A stretch of 60,054 bases of DNA, filler included, from an uncultured delta proteobacterium (GCA_963848135.1; 2 parts of 2 records of this genome joined end to end with filler, not necessarily neighbours in it), one strand, 5' to 3'. Numbered from the whole stretch's first letter, positions 1 to 60,054 are shown. The notes: generated by a model from the letters alone, not told the origin. Numbers and translations are program-made.

Positions 1-7
1 TGCTAGT

Positions 8-1450
8 TGTCAAATGCCAGGACATCGATGACCCAAGCCTAACGGTAAAAAGTGCCAGGACATCGATGACCCCAAAATTTTAAAGCCAATATTTGGAGGA
101 TTCAGAGCAAAATTTTCCATAAGGTTGAATTAAACATTTTTTTCAGTGCTCAACTGGTAATCAAATGATTCCACCATTTCTTCGCCAAGGTATAATTGTA
201 ATCTTTGTATCTCGGTCACAATCACTGCCTTGATGTACGAATATATCAAGGCTCTTTGAAACTTTGAATTTCTCTCCGAATATATCGAGCAATCGATTGC
301 TTCGAATAAATCGAATGAGAATGATATTGCCATCAGGAACGCTATCAAGGTCTGGCAGTTTTGTATTCGCTCCTAATCGCAACGGCTCAAACCCATTACT
401 TTTTATAATTTCCAGTGGCGTTTTACCTTTTAAATAGCTGTATCGATGATACTTGTTATGAAAGCGCTGAAAGTTTTTGCTCTGCCGTTTTAGATGATTG
501 TAGCTGTTGAACCACTGGCGACGGAAAAATTTCCGATTGTATGTATCATTGAACTTTTCAATAACACCGTTTCGCCAGGGTTCTCCAATCGGAATAAAGA
601 CCGGTTGGACACCAAAGTGAAGACACAGCTTTATGACCAGGCCGGGTGATCTGGGATGTCGGTTGCTACCCCGAAAACTGAGTTCATTGTCGAGCTGCAA
701 ATAATCTGGAATCCCAACTGCTTTCCAGCATCTTAAAAGACCGGAGGCAACCTGGCGATCCTGCTTGGTTCTTTGCGATTCAATGTAAACCTGATGGCTA
801 AACAGGTCGATTACATTGAATGCGTAAAATTTGCCATCGTTCTTTATATATCGGGGTCCAACAAGGTCGGCCTGGTGAATATTATTGAAGTCAAGCGGTT
901 CTTTAAAATACGGATATTCAACGCCCTTGGGAATGTACGAAGTTTTTTTTAACCAGTCCTTCTTTTTTTAGGACTCGATTAATCGTACGATCGGATGGAA
1001 ATCCAAAACCTGACTTCGAAAGTTCCCATTTGATTGCTGAAACACCAATCTGGGCAAATTTCTGCGAATCAAGGCGCGCTCGAACCGAAATGATCCGCTG
1101 TCTGTCAACTTCGCTGATCGCTGCAGGCTGCCTTTTGGGTGCTCTGGACTTGTCCTTGTACCAGTCCGGCTCACCGGTTTGATAACGCTTCAACCACTTG
1201 AAGAACCAATTTTTTGAACGATTAAGCTCCGAATATATGGATTTTGGAGTTGCTCCTTTCAGATAGAGGTTGATAGCTTTTTTACGAAGATCTTGTTCCA
1301 TCTGATACCTCCTTGTTGATAGTTAAACAAATGGGTATCAGATACAACTTGAAACGGATAGGGTCACCGATGTCTTGGCACAATTTGACCCTTAAGGTCA
1401 TCGATGTCCTGGCACTTTTGGGTCATCGATGTATTGGCACCATGAGCTAC
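8..1450 (-). mobile_element. IS481-like insertion sequence with multiple subterminal inverted repeats
   Basis: Left end begins TGT at 8. The 20-bp unit TGCCAGGACATCGATGACCC occurs at 15-34 and 53-72, with inverted copies at 1361-1380, 1395-1414 and 1420-1439. These enclose a DDE transposase. Exact right end uncertain. Confidence 0.8.
130..1301 (-). CDS. DDE (integrase core) transposase, split by frameshifts
   Basis: N-terminal HTH ORF 918-1301. Continues after the A8 run (943-950) in another frame: HQADLVG...QLDNE...GVIEKFN (D-D-E triad). Second 1-nt shift near 250. Confidence 0.8.
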
Positions 1451-2107
1451 GGCCGTTTTCAGGCTTCTGTCCTGATCGAAGCGATATAAGACGGCAACCA
1501 AAACCAGGCTGCTGACCAGCAACCAGATCGGACCGAACAGCCACAACGCCAGTGGCACTGACAGGTAGAACCCGCGCATGCCGATGGTGTAATGCAGCGC
1601 GACGTGATTGATAACCTCGGTAACAGCCGCCGCGGAAACGGTAGAATCATTAAGTTGAAACGTGTTGATCATGAATCCGACGTGATTGTAGTAACGGATA
1701 GCCAGGGTAAAATTAAAGAAAGTGGCAAAAAACAATATGCCCAGCAGCATTAGTTTGAACATCCACAATGTTTCGGTTTTTGTTCCAAGCAGATTGAGCG
1801 CATGCGAAACTTCGCTGAAGACACCCGGCCGAAAAGCGGCGCTGAACGAGCCAAGACAGATAAGAAGCGCGGTAGACGCTAAAAAGGTAGCAGCCATCAC
1901 CTGATTGCGCAGCGTCTGGACCGCCAGGATGTCGCGTTTGTCTTTCATGACGCCATTAACCCACATCTGCCGCGCGTGATTCGTAATGCCGATGGCCGTG
2001 GTCAGGGGGTTCCGGCGATAAGTGATATACAGATGCGTGTGGTAGACGATGATAACGACGGCAGTTGTTGCAACCAGAATCGTTTCGTACAAAGAAATTA
2101 TGGACAT
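1364..2107 (-). CDS. DUF599 family membrane protein (copy 1; 3' end altered, reads through into the IS end)
   Basis: ILAVQTLRN and GMRGFY motifs; identical to 30140-30784 up to ...VLYR. Confidence 0.8.
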   Translation of the reverse strand: MSIISLYETILVATTAVVIIVYHTHLYITYRRNPLTTAIGITNHARQMWVNGVMKDKRDILAVQTLRNQVMAATFLASTALLICLGSFSAAFRPGVFSEVSHALNLLGTKTETLWMFKLMLLGILFFATFFNFTLAIRYYNHVGFMINTFQLNDSTVSAAAVTEVINHVALHYTIGMRGFYLSVPLALWLFGPIWLLVSSLVLVAVLYRFDQDRSLKTAVAHGANTSMTQKCQDIDDLKGQIVPRHR

Positions 2108-2208
2108 ATTTGGCTTCCGGTATGAAAGAGGTTGTTAAAATATTGCTATAATGACTATTTAAACCGCAGTCCCCGTTTATGTGCAAGTGCTATAAACCTA
2201 AAGTGAGC

Positions 2209-2285
2209 GTTTCAAATTTTAAATGGAGGGGGAACGGCTTTATTTATAAGGAATTCTATCAGAGTTAGATTTTAAAATTTGAAAC
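2209..2285. repeat. 15-bp perfect inverted repeat GTTTCAAATTTTAAA with 47-bp spacer
   Basis: Arms at 2209-2223 and 2271-2285; same in copy 2 (30886-30962). Confidence 0.7.
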
Positions 2286-2292
2286 CCATCTG

Positions 2293-2392
2293 GATTGCCG
2301 ATCTTGCCGCATCTAAGGCGTCATATGCCCTCCCGCATAGCTGACTATAGCGGAATGACATCTTCCTTGTACCTGCAGCAACCTCGACAATC
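2293..2392. repeat. ~100-bp degenerate palindrome (REP/MITE-like)
   Basis: Nested pairs GATTGCCGA/TCGACAATC, TTGCCGCA/TGCAGCAA, GTCAT/ATGAC, CCGCATAG/CTATAGCGG. Confidence 0.65.
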
Positions 2393-2738
2393 GCTCAAAT
2401 TAGGATAAAAGTATCAAATTACGGTTTTCCATGATTCCTTGGTGAACGATGAATTGGAAGGAACCCCTGCCTAACTTTTCGGTTATTAAAATATGTTGCC
2501 CGAATGTCATTTGCAGAGTGATCAGGCTGAAGTCTATGGCATGTGTTGCCGGAGGTTAAACGAATAGTTTTGGCTCAACGAAACCTCAAGACATTCATGA
2601 GGGTGAAAAGAGTATTTTGAAGAATACTCCCGGTGTGAGAACCAAGAATACCCAACGTTTACCTATTTGATAAACCATCGTGATTGGCGGGCTTACGAAG
2701 CCTTAAAATTGTCAGAAAAACAGCTTAACTTATTTATT

Positions 2739-3457
2739 TTATGGCGAGTTTGATGAAAAACTTTGCAATTCATTGCACGCCTCCTGATTGTCCAATGAAC
2801 ATGCGTTCTTAAGCGCTTTGGTCATTCTGCTAATCGCATCCATGCCATAGAAGGCGATTGCTTTTGCCAGGAAAACATCGCCCCAGTTTGGATATTTTTT
2901 TCAAGATGATCTAAATAAATAATAGAAATTCGCCATTGCTTATCCCCGATATATCGGTAAGCCCTTGACAATTCTTCTGCTGGAGCGATGACAGCCAGAA
3001 CAGGCTGCTCCATTTCTTCACTGTATGAAAAATTTGATTCTTTTTTTTCGAACTCCAAGTTTTTAATCTGAGCCTTAATGAAGTCTACGCTTGTTACTTC
3101 AGAATTTATTTTGACATAATATGAATTGATCTCTTTTTTAAAATTTTCATCAATTATCGATCCTTTTATCTCAGTTGTGGTGAGACAGAATATTTCGTTC
3201 TGTTTATTTTCGTAATGCTCCAACAATCCTTTATGCGTTAGATATTTGGCGGCTAAATGGACAGCCTTGAGCTTCGCACCAAACAAGGCCAGAGCTCTTG
3301 ATTTTTCCTTTGAATCTTCATCTCCCAATCTATAAGTAAATTCAGTAGTTACTTTTATTATATCATCCTTTTTCTTATCGCTGGCACTGCAGGGGATATC
3401 AGATATTAAAAAAGCTGACAACAAAAGCAGACTGATTTTTTTGGAACTGAATGACAT
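2739..3457 (-). pseudogene. Exported hypothetical protein with TPR-like C-terminus, frameshifted (copy 1)
   Basis: Homologue of intact 31416-32132; T7 instead of T8 run near 2900. Confidence 0.65.
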
Positions 3458-3528
3458 TGGTCTAATCCTTTATATAAAAAAAGGTTTACCTATAAGGCCA
3501 TGAACCATAAAAGTAGCGTTTTACTTCT

Positions 3529-4635
3529 TTATTTGAACATTAGTGCGGCAGCGATGTGCTTTACAGCTGTCACGGCATCCCGGACGGCCGTGAAAATTAA
3601 GTTGGAATGTTTCCTTTCTTTGAAATTGCCCTCTTCCTGGATTTCGATGTAGGCCGGGCTGATGGCGCCACCGATGGCGTAAATGCCTTTGATGCTGGTC
3701 TGAAAGTCAGTGGTCAACATGATCAGGCGATCACCGGTCTTACCGATTCGACAAACCCCCTCGGTGCAGGTGATTTGCTGTAGTCCGAGTCGGTCGTAAA
3801 CCGGCGAAGGCCCCTGGGTGCCGATGCAGGCGATTACGTGCTTCATGGGAAAACTCATTCCCTGCTGCAGTTCGACACCACCGCCAAGAGGCAATTCCTG
3901 GGTCTGAATAATCAGCCGATCCACGCCCTCGTCATCCACCTCGCCGATCTTGGGAATAGCCCCCTGCAGAATCTTGATGTTTCCCCCTAGCAGAATCTCT
4001 TCCCCCAGATCCCGTGCCACATCCTTGTTTATTTTGAAATTTTCCGCACGGTTGCCCCAGTAAACCGGGGTGAAATCTTCCGCGGAGCGTTTGGCCTTCG
4101 AGAGGGTCGAAACGACGTCTGCGGCGGCATTGCCGCCCCCCAAGACGAGGGTGGGTGCCCCGAGGTGATCATCCGGATTGTCCAATTTCCTGGCAACCGT
4201 TTTGGCCTCACCGTATACCCCGAGATCCACCGGAATATTGCTGCCGAAGGCCAATATAACGTGGGCGGCCAGGTACTGATTCTCCTGGGTAACAACGGTA
4301 TAACCACCTTGACTTTTTGAAATTGTGGTGAACTCTTCTCCCAGGCGGATGTCGATCCTGTGCTTTTTGATGCTCGCCTCGATCTTTGCAAGGTATTCCT
4401 CAACCGGTCTATTGGTTCCATCAGGCGTGAGATCTTCGACAGGAAATGGACCGGATTCTCCCTTAGGAATAGTCGGGTATACTTTCTTTCCCCGGGGGTA
4501 TGAATCGATGATTCCCTGGAAGACCCTGGGGCCTTTTTCCAAAAGAATATAGCTAAGACCGAATTCAACAGCTTTCAAAGCACAGGCCAAGCCGCCAGGG
4601 CCCGCCCCGATGATGGCAATGTCGTATGCTGCCAT
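3529..4635 (-). CDS. Thioredoxin-reductase-like NAD(P)/FAD-dependent oxidoreductase
   Basis: IIGAGPGG FAD motif, LGGGNAA NAD(P) motif, TSIKGIYAIG; no canonical CxxC. Confidence 0.8.
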   Translation of the reverse strand: MAAYDIAIIGAGPGGLACALKAVEFGLSYILLEKGPRVFQGIIDSYPRGKKVYPTIPKGESGPFPVEDLTPDGTNRPVEEYLAKIEASIKKHRIDIRLGEEFTTISKSQGGYTVVTQENQYLAAHVILAFGSNIPVDLGVYGEAKTVARKLDNPDDHLGAPTLVLGGGNAAADVVSTLSKAKRSAEDFTPVYWGNRAENFKINKDVARDLGEEILLGGNIKILQGAIPKIGEVDDEGVDRLIIQTQELPLGGGVELQQGMSFPMKHVIACIGTQGPSPVYDRLGLQQITCTEGVCRIGKTGDRLIMLTTDFQTSIKGIYAIGGAISPAYIEIQEEGNFKERKHSNLIFTAVRDAVTAVKHIAAALMFK

Positions 4636-4779
4636 GGTGGGTTCCTCCCCTTGATCGATGCTAATTTGAGTTTCGCATGCCCCGCACCTGCACGCAAGGG
4701 GTTTGTGTCAAACAGGCGTCTCTCGATAATAAATGACATTACGGTTTAGAGTGAGTTTCGTGGGGGGGGGACAGGGGCA

Positions 4780-4960
4780 TTTCACCGGAAAACTGATGGT
4801 GCTGAGGATACAAGCGGTGTTGAGAATGCAAGTTTCGCCGGGATAAATTTCATTCAGTGTGATTCCCCGAACGGTTTCACCGATTTTGTAAACACGTATT
4901 TCCCGGACAGAACGAAAGCAATACCAGGGCATCTGTCGCCTTCAAGATAGAGTTGGGTAT
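4780..4960 (-). pseudogene. Crp/Fnr family regulator remnant (cNMP-binding domain fragment)
   Basis: YLEGDRCPGIAFVLSG/EIRVYKIGETVRGITLNEIYPGETCILNTACILS; no HTH follows. Confidence 0.7.
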
Positions 4961-5021
4961 AATAGAAAAAGGACAGGAAAAATTCGATAGTATTGTATCA
5001 ACAAGTGACGGATTGCCGTCT

Positions 5022-5252
5022 TTAAATATTGTAAAAGCGATTAAAAATATCCTCTACGATCCTTATGGGTTGGTTGGCGTATAATTGCGGTTGTTTGGTT
5101 ACCAATACGAGCTGATCGAAACACTCTTCCAGGACGCTCAAGATCCGGTCAAAAAACGATCGCCCGCCGAGCTCGAGGAAGGCCCTGTTGCGTCCGCCCA
5201 TGCGGCTGTTCAACCCACCGGAAAGTATGATTCCCGCACAGGTGGTTTGCAT
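5022..5252 (-). pseudogene. mobA: Truncated molybdenum cofactor guanylyltransferase (N-terminal 76 aa)
   Basis: GIILSGGLNSRMGG motif; ends after ...IVEDIF. Confidence 0.8.
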
Positions 5253-5317
5253 AAAAAAGGCCTCGAACCGGTAGATTATTTAAGAGTGTAACGCCGGATC
5301 GAATCCGCCGCCCAGCA

Positions 5318-6527
5318 TCATTTCAACAGTTGGACACCTACCGTCGCACCGTCTTCATAGCGGCTAACACCTTCCGGTATCAGTAAAAGCGCCTCGGCGG
5401 CGGCAATGTTTTTCAAGCGGCTGATATCTTCCGTCGGAGAGAATATACTTTGACCATCTTTCCGATTCAAGCATCCGAAAATCGCCTGGGTCCAGTCCGC
5501 TTGCCCCTCGATCGTTTGGTCCAATTGAGCTTGAACTCTGGGAAGATACACATCAGGGTGGCCACAGAGTTTCCGCAGGGCCGGCAGAACGATCTGAAGA
5601 AAGGCTACCAGATTGGACGGCGGTCCTCCCGGCAATATGAACACGGGTTTGCCATTCAACAACCCAAATCCGACCGCTTTACCCGGTCCAAGCCGAACAT
5701 GATGGTACGATTTTTCCCACCCCAAATTGTCCAGAACCCGGACCATGAGATCCCGGTCTCCAGTCCACGCTCCACCGCTGGTGACCAGGGCGTCGTATCC
5801 TCTATCGCACGCTTTATGGTTTTCTCGAGTTGGTTTATATCATCGGGTACATGAAACACTCCGGAAATCAACCCGTAGCGGTGGCACCAGCCATTTAACG
5901 TCAACAAGTTGCTCGCATATATTTTCCCGTCCAGGGAACGCTTCCGGGCAACATGATTTCATCTCCCGAAGCAATAAGGGCCACTGTCGGCGGATAAAAC
6001 ACATGAAGGTTTGCAATCCCTCCGGCCGCGAGCAAACCGATCCTCCCAGGGGTAAGAGATGTCCCCGCGGATACGACGAGATCTCCTCGGACAACATCGC
6101 TGCCCATTGGAAGAATGTTTCGGCCGACGAATTCAGGTTCTGTAATACGTATACTACTGCCAGAAATAGTGACGAATTCTTCGGCTATGACCGTGTCGGC
6201 ACCTTCCGGAATCTGGGCGCCGGTGAGGATCCTCACGGTTGTTCCGGGTTGCACCGCAATTTCAGTTGCCTCCCCTGCCGCCAGCATGCCGCAAAGGACG
6301 AGATCCACGGGTGTCTTATCTGTTGCATCGCGGGTATCGGCCACCCGGATGGCATAGCCGTCCTTCATGGAAACGTTCGCCGAAGGCGAATCGACTTCGG
6401 ACACCGCATCACTGGCCGTCACCAGCCCGGTACACTCCAAGAGTGAAACAAGTGTTTTGGTCGGTTCGGGCATGCGGTTGAACGTACGCTCGAGGGCCTC
6501 CTGCAACCCTATAAAACCATTCCTCAA
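5318..6527 (-). pseudogene. moeA: Molybdopterin molybdotransferase, two frameshifts (copy 1)
   Basis: SMKDGYA, ILTGAQIPEGADTV, SGDE, PGK, LPG motifs; 1-nt deletions near 5798 and 5931 relative to 33993-35204. Confidence 0.8.
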
Positions 6528-6632
6528 TTCAGAACTCCATTTTCATTTTCAGACATATAAAAACCTATCACGATTTGTTTACGATCATTTAGGGTAAAAA
6601 CACTCTTGAGCATAACAGAATCGCCCTGATGG

Positions 6633-7565
6633 TCAGGCAGACATCGCCTCTGAATATTCAGCGCAGCATATTGAAAAATCGTTCATTCCGGCTCTATTGA
6701 CTCGCGTCACGTCACTGTCGAAATCGAAGAGAGCATCCACCTCTTCGATCCAGCGGGTATAGGCTAGCCGGTTGGCCTGCTCCAGGCGCACGAAGAAAGT
6801 GCGATCGACAATTCCTTTTTGGACGGCATGTTCTTTCAGCCGACGAATGATTTCACGTCCATCAACCATCTGGCTGCAGGCATCGGTACATCGCCCGCAG
6901 TCAAGGCACAACCAGATGGCCGGATCATTTAGCAATTCATCTATCAAGCCCAGGTTGAACATTCGAAACAAGGTGCGCGGATCGAACACGCTTCTTTCGC
7001 ATGCAGCCGGGCAAGCACTGCTGCATTCGCCGCATGTAAAGCACGCCATCGCTCTTGCTGGATCTATGTCTTTGAAACGGCTGATCGAATAGTTCTTAGG
7101 TATTTTTGCTCGAGATTCCTTAATTGGCGTAAGCAGCCAATGGCACCATTGCCGATCCGAAATCGAATTCAACTCTCCTCGGAGCACGCTGCCAACAATA
7201 TGATTTCGAACCCGTTGGAAACGCTCGAACAGCATTCTGTAAGAACGATACCTCTCGATGGAGATCAGGTTTCTTTCCAATGCGATCCGGCGTATGTGGG
7301 AAATGAGCTCTGAAGGCTGTACAGTGTTGGGGCAAATCTGACGGCACCGCCGACAGCTCTGGCAATACCAGATATCAGGTTCGTGAAGCAACTCCTCAAT
7401 CATACCGAAATTCGCCATCCGCACCAGTTTCTGAGGCCGCAGTTTGCCAGTAGCGATATTGACCGGACATTCGAAATCACAAGAACCGCAAGTCCAGCAG
7501 CGATTAATATCGGCTTTGGCCCCTTGATCGATAAATTTTCTTAAGCCGGCATCGGGTGTCAACAT
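6633..7565 (-). CDS. HdrC-like 4Fe-4S protein with two tandem dicluster domains
   Basis: Four CxxCxxCxxxC motifs with IWYC/IWLC context; start chosen at ATG preceded by GGAG. Confidence 0.75.
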   Translation of the reverse strand: MLTPDAGLRKFIDQGAKADINRCWTCGSCDFECPVNIATGKLRPQKLVRMANFGMIEELLHEPDIWYCQSCRRCRQICPNTVQPSELISHIRRIALERNLISIERYRSYRMLFERFQRVRNHIVGSVLRGELNSISDRQWCHWLLTPIKESRAKIPKNYSISRFKDIDPARAMACFTCGECSSACPAACERSVFDPRTLFRMFNLGLIDELLNDPAIWLCLDCGRCTDACSQMVDGREIIRRLKEHAVQKGIVDRTFFVRLEQANRLAYTRWIEEVDALFDFDSDVTRVNRAGMNDFSICCAEYSEAMSA

Positions 7566-7739
7566 CGATTTCAAGTCTCCAAATTTGAGTAGCATCGGCG
7601 CTATTGTCCTCCACTCACCCTTGAATATCAAGCAGGTTTGTCATCCTTTTATTCTCAATGCGTTGAAATTCCATACTAAAATTATATATCTCGCCGATAC
7701 AGCTTAAAAATAAGGAGAAAAAAATCACCAGGATTAAAA

Positions 7740-8538
7740 TTCCATATATATTTCCCCTCATGTGCGACCGGATCAACTTGGCCCGTACATAGACCCTGCC
7801 ACGAGCCCAGAAGATCCACCGCAGACATGCCGGGGGGAACCAAGCGCTCGATGTGCGATGGTACTATAAAAAACCACCCCGGCGAAAGACGTCATGAAAT
7901 TTGCGGCCAGTACAGCACCCGCAACCGGGTAAATCGGCAGATGAATGAAAAGAACCAGAAAAGGTGCGATGATGGCCCCCCCGCCGATACCGTAAATACC
8001 GCCGACGATGCCAACCCCTAATGCGAGAAAAAATCTCACGCGCACGGTGGAAAAATGCGTTTCTCACGAAACACGAACCCGATTTTATTTGAATCGCTGG
8101 TGACATTACATGTCTGAAACGATTCCGTTCTAAATATATCCGGTCTTTTCGGGGTTGTCGCTAAATCTTTCAGCAGTCGAAGCCCTACGAACAACAGAAC
8201 GATTCCTACAAAAAACTTGAAAAACAAGAGGATCCGGCAAGAATCTTACTCTATGGAGGTCACCGGATCGGCGAAGTGGCTGCCAGCGGCCAGACCATGC
8301 GCTTTTCTTTAAAATACCGCAGGACGCCTCCGGGGGTACCAACAACATTGTAAAGCAAATTGGTCGAACTGACCGCAGGTGATACAAAACCGAGAACGCT
8401 GACCTGAAACGGAAGTAGGAGAAAAGCACCTGAAATGCCGGTCATCGAAGTGAAAAAGGAGATGACAAAAGCAGCGATCGGAGAACCAAGGCGAATATTT
8501 CAATTCCGGCAACCGGAAAATACATTTGTAGGCTCCAT
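7740..8538 (-). pseudogene. TauE/SafE family exporter, fragmented
   Basis: Pieces TSMTGISGAFLLLPFQVS and GIVGGIYGIGGGAIIAPF in several frames. Confidence 0.75.
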
Positions 8539-8603
8539 AAAACTCTCTCTATACATTTTTACCGTCGGATCGGATGATTTTTCGATGGGCTGGGTGCAAC
8601 CTC

Positions 8604-9206
8604 TCAGCTACAAACAGCCTGTCTGCAGATGTTTTCCTTATGGTATTCCGGGAGCAGCCGTGTCAGGATGAAAGCGCAGAGGCCTTCAGCGTCGTCCGGC
8701 AAATACCGCGGAATACCCCAATTTAGTGGTGATCCGCTGACGACCGCTACCAGATGTCGGTCACCCTTGCAGGCTGGTGGTTTTTTGTTTTCAGGGCGAA
8801 AGACCTCGATCTTCGGCAATTCGGCCCTTTTGAATCCTTCCACCAGAACAATGTCCATCCCTCGCATCAGAGGCAGCAATTCCAGCGGCTGGTGGTCATG
8901 GTCTACATCCATGACCATTCCGATCTGTTTCGGCGATGTCACGATGGTCGTAGCGGCACCCGCCCGTTTGTGACGCCAGCTGTCTTTGCCCGGTTGGTCC
9001 ATTTCGAATCCATGGACATCGTGTTTGATGGTTCCCACCCTGAGTCCGCGACGCCTTAGAGCTGCAACCAGATCGACTGTCACCGTCGTTTTGCCAGAAC
9101 CGGAATATCCTACAATACACAACACCGGTGGCAATTTTTCGCGGCTGACAGTCGAAAAATCGGCAGGAACATCATTTTTCGTACAAGAAACGATTTTCAT
9201 CCTCAT
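8604..9206 (-). CDS. mobB: Molybdopterin-guanine dinucleotide biosynthesis protein B
   Basis: GYSGSGKTT, IKHDVHGF, DQPGKDSWRH, LVEGFK. Confidence 0.92.
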   Translation of the reverse strand: MRMKIVSCTKNDVPADFSTVSREKLPPVLCIVGYSGSGKTTVTVDLVAALRRRGLRVGTIKHDVHGFEMDQPGKDSWRHKRAGAATTIVTSPKQIGMVMDVDHDHQPLELLPLMRGMDIVLVEGFKRAELPKIEVFRPENKKPPACKGDRHLVAVVSGSPLNWGIPRYLPDDAEGLCAFILTRLLPEYHKENICRQAVCS

Positions 9207-9341
9207 CCTCCAATAGCATACATACCGCGATCGTGCGCTGGTCTAAAACTCAACCGGTCCAGTTCGTGGCGTTTGGGTTTAGCGGCAACGGCGTTGCGGA
9301 TGATTGTCATCTTTCCTTCCGTAAGGATCGACTATGGCCAT
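9203..9341 (-). pseudogene. moaA: moaA remnant with ~860-bp internal deletion
   Basis: MAIVDPYGRK joined out of frame to ...NAVAAKPKRH...RGMYAIGG*; compare 37708-38703. Confidence 0.85.
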
Positions 9342-9456
9342 CGCGGTTCACTATCCTTCATTAGAACCCATCTCAAAAATATTCTAAGATCCCATGGCTG
9401 TGTTACGAACCGGCTCAAAATGCTCACATACCGCTTGTATGTTTAAACTTTTTATC

Positions 9457-9745
9457 TATATGAGCCCTCGGGGAGTTTTCACCATCCGGTAGCGGAGGGA
9501 ATAATCAGCGACTTCAACGCGCAAACTCATGCATGAGGCAACCTAAGGAAAGAACAGATTTCATAATGATATAAAACTGTTGAGATTGGTTCACTTATTG
9601 TGATCCGACTCTGATAACCGGGGTTCCCGCTGTTCTTTCCCAAAGTTGCCTAATGCATTCGGACAGTGCACGCTTTCGCTGCTGATCACTCCCTCCGCTC
9701 TGGTTCAGCATTTGCGGGAAAAACTCCCCGCCCCTGATCTATATA
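9457..9745. repeat. Long imperfect inverted repeat (~100-115 bp arms)
   Basis: GGGGAGT..AGCGGAGGGA..ATCAGC..ATGCAT..AGGCAAC..GGAAAGAACAG, mirrored from 9630 onward. Confidence 0.7.
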
Positions 9746-9759
9746 CAATGTTCTTTTAG

Positions 9760-10794
9760 TTACAGTCCCTTACCAAACGGGCAGAGAGGATAAGCACACT
9801 CCGGGCAATCCTTGCACAGGCCGCCGTGGCCGATAAATGCCAGCTCTTTCTTGCCAACCTTTTCTCCAGACAGAATCCGCGGTAAAACCAAGTCCAGCAC
9901 GGTGATGCGGTGGTGGAGCCCACAAGCCGGCACGCCTATAAGCGGTATTTCCCCTCCGATATATGCCGTCAGAAACATGGCACCGGGCAGAGCTGCTGCT
10001 CCGTAGTAAACTTCATCGGCTCCGGCGCGTCTGATCGCCGTGCGGGTGACATCGTAGGGATCGACACTCATGCCACCGCTCAGCAGCAGTAAATCGCAGC
10101 CTTTGTCAAGCAAAGTTTGGATCGCGTCTATTATCATTTCCACATCATCCGGGGCAAAAATAATGTCGATCACTTCGGACCCAAGGTCCGTAATCTTGGC
10201 GCTGAGTGTCGGAGCGAATTTATCTTCGATCAACCCCTGATAGACTTCGCTACCGGTGATTACCAAACCGGCTTTGGCTTTGCGCAATGATTTGACGGAA
10301 ACGACCCCGCCGTGCTGAGTAGCAATGGCGGCTGCCCGTTCGATTGGAGCGCGCTTCATAACCAGTGGTATCGCCCGGGTGGCTGCCACCAATTCGCCCT
10401 TCTTGACCAGCGTGTTGCTGTGGAGGGTTGCGCACATAACCTCATCCACCATGTTGAAAGCAGCTAATGCTGCCGTGTCCACGGATAGCAAACCATCGAA
10501 GACAGCGTGCAGACCTATCTTGCCTTCCTTCGGATCGTCACGCCACTCGATTCCCCGTCCGGCCAATCCTTTGGCCAGTAACGAAGCCGCCTGGTTTTCA
10601 TGGATTTCGTCATCTTCCAGGTCAATGAGATATAAGTGGTTTTTTCCGAGTTTTTGAAGATGGCAGATGTCATCATTGCATACCGTATGGCCTTTGCGGA
10701 AAGCCGGGCCCTTGAACTCGCCGGGACGTATTTCGGTAATGTCGTGGGCCAGTTCGGTGCCAATGGCATTTTTGACGTCAATTTTTTTTAACAC
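9760..10794 (-). CDS. Molybdopterin-binding protein (MoeA-like family)
   Basis: LAHDITEIRPG, TGSEVY, SGGMSVDP, LPGAM motifs; C-terminal CxxCxxCxxxxCP. Confidence 0.8.
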   Translation of the reverse strand: MLKKIDVKNAIGTELAHDITEIRPGEFKGPAFRKGHTVCNDDICHLQKLGKNHLYLIDLEDDEIHENQAASLLAKGLAGRGIEWRDDPKEGKIGLHAVFDGLLSVDTAALAAFNMVDEVMCATLHSNTLVKKGELVAATRAIPLVMKRAPIERAAAIATQHGGVVSVKSLRKAKAGLVITGSEVYQGLIEDKFAPTLSAKITDLGSEVIDIIFAPDDVEMIIDAIQTLLDKGCDLLLLSGGMSVDPYDVTRTAIRRAGADEVYYGAAALPGAMFLTAYIGGEIPLIGVPACGLHHRITVLDLVLPRILSGEKVGKKELAFIGHGGLCKDCPECAYPLCPFGKGL

Positions 10795-10820
10795 GGCTGT
10801 TCTCCTCGCTACGAAAATCC

Positions 10821-11507
10821 TCAGTGCATTTTAACCGACGAAAATACGCCGCGGTTATTCTTATGCGCTTGCCGGTGATTATCACCTCCCGGTGTCCAGT
10901 TCATATCCGGCCAGGTCACTTCCCTTGCATGGGAAAAGTAGCAGCCATCAGCGCAGGGCTTACAGAGGACACGCCCCTTTTGGATGACTTCGCGACAATC
11001 TCGAATGATCTGGCCGCATCGGCTGCATGCGACCTTACTTTTGGTCGGTCCCGGCATGTCGCAGGCATCGAGAGTCACCCGAACTTTCTGCACCCTGAAC
11101 AAAACGCTGTCGGGCATTCGGTGATAAGCCGCCAATTGTCGGGCCGATTTATTTTCGATTTCCGGAGCGTACATAGCCGCCAGACTGCGGGATTCTTCGG
11201 TAGAAAGCACCCGATAGGCCTTCCCGGATTCCAAATTCACGAAAGTAGCCGCCATGATCCCGTAATCCATGAACTTCAGACTCCGCCGCCCCAGTTTAAC
11301 ACCGGTCACATGGGCCACGGCATCGGCCGTGCAGCGATCCATTTCGACAAAAACGATGAGCTTTTTAATTTGTTCACGCCGGGTGGGCTCGGTCAGCCCG
11401 ATCAAGCGGCATCCCAGCATGGCCATCCGCACCCCGACGACCTGGCCGGGGCAGAGATGGCCATGGGTGGCGGCGGATGAATCCAAAAGTTTTTCGAAAG
11501 ATTTCAC
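10821..11507 (-). CDS. FmdE family protein with C-terminal zinc finger
   Basis: HGHLCPG, EMDRCTADA, CSRC...CKPC. Confidence 0.85.
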   Translation of the reverse strand: MKSFEKLLDSSAATHGHLCPGQVVGVRMAMLGCRLIGLTEPTRREQIKKLIVFVEMDRCTADAVAHVTGVKLGRRSLKFMDYGIMAATFVNLESGKAYRVLSTEESRSLAAMYAPEIENKSARQLAAYHRMPDSVLFRVQKVRVTLDACDMPGPTKSKVACSRCGQIIRDCREVIQKGRVLCKPCADGCYFSHAREVTWPDMNWTPGGDNHRQAHKNNRGVFSSVKMH

Positions 11508-11616
11508 GAATGCTCCCTTTCCTTTCTCTCAGAAAGTCTCGGTCATTCAATGTTTTTGGTCTTGCGTCGATCTCCACATGGAAGGGTAATCCCACCAATA
11601 ATGGTGTAAGAAGCGT

Positions 11617-12267
11617 TTACACGGAGACCTCATTGTACACTGATATCTCCTCAAGATCTTCTTGTATGAGGGTTCTCGTCGCCCTCGCCAGATTTTTGTA
11701 GAAATTCGTTTCAGCTTTCTTCTCGACGTTTTCCTGAAAATCGGAAATCCATGCTCCGATATGATCCGTATAAAAATGCCTGCGTTTTTCCATGTAGCGA
11801 CCGGACGCATCCATGTCACTGTGACTGGCGGCCTCCAACGCCTTGAATATCAGAAAGTAGACAAATTCAAGTTCCGCGGTGATATGATCAGGGGCATCAT
11901 GGAAATCACTTGAAATGTCCAGCCCTTCCTCTTCGTAACGGCTCACGACATCCAGAGTCGAATTGCCCATGACTTTTCTCCCGCTCTCCATATAGACAGA
12001 ACCATAAGGAGGCGCCAGCATCCCGAACGGACCGACAAAAAGTCTGCTGAAATCCACTCTGAGGGAGTCGACATCCCCTTCATCTTCAAAATACTTAGCC
12101 ATCTTGGCAATATAAGGAACCGCACGGATACAGGCCTTTTTGATCCGGCTTTCGAGAACCTTCAACCTTAATACCATGTCCTCATTCGGTGGACTGAAAA
12201 ACTCGGATAACAGTCTGAATGCGTCTCCTTTTCCCGCTTCACGGTCAAAAAGATCCTCTTTTTCCAT
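11617..12267 (-). CDS. TorD/DmsD family molybdoenzyme chaperone (ArrD-like)
   Basis: RLFVGP, APPYGSVY, DAPDHITAELEF; downstream of arrABC. Confidence 0.9.
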   Translation of the reverse strand: MEKEDLFDREAGKGDAFRLLSEFFSPPNEDMVLRLKVLESRIKKACIRAVPYIAKMAKYFEDEGDVDSLRVDFSRLFVGPFGMLAPPYGSVYMESGRKVMGNSTLDVVSRYEEEGLDISSDFHDAPDHITAELEFVYFLIFKALEAASHSDMDASGRYMEKRRHFYTDHIGAWISDFQENVEKKAETNFYKNLARATRTLIQEDLEEISVYNEVSV

Positions 12268-12350
12268 TTCTCACCCCTCCATCGTTTAAGGCGTCATCCT
12301 CTCAACCAGAAAGAGAAGGTTCAGACAACCGATGAATCCACCATTCTCCA

Positions 12351-13466
12351 TTATGCGCCGCTTACTTTTCCCAACTTGAAGTTTCGTTCACCATAGGTAT
12401 ACACGAGCAGTAGCACCGACAGGGCAAACACGACAACGAAGACTTCCCAGATGGTCGGCCAATAGCTGACAAAAGGAGGCTGCCCCTCCGCCTTTGGGCC
12501 TGTCGGCATGACCAATCCACCTAAGACAAATTCGAGGCGCCCTGCGAGCATACCGATCAAAAAGAGGGCAGATGCCGAGACCTTTCCCCAATTGGTCCTT
12601 CGAATAGACGGGACGGCCAGCAATACCAGTGGAATCACCAATCCGACCCACAAGGCGAGATGATACCACCCGGTACCCATCGCATGCCGAAATCCCGCAA
12701 ATTCCAGTCCGCTTGAGGAGATCCCGCCGATAATACTCCTCCAGATGAAAAAGATGAGCGTTGCCCCGACGACGATGCCGAAAAGATTGGCCAGGTCATT
12801 ATACAAATTGACCAGCCCTTCGCTCATCGGTTCGCCGGAAAAACGATGGTATGACATGTTGATGAGCAGTACCGCAGCGAGCGCACTGGAGAATCCGGTC
12901 AGGGGCAAGTACATGGTCAGAAACTGGGCATTGAAAACGGGACGGGCATCCGGAAGACCGAACAACCAACCGAGTGTTGTGGAGGTGGCAATGGCAATCA
13001 AAAACACGAAAACACCGAGAGTTCTGCTCGATTCCCCGGTGTGCGTCCTCCAAAATGAGATTAGAAGTACTGTCAGATAAAGGCCATAAAGCATGGCGAG
13101 CCACCACAGAGGGGATGCAAGGTTTGGAGAAAAAATAAAATAGATGGCGTTCCAGGGTGAACCGAGATGCAGAAGAAGACATGTCAAACCGGCGAGCATA
13201 ACGGCTATTTCCAACATTGCCGTGCGCTTCTCGATCGGCTGGTACCGCTTAATGCCGAAAACAACTGGTATGGAAGAAACAAAGGCAAGTCCTGTACTGG
13301 TTAATGAAAAGAAGATGTAGGATGCTATGGGCAGAGTCCAGACAAGGATGTCCGTTTTGGCGTAGAGAACGAACCCGACCGTAAAAACCTTATAAACGGT
13401 GAGCAGGCCAATAAGAATTCCCAATCCCAGCAACCCGTACCACAACTTAACTTTGATGCCTTGCAT
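12351..13466 (-). CDS. arrC: NrfD/PsrC family membrane anchor of arsenate reductase
   Basis: Polytopic membrane protein; WTLPIASYIFF, LHLGSP, SPLWW, YWPTIWE; directly after arrB. Confidence 0.8.
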   Translation of the reverse strand: MQGIKVKLWYGLLGLGILIGLLTVYKVFTVGFVLYAKTDILVWTLPIASYIFFSLTSTGLAFVSSIPVVFGIKRYQPIEKRTAMLEIAVMLAGLTCLLLHLGSPWNAIYFIFSPNLASPLWWLAMLYGLYLTVLLISFWRTHTGESSRTLGVFVFLIAIATSTTLGWLFGLPDARPVFNAQFLTMYLPLTGFSSALAAVLLINMSYHRFSGEPMSEGLVNLYNDLANLFGIVVGATLIFFIWRSIIGGISSSGLEFAGFRHAMGTGWYHLALWVGLVIPLVLLAVPSIRRTNWGKVSASALFLIGMLAGRLEFVLGGLVMPTGPKAEGQPPFVSYWPTIWEVFVVVFALSVLLLVYTYGERNFKLGKVSGA

Positions 13467-13468
13467 AT

Positions 13469-14197
13469 CTATACCCCCCCTTTCGTACTCTCATAGTTTG
13501 CCGGATTGAAACTCCGTATGTAATAAACGTTCGGCTCTGTACCGAACCCCTCTTTCAGCCTGAAAGGTTTGAACTTCCCGAGGAGATAGCGCACCTTGCT
13601 CTCAGGGTTCTCCATATCGCCGAATATCCTCGCATCGGCCGGGCACGCCTCCACGCAGTAGGGCAGTTCTCCCTCCTTGATTCTGTGGTCACAGAACGTG
13701 CATTTTTCAACCACGCCATTCGGTCTATTACCTGGCAGGGTCTTTTCCCTTTCCGGATTGTGGTAGGGGGTCCCTCGGCCATTGTTCACCTTTTGGAGAA
13801 GTTCTGAAGGGGAGCCGGTGCAGCCTTGAATTACTGGTTTTGAATCCCTCCAGAACTGGTGGGGTTGCTGCCAGTTGAAATAGATGACCTCGTACGGGCA
13901 ATTAAACATGCAGTACCGGCAACCGATGCATTTCTTCGGATCGTGCATGGTAATTCCGTTATCCAATTTGTGCATGGCCTTGGTCGGGCACCCCCTTACA
14001 CAGGGTGGGTTTCCACAGTGGTTGCAGAGGGTCGGAATGTAGTGAAACCGCACGTCGGGAAAGGTGCCCGAAGTTTCGGTGATCTTATTGGACCAGTAGA
14101 TGCCGTCCGGCACGTTGTTCTCGTTCCTGCAGGCGATGCTGCAGGCGCCGCAGCCGACACACCGCTGCAGGTCGATGACCATGGCATATCTTGGCAT
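13469..14197 (-). CDS. arrB: Respiratory arsenate reductase Fe-S subunit
   Basis: Four Cys clusters (CVGCGACSIAC, CNHCGNPPCVRGCP, CIGCRYCMFNCP, CTFC...CVEACP). Confidence 0.92.
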   Translation of the reverse strand: MPRYAMVIDLQRCVGCGACSIACRNENNVPDGIYWSNKITETSGTFPDVRFHYIPTLCNHCGNPPCVRGCPTKAMHKLDNGITMHDPKKCIGCRYCMFNCPYEVIYFNWQQPHQFWRDSKPVIQGCTGSPSELLQKVNNGRGTPYHNPEREKTLPGNRPNGVVEKCTFCDHRIKEGELPYCVEACPADARIFGDMENPESKVRYLLGKFKPFRLKEGFGTEPNVYYIRSFNPANYESTKGGV

Positions 14198-14208
14198 TTT
14201 TACACCTC

Positions 14209-16790
14209 CTACGCTTTTTCAATTTTGACGCGGGTGCCGGCGTGACGGACCGTGCTGCCGCTCAGCCGCTCGTAAACCGCGGGGATCAAGTCATTGTTGT
14301 TTCCGCCTCTGGGGGTTTTGCCGAACTCTTTGGCGGCCAACCGGCCGTAAACCCAGTGCCCCTGGCCGTAACATTTGGCCACCGTCCCCGGACGGACACC
14401 CTCCCAGAGCTTGGCGGTGCACTCGATCTTCCCGGTCGGCGACGTCAACCGGATTGTGTCGCCGGATTTGATGCCGAGATTTATGCCGTCCACCGGATTG
14501 ATCTTGGCCACGTCGTCCCAGGCTTCGTCTCCGGGATCTAGATCCTTGAACTCGTAGTACCAACTGCAATTGGCCGAACGGCCTTCGCGGTTGAGCTTGG
14601 ATTTGTAATCTACGAAAATAAAGGGATATTCATTGGGGTCCCCGTCGATGTAAGGCTCCTCGTAGTGGGGTACAAAGGCGCGCTCCCCTCTGGCCTCGTA
14701 AAAAGTGACCTCCATCACTTTATCTACGGTGGTGTTGTGTTTTTCGGCATGCTTCTCCAGGGCCTCTTTCAGGGTTTCACTGTAAAACTCGAACATGCCG
14801 GTCTTGGTTTCCATCTTTCCCCAGCGTTTACGGAATGGATATGGATCCGAGTTCCAGACACCGGCCTTGGCGAATTCCTCCCATCCGTTGAATTTGTCCC
14901 CGCCCTTGTATTTTGCCGGATCCCAGAGGTTCTGTGTGGCAAACTTCAAGGCAAAGAGCGCGAACTCTTTTTCGTTGGTCGGTTCTTTTCCGGTTTCCGG
15001 GTCCTTGTATTCCTTGAAGTGGCGCAGCAGATTGTCGAATCCGCGCTCGGCCAGTTTTTCGGCGATGAGCCAGGGAATTTCGGTCTCATCGGTTTTATAG
15101 TCCCACACCGGCTCGATGATGGGCTGCATGATGGTCACATGTCGGTAGCCGTTGCCGTGGGATTTGACATAGCCCCATTTTTCGAACATGTGGTGGGTGT
15201 TGGGCAGCACGATATCGGAAAACCATGTGAATTCAGATGCGTTGGTGGTGATGTGCACCACGAACGGTATCTTGGACAGGGCGCGCTCCCAGCGTTCCGG
15301 CTGACCGCAGGAGAAGGTGAAGTTGTTCATGTAGCCCACAGCCACCTTGATCTCGTTGGGGTCTTCGTTAAGAATGCCGTCGGCGGCATTGTTGGTGACG
15401 ACACCCCCACCCGATTTCCCCTTGTTCAACGCCGGAAATTCGAGGCGACCGCGGTGATCGATTTTTTCGTGTTTCTTGCCTTTTTTGGCGATTTCGTCCA
15501 TGAAATCATCCGGTTTGGGAAACTTGCTCGTATATTCCTTGTTGCTCTTGAGGGTGCCGCCGACATTGTCGACCCCTCCGGTGAGGCCGTTGAGGGCATG
15601 ACAGATCATGCTCGCATAGCCACCCCGCACCTGCATCACCGGGCCTCCACCCACCCAGGAAATGACATGAGGAGCCGCCTTGGCATAATCTATGGCCACC
15701 TGACGAATCTGATCGGCCGAAATTCCGCAGCGCTCGGCGGCCCATTCGGGTGTTTTGTCTTTGAGTTCCAAGTTCCACCACTTCACCAGACCGTAGGTGT
15801 ACTTTTCTTCGAAATCTTCTTCATTGACGTTTTGATCGAGAACAAAACGATTTTCACCGTCTATGAAATCGCCCACAAACTCCTTGTACCAAAGCCCTTC
15901 GGTCAGGATCACGTGGGCCAGGGCGGCGGCAAGGGCGGCATCCTGCCCCGGTTTTACCGGCATCCAGATGTCAGCCTTGGCGCCGGTGGCGGAAAGCCGC
16001 GGCTCGATCACCACGATCTCGGCCCGGTCGATCACAGAACCCCAGATCTGGGAGTAATAGGACACCTGTCGGTTGGCGGCCAGGGGATCCGCGCCCCAGA
16101 TGAGCATGTAGCGGGTGCTCGCCACATCATACTGACGGTAATCCCAGAGGCCCTCCGTGTAGTAAGGGCCGAATTTTTCTGCCTCGGCGCAGATGGCGCT
16201 GTGAGAGATGTTGTTGGGGGAACCGATAATTTTGGTCATCCGATCGTAGAGGACGTCCCGCATATAGGAGTAGCGTCCGCGCATGAGCATGTACTTGTGG
16301 GTTTCGTTGTTTTTGCGCAGGTCAATGATCTTGTCTGCGATGGTGCTGAGCGCCTCGTCCCAGGATATCGGCACGAACTTCGGGTCTTCGCTGCGTCCCT
16401 TTTTCGGGTTGGTCCGCTTCATGGGCGTCTTGACCCGGTCCGGGTCGTAGACCTGTTGCAAACCAAGATGGGAGCGGGGACACCCTGCGCCGTTGTTGAC
16501 CTTCGAATGCGGATTGCCTCTGACCTTCACGGCCCGCCCGTTGATCACATAGACCTGCTTGGAGCACCAGGACGTGCACCCCTGGCATGTGGCGGGCAGC
16601 CATTGCCCCATGCCGGTTGCGGCGCGCCGTCGGATGCGGCCAGCGCTTTTAGTTCTGGTTTTAGTCCTGTCCCGGCTGCAACTGCAGCGCCGGTAACCGC
16701 CGACGCCTTGATGAACGACCGTCTCGATAACTTGACGTTACCGAGAAAGCCCTCCATCAGGTTTTTGCTTTCCTTTTTGATGTCATCCAT
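14209..16790 (-). CDS. arrA: Respiratory arsenate reductase catalytic Mo subunit (copy 1; 1-nt deletion ~16625 after the Tat leader)
   Basis: CQGCTSWC, RGRY and SHSAICAEAEK motifs; Tat leader SRRSFIK lies in ORF 16545-16790. Confidence 0.9.
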
Positions 16791-16903
16791 AATGCCTCCG
16801 TGTTATGGTTCATGATTGATCAGTTTATCTTTTCGGCTCTGATAGTGCATGAACGGAGCCGATGAACGTTAGACTGAGACTCAGTTTTCCGAGTTTCAAT
16901 CCG

Positions 16904-17287
16904 TCAAACCGGCGTCCGAGATACAAGTTCGTTGTCGCGGATACACTTCAACCAAAAATGCAGTTCGTCCGGATCCAGAGGCTTGCTCAAACAGGCATAT
17001 ATGTGCTGCGAAAGCGCATCCTTCAGGTCGGGATGGAGCCGCTGTTGCGATGTGCAAAAGATGTTGATGTCTGAAAAGCGGACCTTCAATTGGCGAATCA
17101 TCCGATTGGTCAACGGAACCGAATCAACATCCAGGATGGTCGCCAAACAGCCGGAACGACTGAGCCCATTTATAAGATCTTCCAAATCTTGAAACGCCCT
17201 GGCCTCGAATTGCCTCTCGATTAAAATCGAGCGAAGCTCATCAATCTGCCGTTCGTCCGTGCTCAAAATGCAAATGCAACTTCCCAC
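16904..17287 (-). CDS. Stand-alone atypical receiver (CheY-like) domain protein
   Basis: ILDVD, CTS and SKP elements present; degenerate first acidic pair; GTG start after GAGG; conserved in copy 2. Confidence 0.7.
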   Translation of the reverse strand: MGSCICILSTDERQIDELRSILIERQFEARAFQDLEDLINGLSRSGCLATILDVDSVPLTNRMIRQLKVRFSDINIFCTSQQRLHPDLKDALSQHIYACLSKPLDPDELHFWLKCIRDNELVSRTPV

Positions 17288-17357
17288 TGAAGAGCCTCAT
17301 AGAACGTATATAAATGGATTGCATCGACTTGCTAACCAATGGGCACTACCACATTGT

Positions 17358-17373
17358 AGCAATCAGTGTACCA
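17358..17373 (-). promoter_or_regulatory. Sigma54 (-24/-12) promoter of the receiver-arrABCD operon
   Basis: TGGTACACTGATTGCT (GG-N10-GC); identical in copy 2. Confidence 0.8.
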
Positions 17374-17433
17374 GTATCGCACCGAAATTACCGAAAAGAA
17401 GATTAGGTAATAGGAAAACACCCAATAGGATTA

Positions 17434-17446
17434 TAACTATTTGAAA
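17434..17446 (-). promoter_or_regulatory. Candidate IHF site
   Basis: TTTCAAATAGTTA resembles WATCAAN4TTR in an AT-rich tract ~60 bp upstream of the sigma54 promoter. Confidence 0.45.
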
Positions 17447-18081
17447 TTTAATTGTTATTTCTATTGAACTCATTTGTGTAAACCGAAGGCCGACACGATG
17501 GGGGCCGAAAGATAGGAGACGTATGAAGGGATTAAACGGGTCGAAGCGTCCGGAAATCGAACGGTGAAATCCGGCTAAAAATATTCAACATATATTCCAG
17601 ATAGTTATACCGTCCTGAATCCGAACGATGCCTATCAGCATTACCGGACAAAAACGATGATATCGTCTTGGCAATCGTTTTTTTTCTGACCACCGACAAA
17701 AAACCGTGGAAAAGTAGCTTAACCCGAATATTTCATGAAATCTTTTCACCGAGCAAAAAAAGATGCAATATCGAGGCATTGGTCAAACTCATGAACCGTA
17801 TAACCGATGGACACTTTGTACCGCCCGAAGATCTAAAGAAAGAGTTGAAAAGATTTCACTCTTGGGGTCAACCGAAGGTTCCCATGGCCCTGGGTTATTC
17901 GAGGATCGCGGTAGACTACTGCAGCATCACCTCGAAATACCTTGGCTATAGAAACTTCCAATTGGTGAAATTGCCGGGTTAAGGTGGATTAGGAATTTTA
18001 CTGGAGTTTTTTTAAAAAGGAACTGGATACAAGCACCATGTGGGTAGCGCTCGGTGAAAGGGAATGTGGACTCCTAAATGT

Positions 18082-20310
18082 TCAATGAATGGTGGGCTTG
18101 CGGATTTGATATTTTTTCAGTTTTTCGTAAAGGGTGCTTCGGCTGATTCCCAGACGGGAGGCAGCCGTTGTTTTGTTCCAGTCACAACTCTCCAATACTT
18201 CGCGGACCAAAAGTGCTTCGTTTTCGATGATAGTCTGTTTCTGTTTGGCAACGTCCAGTTCTTCGATGGCATCTTCAATGACGGACGCAGGCAGATCGGA
18301 TACTTCAATCTGAGAGTTTTTAGCGAGCACAACCCCATGTTCAATACTGTTTTCCAGTTCACGCACATTCCCCGGCCAGAGATATCCAAGAAGCCTGCGC
18401 ATGGCCTCAGAGCTGATTTTCTCCACGGGTTTATCCTGTTCTTTGCTAAACTGGTCAACAAAAAAGCGGGCCAAAAGCGGTATGTCGTTGGCGCGCTCCC
18501 GGAGAGGGGGTAAATTGATAGGGATGACGTTTAATCGATAATATAAATCCTCGCGAAAACGACCGGCATTGACCTCCTTAAGTAGATCCTTGTTGGTGGC
18601 CGCCAGTATCCGGACATTTACGCCTATCGAATCTTCTCCGCCGACGCGCTCAAATTTGTGACTCTGCAAAACCCTAAGCAATTTGATCTGGGCCGAGGCA
18701 GATATCTCTCCAATTTCGTCTAAAAATACAGTCCCGCCGTCGGCCAGCTCGAATCGACCTTTTTTTCTACGCAAAGCACCGGTAAACGCCCCTTTTTCGT
18801 GACCGAACAGTTCACTTTCCAGTAAAGTCTTCGGATAAGCCGAGCAATTGATCACCACAAAGGGTTTGCCATTGCGATGACTGACGCGGTGTATGGCGCG
18901 AGCGACCAATTCTTTACCGGTACCACTTTCGCCTTGAATCAATACAGTGGCATCGGTTGGGGCAACGTCCTCGATAAGCTTGTAAATGACCTGAAGTTTG
19001 GGGTCTCGACCCACCAATTCGTCGAAGCCGGAGATAGCGTCCACGCGCCCTTTGAGATTGCGCACTTCTTCTTCATTCAGAGCGGCGCGGTGTATAGCCC
19101 CGGCAGTTTGCTGGAGGATGAGTTCGATGACCTCGAGGTCTTTATTGACGCATTTGCATTCCCCCGGACATCCAATAATCAAGGCGCCTGATGTCTGCCC
19201 ACGATGCTGGAGGGGAAACACGGCGATTTTTTCTGCTTTTCGCATGTTTTCCGGCAACATCATGTCAGGGAAATCTTTCTTTCGGAAAAATCCGACCGAG
19301 ATGAGTGAGACAATTTTATCAATAACCGGAGCATAAGAGTTTGCTGTTGTGGGCCCAACTTTTTTCCCGGTTGACAGAAATAGGTCAGCATCCTCACCCC
19401 TGATAACCATCAGCGCCATGTTGCGGCATTCAACGATATTGCCCAAAGCCTTCAGGAGATAATCGGACAGGTCGCACAGACTCGGCAGGGCGGATACTTC
19501 CCGGGAGATCGAAAGGGCCGTGGTCATGCGCTGGTGGGCCTTGTCGAGGTCGCAGTGTTGAACTTCCAAACGGCAGTTGGTGTCCTGAAGCCTCGCGGTG
19601 TAGTCGTTCAGGCGGACGAGCATCCGGTTAAAGGCTGTAGCCAGTCTGGTCACCTCTGTTCGGCCTTGCACGCTGATTTCGGAATCGAGATTCCCTTCAT
19701 CGATCTTCTCGGCCGCATCCGCCAGCTTGATAAGAGGTTGGGTTAACCGGTGGATGAACAGGTGGCTGGCCAATAGGGCAAGCAGTAAGATACCGAAGGA
19801 AATCAGGCTCATCTGGAGCCACAAATCTCTTACTTGCGCCCGGTAGGGTGCCTCTGAAAGACCCAGCCGCAGGACACCGGCTTTGCCGCCGAATATAGGC
19901 CAGGCAATATCAAGAAAATGATCGTTATTTTCAGAGACAAACTTTTCGAGGTGCTGGCTGTCACCGTCTGATACAGAATTAGCATCTATGAGTTGAACCG
20001 GTACCCCGCCGGTAAATGTATGGCTGAGCACTCTGCCGTTCTTGACGACAATGATATAGGCGACGTCCGGCGTACTGATTATTTGATCGTCCAAGAGTTT
20101 TTGCAACCCGACGCGATCGTTGAGCAATATGGTATCGGCAGCATCGAGGCTCAGGCTGTGGGCGATATTTTCCGCCCGGGCGACAGCCCCTTCGATCAAA
20201 CTGACGCTATAGCGATGGGTGACGGTCTGCGAGATAATCATCCCGCTGATGACCACAAGAATCGCTACAGCAAGCAGAAGTGTATTTTTAAGACTTTTCG
20301 GTTTCATCAT
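18082..20310 (-). CDS. Membrane-anchored sigma54-dependent activator (TM-periplasmic sensor-TM-HAMP-GAF-like-AAA+-HTH)
   Basis: Two TM segments, [26 protein letters not shown], Fis-type HTH; no H-box or receiver domain seen. Confidence 0.88.
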
Positions 20311-21268
20311 GCCGGATAGAGGGATTCGAAAGCACTTGCCGGTAAATGTCCTTTACGGGTTCATACCAGGATTCCTCGGGCGCCATGAATCGGTCGATCA
20401 TGAGTTCGCCCAGAATTTCCCGCCCTTCGGGCTCCTGGTGCATCGTCAAAAGGAGTTGTCTAATTTGTTTCTTCACATGAACGGAAAGATACGCGGAGGC
20501 CACTAAAGGAGGGCTCCCGAAAGGTCTCGATTTTTTAATGACGCGTGTCATCGAGGTGTAGAATGGATTCCTCTGGTTGTAATATTCCCACAAATGACCA
20601 TCGACCGCTGCACCGTCGACAAGACCTTTGGCAACGGCCAGAATCGAATTGTCATGGCTGTATGTAAAATTGACTTCCCTGAAAAAAGTTTCGGGGGTTT
20701 GGTTGCGTTCCATCAACCAAAATTTCGGCACCAATGCGCCGGTGTTTGACTCTGGATCGGTGAAAGCAAACACACGCCCTTCCAAATCCGAAAGGCTCTT
20801 AAAACCTTTGTCCTTATGTACAATGAGATAACTCTGGTAGAAGGGTTCTCCCCGAACCACAGGTGTTGCTAGCCCATCGAACCCAAAGACTTCCTTGCCA
20901 ACGGCATACGGACCCGTGCAAATAAATGCCAGGTCGATTTCCCCTTTGGGAAAGAGCTCGTTTATCTCACTGTAAGTTCGGCGCTGGATCAGTGTAATGT
21001 CGGTGCCGAGTTTTCGGCCGATATAATCGAGAAGATCCCGATAATAGGATAGGGTTTCCTTCGGGGAAATCATGGCGGCAACCGCCACACGTAATTTTGG
21101 ATTATCGCTCGCGGGCGGCTCAGGTTGATCGACTTTTACTGTCTGGGAAAAATCGATTTGTTTGTAGCCGGTTTCACTGCCGCACCCGAGAAAAAAAAGT
21201 AAGATGAATCCGGTTAGGATAAAAATAGGGGTTCGAGAGCGTCTGTGCGCTAAAAATAGCAAACTCAT
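20288..21268 (-). CDS. PhnD-like oxyanion-binding lipoprotein (ArrX/AioX-like)
   Basis: Lipobox FLGC; AAMISPKET, FICTGPY, FTDPESNTG, SHDNSI; overlaps the activator gene by 23 bp. Confidence 0.85.
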   Translation of the reverse strand: MSLLFLAHRRSRTPIFILTGFILLFFLGCGSETGYKQIDFSQTVKVDQPEPPASDNPKLRVAVAAMISPKETLSYYRDLLDYIGRKLGTDITLIQRRTYSEINELFPKGEIDLAFICTGPYAVGKEVFGFDGLATPVVRGEPFYQSYLIVHKDKGFKSLSDLEGRVFAFTDPESNTGALVPKFWLMERNQTPETFFREVNFTYSHDNSILAVAKGLVDGAAVDGHLWEYYNQRNPFYTSMTRVIKKSRPFGSPPLVASAYLSVHVKKQIRQLLLTMHQEPEGREILGELMIDRFMAPEESWYEPVKDIYRQVLSNPSIRHDETEKS

Positions 21269-21478
21269 GGAGCGCTCCTTTTAGTCGGTGCGGAGGGTAG
21301 GAAAAGCAGAGGAAGGAATTCAGATGCCGCGTGGGAAGGCACATGCACCGATTCAGTTCGGTATGTTGCGCTGAACAGTGATGACTGAGTCGAAACCCGG
21401 GCGAATTTCTCAAATTGGATCGAGAGTGCCTTTCCGCCCAAACATCTGGCTCAGCAGCGTTTATACTTTTTTTATTGT

Positions 21479-21503
21479 TACCACTGTGTGGTATTTCGGT
21501 CAA
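21479..21503 (-). promoter_or_regulatory. Palindrome TACCAC-N3-GTGGTA beside TTGACC upstream of the arrX-like gene
   Basis: Arms conserved in copy 2 (50999-51013) although spacer and flanks differ. Confidence 0.55.
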
Positions 21504-21569
21504 GTAAAAAACTATTGGTTGCAGTTCGACACAGTCATCCACACCCACCGATCATTATATAATTTTTAA

Positions 21570-21616
21570 TTGACAAAATAAGATAATAAATCTATATATA
21601 GCCATAAAGCTATATA
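21570..21616 (+). promoter_or_regulatory. Sigma70 promoter and ArsR operator
   Basis: TTGACA-17-TATATA overlapped by TATATAGC-N6-GCTATATA (21595-21616). Confidence 0.8.
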
Positions 21617-21625
21617 GGAGTCAGA

Positions 21626-21973
21626 ATGAAACCATTCATCAAAGTCATGAAAGCCTTATCAGATCCGAACCGGGTCAAAATCGTCAAACTGCTCCAGCAT
21701 AAAATGATGTGTGTCTGTGAGCTGCAGGGCGCCCTGGGTATATCCCAGCCCACGGTTTCCAAACACTTGAAAATTCTCGAAGAGGCGGGTCTCGTCGGTT
21801 ATAAGAAAGACGGCCTTTGGGTGAATTATTACCTGGCCGATGGCCGCGACAACCCATACGCAGCCAGCCTTCTTGGAAACCTGCGCCACTGGCTCAACGA
21901 TGAACCGGCGATCCGAGATTTGACGAATAAACTGCCGCAATTCAATCGCTTTGAAATTTGTGGCAAGAGCTAA
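21626..21973 (+). CDS. arsR: ArsR family As(III)-responsive repressor
   Basis: KALSDPNR, CVCEL, SQPTVSKHL. Confidence 0.92.
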   Translation: MKPFIKVMKALSDPNRVKIVKLLQHKMMCVCELQGALGISQPTVSKHLKILEEAGLVGYKKDGLWVNYYLADGRDNPYAASLLGNLRHWLNDEPAIRDLTNKLPQFNRFEICGKS

Positions 21974-21987
21974 TCTTTTGGCGCTAT

Positions 21988-22009
21988 TATATTGCTATAT
22001 GGAAATGTA
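21988..22009 (+). promoter_or_regulatory. Second ArsR-type box upstream of arsP (degenerate)
   Basis: TATATTGC-N6-GAAATGTA; perfect version in copy 2. Confidence 0.55.
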
Positions 22010-22089
22010 TAGTTTTGTTGCGCTTTCGCAGATATGCATGCAGCATCTGCGTCATCGGAAAATAAAAAAGTATCGTGGAAGGAAGAGGC

Positions 22090-23478
22090 ATGAGTAACGG
22101 TCTGTCGATAACAGAGGACAAAAATACTTTCAGTGGATCAGAATCCGCAGCGAAAAAGGCATCCGAACCCAGCCTGATCGACTGGAAAACCATTTGGAAG
22201 CCGCTGGGCATTATCACCGGCATCTTTCTGATCTTTTTCTGGCTACCGCTGGAGAACAGCCGGTTCACCGGCGCGGTGATCGAATCCCTGGCCCTGGCCA
22301 AGTGGTATGCGCAGGAGCACGTGCTGCTCTGCTTAGTGCCGGCCTTTTTCATTGCCGGTGCCATATCCGTATTCGTCTCCCAGGCGGCAGTGATTAAATA
22401 CCTCGGCGCAGGTGCCAATAAAGTCATGTCATACGGGGTGGCTTCCGTATCAGGCACCATCCTGGCGGTGTGCTCCTGCACGGTGCTGCCACTTTTTGCC
22501 GGGATCTGGAAACGCGGCGCAGGGCTGGGACCGGCCATCGCGTTTTTGTATTCCGGCCCGGCCATCAATATTTTAGCCATCGTACTCACCGCCCGTATTC
22601 TCGGACCCGAACTCGGCCTGGCCCGGGCTGTAGGAGCCATCGTCTTCAGTGTCATCATCGGGCTGATCATGCACTTGCTTTATCGCAAAGAAGAGCAGGC
22701 CAAAGCCGAGGCCGCCCTTCACATGCCCGCACCCGAGGTGGAGCGTCCCTTGTGGCAAAACGTGATCTACTTTACCACCATGGTCGGTATTCTGATTTTT
22801 GCCACCTGGGGCCGTCCGGAAGAAACAGTCGGTCTTTGGAATGCGATCTATTCTATCAAGTGGCTTCTGACCGGATTTTTTGCCATTGCTCTCGGTGTGT
22901 TGCTCGTGAAATGGTTTAACGTCAAGGCCTTCAAAGTCGTACTGGTATCCGTGGCGGTTCTGATTTTGGCGCTTGTCTTCCGGCACGAACCATTGATCGC
23001 TTTTTCGGCCGGCATCATCGCCTTGGCCGTATTGACCACCACCACCCGCGGGGAGACCGAGTCGTGGTTCATGGCCACTTGGGACTTCGCCAAACAGATC
23101 CTGCCATTGCTGTTAGCGGGCGTGATAGTGGCCGGCCTGCTGCTGGGGCGTCCCGGCTCAGAAGGGTTGATTCCTTCCCGATGGATTAGTGGCCTCGTGG
23201 GCGGAAACTCCCTGTGGGCCAATTTGTTCGCATCGGTGGTGGGCGCCTTCATGTACTTTGCGACCCTGACAGAGGTGCCGATCCTTCAAGGATTGATCGG
23301 TGCCGGCATGGGCAAGGGCCCGGCACTGGCGCTGCTGCTGGCCGGCCCGGCGTTGAGTCTCCCCAACATGCTGGTGATCCGCAGCGTTCTCGGTACCCAG
23401 AAAACCATTGTATTTGTCAGTTTGGTGGTGGTGATGGCGACAATCAGCGGTATAATCTTCGGATCTTTGACTGGATAG
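22090..23478 (+). CDS. arsP: ArsP family permease
   Basis: AVCSCTVLPLF, GPAINIL, MYFATLTEVP, GPALSLP. Confidence 0.88.
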   Translation: MSNGLSITEDKNTFSGSESAAKKASEPSLIDWKTIWKPLGIITGIFLIFFWLPLENSRFTGAVIESLALAKWYAQEHVLLCLVPAFFIAGAISVFVSQAAVIKYLGAGANKVMSYGVASVSGTILAVCSCTVLPLFAGIWKRGAGLGPAIAFLYSGPAINILAIVLTARILGPELGLARAVGAIVFSVIIGLIMHLLYRKEEQAKAEAALHMPAPEVERPLWQNVIYFTTMVGILIFATWGRPEETVGLWNAIYSIKWLLTGFFAIALGVLLVKWFNVKAFKVVLVSVAVLILALVFRHEPLIAFSAGIIALAVLTTTTRGETESWFMATWDFAKQILPLLLAGVIVAGLLLGRPGSEGLIPSRWISGLVGGNSLWANLFASVVGAFMYFATLTEVPILQGLIGAGMGKGPALALLLAGPALSLPNMLVIRSVLGTQKTIVFVSLVVVMATISGIIFGSLTG

Positions 23479-23588
23479 ATTGAGACGCAGATAAAGCGCT
23501 GGTCGACACAGAGTTATCAAATTATTTCTTTACTGTGTTCATCTGCTAAAATCCACGTCTCATCTGATCTTAAAAGGATGAAGCCTAC

Positions 23589-24098
23589 ATGACATCAACA
23601 GAAGTAACGCAGATCATGATAGCGGGACACCGCACCGGCATCATCGACCTGAACGAGGTGATCGCGGAAATTGCCGGAGAATTTTCCGGAAGACTGGATG
23701 ACGAAATAGCCGATGAATTAATGACACGGCTGTCAGAAAGAAATTACATGGTGCCCAAAGCCAGGAATGACTACCGGACCGCCTTTTTGAGGGAATACAA
23801 AAAGTTTGTGGGTGAACCCTTTGAAGAAATCGCCGATCCGAACGTGCTACAGATCAAGGTTCTTGGCCCGGGATGCCCCAACTGCGAGCGCCTGGAGCAT
23901 GATCTCATGACCCTATTGGCGGAATTACAGATCAAAGCCGACCTGGAACACGTGCGCGATCCATTACAAATCGGCGCTTACGGGGTGATGGCCATGCCGG
24001 CTTTGGTAATTAACGAAAAGGTAATGGCTGCGGGTAGGGTGCCCCCGAAAAAAACGCTGAAAGATTGGCTTCAGAAAACTGGGAGCCACAAGCTATAG
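23589..24098 (+). CDS. Thioredoxin-fold protein with extra N-terminal domain
   Basis: IKVLGPGCPNC...YGVMAMPAL. Confidence 0.8.
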   Translation: MTSTEVTQIMIAGHRTGIIDLNEVIAEIAGEFSGRLDDEIADELMTRLSERNYMVPKARNDYRTAFLREYKKFVGEPFEEIADPNVLQIKVLGPGCPNCERLEHDLMTLLAELQIKADLEHVRDPLQIGAYGVMAMPALVINEKVMAAGRVPPKKTLKDWLQKTGSHKL

Positions 24099-24196
24099 GA
24101 CATGGACACAGGCAGGTTTTATCGTTAAATGAAATTCTACATCTGAAATTGAAAGCATCAACCTGTGTCCCCTATCAATTTATAAGGAGAGACATA

Positions 24197-24430
24197 ATGG
24201 AAATCAAAGTGCTGGGCCCTGGCTGTCCCAGATGCCAGCAAACAGAAAAAGTGGTCAAGGATGCGGTTTCCGAAGCTGGCGTCGCCGCTGATATCGAAAA
24301 GGTTACCGATGTGATAAAAATTGCCGACTACGGCGTGTTCGGCACGCCCGCGGTGGTAATCGACGGTGAGGTCAAATCGGTGGGCAAGATACCCAAAAAG
24401 GAAGAGGTTCTGACCTGGCTCAAAGAATAA
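24197..24430 (+). CDS. Small redox-active disulfide protein (thioredoxin-like, 77 aa)
   Basis: MEIKVLGPGCPRC...TPAVVIDG; RBS AAGGAG. Confidence 0.88.
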   Translation: MEIKVLGPGCPRCQQTEKVVKDAVSEAGVAADIEKVTDVIKIADYGVFGTPAVVIDGEVKSVGKIPKKEEVLTWLKE

Positions 24431-24472
24431 GATCATAAGTCTGCCAGATTATGGTGTGAAAAATGAGGAGGG

Positions 24473-25003
24473 ATGGTAATGCTGCTGAGAGACTACCGCC
24501 TCGAAATATTCAACAACGAGTGCATGCCGGGTGCCATAACGCTGCAGTGTATCGCCCATCTGTCACAGGATGTCAGTGCTGCGCTGCCCTACATGAACAC
24601 AACCCTGGGCGGATTCGAGTACGTCCCGGATCCGCCCTCGGTGACTTTCAAGGCGCAGGGTAAGCTGGTAACCGTTCACGGCCGCAAGATCGCGGTCAAT
24701 GCCCTGAAGGACGAGGCCGAGGCGGAAAAGATCGTGGCCTGGCTCAAGCGTGAAATCAACGACGCCTGGGAGAATCGGGAACATATCAAACCCACCTTCG
24801 AGGGGGCCTCCCGGCCGCAGGTCATCGAAATTCTGAAGCGGTTGCCCAGAACGAACTGCCGTGAATGTGGAGAGTCCACTTGCATGGTCTTCGCAACGCG
24901 GATAGCCGAAGGGGCCAAGGGTATTGACGCCTGTCTCGCCTTGAGCTCTCTGCTGCACAAGCAACTCGAGGAATATCTAAGTCATTTTAGTTTCAACGAT
25001 TAA
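24473..25003 (+). CDS. Fe-S cluster domain protein
   Basis: LPRTNCRECGESTCMVFA...C. Confidence 0.8.
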   Translation: MVMLLRDYRLEIFNNECMPGAITLQCIAHLSQDVSAALPYMNTTLGGFEYVPDPPSVTFKAQGKLVTVHGRKIAVNALKDEAEAEKIVAWLKREINDAWENREHIKPTFEGASRPQVIEILKRLPRTNCRECGESTCMVFATRIAEGAKGIDACLALSSLLHKQLEEYLSHFSFND

Positions 25004-25031
25004 CCCTGTTTTTCAAAAACCTTATGACGAT

Positions 25032-25742
25032 ATGTTCGACCAATTTTTTCTTGTAGTGCATCAATGGATGACTGCCGGATCGGCAATCGCCTTTGCCGGG
25101 GCCTTTGCCTGGGGCATGGTCAGCGTGCTGTTTTCGCCGTGCCACCTGGCCTCGATCCCGCTGATCGTGGCGTATGTGGGCGGCCAGCAGACCGCTGTTA
25201 ACCCACGCCGAGCCGCCTGGTATGCCATCGCTTTTTCAATGGGGCTGTTCATCACCATCGCCGTGGTGGGCGTCGTGTGCACCCTGCTGGGCCGCATGCT
25301 TGGGGACGTGGGCACCTGGTGGCAGGTGCTGGTGGGCATCTTTTTGATCTGGGTGGCCCTGGGCATGTTGGGTGTACAGGCCTGCTCTATGTCCGGGTCC
25401 CTGCTCTACCGGCTCAATCTGCGCGGCATCCATGGCGCCTTCGGGTTGGGCCTGGCCTACGGCATTCTCTCGGGTTCCTGCACTTTCGGTTTTATCGCGC
25501 CCATTCTGGCCATTGTCACCGTGCAGCAAAAGATTGTGGCCGGGTCGGTAATGATGATCCTATTTGCGGTGGGGCATTGTGTGCCTATTTCCGTTGCAGG
25601 CAGTTCCACGGCATTGGTGCGAAGGATTACGGAAAACAATGTTTGGCAAAAGGCTAGTGTGTGGTTCCAACGCGGTGCTGGACTTATCATCGTATTATTG
25701 GGCATATTTTTCATTATCAGCCCATTTGTTAGTGGAACGTGA
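25032..25742 (+). CDS. ccdA: CcdA/DsbD-type transmembrane thiol-disulfide transporter
   Basis: FSPCHLASIP and GSCTFGFIAP membrane cysteines. Confidence 0.82.
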   Translation: MFDQFFLVVHQWMTAGSAIAFAGAFAWGMVSVLFSPCHLASIPLIVAYVGGQQTAVNPRRAAWYAIAFSMGLFITIAVVGVVCTLLGRMLGDVGTWWQVLVGIFLIWVALGMLGVQACSMSGSLLYRLNLRGIHGAFGLGLAYGILSGSCTFGFIAPILAIVTVQQKIVAGSVMMILFAVGHCVPISVAGSSTALVRRITENNVWQKASVWFQRGAGLIIVLLGIFFIISPFVSGT

Positions 25743-25931
25743 GTGCCCTCTCATGAAAACGCAAACAAGGGCCACTTAAAGATTTTAATCAATTTTTTAA
25801 AAGCATTTCCTGATTAATCTAATGCCGTAAAGGGTGGACTTTTTGAACTCTCTATGTCGCATATTCATACCTCTCTGCCGAACAACATTTGTTAAAAGAA
25901 CAAGTCTGATTCACAGTCTTTGGGGGGTGTT

Positions 25932-27027
25932 ATGACCGATGCAACCATAAGAAAATTAAGTTTTCTAATCGCTTTCTCACACTGTGGATCTTCTTGGCCA
26001 TGTTTGTCGGTGTAGGAAGCGGTTACTTGTTTCCGGAAATCAAGAATTTCATCAACCGTTTTCACGTCGGGACGACCAATATCCCCATCGCCATCGGACT
26101 GATTCTGATGATGTATCCGCCGCTGGCCAAGGTGAAGTATGAACAACTGGGCTACGTATTCCGTGACGTTAAAGTGTTGGCGCTGTCCCTGGTTCAGAAC
26201 TGGATCATCGGTCCGATCCTGATGTTCTTGCTGGCCATAACCTTTTTTCCGGGCTATCAGGAGTACATGGTCGGCTTGATTCTGATCGGCCTGGCCCGCT
26301 GTATTGCCATGGTTATCGTCTGGAATGACCTGGCCAGCGGCGACCGGAATACTGCTGCTGGTCTGGTGGCATTCAATTCCATCTTCCAGGTGCTGTTTTT
26401 TTCGGTGTACGCCTATATTTTCATTACGGTGCTTCCCCGCTGGATGGGCCTGCAGGGAACAGTGGTCGATATCTCCATCGGCCAAATTGCCGAAAGCGTT
26501 TTTATCTACCTGGGCATCCCCTTTATCGGCGGTCATGACTCACGCGTCTGATCGGACTGAAGACCAAAGGGGAACTGGTATGAAAAAAAATTCATTCCCA
26601 AGATCAGCCCCATTACACTGATTGCCCTGCTGTTCACGATCCTGGTGATGTTCTCCCTCAAAGGAGAGTACATTGTCCAGCTACCCCTGGATGTCATCCG
26701 GGTGGCGATCCCCTTGTGCATCTATTTTGTCATCATGTTCTTGGTCTCATTTTGGCTTTCCATGAAGGCCGGAGCGACTTACGAACAGGCCACGACCCTA
26801 TCGTTTTACCGCCGCCATCAAATAACTTCGAACTGGCCATCGCCGTGGCGGTAGCCGTCTTCGGAATCGATTCGGGGCAGGCCTTTGCCGCCGTGATCGG
26901 CCCGCTGGTCGAAGTGCCGGTTCTGATATCCCTGGTGAACGCCGCCCTGTGGTTTAAGCGCAAGTACTTTCCTTTTGCGGTGGATACCCCTACCGGTGTG
27001 TGTCACGTGGCGTGTGAACCACGATAA
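25932..27027 (+). pseudogene. acr3: Arsenite efflux pump, multiple frameshifts (copy 1)
   Basis: [24 protein letters not shown] spread across frames; intact at 56471-57562. Confidence 0.85.
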
Positions 27028-27042
27028 ATATGAGGAAGATCG

Positions 27043-27446
27043 ATGAAGAATCCGAGCCTTTTAATACTGATCCTGATTATACTGGTCCACATAGCTCCAA
27101 CCAAAACGTCTGCGGATGATTTATTGAACGCTGCGATCCCACAAGTCCCAACCGAAGGTCAGGTCACCATGGTGGATCTCGGTGCCAACAAGTGCATACC
27201 CTGCAAAATGATGGCCCCATCCTCAAGGAACTTAAAGAGGAATACGCCGGCCGGGCCTCTATTGTCTTTATCGATGTCTGGGAAAATCGAAAACAGGCGC
27301 AACGGTTCGGTATTCGGGCGATACCGACTCAAATTTTCTACGACAAGTCTGGCAGGGAGGTCCAACGGCACATAGGCTTTCTCGACAAAAAGAGTATTGT
27401 GGCCACCTTCGAAAAACTTGGAGTGCCAAGAGAAGCCGATAATTGA
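27043..27446 (+). pseudogene. Exported thioredoxin, frameshifted near 27218
   Basis: Signal peptide, DLGANKCIPCKMM, IRAIPTQIF. Confidence 0.75.
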
Positions 27447-27571
27447 TCAGGCATTGGTACATCCCGATTTGCCCTCTCGGATAAAAAGATAGGCGGTTGG
27501 CTGCTATCATGCGGTTTTTCCGAACGGATTAGAATGATAACGAAGTTTCGTCAGGACCGAGGAAGAGTGAT

Positions 27572-28966
27572 GTGAAAAACAGTCAACCGGAAGAAAAAAT
27601 TCGTGAGGTCGTGGATGCCTGTACGGACTGTGACGTCTGCAGGCATCTGATGGACACCGATTGTCTCTTCTTCCCGGAACTCTATCGGCTTTGGGACCAG
27701 GAGCAAGCGAGTGGTGAATCGGTTCCGTCCCAGGCCCTCAGAGGACTGGTCGATCACTGCAACTTCTGCGCACTGTGTCCTTGCCCAAACATCCGCGCGG
27801 ACATCATCGAGGCCAAGACACGTTTTATAGAACGCGATGGGCTGCCGCACGGCATCCGCATCATAGAGGATGTGGAGCGAATCGGCAGAATCTGCGGCAC
27901 CTTTCCCCGTCTGATCAACAAGCTTCTGGAAAACCGGTCGACGGGCAGTCTTGTAAAAAGATCGGTAGGGTTTCATCCGGATCGCAAGTTCCCCCCAATT
28001 CCCCAAGGAGCATTTTTCCGACTGGGCGACACGGCACCACCTGAACGTAAAAACAAATCCCGGCAATTCCAGAAAAGTCGCTTTTTTGTCGGATGTACCG
28101 GTCGCTTTCTTTTCCCGGAAATACCGATCGCGACTGTGGCGGTTTTCAAAGCAAACGATATCGAGATCTACGTCCCGGAACAAAAATGCTGCGGCATGCC
28201 GACGCTCCTTGAGGGGGATCATAAATTGACCTTGAAGTTTGCGGAAGCCAATTTGGAAGTACTTCTCGATGCCGTCGACAGTGGCCATGACATCGTCTGC
28301 TCTTGCCCCACTTGCGGCTTCATGCTCAAAAATCTGCTGGCGGAAGGGGCATACTATTCCACCGAATACCAGGAAGGCGTCGGCAGCGACAGAACCGTGC
28401 TGAAACTGCCCGCCGCCAAACGCCGAAGATGCGACGCTGAAAAAAACGATTTTATCGCCCTGCAGACTTCGATTTACGGCAAGATATTGAAGGACGAGGG
28501 CTACTTTTCCAGGATCAGTGCCCGGGACAGAATCCGGCTCGCCGAACACACTTTCGATCTGGGAGAATACTTGAATCTGTTGGCCGACAGCGGAAAGCTA
28601 AAATCGACGTTAACCGGTATCACCGGACGAATGGTGTATTTCCCACCCTGCCATGGCCGGGAACAAAACATTGGCCGTCCGTACCTGGAGCTGTTACAAC
28701 GGATACCTAATATCGATCTGGAAACCATTGACGGCGATCTATACTGCTGCGGCATGGCGGGGATCATGGGATTCAAGCAGGCGTTTCACGAATCATCTAT
28801 CCGGTTGGGGCAACGACTGATGGAGAGAATCCAGCAGATCAACCCGGCCCGAATCGTCACCGACTGCCTGAGCTGTCGTCTCCAGTCAACCAGCTTCTGC
28901 CCTACCCGGTGGCGCATCCGGTAGAAATCCTTGAAGGCGTCTATACCGAGACATCTTCCGGCCTAG
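27572..28966 (+). CDS. GlpC/HdrD-like Fe-S protein with CCG domains (frameshifts near 28030-28070 and 28885)
   Basis: CTDCDVC, CNFCALCPC, KCCGMP, YCCGMAG. Confidence 0.75.
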
Positions 28967-28990
28967 AAAACTATTACAAATAGAAAGTAC

Positions 28991-29170
28991 ATGAAACGGG
29001 TACTTACTCATCATCGGCGGCAGTGACGCAGGCATCAGTGCTGCGCGCCACGCCAGAGAAATAGAACCGGTTTCAAGTAGTCACCGTTGTGGTGGCGGAC
29101 CGGTTCCCCAATTTCAACACCTGCAGCTATACCTGATTTTCTGAGCGGTGAAGTGTCCGATTGGCGATGA
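28991..29170 (+). pseudogene. N-terminal remnant of CoA-disulfide reductase/NADH oxidase family gene
   Basis: LLIIGGSDAGISAARHARE...VTVVVADRFPNFNTC with frameshifts. Confidence 0.65.
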
Positions 29171-29340
29171 AATATTCCTGGTGGTACGACAAGATAGGTG
29201 TTTATTCAGCAAAAATATACGTCGAACCAGAAACCCTTCGAGGCGATTGAATCGCTAACGAACTGATAGCTTGGAGTTACACTATATCTTCGAAAGTCAT
29301 CGTCTCTGGTCAGAAACAGCCGGTGAACGCGGTCAAAGGG

Positions 29341-29440
29341 NNNNNNNNNNNNNNNNNNNNNNNNNNNNNNNNNNNNNNNNNNNNTTAATTAATTAANNNN
29401 NNNNNNNNNNNNNNNNNNNNNNNNNNNNNNNNNNNNNNNN
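29341..29440. other. Artificial assembly linker (N-run with TTAATTAATTAA)
   Basis: 44 N + TTAATTAATTAA + 44 N; the insert gives stop codons in all six frames. Confidence 0.97.
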
Positions 29441-29514
29441 TGCTCTATTTAAATTCATAACGCTGAAATTTTTAAAGGAAAGGGCTTTTACGGGAAATAC
29501 CACCGCGTTCTTGT

Positions 29515-30078
29515 TTAAGATTTATGCTTTCCTCGATGTAAAAAAACAACACCCCAAACGAGTAAACCGAGGACTGCAATTATAGCAAATACCTGTACTT
29601 CATAGTGTTTGAACTTTCCGATAAATATCTCCAAACCGTGACCGAAAAAGTAGCCGCCATAGGCGATGGCGACAGCCCAGATTAACGCTCCGACGGCATT
29701 GAGAAAAATAAACTTTTTGGCGGATACGGGACTCATTCCAATAACAAAGGGAGCAACCGTACGCAGGCCGTAAAGAAACCGAAAAGATAAGATCATTGGC
29801 GTTTGGAATCGGTCCATCATCTTTTGAACTTTTTCCGCTTTCTCCTTCCATGCAGGTCGCCGGGACAGAACCGCCTGACTGTGTTTGCGTCCTAAATAAA
29901 AAAAAAGCTGATCTCCGCAAAGACTGCCCAGAAAAGCAGCCAGTATCACCCCTGTCATCAATAGATATCCCTGGTGGACGGCCAGACCGGCCAGTACCAG
30001 GATGGTTTCGCCCTCTAAAAATGTACCGATTAAAATCCCGACATATCCATAATTTTCAATTATGCCTTGCAGATCCAT
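29515..30078 (-). CDS. DedA family membrane protein
   Basis: GTFLEGET, GDQLFFYLGR, RFLYGLRT. Confidence 0.88.
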   Translation of the reverse strand: MDLQGIIENYGYVGILIGTFLEGETILVLAGLAVHQGYLLMTGVILAAFLGSLCGDQLFFYLGRKHSQAVLSRRPAWKEKAEKVQKMMDRFQTPMILSFRFLYGLRTVAPFVIGMSPVSAKKFIFLNAVGALIWAVAIAYGGYFFGHGLEIFIGKFKHYEVQVFAIIAVLGLLVWGVVFLHRGKHKS

Positions 30079-30139
30079 CAAAATCATTCCTGACTTGCTG
30101 AATAAAAACGAAAGTGAAAAACATGCATATTCAATGTCT

Positions 30140-30784
30140 TTAGGCTTCTCGATCCAGGCGATATAAGACGGCAACCAAAACCAGGCTGCTGACCAGCAAC
30201 CAGATCGGACCGAACAGCCACAACGCCAGTGGCACTGACAGGTAGAACCCGCGCATGCCGATGGTGTAATGCAGCGCGACGTGATTGATAACCTCGGTAA
30301 CAGCCGCCGCGGAAACGGTAGAATCATTAAGTTGAAACGTGTTGATCATGAATCCGACGTGATTGTAGTAACGGATAGCCAGGGTAAAATTAAAGAAAGT
30401 GGCAAAAAACAATATGCCCAGCAGCATTAGTTTGAACATCCACAATGTTTCGGTTTTTGTTCCAAGCAGATTGAGCGCATGCGAAACTTCGCTGAAGACA
30501 CCCGGCCGAAAAGCGGCGCTGAACGAGCCAAGACAGATAAGAAGCGCGGTAGACGCTAAAAAGGTAGCAGCCATCACCTGATTGCGCAGCGTCTGGACCG
30601 CCAGGATGTCGCGTTTGTCTTTCATGACGCCATTAACCCACATCTGCCGCGCGTGATTCGTAATGCCGATGGCCGTGGTCAGGGGGTTCCGGCGATAAGT
30701 GATATACAGATGCGTGTGGTAGACGATGATAACGACGGCAGTTGTTGCAACCAGAATCGTTTCGTACAAAGAAATTATGGACAT
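30140..30784 (-). CDS. DUF599 family membrane protein (copy 2)
   Basis: ILAVQTLRN motif, several TM segments. Confidence 0.82.
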   Translation of the reverse strand: MSIISLYETILVATTAVVIIVYHTHLYITYRRNPLTTAIGITNHARQMWVNGVMKDKRDILAVQTLRNQVMAATFLASTALLICLGSFSAAFRPGVFSEVSHALNLLGTKTETLWMFKLMLLGILFFATFFNFTLAIRYYNHVGFMINTFQLNDSTVSAAAVTEVINHVALHYTIGMRGFYLSVPLALWLFGPIWLLVSSLVLVAVLYRLDREA

Positions 30785-30885
30785 ATTTGGCTTCCGGTAT
30801 GAAAGAGGTTGTTAAAATATTGCTATAATGACTATTTAAACCGCAGTCCCCGTTTATGTGCAAGTGCTATAAACCTAAAGTGAGC

Positions 30886-31069
30886 GTTTCAAATTTTAAA
30901 TGGAGGGGGAACGGCTTTATTTATAAGGAATTCTATCAGAGTTAGATTTTAAAATTTGAAACCCATCTGGATTGCCGATCTTGCCGCATCTAAGGCGTCA
31001 TATGCCCTCCCGCATAGCTGACTATAGCGGAATGACATCTTCCTTGTACCTGCAGCAACCTCGACAATC
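30886..31069. repeat. 15-bp inverted repeat plus ~100-bp palindrome (copy of 2209-2392)
   Basis: Sequence identical to copy 1 by eye. Confidence 0.65.
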
Positions 31070-31415
31070 GCTCAAATTAGGATAAAAGTATCAAATTACG
31101 GTTTTCCATGATTCCTTGGTGAACGATGAATTGGAAGGAACCCCTGCCTAACTTTTCGGTTATTAAAATATGTTGCCCGAATGTCATTTGCAGAGTGATC
31201 AGGCTGAAGTCTATGGCATGTGTTGCCGGAGGTTAAACGAATAGTTTTGGCTCAACGAAACCTCAAGACATTCATGAGGGTGAAAAGAGTATCTTGAAGA
31301 ATACCCCCGGTGTGAGAACCAAGAATACCCAACGTTTACCTATTTGATAAACCACCGTGATTGGCGGGCTTACGAAGCCTTAAAATTGTCAGAAAAACAG
31401 CTTAACTTATTTATT

Positions 31416-32132
31416 TTATGGCGAGTTTGATGAAAAACTTTGCAATTCATTGCACGCTTCCTGATTGTCCAATAAACATGCGTTCTTAAGCGCTTTGGTC
31501 ATTCTGCTAATCGCATCCATGCCATAGAAGGCTATTGCTTTTGCCAGAAAGACATCGCCCCAGTTTGGATATTTTTTTTCAAGATGATCTAAGTAAATAA
31601 TAGAAATTCGCCATTGCTTATCGCCGATATATCGGTAAGCCCTTGACAATTCTTCTGCTGGAGCGATGACAGCCAGAACAGGCTGCTCCATTTCTTCACT
31701 GTATGAAAAACTTGATTCTTTTTTTTCGAACTCCAAGTTTTTATTCTGAGCCTTAATGAAGTCTACGCTTGTTACTTCAGAATTTATTTTGACATAATAT
31801 GAATCGATCTTTTTTTTAAAATATTCATCAATTATCGATACTTTTATCTCATTTGTGGTGAGACAGAATATTTCGTTCTGTTTATTTTCGTAATGCTCCA
31901 ACAAACCTTTATGCGTAAGATATTTGGCGGCCAAATTGACAGCCTTGAATTTCGCACCAAACAAGGCCAGAGCTCTTGATTTTTCCTTTGAATCTTCATC
32001 TCCCAGTCTATAAGTAAATTCAGTAATTACTTTTATTATATCATCCTTTTTCTTATCACTGGCACTGCAGGGGATATCAGATATTAAAACCAGCAACAAA
32101 AGCAGACTGATTTTTTTGAAACTGAATGACAT
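31416..32132 (-). CDS. Exported hypothetical protein with TPR-like C-terminus
   Basis: Signal-like N-terminus; ...KNACLLDNQEAC end; conserved in copy 1. Confidence 0.7.
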   Translation of the reverse strand: MSFSFKKISLLLLLVLISDIPCSASDKKKDDIIKVITEFTYRLGDEDSKEKSRALALFGAKFKAVNLAAKYLTHKGLLEHYENKQNEIFCLTTNEIKVSIIDEYFKKKIDSYYVKINSEVTSVDFIKAQNKNLEFEKKESSFSYSEEMEQPVLAVIAPAEELSRAYRYIGDKQWRISIIYLDHLEKKYPNWGDVFLAKAIAFYGMDAISRMTKALKNACLLDNQEACNELQSFSSNSP

Positions 32133-32195
32133 TGGTCTAATCCTTTATATAAAAAAAGGTTTACCTATAAGGTGATGAACCATAAAAGTAGCGTT

Positions 32196-33308
32196 TTACT
32201 TCTTTATTTGAACATTGGCGGCAGCGATGTGCTTTACAGCTGTCACGGCATCCCGGACGGCCGTGAAAATTAAGTTGGAATGTTTCCTTTCTTTGAAATT
32301 GCCCTCTTCCTGGATTTCAATGTAGGCCGGGCTGATGGCGCCACCGATGGCGTAAATGCCTTTGATGCTGGTCTGAAAGTCAGTGGTCAACATGATCAGG
32401 CGATCACCGGTCTTACCGATTCGACAAACCCCCTCGGTGCAGGTGATTTGCTGTAGTCCGAGTCGGTCGTAAACCGGCGAAGGCCCCTGGGTGCCGATGC
32501 AGGCAATTACGTGCTTCATGGGAAAACTCATTCCCTGCTGCAGTTCGACACCACCGCCAAGAGGCAATTCCTGGGTCTGAATAATCAGCCGATCCACGCC
32601 CTCGTCATCCACCTCGCCGATCTTGGGAATAGCCCCCTGCAGAATCTTGATGTTTCCCCCTAGCAGAATCTCTTCCCCCAGATCCCGTGCCACATCCTTG
32701 TTTATTTTGAAATTTTCCGCACGGTTGCCCCAGTAAACCGGGGTGAAATCTTCCGCGGAGCGTTTGGCCTTCGAGAGGGTCGAAACGACGTCTGCGGCGG
32801 CATTGCCGCCCCCCAAGACGAGGGTGGGTGCCCCGAGGTGATCATCCGGATTGTCCAATTTCCTGGCAACCGTTTTGGCCTCACCGTATACCCCGAGATC
32901 CACCGGAATATTGCTGCCGAAGGCCAATATAACGTGGGCGGCCAGGTACTGATTCTCCTGGGTAACAACGGTATAACCACCTTGACTTTTTGAAATTGTG
33001 GTGAACTCTTCTCCCAGGCGGATGTCGATCCTGTGCTTTTTGATGCTCGCCTCGATCTTTGCAAGGTATTCCTCAACCGGTCTATTGGTTCCATCAGGCG
33101 TGAGATCTTCGAAAGGAAATGGACCGGATTCTCCCTTAGGAATAGTCGGGTATACTTTCTTTCCCCGGGGGTATGAATCGATGATTCCCTGGAAGACCCT
33201 GGGGCCTTTTTCCAAAAGAACATAGCTAAGACCGAATTCAACAGCTTTCAAAGCACAGGCCAAGCCGCCAGGGCCCGCTCCGATGATGGCAATGTCGTAT
33301 GCTGCCAT
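32196..33308 (-). CDS. Thioredoxin-reductase-like NAD(P)/FAD oxidoreductase
   Basis: GAGPGG and GGGNAA motifs. Confidence 0.82.
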   Translation of the reverse strand: MAAYDIAIIGAGPGGLACALKAVEFGLSYVLLEKGPRVFQGIIDSYPRGKKVYPTIPKGESGPFPFEDLTPDGTNRPVEEYLAKIEASIKKHRIDIRLGEEFTTISKSQGGYTVVTQENQYLAAHVILAFGSNIPVDLGVYGEAKTVARKLDNPDDHLGAPTLVLGGGNAAADVVSTLSKAKRSAEDFTPVYWGNRAENFKINKDVARDLGEEILLGGNIKILQGAIPKIGEVDDEGVDRLIIQTQELPLGGGVELQQGMSFPMKHVIACIGTQGPSPVYDRLGLQQITCTEGVCRIGKTGDRLIMLTTDFQTSIKGIYAIGGAISPAYIEIQEEGNFKERKHSNLIFTAVRDAVTAVKHIAAANVQIKK

Positions 33309-33454
33309 GGTGGGTTCCTCCCCTTGATCGATGCTAATTTGAGTTTCGCATGCCCCGCACCTGCACGCAAGGGGTTTGTGTCAAACAGGCGTCTCTCGAT
33401 AATAAATGACATTACGGTATTAGAGTGAGTTTCGTGGGGGGGGGACAGGGGCAT

Positions 33455-33635
33455 TTCACCGGAAAACTGATGGTGCTGAGGATACAAGCGGTGTTGAGAA
33501 TGCAAGTTTCGCCGGGATAAATTTCATTCAGTGTGATTCCCCGAACGGTTTCACCGATTTTGTAAACACGTATTTCCCCGGACAGAACGAAAGCAATACC
33601 AGGGCATCTGTCGCCTTCAAGATAGAGTTGGGTAT
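33455..33635 (-). pseudogene. Crp/Fnr regulator remnant
   Basis: In-frame YLEGDRCPGIAFVLSGEIRVYKIGET...PGETCILN. Confidence 0.7.
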
Positions 33636-33696
33636 AATAGAAAAAGGACAGGAAAAAGTCGATAGTATTGTATCAACAAGTGACGGATTGCCGTCT

Positions 33697-33927
33697 TTAA
33701 ATATTGTAAAAGCGATTAAAAATATCCTCTACGATCCTTATGGGTTGGTTGGCGTATAATTGCGGTTGTTTGGTTACCAATACGAGCTGATCGAAACACT
33801 CTTCCAGGACGCTCAAGATCCGGTCAAAAAACGATCGCCCGCCGAGCTCGAGGAAGGCCCTGTTGCGTCCGCCCATGCGGCTGTTCAACCGACCGGAAAG
33901 TATGATTCCCGCACAGGTGGTTTGCAT
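33697..33927 (-). pseudogene. mobA: Truncated MobA
   Basis: Same 76-aa truncation as copy 1, plus G>R in the GG loop. Confidence 0.8.
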
Positions 33928-33992
33928 AAAAAAGGCCTCGAACCGGTAGATTATTTAAGAGTGTAACGCCGGATCGAATCCGCCGCCCAGCA

Positions 33993-35204
33993 TCATTTCA
34001 ACAGTTGGACACCTACCGTCGCACCGTCTTCATAGCGGCTAACACCTTCCGGTATCAGTAAAAGCGCCTCGGCGGCGGCAATGTTTTTCAAGCGGCTGAT
34101 ATCTTCCGTCGGAGAGAATATACTTTGACCATCTTTCCGATTCAAACATCCGAAAATCGCCTGGGTCCAGTCCGTTTGCCCCTCGATCGTTTGGTCCAAT
34201 TGAGCTTGAACTCTGGGAAGATACACATCAGGGTGGCCACAGAGTTTCCGCAGGGCCGGCAGAACGATCTGAAGAAAGGCTACCAGATTGGACGGCGGTC
34301 CTCCCGGCAATATGAACACGGGTTTGCCATTCAACAACCCAAATCCGACCGCTTTACCCGGTCCAAGCCGAACGTGATGGTACGATTTTTCCCACCCCAA
34401 ATTGTCCAGAACCCGGACCATGAGATCCCGGTCTCCAGTCCACGCTCCACCGCTGGTGACCAGGGCGTCGTTTCCCTCTATCGCACGCTTTATGGTTTTC
34501 TCGAGTTGGTTTATATCATCGGGTACATGAAACACTTCGGAAATCAACCCGTAGCGGTGGCACCAGCCATTTAACGTCAACAAGTTGCTCGCATATATTT
34601 TCCCGTCGCAGGGAACGCTTCCGGGCAACATGATTTCATCTCCCGAAGCAATAAGGGCCACTGTCGGCGGATAAAACACATGAAGGTTTGCAATCCCTCC
34701 GGCCGCGAGCAAACCGATCCTCCCAGGGGTAAGAGATGTCCCCGCGGATACGACGAGATCTCCTCGGACAACATCGCTGCCCATTGGAAGAATGTTTCGG
34801 CCGACGAATTCAGGTTCTGTAATACGTATACTACTGCCAGAAATAGTAACGAATTCTTCGGCTATGACCGTGTCGGCACCTTCCGGAATCTGGGCGCCGG
34901 TGAGGATCCTCACGGTTGTTCCGGGTTGCACCGCTATTTCAGTTGCCTCCCCTGCCGCCAGCATGCCGCAAAGGACGAGATCCACGGGTGTCTTATCTGT
35001 TGCATCGCGGGTATCGGCCACCCGGATGGCATAGCCGTCCTTCATGGAAACGTTCGCCGAAGGCGAATCGACTTCGGACACCGCATCACTGGCCGTCACC
35101 AGCCCGGTACACTCCATGAGAGAAACAAGTGTTTTGGTCGGTTCGGGCATGCGGTTGAACGTACGCTCGAGGGCCTCCTGCAACCCTATAAAACCATTCC
35201 TCAA
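33993..35204 (-). CDS. moeA: Molybdopterin molybdotransferase
   Basis: 403 aa; DGYA, TGAQIPEGADTV, SGDE, TSGG, PGK motifs. Confidence 0.9.
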   Translation of the reverse strand: MRNGFIGLQEALERTFNRMPEPTKTLVSLMECTGLVTASDAVSEVDSPSANVSMKDGYAIRVADTRDATDKTPVDLVLCGMLAAGEATEIAVQPGTTVRILTGAQIPEGADTVIAEEFVTISGSSIRITEPEFVGRNILPMGSDVVRGDLVVSAGTSLTPGRIGLLAAGGIANLHVFYPPTVALIASGDEIMLPGSVPCDGKIYASNLLTLNGWCHRYGLISEVFHVPDDINQLEKTIKRAIEGNDALVTSGGAWTGDRDLMVRVLDNLGWEKSYHHVRLGPGKAVGFGLLNGKPVFILPGGPPSNLVAFLQIVLPALRKLCGHPDVYLPRVQAQLDQTIEGQTDWTQAIFGCLNRKDGQSIFSPTEDISRLKNIAAAEALLLIPEGVSRYEDGATVGVQLLK

Positions 35205-35309
35205 TTCAGAACTCCATTTTCATTTTCAGACATATAAAAACCTATCACGATTTGTTTACGATCATTTAGGGTAAAAAAATTCTTGAGCATAACAGAATCG
35301 CCCTGATGG

Positions 35310-36242
35310 TCAGGCAGACATCGCCTCTGAATATTCAGCGCAGCATATTGAAAAATCGTTCATTCCGGCTCTATTGACTCGCGTCACGTCACTGTCGAAA
35401 TCGAAGAGAGCATCCACCTCTTCGATCCAGCGGGTATAGGCTAGCCGGTTGGCCTGCTCCAGGCGCACGAAGAAAGTGCGATCGACAATTCCTTTTTGGA
35501 CGGCATGTTCTTTCAGCCGACGAATGATTTCACGTCCATCAACCATCTGGCTGCAGGCATCGGTACATCGCCCGCAGTCAAGGCACAACCAGATGGCCGG
35601 ATCATTTAGCAATTCATCTATCAAGCCCAGGTTGAACATTCGAAACAAGGTGCGCGGATCGAACACGCTTCTTTCGCATGCAGCCGGGCAAGCACTGCTG
35701 CATTCACCGCATGTAAAGCACGCCATCGCTCTTGCTGGATCTATGTCTTTGAAACGGCTGATCGAATAGTTCTTAGGTATTTTTGCTCGAGATTTCTTAA
35801 TTGGCGTAAGCAGCCAATGGCACCATTGCCGATCCGAAATCGAATTCAACTCTCCTCGGAGCACGCTGCCAACAATATGATTTCGAACCCGTTGGAAACG
35901 CTCGAACAGCATTCTGTAAGAACGATACCTCTCGATGGAGATCAGGTTTCTTTCCAATGCGATCCGGCGTATGTGGGAAATGAGCTCTGAAGGCTGTACA
36001 GTGTTGGGGCAAATCTGACGGCACCGCCGACAGCTCTGGCAATACCAGGTGGCAGGTTCGTGGAGCAACTCCTCAATCATACCGAAATTCGCCATCCGCA
36101 CCAGTTTCTGAGGCCGCAGTTTGCCAGTAGCTATATTGACCGGACATTCGAAATCACAAGAACCGCAAGTCCAGCAGCGATTAATATCGGCTTTGGCCCC
36201 TTGATCGATAAATTTTCTTAAGCCGGCATCGGGTGTCAACAT
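35310..36242 (-). CDS. HdrC-like tandem 4Fe-4S dicluster protein
   Basis: Four CxxCxxCxxxC motifs. Confidence 0.75.
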   Translation of the reverse strand: MLTPDAGLRKFIDQGAKADINRCWTCGSCDFECPVNIATGKLRPQKLVRMANFGMIEELLHEPATWYCQSCRRCRQICPNTVQPSELISHIRRIALERNLISIERYRSYRMLFERFQRVRNHIVGSVLRGELNSISDRQWCHWLLTPIKKSRAKIPKNYSISRFKDIDPARAMACFTCGECSSACPAACERSVFDPRTLFRMFNLGLIDELLNDPAIWLCLDCGRCTDACSQMVDGREIIRRLKEHAVQKGIVDRTFFVRLEQANRLAYTRWIEEVDALFDFDSDVTRVNRAGMNDFSICCAEYSEAMSA

Positions 36243-36413
36243 CGATTTCAAGTCTCCAAATTTGAGTAGTATCGGCGCTATTGTCCTCCGCTCACCCTTG
36301 ATTATCAAGCAGGTGTGTCATCCTTTTATTCTTAATGCGTTTAAATTTTAGGTTCTTCTCCGATTTAGCTGGTGTAAATGATGCGAAGCTCATGCAAGGA
36401 TCATAGCTTTTTT

Positions 36414-36617
36414 AATTGGCCACCCGCTCACTTCGCTCGCTCGACAGACGCTGACGAACACAGACTTTTGCCTCCGCGACCTGCGGAGGCAAAACAAGCA
36501 GTCGCTGCGCGAGGTTATCCGCTTTTCTGCCTGAAAGGCATGCATTTTTTGCCCGGGCAAGTCGCCCGGGTAAAAAGGGTTTGTCTGCGTTATGTCAGCG
36601 TGCGTCTGCGGTTAATT
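36414..36617. repeat. Composite palindromic element with two inverted hairpins (copy 2 only)
   Basis: Hairpins 36466-36494 (loop GACCT) and 36546-36576 (loop AAGTC) within outer arms CAGACGC/GCGTCTG. Confidence 0.75.
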
Positions 36618-36739
36618 TATACACTTATTTTAATAAGATATGAATCATTTGCCCGCAAAAACTACCAACTTTATTGGAGATGATCCAAATTTTATTGCAC
36701 GACCCCCCTGCAGTCAAAATGTAAGGAGAACAAAAAAAA

Positions 36740-37043
36740 TCACAAGAGATGGGTGAAATATTGCCATATATATTTCGCCGATACAGCAAAAACAATAGCT
36801 ACCAGGCTGGAAAAAATACCGCAGAACGCCACCGGGAGTGCCCACAACATTATAGAGCAAATTGGTCGAACTGACCGCGGGTGATACAAAACCGAGAACG
36901 CTGACCTGAAACGGACGCAGCAGAAAAGCACCTGAAACGCCGGTCATCGAAGTAAAAAATGAGATGACAAACGCGGCGATCGGAGTAACCAAGGCGAATA
37001 TTTCAATTCCGGCTACGGGAAAATACATTTGCATATGCTCCAT
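36740..37043 (-). pseudogene. TauE/SafE exporter remnant with internal deletion
   Basis: N-terminus to ...GVLRYF joined out of frame to C-terminal ...AVSAKYIWQYF. Confidence 0.72.
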
Positions 37044-37108
37044 GAATTTCTCTCTATGCATTTTTACCGTCGGATCGGATGGGTTTTCGAGGCGGTGGGT
37101 GCAACTTC

Positions 37109-37711
37109 TCAGCTGCAAACAGCTTGTCTGCAGATGTTGTCCCTATGGAATTCCGGGAGCAGCCGTTCCAGGATGAAAGCGCAGAGTCCTTCAGCGTCGT
37201 CCGGCAAATACCGCGGAACACCCCAATTTAGTGGTGATCGACTGACGACCGCTACCAGATGTCGGTCACCCCTGCAGGCTGGTGCCTTTTGATTTTCCGG
37301 GCGAAAGACCTCGATTTTCGGCAATTCGGCTCTTTTGAATCCTTCCACCAGAACGATGTCCATCCCTCGCAGCAAAGGCAGCAATTCCAGCGGATGGTGG
37401 TCATGGTCAACATCCATGACCATTCCGATCTGTTTCGGCGACGTCACGATGGTCGTAGCGGCACCGGCCCGCTTGTGACGCCAGCTGTCTTTGCCGGGTT
37501 GATCCATGTCGAATCCATGGACATCGTGTTTGATGGTTCCCACCTTTAGTCCGCGACGCCTCAGAGCAGCGATCAGATCGACTGTCACCGTCGTTTTGCC
37601 AGAACCGGAAAATCCGACAATACACAACACCGGTGGCAACTTTTCGCGGCTGACAGTCGAAATATCGATAGGATCATCATTTTTCGTACAAGAGACGATT
37701 TTCATCCTCAT
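37109..37711 (-). CDS. mobB: Molybdopterin-guanine dinucleotide biosynthesis protein B
   Basis: GFSGSGKTT, DQPGKDSWRH. Confidence 0.92.
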   Translation of the reverse strand: MRMKIVSCTKNDDPIDISTVSREKLPPVLCIVGFSGSGKTTVTVDLIAALRRRGLKVGTIKHDVHGFDMDQPGKDSWRHKRAGAATTIVTSPKQIGMVMDVDHDHHPLELLPLLRGMDIVLVEGFKRAELPKIEVFRPENQKAPACRGDRHLVAVVSRSPLNWGVPRYLPDDAEGLCAFILERLLPEFHRDNICRQAVCS

Positions 37712-38703
37712 CCTCCAATAGCGTACATACCGCGATCGTGTGGTGGTTTCCGACTCTGCCGGTCCATCTCGTTTCGTCTGGGTTTATTGGCAACGGCGTT
37801 GCTGATCATAGTAATCAACTCCCGCCGGTCGGCACCGCGGCGCAGCGGCGTTTTGACGTCGATCTCATCCCTTGAAAAAAGGCAGGTACGGATTTTTCCG
37901 TCAGCCGTCAGGCGCAAACGGTTGCACGAACCACAAAAGTGCCAGCTCAACGGTGCAATAAAACCGATCTTGCCAGCAGCCCCCGGAAGCCTGCAGAGTC
38001 GCGCCGGACCGTTTTGGTTACCGGACAAGTCGATGCAGGCGCGATCGATTCCGGGAATCCGCTCCATAATTTCCCGGATCGGCATGTAGAGTTTTGCGTA
38101 CTGGGAGTTGCCGCCGCTTCGAAATGGCATCAATTCGATAAACCGCACCTGAAAAGGCTTTTCAAAAGTGAGACGCGCGAGGTCGGCGACCTCGTCGGAA
38201 TTGACACCGCGCATGACCACCGTGTTGATCTTGATCGGATCAAAGCCGATCGCTTCGGCGCGTACGATTCCCTCCAACACCATTCCGAGTGCATCCTTGC
38301 CGGTAATCTTCCTGAAACGATCCCGTTTCAGGGTGTCAAGGCTGACATTTATTCTCCGCACCCCGGCCCGATAGAGGTCTTCGGCCAACTCTACGAGCCG
38401 AATGCCGTTGGTCGTCATCGCCAGATCGGTAAGTCCCTGGATACCGGAAAGCATCCTGCAAAACTCAATAACGCCTCGGCGCATAAGCGGCTCGCCCCCG
38501 GTAATTCGGATCTTCGATATCCCGGCAGCCACAGCGGCTTCAGCCAGCCTGGCCAATTCTTCATAAGTCAGGATTTCCGAACGGTCCAGCCGGGGGTGGC
38601 CTGAAAAGGGCGGCGAGCAGTAACTGCAGCTCAGGTTGCAGAAATCGGTAATCGAAATCCGAAGATAATCGATTTTTCTCCCGTAAGGATCGACTAAGGC
38701 CAT
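37708..38703 (-). CDS. moaA: GTP 3',8-cyclase
   Basis: YLRISITDFCNLSCSYC, TGGEP, CGSCNRLRLTADG, C-terminal IGG. Confidence 0.95.
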   Translation of the reverse strand: MALVDPYGRKIDYLRISITDFCNLSCSYCSPPFSGHPRLDRSEILTYEELARLAEAAVAAGISKIRITGGEPLMRRGVIEFCRMLSGIQGLTDLAMTTNGIRLVELAEDLYRAGVRRINVSLDTLKRDRFRKITGKDALGMVLEGIVRAEAIGFDPIKINTVVMRGVNSDEVADLARLTFEKPFQVRFIELMPFRSGGNSQYAKLYMPIREIMERIPGIDRACIDLSGNQNGPARLCRLPGAAGKIGFIAPLSWHFCGSCNRLRLTADGKIRTCLFSRDEIDVKTPLRRGADRRELITMISNAVANKPRRNEMDRQSRKPPHDRGMYAIGG

Positions 38704-38818
38704 CGCGGTTCACTATCCTTCATTAGAACCCATCTCAAAAATATTCTAAGATCCCATGGCTGTGTTACGAACCGGCTCAAAATGCTCACATACCGCTTGT
38801 ATGTTTAATCTTTTTATC

Positions 38819-39108
38819 TATATGAGCCCTCGGGGAGTATTCACTATCCGGTAGCGGAGGGAATAATCAGCGACTTCAACGCGCAAACTCATGCATAAGG
38901 CAACCTAAGGAAAGAACAGATTTCATAATGATATAAAACTGTTGAGCTCAGTTCAATTATTGTGATCCGACTCTGATAACCGGGGTTCCCGCTGTTCTTT
39001 CCCAAAGTTGCCTAATGCATTCGGACAGTGCACGCTTTCGCTGCTGATCACTCCCTCCGCTCTGGTTCAGCATTTGCGGGAAAAACTCCCCGGCCCCTGA
39101 TCTATATA
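38819..39108. repeat. Long imperfect inverted repeat upstream of moaA
   Basis: Arms 38819-38919 and 38992-39108. Confidence 0.7.
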
Positions 39109-39122
39109 CAATGTTCTTCTAG

Positions 39123-40157
39123 TTACAGTCCCTTACCAAACGGGCAGAGAGGATAAGCACACTCCGGGCAATCCTTGCACAGGCCGCCGTGGCCGAAAAA
39201 TGCCAGCTCTTTCTTGCCAACCTTTTCTCCAGACAGAATCCGCGGTAAAACCAAGTCCAGCACGGTGATGCGGTGGTGGAGCCCACAAGCCGGCACGCCT
39301 ATAAGCGGTATTTCCCCTCCGATATATGCCGTCAGAAACATGGCACCGGGCAGAGCTGCTGCTCCGTAGTAAACTTCATCGGCTCCAACGCGTCTGATCG
39401 CCGTGCGGGTGACATCGTCGGGATCGACACTCATGCCGCCGCTTAACAGCAGTAAATCGCAGCCTTTGTCCAGCAGAGTGCGGATAGCTTCTATTATCAT
39501 TTCAACATCATCCGGGGCGAAGACAATCTCGATCACTTCAGACCCAAGGTCGGTTATCTTGGCGCTGAGTATCGGGGCGAATTTATCTTCGATCAACCCC
39601 TGATAGACTTCACCGCCGGTGATCACCAAACCGGCTTTGGCTTTGCGCAATGAATTGACGGATACGACCCCGCCGTGCTGAGCGGCTATGGCTGCCGCTC
39701 GTTCGATCGGCGCGCGCTTCATGATAAGTGGTATCGCCCGGGTGGCCGCTACCAATTCGCCCTTCTTGACCAGCGTGTGGCTGTGGAGGGTCGCGCACAT
39801 CACCTCGTCCACCATGTTGAAAGCAGCTAAAGCTGCCGTATCTACCGATAGCAAACCGTCGAAGGCTGCATGCAGGCCGATCTTGCCTTCCTTCGGATCG
39901 TCTCGCCACACGATTCCCCGTCCGGCCAATCTTTTGGCCAGTAACGAAGCCGCCTGGTTTTCATGGATCTCGTCATCTTCAAGGTCGATGAGATAAAGGT
40001 GGTTTTTTCCGAGTTTTTGAAGATGGCAGATGTCATCATTGCATACCGTATGGCCTTTGCGGAAGGCCGGGCCTTTGAACTCACCGGGACGTATTTCGGT
40101 AATGTCGTGGGCCAGCTCGATGCCTATGGCATTTTTGACGTCAATTTTTTTCAACAC
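39123..40157 (-). CDS. Molybdopterin-binding protein (MoeA-like)
   Basis: GGMSVDPDD, LPGAM, C-terminal Cys cluster. Confidence 0.82.
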   Translation of the reverse strand: MLKKIDVKNAIGIELAHDITEIRPGEFKGPAFRKGHTVCNDDICHLQKLGKNHLYLIDLEDDEIHENQAASLLAKRLAGRGIVWRDDPKEGKIGLHAAFDGLLSVDTAALAAFNMVDEVMCATLHSHTLVKKGELVAATRAIPLIMKRAPIERAAAIAAQHGGVVSVNSLRKAKAGLVITGGEVYQGLIEDKFAPILSAKITDLGSEVIEIVFAPDDVEMIIEAIRTLLDKGCDLLLLSGGMSVDPDDVTRTAIRRVGADEVYYGAAALPGAMFLTAYIGGEIPLIGVPACGLHHRITVLDLVLPRILSGEKVGKKELAFFGHGGLCKDCPECAYPLCPFGKGL

Positions 40158-40191
40158 GGCTGTTCTCCTCGTTACGAAAGTACTCAGTGCA

Positions 40192-40349
40192 GTAATCCTT
40201 CACAGGTCACCGCATCTGCTTTGTTGTCGGACACTTGAAGTACAAAAGTACGTCTGCGCGCCCGACGTCTTGCATCTGCGTCACCCTGTAAATGATTACA
40301 AATCTGTTGCTCGGTGAACATTGGACGTTGAAACCCCGTGAACGGCTAC
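40192..40349. mobile_element. 158-bp MITE-like insertion with 8-bp target duplication
   Basis: TCAGTGCA at 40184-40191 and 40350-40357; ends GTAATCCTTCAC/GTGAACGGCTAC; empty site in copy 1 at ~10821. Confidence 0.8.
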
Positions 40350-41036
40350 TCAGTGCATATTAACCGGCGGAAATACACTATGGTTGTTCTTTGTCGCTTG
40401 CCTCTGATTATCCTCTCCCGGTGTCCAGTTCATATCCGGCCAGGTCACTTCCCTTGCATGTGAAAAGTAGCAACCATCAGCGCAGGGTTTACAGAGGACA
40501 CGCCCATTTTCGATGACTTCGCGACAATCTCGAATGATCTGGCCGCATCGGCTGCATGCGACCTTACTTTTCGTCGGTCCCGGCATGTCGCAGGCATCGA
40601 GAGTCACCCGAACTTTCTGCACTCTGAACAGAACACTGTCGGGCATTCGGCGATAAGCCTCCAACTGCCGGGCCGATTGGTCTTCGATTTCTGGAGCATA
40701 CATAGCAGCCAGGCTGCGGGATTCTTCAGTAGAGAGGACCCGATAGGCCTTTGCGATTTCTAAATTCACGAAAGTGGCCGCCATGATCCCGTAATCCATA
40801 AACTTCAGGCTCCGGCGACCCAGTTTCACGCCGGTCACGTGGGCCACGGCATCGGCCGTGCAACGATCCACCTCCACATACACGATAAGCTTTTTGATTT
40901 GGTCCCGCCGGGTGGGCTCGGTCAGCCCGATCAAGCGGCACCCCAGCATGGCCATTCGCACGCCGACGACCTGGCCGGGGCAGAGATGGCCATGGGCGGC
41001 GGCGGATGAATCCAAGAGATTTTCGAAAGACTTCAC
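40350..41036 (-). CDS. FmdE family protein
   Basis: HGHLCPG; C-terminal zinc finger. Confidence 0.85.
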   Translation of the reverse strand: MKSFENLLDSSAAAHGHLCPGQVVGVRMAMLGCRLIGLTEPTRRDQIKKLIVYVEVDRCTADAVAHVTGVKLGRRSLKFMDYGIMAATFVNLEIAKAYRVLSTEESRSLAAMYAPEIEDQSARQLEAYRRMPDSVLFRVQKVRVTLDACDMPGPTKSKVACSRCGQIIRDCREVIENGRVLCKPCADGCYFSHAREVTWPDMNWTPGEDNQRQATKNNHSVFPPVNMH

Positions 41037-41145
41037 GAATGCTCCCTTTCCTTTCTCTCAGAAGGCCTCGGTCATTCAATGCCTTCGGTCTTGCCTCGAT
41101 CTCCACATGAAAGGGTAATCTCATCATTCATAGTTTAAGAAGAGT

Positions 41146-41796
41146 TTACCCGGAGATCACCTTGTACACTGATATCTCCTCAAGATCCTCTTGTATGAGG
41201 GTTCTCGTCGCCCTCGCCAGATTTTTGTAGAAATTCGTTTCGGCTTTCTCCTCAACGTGTTCTTGAAAATCGGATATCCATGCACCGAGGTGTTCGGCAT
41301 AGAATCGCCTGCGTTTCTCCATGTAATGACCGGACGCATGCATGTCGCTGTGACTGGCGGCCTCCAGCGACTTGAATATCAGAAAATGGACAAATTCAAG
41401 TTCCACAGCGATATGATCAGGGGCATCATGGAAATCACCTGAAATGTCCAGCCCTTCCTCTCTGTATCGGCTCACGACATCCAGAGTCGAATCGCCCATG
41501 ACCTTTCTCCCGCTCTCCATATAAACGGAACCATAGGGAGGCGCCAACATCCCGAACGGACCGACAAAAAGCCTGCTGAAATCCACCCTGAGGGAGTCGA
41601 TATCCCCCTCATCTTCAAAATGCTTTTCCATCTTGGCAATATAAGGAACCGCAGGAATACAGGCCTTTTTGATCCGGCTTTCAAGAACCTTCAACTTTAA
41701 AACCATCTCCTCATTCGGTGGACTGAAAAACTCGGACAACAGTCTGAATGCGTCTCCTTTTCCCACCTCGCGGTTAAAAAGATCCTCTTTTCCCAT
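41146..41796 (-). CDS. TorD/DmsD chaperone (ArrD-like)
   Basis: APPYGSVY, PDHIAVELEF. Confidence 0.9.
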   Translation of the reverse strand: MGKEDLFNREVGKGDAFRLLSEFFSPPNEEMVLKLKVLESRIKKACIPAVPYIAKMEKHFEDEGDIDSLRVDFSRLFVGPFGMLAPPYGSVYMESGRKVMGDSTLDVVSRYREEGLDISGDFHDAPDHIAVELEFVHFLIFKSLEAASHSDMHASGHYMEKRRRFYAEHLGAWISDFQEHVEEKAETNFYKNLARATRTLIQEDLEEISVYKVISG

Positions 41797-41878
41797 CTCT
41801 CACCCTTTCATCGTTTAAGGTGTCATCCCCTCAATCAGAAAGAGAAGGTCCAGACAATCGAGCAATCCACCCTCTTTA

Positions 41879-42994
41879 TTATGAGCCGCTTACTTTTCCC
41901 AACTTGAAGTTTCGCTCACCATAGGTATAGACGAGCAGCAGAACCGACAGGGCAAACACGACAACGAAGACTTCCCAGATGGTCGGCCAGTAGCTGACAA
42001 AAGGAGGCTGCCCCTCCGCCTTTGGGCCTGTCGGCATGACCAATCCACCTAAAACAAATTCCAGGCGCCCTGCGAGCATGCCGATCAAAAAGAGGGCAGA
42101 TGCCGAGACTTTTCCCCAATTGGTCCTTCGAATAGACGGGACGGCCAACAATACCAGCGGAATCACCAATCCGACCCACAAGGCGAGATGATACCACCCG
42201 GTACCCATCGCATGCCGAAATCCCGCAAATTCCAGTCCGCTTGAGGAGATCCCGCCGATAATACTCCTCCAGATGAAAAAGATGAGCGTCGCCCCGACGA
42301 CGATGCCGAAAAGATTGGCCAGGTCATTATACAAATTGACCAGCCCTTCGCTCATCGGTTCGCCGGAAAAACGATGGTATGACATGTTGATGAGCAGTAC
42401 CGCAGCGAGCGCACTGGAGAAGCCGGTCAGGGGCAAGTACATGGTCAGAAACTGGGCATTGAAAACGGGACGGGCATCCGGAAGACCGAACAACCAACCG
42501 AGTGTTGTGGAGGTGGCAATGGCAATCAAAAACACGAAAACACCGAGAGTTCTGCTCGATTCCCCGGTGTGCGTCCTCCAAAATGAGATTAGAAGTACTG
42601 TCAGATAAAGTCCATAAAGCATGGCGAGCCACCACAGAGGGGAAGCAAGATTGGGAGAAAAAATAAAATAGATGGCGTTCCAGGGTGAACCGAGATGCAG
42701 AAGAAGACATGTCAAACCGGCGAGCATAACGGCTATTTCCAACATTGCCGTGCGCTTCTCGATCGGCTGGTACCGCTTAATGCCGAAAACAACGGGTATG
42801 GAAGAAACAAAGGCAAGTCCTGTACTGGTTAATGAAAAGAAGATGTAGGATGCTATGGGCAGAGTCCAGACAAGGATGTCCGTTTTGGCGTAAAGAACGA
42901 ACCCGACCGTAAAAACCTTATAAACGGTGAGCAGGCCAATAAGAATTCCCAATCCCAGCAACCCGTACCACAACTTAACTTTGATGCCTTGCAT
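41879..42994 (-). CDS. arrC: NrfD/PsrC membrane anchor
   Basis: Protein differs from copy 1 only at the last residue. Confidence 0.8.
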   Translation of the reverse strand: MQGIKVKLWYGLLGLGILIGLLTVYKVFTVGFVLYAKTDILVWTLPIASYIFFSLTSTGLAFVSSIPVVFGIKRYQPIEKRTAMLEIAVMLAGLTCLLLHLGSPWNAIYFIFSPNLASPLWWLAMLYGLYLTVLLISFWRTHTGESSRTLGVFVFLIAIATSTTLGWLFGLPDARPVFNAQFLTMYLPLTGFSSALAAVLLINMSYHRFSGEPMSEGLVNLYNDLANLFGIVVGATLIFFIWRSIIGGISSSGLEFAGFRHAMGTGWYHLALWVGLVIPLVLLAVPSIRRTNWGKVSASALFLIGMLAGRLEFVLGGLVMPTGPKAEGQPPFVSYWPTIWEVFVVVFALSVLLLVYTYGERNFKLGKVSGS

Positions 42995-42996
42995 AT

Positions 42997-43725
42997 CTAT
43001 ACCCCCCCTTTCGTACTCTCATAGTTTGCCGGATTGAAACTCCGTATGTAATAAACGTTCGGCTCTGTACCGAACCCCTCTTTCAGCCTGAAAGGTTTGA
43101 ACTTCCCGAGGAGATAGCGCACCTTGCTCTCAGGGTTTTCCATGTCGCCGAATATCCTCGCATCGGCCGGACATGCCTCCACGCAGTAGGGCAGTTCTCC
43201 CTCCTTGATTCTGTGGTCACAGAACGTGCATTTTTCAACCACGCCATTCGGTCTATTACCTGGCAGGGTCTTTTCCCTTTCCGGATTGTGGTAGGGGGTC
43301 CCTCGGCCATTGTTCACCTTTTGGAGAAGTTCTGAAGGGGAGCCGGTGCAGCCTTGAATTACCGGTTTTGAATCCCTCCAGAACTGGTGGGGTTGCTGCC
43401 AGTTGAAATAGATGACCTCGTACGGGCAATTAAACATGCAGTACCGGCAACCGATGCATTTCTTCGGATCGTGCATGGTAATTCCGTTATCCAATTTGTG
43501 CATGGCCTTGGTCGGGCACCCCCTTACACAAGGTGGATTTCCACAGTGGTTGCAGAGGGTCGGAATGTAGTGAAACCGCACGTCGGGAAAGGTGCCCGAA
43601 GTTTCGGTGATCTTGTTGGACCAGTAGATGCCGTCCGGCACGTTGTTCTCGTTCCTGCAGGCGATGCTGCAGGCGCCGCAGCCGACACACCGCTGCAGGT
43701 CGATGACCATGGCATATCTTGGCAT
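42997..43725 (-). CDS. arrB: Arsenate respiratory reductase Fe-S subunit
   Basis: Four Cys clusters; protein identical to copy 1. Confidence 0.92.
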   Translation of the reverse strand: MPRYAMVIDLQRCVGCGACSIACRNENNVPDGIYWSNKITETSGTFPDVRFHYIPTLCNHCGNPPCVRGCPTKAMHKLDNGITMHDPKKCIGCRYCMFNCPYEVIYFNWQQPHQFWRDSKPVIQGCTGSPSELLQKVNNGRGTPYHNPEREKTLPGNRPNGVVEKCTFCDHRIKEGELPYCVEACPADARIFGDMENPESKVRYLLGKFKPFRLKEGFGTEPNVYYIRSFNPANYESTKGGV

Positions 43726-43736
43726 TTTTACACCTC

Positions 43737-46319
43737 CTATGCTTTTTCAATTTTGACGCGGGTGCCGGCGTGACGGACGGTGCTGCCGCTCAGCCGCTCG
43801 TAAACCGCGGGGATCAAGTCATTGTTGTTTCCGCCTCTGGGGGTTTTGCCGAACTCTTTGGCGGCCAACCGGCCGTAAACCCAGTGCCCCTGGCCGTAAC
43901 ATTTGGCCACCGTCCCCGGACGGACACCCTCCCAGAGCTTGGCGGTGCACTCGATCTTCCCGGTCGGCGACGTCAACCGGATTGTGTCGCCGGATTTGAT
44001 GCCGAGCTTTATGCCGTCCACCGGATTGATCTTGGCCACGTCGTCCCAGGCTTCGTCTCCGGGATCTAGATCCTTGAACTCGTAGTACCAACTGCAATTG
44101 GCCGAACGGCCTTCGCGGTTGAGTTTGGATTTGTAATCTACGAATATGAAGGGATATTCATTGAGATTACCGTCGATGTAAGGTTCCTCGTAGTGGGGGA
44201 CAAAAGCGCGCTCCCCTCTGGCCTCGTAAAAAGTGGCCTCCATCACATTGTCCACGGTGGTGGTGTGTTTTTCGGCGTGCTTCTCCAGGGCCTCTTTCAG
44301 GGTTTCGCTATAAAACTCGAACATGCCGGTCTTGGTTTTCATCTTGCCCCAACGCTTACGGAATGGGTACGGATCCGAGTTCCACACACCGGTCTTGGCA
44401 AATTCCTCCCAGCCGCTGAATTTGTCCCCGCCCTTGTGTTTTGCCGGATCCCAGAGGTTCTGAGTGGCAAACTTCAGGGCAAAGAGCGCAAACTCTTTTT
44501 CGTTGGTCGGTTCTTTTCCAGTTTCCGGATCTTTGTATTCCTTGAAGTGGCGCAGCAGATTGTCGAATCCACGCTCGGCCAGTTTTTCGGCGATGAGCCA
44601 GGGAATTTCGGTCTCATCGGTTTTGTAGTCCCACACCGGCTCGATGATGGGCTGCATGATGGTCACATGTCGATAGCCGTTGCCGTGGGATTTGACATAG
44701 CCCCATTTTTCGAACATGTGGTGTGTGTTGGGCAGCACGATATCGGAAAACCATGTGAATTCAGATGCGTTGGTGGTGATGTGCACCACGAACGGTATCT
44801 TGGACAGGGCGCGCTCCCAGCGCTCCGGCTGACCGCAGGAGAAGGTGAAGTTGTTCATGTAGCCCACAGCCACCTTGATCTCGTTGGGGTCTTCGTTAAG
44901 AATGCCGTCAGCGGCATTGTTGGTGACGACACCCCCACCCGATTTCCCCTTGTTCAACGCCGGAAATTCGAGGCGACCGCGGTGATCGATTTTTTCGTGT
45001 TTCTTGCCTTTTTTGGCGATTTCGTCCATGAAATCGTCCGGTTTGGGAAACTTGCTCGTATATTCCTTGTTGCTCTTGAGGGTGCCGCCGACATTGTCGA
45101 CCCCTCCGGTGAGGCCGTTGAGGGCATGACAGATCATGCTCGCATAGCCACCCCGCACCTGCATCACCGGGCCTCCACCCACCCAGGAAATGACATGAGG
45201 AGCCGCCTTGGCATAATCTATGGCCACCTGACGAATCTGATCCGCCGAAATTCCGCAGCGTTCGGCGGCCCATTCGGGTGTTTTGTCTTTGAGTTCCAAG
45301 TTCCACCACTTCACCAGACCGTAGGTGTACTTTTCTTCGAAATCTTCTTCATTGACGTTTTGATCGAGAACAAAACGATTTTCACCGTCTATGAAATCAC
45401 CCACAAACTCCTTGTACCAGAGCCCTTCGGTCAGGATTACGTGGGCCAGGGCGGCGGCAAGGGCGGCATCCTGCCCCGGTTTTACCGGCATCCAGATGTC
45501 AGCCTTGGCGCCGGTGGCGGAAAGCCGCGGCTCGATCACCACAATCTCAGCCCGGTCGATCACAGAACCCCAGATCTGGGAGTAATAGGACACCTGTCGG
45601 TTGGCGGCCAGGGGATCCGCGCCCCAGATGAGCATGTAGCGGGTGCTCGCCACATCATACTGACGGTAGTCCCAGAGGCCCTCCGTGTAGTAAGGGCCGA
45701 ATTTTTCTGCCTCGGCGCAGATGGCGCTGTGAGAGATGTTGTTGGGGGAACCGATAATTTTGGTCATCCGATCGTAGAGGACGTCCCGCATATAGGAGTA
45801 GCGTCCGCGCATGAGCATGTATTTGTGGGTTTCGTTGTTTTTGCGCAGGTCTATGATCTTGTCTGCGATGGTGCTGAGCGCCTCGTCCCAGGAAATCGGC
45901 ACGAACTTCGGGTCTTCGCTGCGTCCCTTTTTCGGATTGGTCCGCTTCATGGGGGTTTTGACCCGGTCCGGATCGTAGACCTGTTGCAAACCCAGGTGGG
46001 ACCGGGGACACCCTGCACCGTTGTTGACCTTAGAATGCGGATTGCCTCTGACCTTCACGGCCCGGCCGTCGACGACGTAGACCTGCTTGGAGCACCAGGA
46101 CGTGCACCCCTGGCAAGTGGCCGGCAGCCATTGCCCCATGCCGGTTGCGGCGGTGCCGTTGGATGCCGCCAGTGCCTTCAGTTCGGGTTTTAGTCCGGTC
46201 CCGGCTGCAACTGCGGCGCCGGTAACTGCCGACGCCTTGATGAACGACCGTCTCGATAACTTGACATTACCGAGAAAACCCTCCATCAGATTTTTGCTTT
46301 CCTTTTTGATGTCATCCAT
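43737..46319 (-). CDS. arrA: Arsenate respiratory reductase catalytic subunit, Tat-exported
   Basis: SRRSFIK leader, CQGCTSWC, RGRY (Arr-type rather than Arx GRGWG), SHSAICAE. Confidence 0.95.
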   Translation of the reverse strand: MDDIKKESKNLMEGFLGNVKLSRRSFIKASAVTGAAVAAGTGLKPELKALAASNGTAATGMGQWLPATCQGCTSWCSKQVYVVDGRAVKVRGNPHSKVNNGAGCPRSHLGLQQVYDPDRVKTPMKRTNPKKGRSEDPKFVPISWDEALSTIADKIIDLRKNNETHKYMLMRGRYSYMRDVLYDRMTKIIGSPNNISHSAICAEAEKFGPYYTEGLWDYRQYDVASTRYMLIWGADPLAANRQVSYYSQIWGSVIDRAEIVVIEPRLSATGAKADIWMPVKPGQDAALAAALAHVILTEGLWYKEFVGDFIDGENRFVLDQNVNEEDFEEKYTYGLVKWWNLELKDKTPEWAAERCGISADQIRQVAIDYAKAAPHVISWVGGGPVMQVRGGYASMICHALNGLTGGVDNVGGTLKSNKEYTSKFPKPDDFMDEIAKKGKKHEKIDHRGRLEFPALNKGKSGGGVVTNNAADGILNEDPNEIKVAVGYMNNFTFSCGQPERWERALSKIPFVVHITTNASEFTWFSDIVLPNTHHMFEKWGYVKSHGNGYRHVTIMQPIIEPVWDYKTDETEIPWLIAEKLAERGFDNLLRHFKEYKDPETGKEPTNEKEFALFALKFATQNLWDPAKHKGGDKFSGWEEFAKTGVWNSDPYPFRKRWGKMKTKTGMFEFYSETLKEALEKHAEKHTTTVDNVMEATFYEARGERAFVPHYEEPYIDGNLNEYPFIFVDYKSKLNREGRSANCSWYYEFKDLDPGDEAWDDVAKINPVDGIKLGIKSGDTIRLTSPTGKIECTAKLWEGVRPGTVAKCYGQGHWVYGRLAAKEFGKTPRGGNNNDLIPAVYERLSGSTVRHAGTRVKIEKA

Positions 46320-46431
46320 AATGCCTCCGTGTACGGTTCATGATTGATCAGTTTATCTTTTCGGCTCTGATAGTGCATGAACGGAGCCGATGAACATTAG
46401 ACTGAGACTCAGTTTTCAGAGTTTCAATCCG

Positions 46432-46815
46432 TCAAACCGGCGTACGGGATACAAGTTCGTTGTCGCGGATACACTTCAACCAGAAATGCAGTTCGTCCGG
46501 ATCCAGAGGCTTGCTCAAACAGGCATATATGTGCTGCGAAAGCGCATCCTTCAGGTCGGGATGGAGCCGCTGTTGCGATGTGCAAAAGATGTTGATGTCT
46601 GAAAAGCGGGCCTTCAATTGGCGAATCATCCGATTGGTCAACGGAACCGAATCGACATCCAGGATGGTCGCCAAACAGCCGGAACGACTGAGCCCATTTA
46701 TAAGATCTTCCAAATCTTGAAACGCCCTGGCCTCGAATTGCCTCTCGATTAAAATCGAGCGAAGCTCATCAATCTGCCGTTCGTCCGTGCTCAAAATGCA
46801 AATGCAGCTTCCCAC
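46432..46815 (-). CDS. Stand-alone atypical receiver domain protein
   Basis: One residue different from 16904-17287. Confidence 0.7.
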   Translation of the reverse strand: MGSCICILSTDERQIDELRSILIERQFEARAFQDLEDLINGLSRSGCLATILDVDSVPLTNRMIRQLKARFSDINIFCTSQQRLHPDLKDALSQHIYACLSKPLDPDELHFWLKCIRDNELVSRTPV

Positions 46816-46885
46816 TGAAGAGCCTCATAGAACGTATATAAATGGATTACACCGACTTGGTAACCAATGGACACTACCACATTGT

Positions 46886-46901
46886 AGCAATCAGTGTACC
46901 A
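46886..46901 (-). promoter_or_regulatory. Sigma54 promoter
   Basis: TGGTACACTGATTGCT. Confidence 0.8.
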
Positions 46902-47599
46902 GTATCGCACCGAAATTACCGAAAAGAAGATTAGGTAATAGGAAAACACCCTATAGGATTATAACTATTTGAAATTTAAATATTATTTTAATTGAACTCA
47001 TTTGTGTAAACCGAAGGCCGACACAACGTGGGCCGAAAGATAGGAGACGAATGAAGGGATTAAACGGGTCGAAGCGTCCGGAAATCGAACGGTGAAATCC
47101 GGCTCAAAATATTCAAGTTATATTCCAGACACTTATACCGTCCTGAAACCGAACGATACCTATCAGCATTACCGGACAAAAACGATGATATCGTCTTGGC
47201 AATCGTTTTTTTTTTCTGACCACCGACAAAAAACCGTGGTAAAGTAGCTTAACCCGAATATTTCATGAAATCTTTTCACCGAGCAAAAAAAGATGCAATA
47301 TCGGGACATTGGTCAAACTCATGAACCGTATAACCGATGGACACTTTGTACCGCCTGAAGATCTAAAGAAAGAGTTGAAAAGATTTCACCCTTGGGGTCA
47401 AACGAAGGCTCCCATGGCCCTGGGTTATTCGAGGATCGCGATAGACTACTGCAGCATCACCTCGAAATTCCTTGGCTATAGAAGCTTCCAATTGGTGAAA
47501 TTGCCGGGTTAAGGTGGATTAGGAATTTTACTGGAGTTTTTTAAAAGAAGGGATACAAGTACCATGTGGGTAACGCCCGGTGAAAGGGAATGTAGACTC

Positions 47600-49834
47600 T
47601 TAAATGTTCAATGAATGGTGGGGCTTGCGGATTTGATATTTTTTTAGTTTTTCGTAAAGGGTGCTTCGGCTGATTCCCAGACGGGAAGCAGCCGTTGTTT
47701 TGTTCCAATCACAACTCTCCAATACTTCGCGGACCAAAAGTGCTTCGTTTTCGATGATGGTCTGTTTCTGTTTGGCAACGTCCAGTTCTTCGATGGCATC
47801 TTCAATTACGGACGCAGGCAGATCGGATACCTCAATCTGAAAGTTTTTAGCGAGCACAACCCCATGTTCGATACTGTTTTCCAGTTCACGCACATTCCCA
47901 GGCCAGGGATATCCGAGAAGCCTGCGCATGGCCTCAGAGCTGATTTTCTCCACGGGTTTACCCTGTTCTTTGCTAAACTGGTCAACAAAAAAGCGGGCCA
48001 AAAGCGGTATGTCGTTGGCGCGCTCCCGGAGAGGGGGTAAATTGATAGGGATGACGTTTAATCGATAATATAAATCCTCGCGAAAACGACCGGCATTGAC
48101 CTCCTTAAGTAGATCCTTGTTGGTGGCCGCCAGTATCCGGACATTTACGCCTATCGAATCCTCTCCGCCGACGCGCTCAAATTTGTAACTCTGCAAAACC
48201 CTCAGCAATTTGATCTGGGCCGAGGCAGATATCTCTCCAATTTCGTCTAAAAATACAGTCCCGCCGTCGGCCAGCTCGAATCGACCTTTTTTTCTACGCA
48301 AAGCACCGGTGAATGCTCCTTTTTCGTGACCGAACAGTTCACTTTCCAGTAAAGTCTTCGGATAAGCCGAGCAATTGATCACCACAAAGGGTTTGCCGTT
48401 GCGATGACTGACGCGGTGTATGGCGCGAGCGACCAATTCTTTACCGGTACCACTTTCGCCTTGAATCAATACAGTGGCATCGGTTGGGGCAACGTCCTCG
48501 ATAAGCTTGTAGATAACTTGCAGTTTGGGATCTCGACCCACCAATTCGTCGAAGCCGGAAATAGTTTCCACGCGTCCTTTGAGATTGCGCACTTCTTCTT
48601 CATTCAAAGCGGCGCGGTGGATGGCCCCAGCGGTCTGCTGAAGGATGAGTTCGATGACCTCAAGGTCGTTTTTGATGCACTTGCACTCTCCCGGGCATCC
48701 GATGAGCAGGGCGCCGGAAACCTGCCTACGATGTTGGAGGGGAAACACGGCGATTTTTTCTGCTTTTCGCATGCTTTCCGGCAATAACATACCAGGGAAA
48801 TCGTCTTTCCGAAAAAAACCGACCGCAGTGAGTAAAATAATTTTTTCAGTAACCGGAGCAAACGAGTTCGCGGCGGCAGTCCCTATTACCTTTCCGGCTG
48901 ATAGAAAAAGGTCGGCACCCTTCCCGCTGAAAACCATCAGCGCCATGTTACGGCATTCAACAATATTGCCCAAAGCCTCCATGAGATAACCAGACAGATC
49001 ACTTAGACTCGACAGGGCGGAAACTTCCCTGGAAATTGAAAGAGCAGTGGTCATGCGCTGGTGGGCCTTGTCGAGGTCACAGTGTTGAACTTCCAAACGG
49101 CAGTTGGTGTCCTGAAGCCGCGCGGTGTAATCGTTCAGACGCACCAGCATCCGATTAAAGGCTGTAGCCAGTTTCGTCACCTCTGTTCGCCCCTGCACGC
49201 TGATTTCGGAATCAAGATTACCTTCATCGATCTTCTCGGCCGCATCGGCCAGCTTGACAAGAGGTCGGGTTAACCGGTGGATGAACAGGTGGCTGACCAA
49301 CAGGGCAAGCAGCAATATGCCCAAGGATATCAAGCTCATCTGGAGCCACAAATCCCTCACTTGCGCCCGATAGGGCGCCTCGGAAAGGCCCAGCCGGAGG
49401 ACACCGGCCTTGCCGCCAAATATCGGCCAGGCAATGTCCAGAAAGTGGTCATTACTTTCTGAAGCGAATTTCTCTAGGTGCCCGCTATCACTATCAGAAA
49501 ATTCATTCGCATCTATCAGCTGGACCGGTACACCGCCAGTAAATGTATGGCTGAGCACTTTGCCGTTTTTGACGACAAAGATATAGGCGACGTCTGGTGT
49601 GCTGATCATTTGGTCGTCCAGGAGTTTTTGCAGTCCGACACGGTCATTGAGAAGAATGGTATCAGCGGCATCGAGGCTCAGACTGTGGGCAATATTCTCC
49701 GCGCGGGCGATAGCCCCCTCGATCAGGCTCACACCATAGCGGTGGGTAACGATTTGCGAGATAATCAACCCGCTGATAACCACCAGAGTCGCTACCGTGA
49801 GCAGAAGCGTATTTTTAAGACTTTTCGGTTTCAT
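47600..49834 (-). CDS. Membrane-anchored sigma54 activator (sensor-HAMP-GAF-like-AAA+-HTH)
   Basis: Same architecture as 18082-20310; GAFTGA intact. Confidence 0.88.
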
Positions 49835-50795
49835 CTTGCCTGATAGAGGGGTTAGAGAGCACTTGCCGGTAAATTTCCTTGACGGGCGCATACCAGTTGT
49901 CCTCTGGTGTCATGAACCGGTCGATCATGAGTTCGTCCAAGATTTGTCGACCTTCGGTCTCCTGATGCATGGTCAGAAGGAGTTCTTGAATTTGCTTTTT
50001 CACATGCACGGAAAGATACGCTGAAGCCACTAAAGGCGGACTCCCAAAAGGTCTCGATTTTTTAATGACTCGCGTCATCGAGGTGTAGAAAGGATTCCTC
50101 TGATTATAATATTCCCACAAGTGTCCGTCGACCGTTGCGCCGTCGACAAGACCTTTGGCAACAGCCAGGATTGAATTGTCATGGCTGTATGTATAATTGA
50201 CTTCCCTGAAGAAAGTTTCGGGGGTTTGATTGAGTTCCATCAGCCAGAACTTCGGCACCAATGCGCCAGTGTTCGATTCCGGATCGGTGAAAGCGAACAC
50301 GCGTCCTTCCAAATCCGGCAAACTCTTGTAACCTTTGTCTTTATGTACAATGAGATAGCTCTGATAGAATGGTTCTCCCCGAACCACAGGTGTTACCAGC
50401 CCATCGAACCCGAAGACTTCCTTGCCGAGGGCGTAAGGACCCGTGCAGATAAATGCCAGGTCGATTTCCCCTTTTGGAAAGAGCTCGTTGATTTCACCAT
50501 AGGTCCTGCGCTGGATCAGGGTAATGTCGGTACCGAGTTCTCGGCCAATATAATCGAGAAGCTCCCGGTAATAGGATAGGGTTTCCTTCGGGGAAATCAT
50601 GGCAGCAACGGCCACACGCAATTTTGGGTTATCGCTTGCGGATGGCTCAGGTTGATCAACCTTTACTGTCTGGGAAAAATCGATTTGTTTGTAACCGGTT
50701 TCACTGTTGCATCCGAGAAAAAAAAGCGAAAGGAATCCGGTTAGAAGAAGAGTAGAGGTTCGAGAGAGTCCGCGAACTATATATTTCGGACACAT
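49815..50795 (-). CDS. PhnD-like oxyanion-binding lipoprotein (ArrX/AioX-like)
   Basis: FLGC lipobox, FICTGPY. Confidence 0.85.
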   Translation of the reverse strand: MCPKYIVRGLSRTSTLLLTGFLSLFFLGCNSETGYKQIDFSQTVKVDQPEPSASDNPKLRVAVAAMISPKETLSYYRELLDYIGRELGTDITLIQRRTYGEINELFPKGEIDLAFICTGPYALGKEVFGFDGLVTPVVRGEPFYQSYLIVHKDKGYKSLPDLEGRVFAFTDPESNTGALVPKFWLMELNQTPETFFREVNYTYSHDNSILAVAKGLVDGATVDGHLWEYYNQRNPFYTSMTRVIKKSRPFGSPPLVASAYLSVHVKKQIQELLLTMHQETEGRQILDELMIDRFMTPEDNWYAPVKEIYRQVLSNPSIRQDETEKS

Positions 50796-50998
50796 GGGGT
50801 ACTCCTTTTACCGGTGCAAAGGGTAGGAGTAGTAGCGGTAGGTATTCGGCTGCAGTTTGGGGAGGTACATGCACCGTTTCAAATCGGTGTGTAGCACTGA
50901 ACAGTGATGGGTGCTTCGAGATGATAATCATTTCGATATTTAGCTACAGAATGCCGTTCGGTCCACCCATTTAGGACAGCACGTTATATTATATGCGT

Positions 50999-51023
50999 TA
51001 CCACAACGTGGTATTCCGGTCAA
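50999..51023 (-). promoter_or_regulatory. TACCAC-N3-GTGGTA palindrome and TTGACC
   Basis: Conserved with 21479-21503. Confidence 0.55.
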
Positions 51024-51088
51024 GAAAATTACATCTGAACACAGTTCGAAACAGCAATTCACATATAGTGGTCTTTATCACATTTTTA

Positions 51089-51135
51089 TTGACAGGAGAC
51101 AAAAATAAATTTATATATCGCCATAAGACTATATA
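51089..51135 (+). promoter_or_regulatory. Sigma70 promoter and ArsR operator
   Basis: TTGACA-17-TATATA; TATATCGC-N6-ACTATATA. Confidence 0.75.
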
Positions 51136-51144
51136 GGAGCCAGT

Positions 51145-51492
51145 ATGAAACCATTCATCAAAGTCATGAAAGCCTTATCTGATCCGAACCGGGTCAAAAT
51201 TGTTAAACTCCTCCAGCATAAAACGATGTGCGTCTGCGAGCTGCAGGGCGTCCTTAGTATCTCCCAGCCCACGGTTTCCAAACACCTGAAAATTCTGGAA
51301 GAAGCGGGCCTCGTCGGGTTTGAAAAAGAGGGTCTTTGGGTCAATTATTACCTGACTGACGGCCGTGACAACCCATATGCTGCCAGCATTCTTGGAAACC
51401 TTCGCCACTGGCTCAACGATGAAGAAGCGATTAGTGAGTTGACGGATAGATTGCCTGAGATCAATCGCTTTGAGATTTGTGCCCGGAGCTAA
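51145..51492 (+). CDS. arsR: ArsR repressor
   Basis: CVCEL motif and HTH. Confidence 0.92.
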   Translation: MKPFIKVMKALSDPNRVKIVKLLQHKTMCVCELQGVLSISQPTVSKHLKILEEAGLVGFEKEGLWVNYYLTDGRDNPYAASILGNLRHWLNDEEAISELTDRLPEINRFEICARS

Positions 51493-51508
51493 TTTTTTTT
51501 GACTCCGC

Positions 51509-51530
51509 TATATTGCTATATTGCAATATA
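51509..51530 (+). promoter_or_regulatory. Second ArsR-type box upstream of arsP
   Basis: Perfect TATATTGC-N6-GCAATATA. Confidence 0.68.
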
Positions 51531-51611
51531 TTGCTTTAATGCTCTCTCCCAGATTCTCCTGTCAGTATCTGCATCAATGGATAACCAAAAAGTATCGTGG
51601 AAGGAAAAGTC

Positions 51612-52997
51612 ATGAGCAACGGTGTGTCGATTACAGAGGATAAAAAAACTTTCGCCGGATCCGCCACCACCTCAGAGAAGACATCCGAGCCCAGCCTGAT
51701 CGACTGGAAAACCATTTGGAAGCCGCTGAGCATCATCACTGGCATTTTTCTGATCTTTTTCTGGTTGCCGCTGGAAAGCAGCCGGTTCACCGAAGCGATA
51801 ATCGAGTCCCTGGCCCTGGCCAAGTGGTATGCGCAGGAGCATGTGCTGCTCTGCCTGGTGCCGGCCTTTTTCATCGCCGGTGCCATATCCGTGTTCGTCT
51901 CCCAGGCGGCAGTAATGAAGTACCTCGGCGCAGGTGCAAAAAAGGTCATGTCATACGGGGTGGCCTCCGTGTCGGGAACCATCCTGGCGGTTTGCTCGTG
52001 CACGGTGCTGCCACTTTTCGCCGGAATCTGGAAGCGCGGCGCAGGCCTCGGGCCGGCCATCGCGTTTTTATATTCCGGGCCGGCCATCAACATATTGGCC
52101 ATCGTACTCACCGCCCGGATCCTCGGCCCCGAACTCGGTCTGGCCCGGGCTGTGGGGGCCATCGTCTTCAGTGTGATCATCGGGTTGATCATGCACTGGC
52201 TTTATCGCAAAGAAGAGCAGGCCAAAGCCGAGGCCACCCTGCACATGCCAGCGCCAGAGGTGGAGCGCCCCTTGTGGCAGAATATGATCTATTTTGCCAC
52301 GATGGTCGGGATTCTGATCTTCGCCACCTGGAGCCGTCCGGAAGAACAGGTTGGCCTATGGTACAATATCTATTCGGTCAAGTGGCTTATGACCGGGTTT
52401 TTTGCCGTTGTTCTCGGTGTGTTGCTCGTAAAATGGTTTAACGTCAAGGCTTTCAAAGTGGTGCTGGCAGCCGTGATGGTTCTGATTTTGGCGCTTGTCT
52501 TCCGGCACGAACCATTGATCGCCTTTTCGGCCGGCATTATCGCTTTGGCGGTTTTGACCACCACCACCCGCGGAGAAACCGAATCGTGGTTTATGGCTAC
52601 CTGGAACTTTGCCAAACAGATTTTGCCATTGCTGTTGGCGGGTGTTCTTGTGGCCGGGCTACTGCTGGGCCGACCGGGCGCAGAAGGGTTGATTCCTTCC
52701 ACGTGGGTCAGCGGCCTGGTGGGCGGCAACTCTCTGTGGGCCAACCTTTTTGCATCGGTTGTGGGTGCCTTCATGTACTTTGCGACCCTGACTGAGGTGC
52801 CGATCCTGCAGGGATTGATCGGCGCCGGCATGGGCAAAGGCCCGGCTCTGGCCTTGCTGCTGGCAGGTCCGGCACTGAGCCTGCCGAACATGCTTGTGAT
52901 CCGCAGCGTATTGGGTACCCAAAAAACCGTGGCTTTCGTTAGCCTTGTGGTGGTAATGGCCACGATCAGCGGCCTGATCTTCGGAGCTATCTCATAA
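51612..52997 (+). CDS. arsP: ArsP family permease
   Basis: CSCTVLP, MYFATLTEVP. Confidence 0.88.
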   Translation: MSNGVSITEDKKTFAGSATTSEKTSEPSLIDWKTIWKPLSIITGIFLIFFWLPLESSRFTEAIIESLALAKWYAQEHVLLCLVPAFFIAGAISVFVSQAAVMKYLGAGAKKVMSYGVASVSGTILAVCSCTVLPLFAGIWKRGAGLGPAIAFLYSGPAINILAIVLTARILGPELGLARAVGAIVFSVIIGLIMHWLYRKEEQAKAEATLHMPAPEVERPLWQNMIYFATMVGILIFATWSRPEEQVGLWYNIYSVKWLMTGFFAVVLGVLLVKWFNVKAFKVVLAAVMVLILALVFRHEPLIAFSAGIIALAVLTTTTRGETESWFMATWNFAKQILPLLLAGVLVAGLLLGRPGAEGLIPSTWVSGLVGGNSLWANLFASVVGAFMYFATLTEVPILQGLIGAGMGKGPALALLLAGPALSLPNMLVIRSVLGTQKTVAFVSLVVVMATISGLIFGAIS

Positions 52998-53013
52998 GAA
53001 CGGGGAGAACACA

Positions 53014-53523
53014 ATGACATCAACAGAAGTAACGCAGATCATGATAGCGGGACACCGCACCGGCATCATTGACATGAACAAGGTGATCGAGGAAATTGCC
53101 GGAGAATTTTCCGGAAAACCGGATGATGAAATAGCCGATGAATTGATGACACGACTGTCAAAAAGAAACTATATGGTACCCAAAGCCAGGGCGGACTACC
53201 GGACCGCTTTTTTAAGAGAATACAAAAAGTTTGTGGGCGAACCCTTCGAGGAACCCATCAATCCAGACTTGGTGCAAATCAAGGTGCTCGGGCCGGGATG
53301 TCCTAACTGCGAACGCCTGGAGCAGGATATCATGGTCCTGTTGGCGGATTTGCAGATCAAAGCCGACCTGGAACACGTACGCGACCCGATCCAGATCGGC
53401 GCCTACGGGGTGATGGCCATGCCGGCTCTGGTGATCAACGAAGAGGTAATGGCCGCCGGAAGGGTGCCCCCGAAAAATACTCTGAAAGACTGGCTTCAGA
53501 ATGCCGGGAACCTAAAGCAGTAA
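53014..53523 (+). CDS. Thioredoxin-fold protein with N-terminal extension
   Basis: GPGCPNC. Confidence 0.8.
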   Translation: MTSTEVTQIMIAGHRTGIIDMNKVIEEIAGEFSGKPDDEIADELMTRLSKRNYMVPKARADYRTAFLREYKKFVGEPFEEPINPDLVQIKVLGPGCPNCERLEQDIMVLLADLQIKADLEHVRDPIQIGAYGVMAMPALVINEEVMAAGRVPPKNTLKDWLQNAGNLKQ

Positions 53524-53622
53524 GACGATGACAAAAACAAAGTTTAATATTTAGATGAAATTCTAAATCTGAATATGACTGCATTAATCTGCAGCCACAA
53601 TTAATTCATAAGGAGAGACATC

Positions 53623-53856
53623 ATGGATATCAAAGTACTGGGCCCTGGCTGTCCCAGATGCCAGCAAACAGAAAAAGTGGTCAAGGATGCGGTTTCCGAA
53701 GCTGGCGTCGCCGCTGATATCGAAAAGGTTACCGATGTGATGAAAATTGCCGACTACGGCGTGTTCGGCACCCCCGCGGTGGTAATCGACGGTGAGGTCA
53801 AATCGGTGGGCAAGATACCCAAAAAGGAAGAGGTTCTGGCCTGGCTGAAAAAGTAA
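53623..53856 (+). CDS. Small thioredoxin-like protein
   Basis: GPGCPRC. Confidence 0.88.
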   Translation: MDIKVLGPGCPRCQQTEKVVKDAVSEAGVAADIEKVTDVMKIADYGVFGTPAVVIDGEVKSVGKIPKKEEVLAWLKK

Positions 53857-53970
53857 AAATAGAAGTCTACTATATCATGGTGTAAAAAATATGGTTGGAA
53901 GTCCAATTGATTCAACCTTGAGGAGCCAATATCCCAAAGCACCATGCTGCGGCTGATCAGACAAAAGAGA

Positions 53971-54501
53971 ATGGACATGCTGCTGAAAGACTACCGCCTC
54001 GAGATTTTCAATAACGCATGCATGCCGGGAGCCATGACGGTACAGTGTATCGCTCATCTGGCACAGGATGTCAGCGTTGCATTGCCCTACCTCAACACCG
54101 TGCTGGGTGGATTTGAGTATGTCGAGCACCCACCCTCAGTAACCTTTAAAGTACACGGAAAATTAATTACTGTGCACGGCCGCAAGATCGCTGTTAACGC
54201 CCTGAAGGACGAAGACGAAACCCGTAAGATCATCGAATGGTTGAAGCGCGAGATCAACGGAGCCTGGGAAAACCGGGCCCGCATTTCTCCCAGCACAAAA
54301 GGGGCCCCACGGCCGAAAATCATCGAAATTCTCAAACGACTGCCCAAGACCAATTGCCGTGATTGTGGTGAGCCCACTTGCATGGTGTTCGCCACCCGCC
54401 TGGCGGAAGGGGCCAAGGGGGTCGACGCCTGCCCGCCGTTAGACATGATGCAACGCAGGCAGCTTGAAGATTATATCGGCCGTTTTGATCCGGCAGATTG
54501 A
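53971..54501 (+). CDS. Fe-S cluster domain protein
   Basis: LPKTNCRDCGEPTCMVFA...CPPL. Confidence 0.8.
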   Translation: MDMLLKDYRLEIFNNACMPGAMTVQCIAHLAQDVSVALPYLNTVLGGFEYVEHPPSVTFKVHGKLITVHGRKIAVNALKDEDETRKIIEWLKREINGAWENRARISPSTKGAPRPKIIEILKRLPKTNCRDCGEPTCMVFATRLAEGAKGVDACPPLDMMQRRQLEDYIGRFDPAD

Positions 54502-54611
54502 TTTTTGGAAGGATAAACAATGGATCATCGACAGGTTACCCCATATAGGTGGTTCCCGATTCGTCACGATGTCACCCGACGAACAGAATAAAAAGAGGAA
54601 TCAGTCCAGAT

Positions 54612-55322
54612 ATGTTCGACCAATTTTTACTCACGGTAAACCAGTGGATGACCGGCGGGCTGGCTTTAGCCGCCTTGGGTGCCTTTACTTGGGGCATGGT
54701 CAGCGTTCTATTTTCCCCTTGCCATCTGGCCTCCATCCCATTGATCGTGGCCTACGTGGGTGGCCAGGAATCCGCTGTCCACCCTCGGCGGGCCATTTGG
54801 TATGCCGGGGCTTTTACTCTGGGGCTGTTTATCACCATCGCCGTCATCGGCATTGTGTGTGCCATGTTGGGTCGCATGTTGGGCGATGTCGGCATCTGGT
54901 GGCAGGTCCTTGTCGGCGCAGTTCTGGTCTGGGTAGCCCTTGGCATGTTGGGTGTGCAGGCCTGTTCCATGTCCGGCACGATGCTCTACCGGTTGAAATT
55001 GCGGGGAATCCATGGCGCCTTCGGGTTGGGGCTGGCCTACGGTATCCTGTCCGGTTCTTGTACCTTTGGTTTTATCGCCCCGATTCTGGCCATCGTCACC
55101 GTGCAGCAGAAGGTCGTCGTCGGTTCGGTAATGATGATCCTCTTTGCACTGGGTCACTGCCTTCCGATCGTCGTGGCTGGCAGTTCTACGGCCATGGTGC
55201 GAAGGCTTACGGAAAGCAGCGCCTGGCAGGGGGCTGGAGTGTGGTTCCGGCGCAGCGCTGGTCTGGTCATCGCGCTATTGGGCGCTTATTACATCATCAG
55301 TCCGTTTTTCGGCGGCGCCTGA
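54612..55322 (+). CDS. ccdA: CcdA/DsbD-type membrane protein
   Basis: SPCH and GSCT motifs. Confidence 0.82.
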   Translation: MFDQFLLTVNQWMTGGLALAALGAFTWGMVSVLFSPCHLASIPLIVAYVGGQESAVHPRRAIWYAGAFTLGLFITIAVIGIVCAMLGRMLGDVGIWWQVLVGAVLVWVALGMLGVQACSMSGTMLYRLKLRGIHGAFGLGLAYGILSGSCTFGFIAPILAIVTVQQKVVVGSVMMILFALGHCLPIVVAGSSTAMVRRLTESSAWQGAGVWFRRSAGLVIALLGAYYIISPFFGGA

Positions 55323-55524
55323 ATCGCATCGGATGAAGACACGCAGCAGGTATTGGCCTTTGTCCGAACCGTTCTATCCAAAAAAGTTGATAACGCACTC
55401 TATCGTCACTGAGTGCCAGTTTTCGAGGTTTGTTACGACTCCGGCCCCAAAAAGGGCGGTGGTAGAAAATAAATTTCTCTAACTCAATAATGCTTCATAT
55501 AAAAAATATGGCAAGGAGGATCAT

Positions 55525-56316
55525 TTGATCCGATTATGTCGTGTGCTCGTGATGATCTGTGTATGCATTGCGTTTGTTAACGGCACTGTTTTTGCACAAA
55601 GTTTGAAAAATATTGTGATCATTTCTATTGACGCACTCCATCCTGAAGCGCTCCAGCGAGCCGAGAGTCCGAACCTTCAAACACTGATGCGTACCTGTGC
55701 TTATACGCTTGACGGCCACAGCACCAATCCTCCCAAAACGTTGATTGCGCATACGGCAATGTTTACTGGTTTGGCGCCAGAGGAAAGTGGCAAAATGGAC
55801 AACAGCTGGGTGCCTGGTGATGCGACAGTCAAGAGCCCGACCATTTTTAATGCCGCCCAAACTCTCGGTTATAAAACCGGATTTTTTTACTCCAAAGAGA
55901 AGCTGGGCTATCTTGTAAACAAAGTTATCGATATGCATGAATGGTCGCGGGACTATGCCATCGATTCTGCCGAAACCTTCATCAAAACACCCGGCCGCCA
56001 TTTCGTGTTTTTGCACATCAGCGGTCTGGATGAAGTGGGACCGAAGTTCGGCTGGCTGTCGCCGGAATACCTGGAGGAGTTGTCCTTTATCGATGAATAT
56101 ATATCCTCGCTGGTGAATTCAATCGAAATGCAAAAAGACTATCTGATTATCGTTACCAGCGACCATGCCGGGCATGCCAGGATTCACGGCAGCGACCACC
56201 CGGAAGATATCCGTTTGCCATTGATCATCTGCTCGGACACGGTTTCAGTCAGCAGATTTCAGAATATCCCATTTTCGGTGGTTGACCTTAAACAGATGCT
56301 TGAGAAACTACTTTAG
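55525..56316 (+). CDS. Exported alkaline phosphatase/phosphodiesterase superfamily protein
   Basis: Signal peptide; IISIDAL, PPKT...H...TG, IVTSDHAG, HG motifs. Confidence 0.8.
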   Translation: MIRLCRVLVMICVCIAFVNGTVFAQSLKNIVIISIDALHPEALQRAESPNLQTLMRTCAYTLDGHSTNPPKTLIAHTAMFTGLAPEESGKMDNSWVPGDATVKSPTIFNAAQTLGYKTGFFYSKEKLGYLVNKVIDMHEWSRDYAIDSAETFIKTPGRHFVFLHISGLDEVGPKFGWLSPEYLEELSFIDEYISSLVNSIEMQKDYLIIVTSDHAGHARIHGSDHPEDIRLPLIICSDTVSVSRFQNIPFSVVDLKQMLEKLL

Positions 56317-56470
56317 GGTGATTCTGACGCCGTCCTGTGCAGCAGACAGTCCCGTCCTGCTGCCTGAATGCGACAAACCTTTGAAAAAGAAAATCGGGGC
56401 CTTCACTGAGCGTCTGCTAAATGTCATCCAACAAACCGATAAGTCTGATTCACATGCTTAAGGAGGACTT

Positions 56471-57562
56471 ATGACCGACGCCACCATACGTAAGTTAAGT
56501 TTTCTGGACCGCTTTCTCACCCTGTGGATCTTTTTGGCCATGATTGTGGGTGTTGGGAGCGGTTATCTGTTTCCGGAAATCAAGAGTTTCATCAATCGTT
56601 TTTCCGTGGGCACCACCAACATTCCCATCGCCGTGGGCCTGATATTGATGATGTACCCGCCGCTGGCCAAGGTGAAGTATGAAAAACTGGGTTTCGTGTT
56701 CCGCGATGTCAAGGTGCTGGCCCTGTCCCTGGTACAAAACTGGATCATCGGCCCGATCCTGATGTTCCTTTTAGCTATCGCTTTTTTGTCTGGGCACCAG
56801 GAATACATGGTGGGATTGATACTGATCGGTCTGGCGCGCTGCATCGCCATGGTCATCGTCTGGAACGATTTGGCCAGCGGTGACCGGGAGTACTGTGCAG
56901 GCCTGGTGGCCTTTAACTCCATCTTCCAGGTACTCTTTTTTTCAGTTTATGCTTATATCTTTATAACTGTGCTGCCCCGTTGGATGGGCCTGGAAGGAAT
57001 GGAGGTGGACATCTCCATCGGCCAGATCGCCGAAAGCGTCTTTATCTATTTGGGAATTCCTTTCATCGGCGGTGTGCTTTCGCGGTTAATCGGCTTAAAA
57101 ACCGTGGGGGTCGAACGCTACGAGACCCAGTTCATTCCCAAGATCAGCCCCATTACCCTGATCGCCCTGCTCTTTACCATTCTGGTGATGTTTTCCCTAA
57201 AGGGTGAATATATCGTTCAGTTACCCTTAGATGTAGTGCGGGTGGCCATCCCGCTGTGCATCTATTTTGTCATCATGTTCTTCGTCTCCTTCTGGCTTTC
57301 CATGAAAGCCAGGGCCACGTACGAACAGGCCACCACGTTGTCCTTTACCGCTGCGTCCAACAACTTTGAACTGGCCATCGCCGTGGCCGTGGCCGTTTTT
57401 GGCCTGGATTCAGGCCAAGCATTTGCCGCTGTAATCGGCCCCCTTGTGGAGGTGCCGGTGCTCATCTCCCTGGTAAATACCGCCCTGTGGTTCAAGCGAA
57501 AATACTTCCCTTACGCATTGGAAACTCCAACCGGTGTGTGCCACATGACCTGCAAGCCATAG
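56471..57562 (+). CDS. acr3: Arsenite efflux pump
   Basis: [36 protein letters not shown]. Confidence 0.95.
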
Positions 57563-57576
57563 AGGAAGGAAGAAGA

Positions 57577-57981
57577 ATGAAAAGAACGATCATGGTGTTC
57601 TTCGGCTGGATGATTCTCGCTTTCTGGACGGCGTCACCATCATTGGCCGGCGACTCAAAGAACACTGTCATACCAACGGTACCTACCCCGGGTGTTGCCA
57701 CCATGGTGGATCTTGGTGCGAACAAATGCATCCCCTGCAAGATGATGGCCCCCATTATCAGAGAACTTCAAAATGAGTATGCGGGCCGTGCCTCCATTAT
57801 CTTCATCGATGTCTGGAAGCACCGGGAACAGGCACAGCGTTTCAGTATCCGTGCGATTCCAACTCAAATATTTTATGATAAATCAGGCAGGGAGGTCCAA
57901 CGTCACGTGGGTTTCTTGGACAAAAAGAGTATTGTTGCCGCCTTCGAGAAACTCGGCGTGCCCAAAGAGACCGGGCAATGA
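57577..57981 (+). CDS. Exported thioredoxin
   Basis: Signal peptide, CIPC, IRAIPTQ. Confidence 0.85.
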   Translation: MKRTIMVFFGWMILAFWTASPSLAGDSKNTVIPTVPTPGVATMVDLGANKCIPCKMMAPIIRELQNEYAGRASIIFIDVWKHREQAQRFSIRAIPTQIFYDKSGREVQRHVGFLDKKSIVAAFEKLGVPKETGQ

Positions 57982-57999
57982 TCGACTACTTGTTTTCTA

Positions 58000-58123
58000 T
58001 CCATTTGTCTCCTTTATGTGGGGTTGGAAAATCGACGGCATAACACCGGACAGGTTTGACATTATCGGAGGGATTATTGCGTTGATAGGCGTAGCCGTAA
58101 TTTTGTACTGGCCGCGGGCGTGA
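58000..58123 (+). pseudogene. C-terminal fragment of YnfA (UPF0060) family protein
   Basis: WGWKIDGITPDRFDIIGGIIALIGVAVILYWPR. Confidence 0.7.
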
Positions 58124-58262
58124 GATTCAAAACAACACAGTCAAACTGACCTCTTTTATATACGTTTTTCATAAATTCGAGCCTTGGGTAATAATGATCT
58201 CTCCGATCAATGCATACCAATCAATACCTTGATGAGATCCTGGTGGCTTTACGAGTAAAAGG

Positions 58263-59657
58263 ATGGAAAGTTTCAATCCAGAAAATAAGATTCGCGAAGT
58301 GGTGGACGCATGCACGGACTGTGACGTCTGCCGGCACTTGATGGACGCCGACTGCCTTTTCTTCCCCGAACTCTATCGGCTCTGGGACCGGGAGCAAGAG
58401 ACCGGGGAATCGATTACTCCACAGGCCCTCAGGCAGCTGGTCGATCGGTGCAACTTCTGTGCACTGTGTCCCTGCCCGAACATCCGGGCGGATATCATCG
58501 CGGCCAAGACCCGATTTATCGATCGTGACGGGCTCAAATATGGTGTGCGCACCATCGAAGATGTGGAACGTATCGGCAGAACCTGCGGAACCTTCCCCGG
58601 TTTGTTCAATGCACTGCTCAGCCATAAATCGTCAAGCCATCTCGTGAAGACATTGATCGGGATTCATCCTGAACGAAGATTTCCTGAATTTCCCCGGGAA
58701 AATTTTTCCGCCTGGGCCGCCCGACACCGTCTAAATGTAAAGACCAACCCGGGAAGAAATAGAAAAGTCGCTTTTTTCGTCGGATGTACCGGCCGCTATC
58801 TATTTCCAGAGGTGCCGAAAGCAGCGGTGGCGGTTCTCGAAAAAAACGACGTCGACGTCTATGTCCCCAAGCAGAAATGTTGCGGTATGCCGACCCTGTT
58901 GGAAGGGGACCGAAAAGTAACCTTAAAGTTTGCGGAGACCAATTTAAATTTATTGAAAGAAGCCGTTGATGACGGCTATGACATCGTCTGCTCATGCCCC
59001 ACTTGCGGGTTCATGTTTAAGAAACTGTTGATTGAAGGCGCTTACTATTCGGCTGAATACCAGGAAACAGTCGGCGGCGACAGGAAAGTTCTGAAAATCC
59101 CTTCCGATGGAGACCGCGCTATCGACTCCGGAAATACCGGATTCGTTGCACTGCAAACGTCGATCTATGGCAAGATATTGAAAGATGACGGCTACTTTTC
59201 AGGATTCAGCGCCAGGGACCGTGTCCGTGTGGCCGAGCACACCTTCGACCTGGGTGAATATATGAAGTTATTGCATGAGAGCGGGGGCCTCGAACCCGCT
59301 CCGAATCGCGTCATCGGCCGGATGGTTTACTTTGCGCCTTGCCATGGAAGAGAGCAGAATATCGGCAGCCCATACATTGAGTTGCTGAACCTGATACCGG
59401 CTATCGATTTGGAAGCCATTGATGGGCAGCTTTACTGTTGCGGCATGGCTGGAATCATGGGGTTCAAGCAGGCGTTTCACGATTCGTCCATCCGCTTGGG
59501 ACAGCGCCTGATGGATCGGATTCGAGACATCGATCCGGATCGTATAGTAACAGAATGTCTGAGTTGCCGCTTGCAGTTCAACCAGTTGCTGCCGTATCCA
59601 GTGGCGCATCCGGTCGAAATCTTGAAAGAGGCCTATGCGGGGACGTCTCTCGGATAA
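58263..59657 (+). CDS. GlpC/HdrD-like Fe-S protein with two CCG domains
   Basis: CTDCDVC, CNFCALCPC, KCCG, YCCG, TECLSC. Confidence 0.8.
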   Translation: MESFNPENKIREVVDACTDCDVCRHLMDADCLFFPELYRLWDREQETGESITPQALRQLVDRCNFCALCPCPNIRADIIAAKTRFIDRDGLKYGVRTIEDVERIGRTCGTFPGLFNALLSHKSSSHLVKTLIGIHPERRFPEFPRENFSAWAARHRLNVKTNPGRNRKVAFFVGCTGRYLFPEVPKAAVAVLEKNDVDVYVPKQKCCGMPTLLEGDRKVTLKFAETNLNLLKEAVDDGYDIVCSCPTCGFMFKKLLIEGAYYSAEYQETVGGDRKVLKIPSDGDRAIDSGNTGFVALQTSIYGKILKDDGYFSGFSARDRVRVAEHTFDLGEYMKLLHESGGLEPAPNRVIGRMVYFAPCHGREQNIGSPYIELLNLIPAIDLEAIDGQLYCCGMAGIMGFKQAFHDSSIRLGQRLMDRIRDIDPDRIVTECLSCRLQFNQLLPYPVAHPVEILKEAYAGTSLG

Positions 59658-59694
59658 CGAAACATTTTTCAATTCTTAATCGGAAATCACAAAG

Positions 59695-59830
59695 TGTATC
59701 GATGTTTTTGCTGCTGTCCTGTACCATGCATGGAGGTGGCCGAGCTGAACCACATCGACCTCAGGCTATACCCCCCCGCTTTCAAGTCCTTGGGACTCGG
59801 TTCAAATAGCGGCTATGTATTGGTGTACGG
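59695..59830 (+). pseudogene. C-terminal remnant of CoA-disulfide reductase family gene
   Basis: MEVAELNHIDL/YTPP/SPWDSVQIAA across frameshifts. Confidence 0.6.
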
Positions 59831-59966
59831 CGCAATAAGCAACAGAAGGACTGTACATAATTGTATAGTCCTTTTAAACTCCGATGAAAATCTACTGAAT
59901 AAATCATTGGTCATATATCGTACCGCAAGAAAGCGACATCAAACCAAATATAATTGAGAGTAATAA

Positions 59967-60054
59967 ATGCTGAAATCCATTCCCCCCGGGCTAAGAAAGT
60001 GCTTCGAAGACCATCAGTTATGGATAGAGACAATCGGTGAAAACGGGCAGCGTG
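59967..60054 (+). CDS. Partial ORF, possibly the N-terminus of a pentapeptide-repeat protein
   Basis: MLKSIPPGLRKCFEDHQLWIETIGENGQR; truncated by the window edge. Confidence 0.3.
   Translation, partial: MLKSIPPGLRKCFEDHQLWIETIGENGQR

Follow-up and report, generated by a model that had tools for sequence, protein, structure and literature searches.

A membrane-integrated sigma-54 activator and an ArrX-like lipoprotein encoded next to duplicated arr genes of an uncultured delta proteobacterium: a candidate regulator lacking kinase domains

The window analyzed in this study is the whole stretch of 60,054 nt from an uncultured delta proteobacterium (GCA_963848135.1), in which two records are joined with filler. 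It contains two copies of an arr region that share about 92% identity across 12.6 kb. In copy 1, ORFs of 326 aa, 742 aa and 127 aa follow each other on the minus strand, the 742-aa ORF overlapping the 326-aa ORF by 23 nt. The following features were assigned:

9760..14197, minus strand: arrB, arrC (NrfD), arrD (TorD-like), FmdE-like and MoCF_biosynth genes, copy 1 (domain scan)
14209..16790, minus strand: arrA, copy 1 (NF041714, 1292 bits)
16904..17287, minus strand: receiver-like gene, copy 1 (127 aa), first gene past the promoter (PF00072 below cutoff; hhalign)
17358..17373, minus strand: predicted sigma-54 type -24/-12 promoter TGGTACACTGATTGCT, copy 1 (motif search; position kept in relatives)
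17546..17628, minus strand: two tentative, degenerate sites for activator binding (19-mers, one from 17628 and one from 17564)
18082..20310, minus strand: membrane sigma-54 activator, copy 1 (742 aa), with TM1, sCache, TM2, HAMP, GAF, AAA+ and HTH (Pfam, hydrophobicity, profiles, models)
20288..21268, minus strand: arrX-like gene, copy 1 (326 aa; PF12974, ArrX/AioX relatives, pocket residues, leader Cys)
21626..21973, plus strand: arsR, divergent from arrX, with genes for an ArsP permease and a thioredoxin behind it (domain scan)
43737..46319, minus strand: arrA, copy 2 (860 aa), intact including the TAT signal (domain scan, arrA model)
46432..46815, minus strand: receiver-like gene, copy 2 (domain scan, comparison with copy 1)
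46886..46901, minus strand: predicted sigma-54 type -24/-12 promoter TGGTACACTGATTGCT, copy 2 (motif search)
47600..49834, minus strand: membrane sigma-54 activator, copy 2 (counted from the start that corresponds to that of copy 1; the longest ORF reaches 49891)
49815..50795, minus strand: arrX-like gene, copy 2 (88% identity to copy 1)

In arrA of copy 1 one nucleotide is missing near 16624/16625, so that the TAT leader falls outside the reading frame. Between the two activators, identity is 98% in the AAA+ domain, 96% in the HAMP domain and coiled coil, and 80% in the GAF domain, which is the most diverged part.

The ArrX-like protein belongs to the Pfam family Phosphonate-bd (PF12974, 3.8e-62). 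Its closest solved relative is ArrX (6x6b, 4e-59), followed by AioX. Six of the seven AioX pocket residues are identical and one Ser is replaced by Thr (Y99, C117, Y144, S174, T176, H205, D223), and the arsenic-pocket residues are invariant or nearly so among 20 binding proteins from such modules. The protein would bind an arsenic oxyanion, most likely arsenate. The hydrophobic N-terminus ends in FLGC, which we take to be a lipobox; the protein is a predicted lipoprotein, and the Cys is found at the matching place in 18 of 19 intact homologues. The 59 ORFs scanned in the window yielded no member of an ABC-transporter family.

Hydrophobic windows at about residues 6-32 and 162-190 of the activator represent two membrane helices. 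The remaining domains of copy 1 map as follows:

19822..20223, minus strand: periplasmic single-Cache (PDC) domain, residues 30-163 (model, Foldseek, domain profile)
19606..19761, minus strand: HAMP domain, residues 184-235 (PF00672, 3.4e-14; matches to AF1503, EnvZ and NarQ HAMP)
19051..19524, minus strand: GAF-fold domain, residues ~263-420, containing C295, C381, C385 and C387 (profile, model, Foldseek)
18265..19017, minus strand: sigma-54 interaction AAA+ domain and lid, residues 432-682, with GAFTGA (PF00158, 4e-72; PF25601, 3.4e-26)
18109..18213, minus strand: Fis-type HTH_8, residues 700-734 (PF02954, 2e-14)

The protein thus carries the hallmarks of a sigma-54 activator, namely an AAA+ domain (Sigma54_activat 432-598, AAA_lid 604-682) with the Walker motifs and the GAFTGA loop, a C-terminal Fis-type HTH and a neighboring -24/-12 promoter. 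NCBIfam models of NifA, NorR and FhlA match its AAA+-HTH part below their cutoffs. HTH_8 was the sole DNA-binding domain found, an OmpR-type winged helix being absent. The structure model of the periplasmic domain (pLDDT 81.6) indicates a single-Cache (PDC) fold, with the TM-Cache-TM-HAMP part of WalK as best Foldseek match (E 4.4e-13, TMq 0.83); further matches were sensor domains of WalK, KinD, CitA, DctB and LuxQ, and Tlp receptors were also among the neighbors. In the GAF region Pfam reported GAF_3 with 16.4 bits and E 0.013, under the 27-bit cutoff. The family profile matches solved GAF domains (3ci6, 4.4e-5), and the predicted structure (pLDDT 87.7), whose top Foldseek matches were all GAF among 351 or more with E<=0.001, confirms the fold. 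HisKA, HATPase_c and Response_reg were not detected in either copy of the activator (Pfam, E<=0.01). The initial annotation had proposed an ArrX/AioX-like lipoprotein whose gene overlaps a 742-aa gene for a TM-periplasmic domain-TM-HAMP-GAF-like-AAA+(GAFTGA)-HTH protein without kinase or receiver domain, and a repetition of this arrangement at 46432-50795, where ORFs with the same domains were indeed found. Our domain scans and structural comparisons agree with this description in all its parts.

None of the 59 scanned ORFs of the window contains a kinase domain, and tblastn searches with 14 kinase C-termini gave no match within it. From the three components of a classical system, the window hence encodes the binding protein with its arsenic pocket and lacks the sensor histidine kinase; a receiver fused to the output is also absent, the receiver-like ORF being separate and degenerate. 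For comparison we used 13 other arrA loci from the same phylum. ArrX, a kinase and a REC-sigma54 regulator occur at 3 of these, ArrX, a kinase and a REC-LuxR regulator at 2, and a kinase with a sigma54 regulator at 1, while the receiver-like gene was found at none of the 13. ArrR of the loci L145, L147 and L148 is a sigma-54 activator with 48-52% identity to the output half of our activator. On the input side, ArrS kinases encoded between arrX and arrR next to arrA (L139, L141) are homologous to the Cache domain, matching its profile with 77-82 bits. The match is weak for ArrS kinases of the REC-sigma54 type (12.8 bits in L145, hhalign 13% in L147), which speaks against the fusion reading given below, as does the finding that residues 29-165 of the activator hit no Pfam family at E<=10 and hence not sCache_3_2 (PF17203).

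The Cache profile matched 1938 representatives. Among 84 scanned relatives, 62 were histidine kinases and 10 sigma-54 activators; sCache_3_2 was assigned to 19 of the 84, within the profile-matched region in the rows checked. One HAMP-GAF-HATPase kinase (P0138) is 53% identical to residues 2-283 of the activator, which comprise the whole input module. It is probable, though well short of certain, that in this module an ArrS-type input has been fused to an ArrR-type output, with no phosphorelay between them. The reading of the initial annotation, in which the loaded binding protein signals directly to a tethered sigma54 activator without phosphorelay, is supported in part: its kinase-free side is in line with these comparative data, which fit a fusion taking the place of the kinase and regulator that accompany ArrX at arrA loci of the same phylum. 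One membrane protein would then do the work normally divided between a sensor kinase and a response regulator next to arsenate-respiration genes.

In 22 out of 22 related loci the ArrX-like gene is located directly upstream of the activator gene, often overlapping it, and the receiver-like gene is kept in 17 out of 20 assessable loci of the module. The downstream operon is TtrBCA-like in 14 of the 22 loci. Across these loci the conserved gene pair was found throughout and arrA downstream of it in one locus; the binding-protein/activator module is not arr-specific, a point absent from the initial annotation. The substrate of the TtrBCA-like target enzyme present in most relatives is unproven, which weighs against the fusion reading. 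The design is widespread and apparently unstudied. No account of it was found in the searchable literature, the coverage of which excludes two papers on Geobacter OR-1 and Anaeromyxobacter PSR-1 that may treat such regulators, and the earlier view that this architecture is uncharacterized held within that literature.

In most Cache domains, those of CitA, DctB and KinD for example, the domain is itself the binding site of a small ligand, which speaks against the fusion reading. The Cache domain of the activator, whose structural neighbors include these and the Tlp receptors, might sense a small ligand directly. The ArrX-like lipoprotein would then be no signaling partner; buffering, scavenging or delivery of the oxyanion, or service to a different receptor, might be its role. 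The kinase relative of the input module agrees with this, since at its one locus (L132) no ArrX-like gene was found upstream in a contig that ends inside the gene, an observation that also counts against the fusion reading. Evidence against direct sensing is the pairing of the two genes in all 22 loci, with overlapping reading frames, the arsenic pocket conserved in all 20 binding proteins, and the lack of an ABC partner among the scanned ORFs. In addition, canonical AioX and ArrX are sensor partners of kinases according to PMC5908839. We consider direct sensing by the Cache domain unlikely.

An input from the cytoplasm is likewise conceivable, with the Cys-rich GAF domain sensing arsenite, the product, or the redox state and the membrane part serving mainly as an anchor. 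In NifA, NorR and FhlA it is the GAF domain that takes in the signal, and C295, C381, C385 and C387 are invariant across 15 close homologues; the divergence of the GAF domain between the two copies beside a nearly identical AAA+ domain would also fit. Against this, in a wider set of 22 sequences C381 alone is invariant, and L003, which also precedes arrA, lacks C387. Mean column identity among homologues is 62% for the Cache domain versus 44% for the GAF domain, and the input module recurs on kinases. Hence, GAF-borne sensing appears unlikely.

The 127-aa receiver-like ORF lies within the region covered by the initial annotation, in which it had not been described. Its product reaches 27.8 bits with PF00072, under the cutoff of 30.2, and is related to the receiver of ArrR (hhalign 94%, E 9e-8) and to receivers in the PDB (down to 2e-6). 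The acidic Mg-binding pair is replaced by Ser-Thr in the window and varies in 19 homologues. Asp53, aligned to the phospho-acceptor position, is present in the window and is Asn in 2 out of 19 sequences. In the family Ser80 does not vary, and the conservation of Lys102 is 90% or higher. The protein is receiver-like and probably a pseudo-receiver. As Asp53, Ser80 and Lys102 are retained, it could be phosphorylated by a distant kinase, which speaks against a phosphorelay-free module: a histidine kinase encoded elsewhere might act on the receiver-like protein, which in turn would switch the activator on or off. The supported receiver fold is in favor of such a relay. The altered acidic pair, the occasional Asn and the low Pfam score disagree with it, and the gene is located downstream of the very promoter that needs control. 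Furthermore, kinase domains are absent from the window and at 21 of the 22 related loci, the exception being L111 with a kinase about 2.5 kb away, a case that counts against the fusion reading. A persisting phosphorelay is therefore very unlikely in our view.

Some 70 nt separate the predicted promoter from the receiver-like ORF downstream of it. TGGYAYN5TTGCW matches the window twice, compared to 0.18 expected matches, and 0 of 100 shuffles reached 2; these sole matches are the two homologous promoter sites. In 14 of 24 related regions the strict -24/-12 motif was found 75-145 nt upstream of the receiver-like ORF. The promoter that had been placed upstream of the arr operon is thus a strong -24/-12 motif, but it does not directly precede arrA, since the 127-aa ORF intervenes. 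No terminator-like site above chance was found between this ORF and arrA. The sigma-54 gene rpoN was found in 5 out of 5 genomes of relatives bearing the module. As to activator binding, the family palindrome GTGTCC-N7-GGACAC occurs exactly in 9 of 18 related regions, compared to at most 2 in 20 shuffles, and relatives have better copies 150-250 nt upstream of the promoter, often paired about 65 nt apart. The window holds degenerate copies only, which counts against the fusion reading. The two candidate sites differ from the palindrome by 5 and 4 mismatches, are 64 nt apart, and precede the -24 element by 256 and 192 nt.

If the module is a fusion of this kind, the ArrX-like lipoprotein would be tethered at the outer face of the inner membrane, bind the arsenic oxyanion and, once loaded, dock on the Cache domain of a dimeric activator. 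Docking of accessory or binding proteins on sensor domains is known from WalK-, LuxPQ- and TorTS-type kinases. The signal may then pass via TM2 and HAMP to the GAF domain, which would stop restraining the AAA+ domain. AAA+ domains would form a ring at the upstream sites, from where they would act on the sigma-54 RNA polymerase at the -24/-12 promoter and remodel it. Transcription would presumably cross the receiver-like gene first and then reach arrABCD and the genes for cofactor maturation. The receiver-like protein, which lacks the acidic Mg pair and would be induced by the system itself, would probably give feedback to the activator without being phosphorylated. In evolution, an ArrS-type Cache-HAMP part may have been joined via GAF to an ArrR/AioR-type AAA+-HTH part, omitting the kinase core and the attached receiver. 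The need for a HAMP dimer in the membrane to control a hexameric ring, and for that ring to reach the DNA, speaks against this fusion. Regulated proteolysis would remove this geometric problem, if a Cache signal triggered cleavage and a soluble GAF-AAA+-HTH fragment were the active form; some membrane-integrated regulators are activated by cleavage, a subject of the literature on CadC. However, neither a protease gene nor a cleavage motif was seen, and the conservation of HAMP and coiled coil between the copies fits conformational signaling. We regard proteolytic activation as highly improbable.

The LuxQ periplasmic domain receives the binding protein LuxP. WalK, which superposes on the input of the activator, LuxPQ and the binding-protein-dependent TorTS differ in their output, which is a kinase and not a sigma-54 AAA+ activator. 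As in the activator, the GAF domain is followed by AAA+ and HTH in NifA, NorR and FhlA, where it holds the AAA+ domain in check as long as no signal is present. These proteins are soluble and respond to cytoplasmic signals, whereas the GAF domain studied here lies behind a transmembrane Cache-HAMP module. The ArrXSR loci of the same phylum (L145, L147, L148; L139, L141) also have ArrX next to arrA and kinases with sCache_3_2-HAMP inputs, of which the Cache domains in L139 and L141 are homologous to that of the activator; unlike here, two proteins are linked by phosphotransfer, without GAF domain or small receiver-like gene. The three-component arsenite sensors AioXSR (Rhizobium NT-26) and ArxXSR (Alkalilimnicola ehrlichii), as described in PMC5908839, resemble our loci in several respects. 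Their periplasmic binding protein is from the AioX/ArrX subfamily and its pocket is built from the same residues, and a molybdoenzyme operon is preceded by a sigma-54 (RpoN) promoter and served by an AAA+ activator that has a Fis-type HTH. In these systems the sensor histidine kinase is a protein of its own, paired with a receiver-bearing regulator of the AtoC type, in contrast to input and output in one membrane protein. The same source describes ArrR of Chrysiogenes arsenatis as lacking an AAA+ domain.

Taken together, the module might be the first sigma-54 system in which the occupancy of a periplasmic binding protein is turned directly into AAA+ ring assembly via one membrane protein (Cache-HAMP-GAF-AAA+), without phosphoryl transfer. 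The pseudo-receiver would then be a remnant split off from the ArrR receiver that acts in trans on the AAA+ domain as self-induced feedback, and the three-gene cassette a portable arsenate sensor before two unrelated arsenate reductases, Arr and a Ttr-like enzyme. We put this joint reading forward as tentative, and in its full extent it is doubtful. Membrane-integrated one-component regulators such as ToxR and CadC have an N-terminal OmpR-type winged helix and one membrane helix and act at sigma-70 promoters. Unlike these, the activator is of the ATP-driven sigma-54 type; it has two membrane helices, and its HTH is at the C-terminus. In ToxR and CadC, too, a single membrane protein both senses and activates by binding DNA, without a phosphorelay. 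The activator works like this class but, having no detectable OmpR-type winged helix, is not a member of it.

How arsenate respiration is regulated determines the release of arsenic in sediments and aquifers, and to our knowledge this regulation is understood in few organisms only. The arsenic island is present twice in the window, with copies that are about 92% identical over 12.6 kb. Copy 1 is organized as follows:

20288-21268, minus strand: ArrX-like gene, first in minus-strand order
18082-20310, minus strand: gene of the 742-aa activator, overlapping the ArrX-like gene by 23 nt
about 800 nt: intergenic region between the activator gene and the 127-aa ORF
16904-17287, minus strand: receiver-like ORF of 127 aa
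minus strand, downstream of the 127-aa ORF, in this order: arrA, arrB, arrC (NrfD), arrD, FmdE-like and MoCF_biosynth genes
divergent from arrX: arsR, ArsP permease gene and thioredoxin genes

The initial annotation had described the same arrangement for copy 2, and this gene order was indeed found at 46432-50795 and beyond.

The ArrX-like protein belongs to the Phosphonate-bd family (Pfam, 3.8e-62), and among solved structures it is closest to ArrX of Chrysiogenes (6x6b, 4e-59) and, next, to AioX. The excerpted text of PMC5908839 gives the AioX pocket as Tyr88, Cys106, Tyr131, Ser161, Ser163, His192 and Asp210; the positions aligned to these in the window protein are Y99, C117, Y144, S174, T176, H205 and D223, six of them identical and one a Ser to Thr exchange. 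Across 20 aligned binding proteins of related modules the pocket residues are invariant or nearly so. The N-terminus has a hydrophobic leader ending in FLGC, and the lipoprotein cysteine is present in 18 of 19 intact homologues. No ABC-transporter family was detected among 59 scanned ORFs of the window; the ArrX-like protein is therefore regarded as a binding protein of the sensor type and not of the transport type.

The activator contains HAMP (residues 184-235), Sigma54_activat (432-598), AAA lid (604-682) and HTH_8 (700-734) domains according to Pfam, and the GAFTGA motif is found in its sequence. HisKA, HATPase_c and Response_reg are all absent by Pfam, which agrees with the claim that the protein is free of kinase and receiver domains. 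Two hydrophobic segments bracket a stretch of about 135 residues, for which neither Pfam nor the PDB gave a sequence match. An AlphaFold model of residues 1-240 (pLDDT 81.6) shows a long helix, a five-stranded sheet and a return helix, and its best Foldseek match is the TM-Cache-TM-HAMP segment of WalK, a kinase (E 4.4e-13, TMq 0.83), followed by the sensor domains of WalK/YycG, KinD, CitA, DctB and LuxQ. A search with the homologue P0021 also gave a lead to Cache families, which was afterwards checked by fold. Residues 236-431 match GAF_3 weakly in Pfam, their family profile matches solved GAF domains, and the top structural matches of the model (pLDDT 87.7) are exclusively GAF. The domain string proposed from the sequence was thus correct by Pfam and by two models with fold matches, and its 'periplasmic domain' can now be specified as a single Cache domain. 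This domain (residues 30-163) has a conserved face that includes D65, Q70, Y85, D134, R148 and E153.

Four cysteines of the GAF domain (C295, C381, C385 and C387; 19051-19524) are invariant in 15 close homologues and follow the motif GCPGxCxC. A four-cysteine site for a metal or As(III) was rejected as a property of the whole family, because C381 alone is invariant in the wider set; the four residues could form an As(III), metal or redox site restricted to one clade. A cytoplasmic signal perceived at these cysteines is one rival to sensing through the binding protein.

A Cache-domain search of 1.84 billion representatives returned 1938 relatives. Of the best 150 matches, 93 reached 400 aa or more, and we scanned the domains of 84 of the latter. 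Histidine kinases made up 62 of these 84. The 10 sigma-54 activators were all among the strongest matches (E 3.6e-52 to 5.9e-30), and the rest comprised 2 chemoreceptors, 3 GGDEF proteins, 1 SpoIIE phosphatase, 1 LuxR-type one-component regulator and 5 other or incomplete proteins. The kinase P0138 shares 53% identity with residues 2-283 of the activator, and the likeness ends where the GAF domain starts. Together with the kinases among the Cache relatives, this indicates that the activator represents a normal kinase input joined to an enhancer-binding output. The only locus of P0138 was uninformative as a clue to its partner: the contig ends inside the gene, and no ArrX-like gene lies upstream. 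As a rival explanation, the Cache domain of the activator may bind a ligand directly, as opposed to a loaded binding protein. Two further relatives were of separate interest. P0198 combines the same type of Cache-HAMP input with PAS, GAF and a LuxR-type HTH, and is thus another membrane one-component regulator. In P0169 part of a Phosphonate-bd domain is fused ahead of the Cache-HAMP module, which may reflect a fusion of two genes or a frameshift in the gene call.

Full-length relatives of the activator are numerous; the best 120 all have 724-756 aa, 57-99% identity and the same Pfam domains. A search with the Cache region resulted in 352 clusters at 90% identity, with Sigma54_activat in 117 of the 120 listed. 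The cassette is common in uncultured Thermodesulfobacteriota. In our survey of 22 loci with a fused activator (L001, L003, L105-L124), the ArrX-like gene was immediately upstream of the activator gene in every case, and the receiver-like gene followed in 17 of the 20 loci with enough sequence, being absent from L109, L111 and L115. The association with arsenate respiration proposed initially was found again, but only at L003 does arrA (77% identity) follow the module; a Ttr-like operon is the commoner neighbor. In 14 of the 22 loci (within L105-L120, e.g. L107:10352-15797) the module precedes an operon of TtrB-like, NrfD and TtrA-like genes, and six of these add FmdE and MoCF genes that are 60-80% identical to those of the window. 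Neither arrA nor a Ttr-like operon was found in the flank of 3 loci, and 4 end too early downstream to be classed.

At Ttr-type loci, too, the binding protein has a conserved arsenic pocket, and the cassette would tie these little-known reductases to the same sensor as Arr. In Geobacter OR-1 and Anaeromyxobacter PSR-1, according to the excerpted text of PMC11462812, TtrA homologues with As(V) reductase activity are induced during As(V) respiration, and the TtrBCA-like operon may encode the Ttr-type arsenate reductase mentioned there. The TtrA model score at L107 is 490 bits, under its cutoff of 1750; the TtrA-like homologues bear generic names only, which do not tie them to the published TtrA induced by As(V). 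In a maximum likelihood tree of 22 activators with midpoint root, the two arr-linked ones fall into one clade of seven (support 100/99), nested among Ttr-linked activators. They are not sisters, and the window protein groups with L001 and the Ttr-linked L105. The tree, rooted in this way, indicates that the downstream reductase was swapped at least twice. G150, G002 and G003 are among the genomes with two paralogous binding-protein and activator modules at separate loci; the window likewise holds two copies.

Among 401 sampled genomes of the phylum, the fused activator was found in 16 and ArrA in 14, with both in one genome only. Several of the 13 other arrA loci differ from the window in having separate kinases and regulators. 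L145, L147 and L148 encode ArrX, a kinase (sCache_3_2, HisKA, HATPase; HAMP also found in L147, and L148 seen by tblastn only) and a REC-sigma54-HTH_8 regulator, and L146 encodes a kinase and a sigma-54 regulator. L139 and L141 combine ArrX with a HAMP-HisKA_3-HATPase kinase (sCache_3_2 by Pfam in L139) and a REC-LuxR regulator. At L138 the contig opens with a truncated sigma-54 activator, and in six of the 13 other arrA loci none of these components was found in the available flanks. The Cache profile of the fused activators scored 82 bits on the L141 kinase and 77 bits on the L139 kinase; it was not significant on the L145 kinase or, by hhalign, against the ArrS sensor of L147 (13%).

The 127-aa ORF was overlooked in the initial annotation, although it lies within the span described there, and is classified here as receiver-like. 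Its Pfam receiver score of 27.8 bits is under the cutoff of 30.2; its profile matches solved receivers, including those of the NtrC family, and the receiver of one canonical ArrR (hhalign, 94%). No counterpart was found at any of the 13 other arrA loci. Asp53 aligns with the phospho-acceptor; Ser80 shows no variation and Lys102 hardly any. Where receivers have an acidic pair after strand 1, the window has Ser-Thr and homologues vary, Asp53 is replaced by Asn in 2 of 19 homologues, and alpha4-beta5-alpha5 is the best-conserved region. The protein is probably a pseudo-receiver working by protein contact; a rival explanation is that a remote kinase acts on it.

A sigma-54-type motif, TGGTACACTGATTGCT, is present in both copies (17358-17373 and 46886-46901), and these are the sole two matches to the extended -24/-12 consensus in 60 kb, versus 0.18 expected. 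The promoter postulated for the arr operon thus exists as a motif, but the first gene after it, at a distance of about 70 nt, is the 127-aa ORF, itself ahead of arrA. This ORF has GAGG 7 nt ahead of its GTG start, and no terminator-like site above chance was found between it and arrA; it is presumably co-transcribed with arrA. A palindrome common to relatives, GTGTCC-N7-GGACAC, precedes the -24 element by 150-250 nt. Its exact core occurs in 9 of 18 regions versus no more than 2 in 20 shuffles, and six loci carry the palindrome twice at a spacing of about 65 nt. In the window the palindrome was not found at up to 3 mismatches, and a search for inverted repeats near the promoter gave no convincing site. 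Its only copies there are degenerate, one at 17564, 192 nt upstream of the -24 element, and one at 17628, 256 nt upstream of it and 64 nt from the first; we consider them weak candidate activator sites. The spacer of about 800 nt between activator gene and promoter is unusually long (about 300-970 nt in relatives, mostly 300-540 nt). Within it, a 104-aa ORF runs on the opposite strand (17668-17982 and 47210-47500, plus strand), with no Pfam or NCBIfam match and no counterpart in any related locus compared.

The module is best read as a phosphorelay-free switch. Arsenate-loaded ArrX would dock on the Cache domain, the change would be relayed by HAMP and GAF, and the AAA+ domain would then assemble and open the sigma-54 promoter; the induced pseudo-receiver may feed back on the activator. 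The conjectural elements of this scheme are the contact, the ligand, the direction in which GAF acts and what the small protein does. The main points against it are that the upstream sites of the window are degenerate and that P0138, the related kinase, has no binding-protein gene upstream. A dimeric membrane HAMP module that gates a hexameric AAA+ ring, which also must bind DNA, poses a problem, and proteolytic release of the activator is a further rival explanation. Observed features are the anatomy of the activator, the lack of a kinase and the conservation and homology described above. The finding is solid and the cassette widespread, and the mechanism is a proposal that poses a real structural question.

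Full-text literature searches yielded no membrane sigma-54 activator described at arr or ttr loci, and the excerpted texts of PMC5908839 and PMC13685797 present kinase plus regulator systems only. The component parts are all of known kinds, and their wiring is undescribed in the literature searched. The proposed switch would show that the AioXSR/ArrXSR logic is collapsible into one transmembrane enhancer-binding protein, and it suggests a compact design for an arsenate biosensor of two or three genes.

The duplication extends beyond the arr genes (1474-24464 versus 30151-53890, period about 29 kb), with blocks 81% to 99% identical. In the arr region identity between the copies is mosaic (ArrB 100%, ArrC 99.7%, receiver-like protein 99%, ArrX 88%, ArrD 87%, GAF domain 80%), which suggests recombination or gene conversion between them. 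Copy 1 of arrA has a 1-nt deletion relative to copy 2 at about 16624/16625, so that the TAT signal (16545-16790) and the 800-aa body lie in different frames; this copy is either a pseudogene or contains an assembly error. Behind both Arr and Ttr-like operons (9760-11507 and 39123-41036 in the window), a MoCF_biosynth protein is conserved together with an FmdE-like protein that bears a DksA/TraR zinc finger, and MobB, MoeA and MoaA-type genes are close by (8604-9206, 33993-35204, 37109-38703). The island has a molybdenum-cofactor maturation set of its own. At the left edge of the window, fragments of integrase-core (rve_3) and HTH transposases (161-1301) possibly mark a mobile-element border of the island. 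The arrX and arsR genes diverge across 357 nt (21269-21625), where both strands bear weak sigma-70-like hexamers at a frequency not above chance, and L001 has the same arsR-ArsP arrangement. The sensor genes may be under control of ArsR, responding to arsenite, which would give a two-layer logic.
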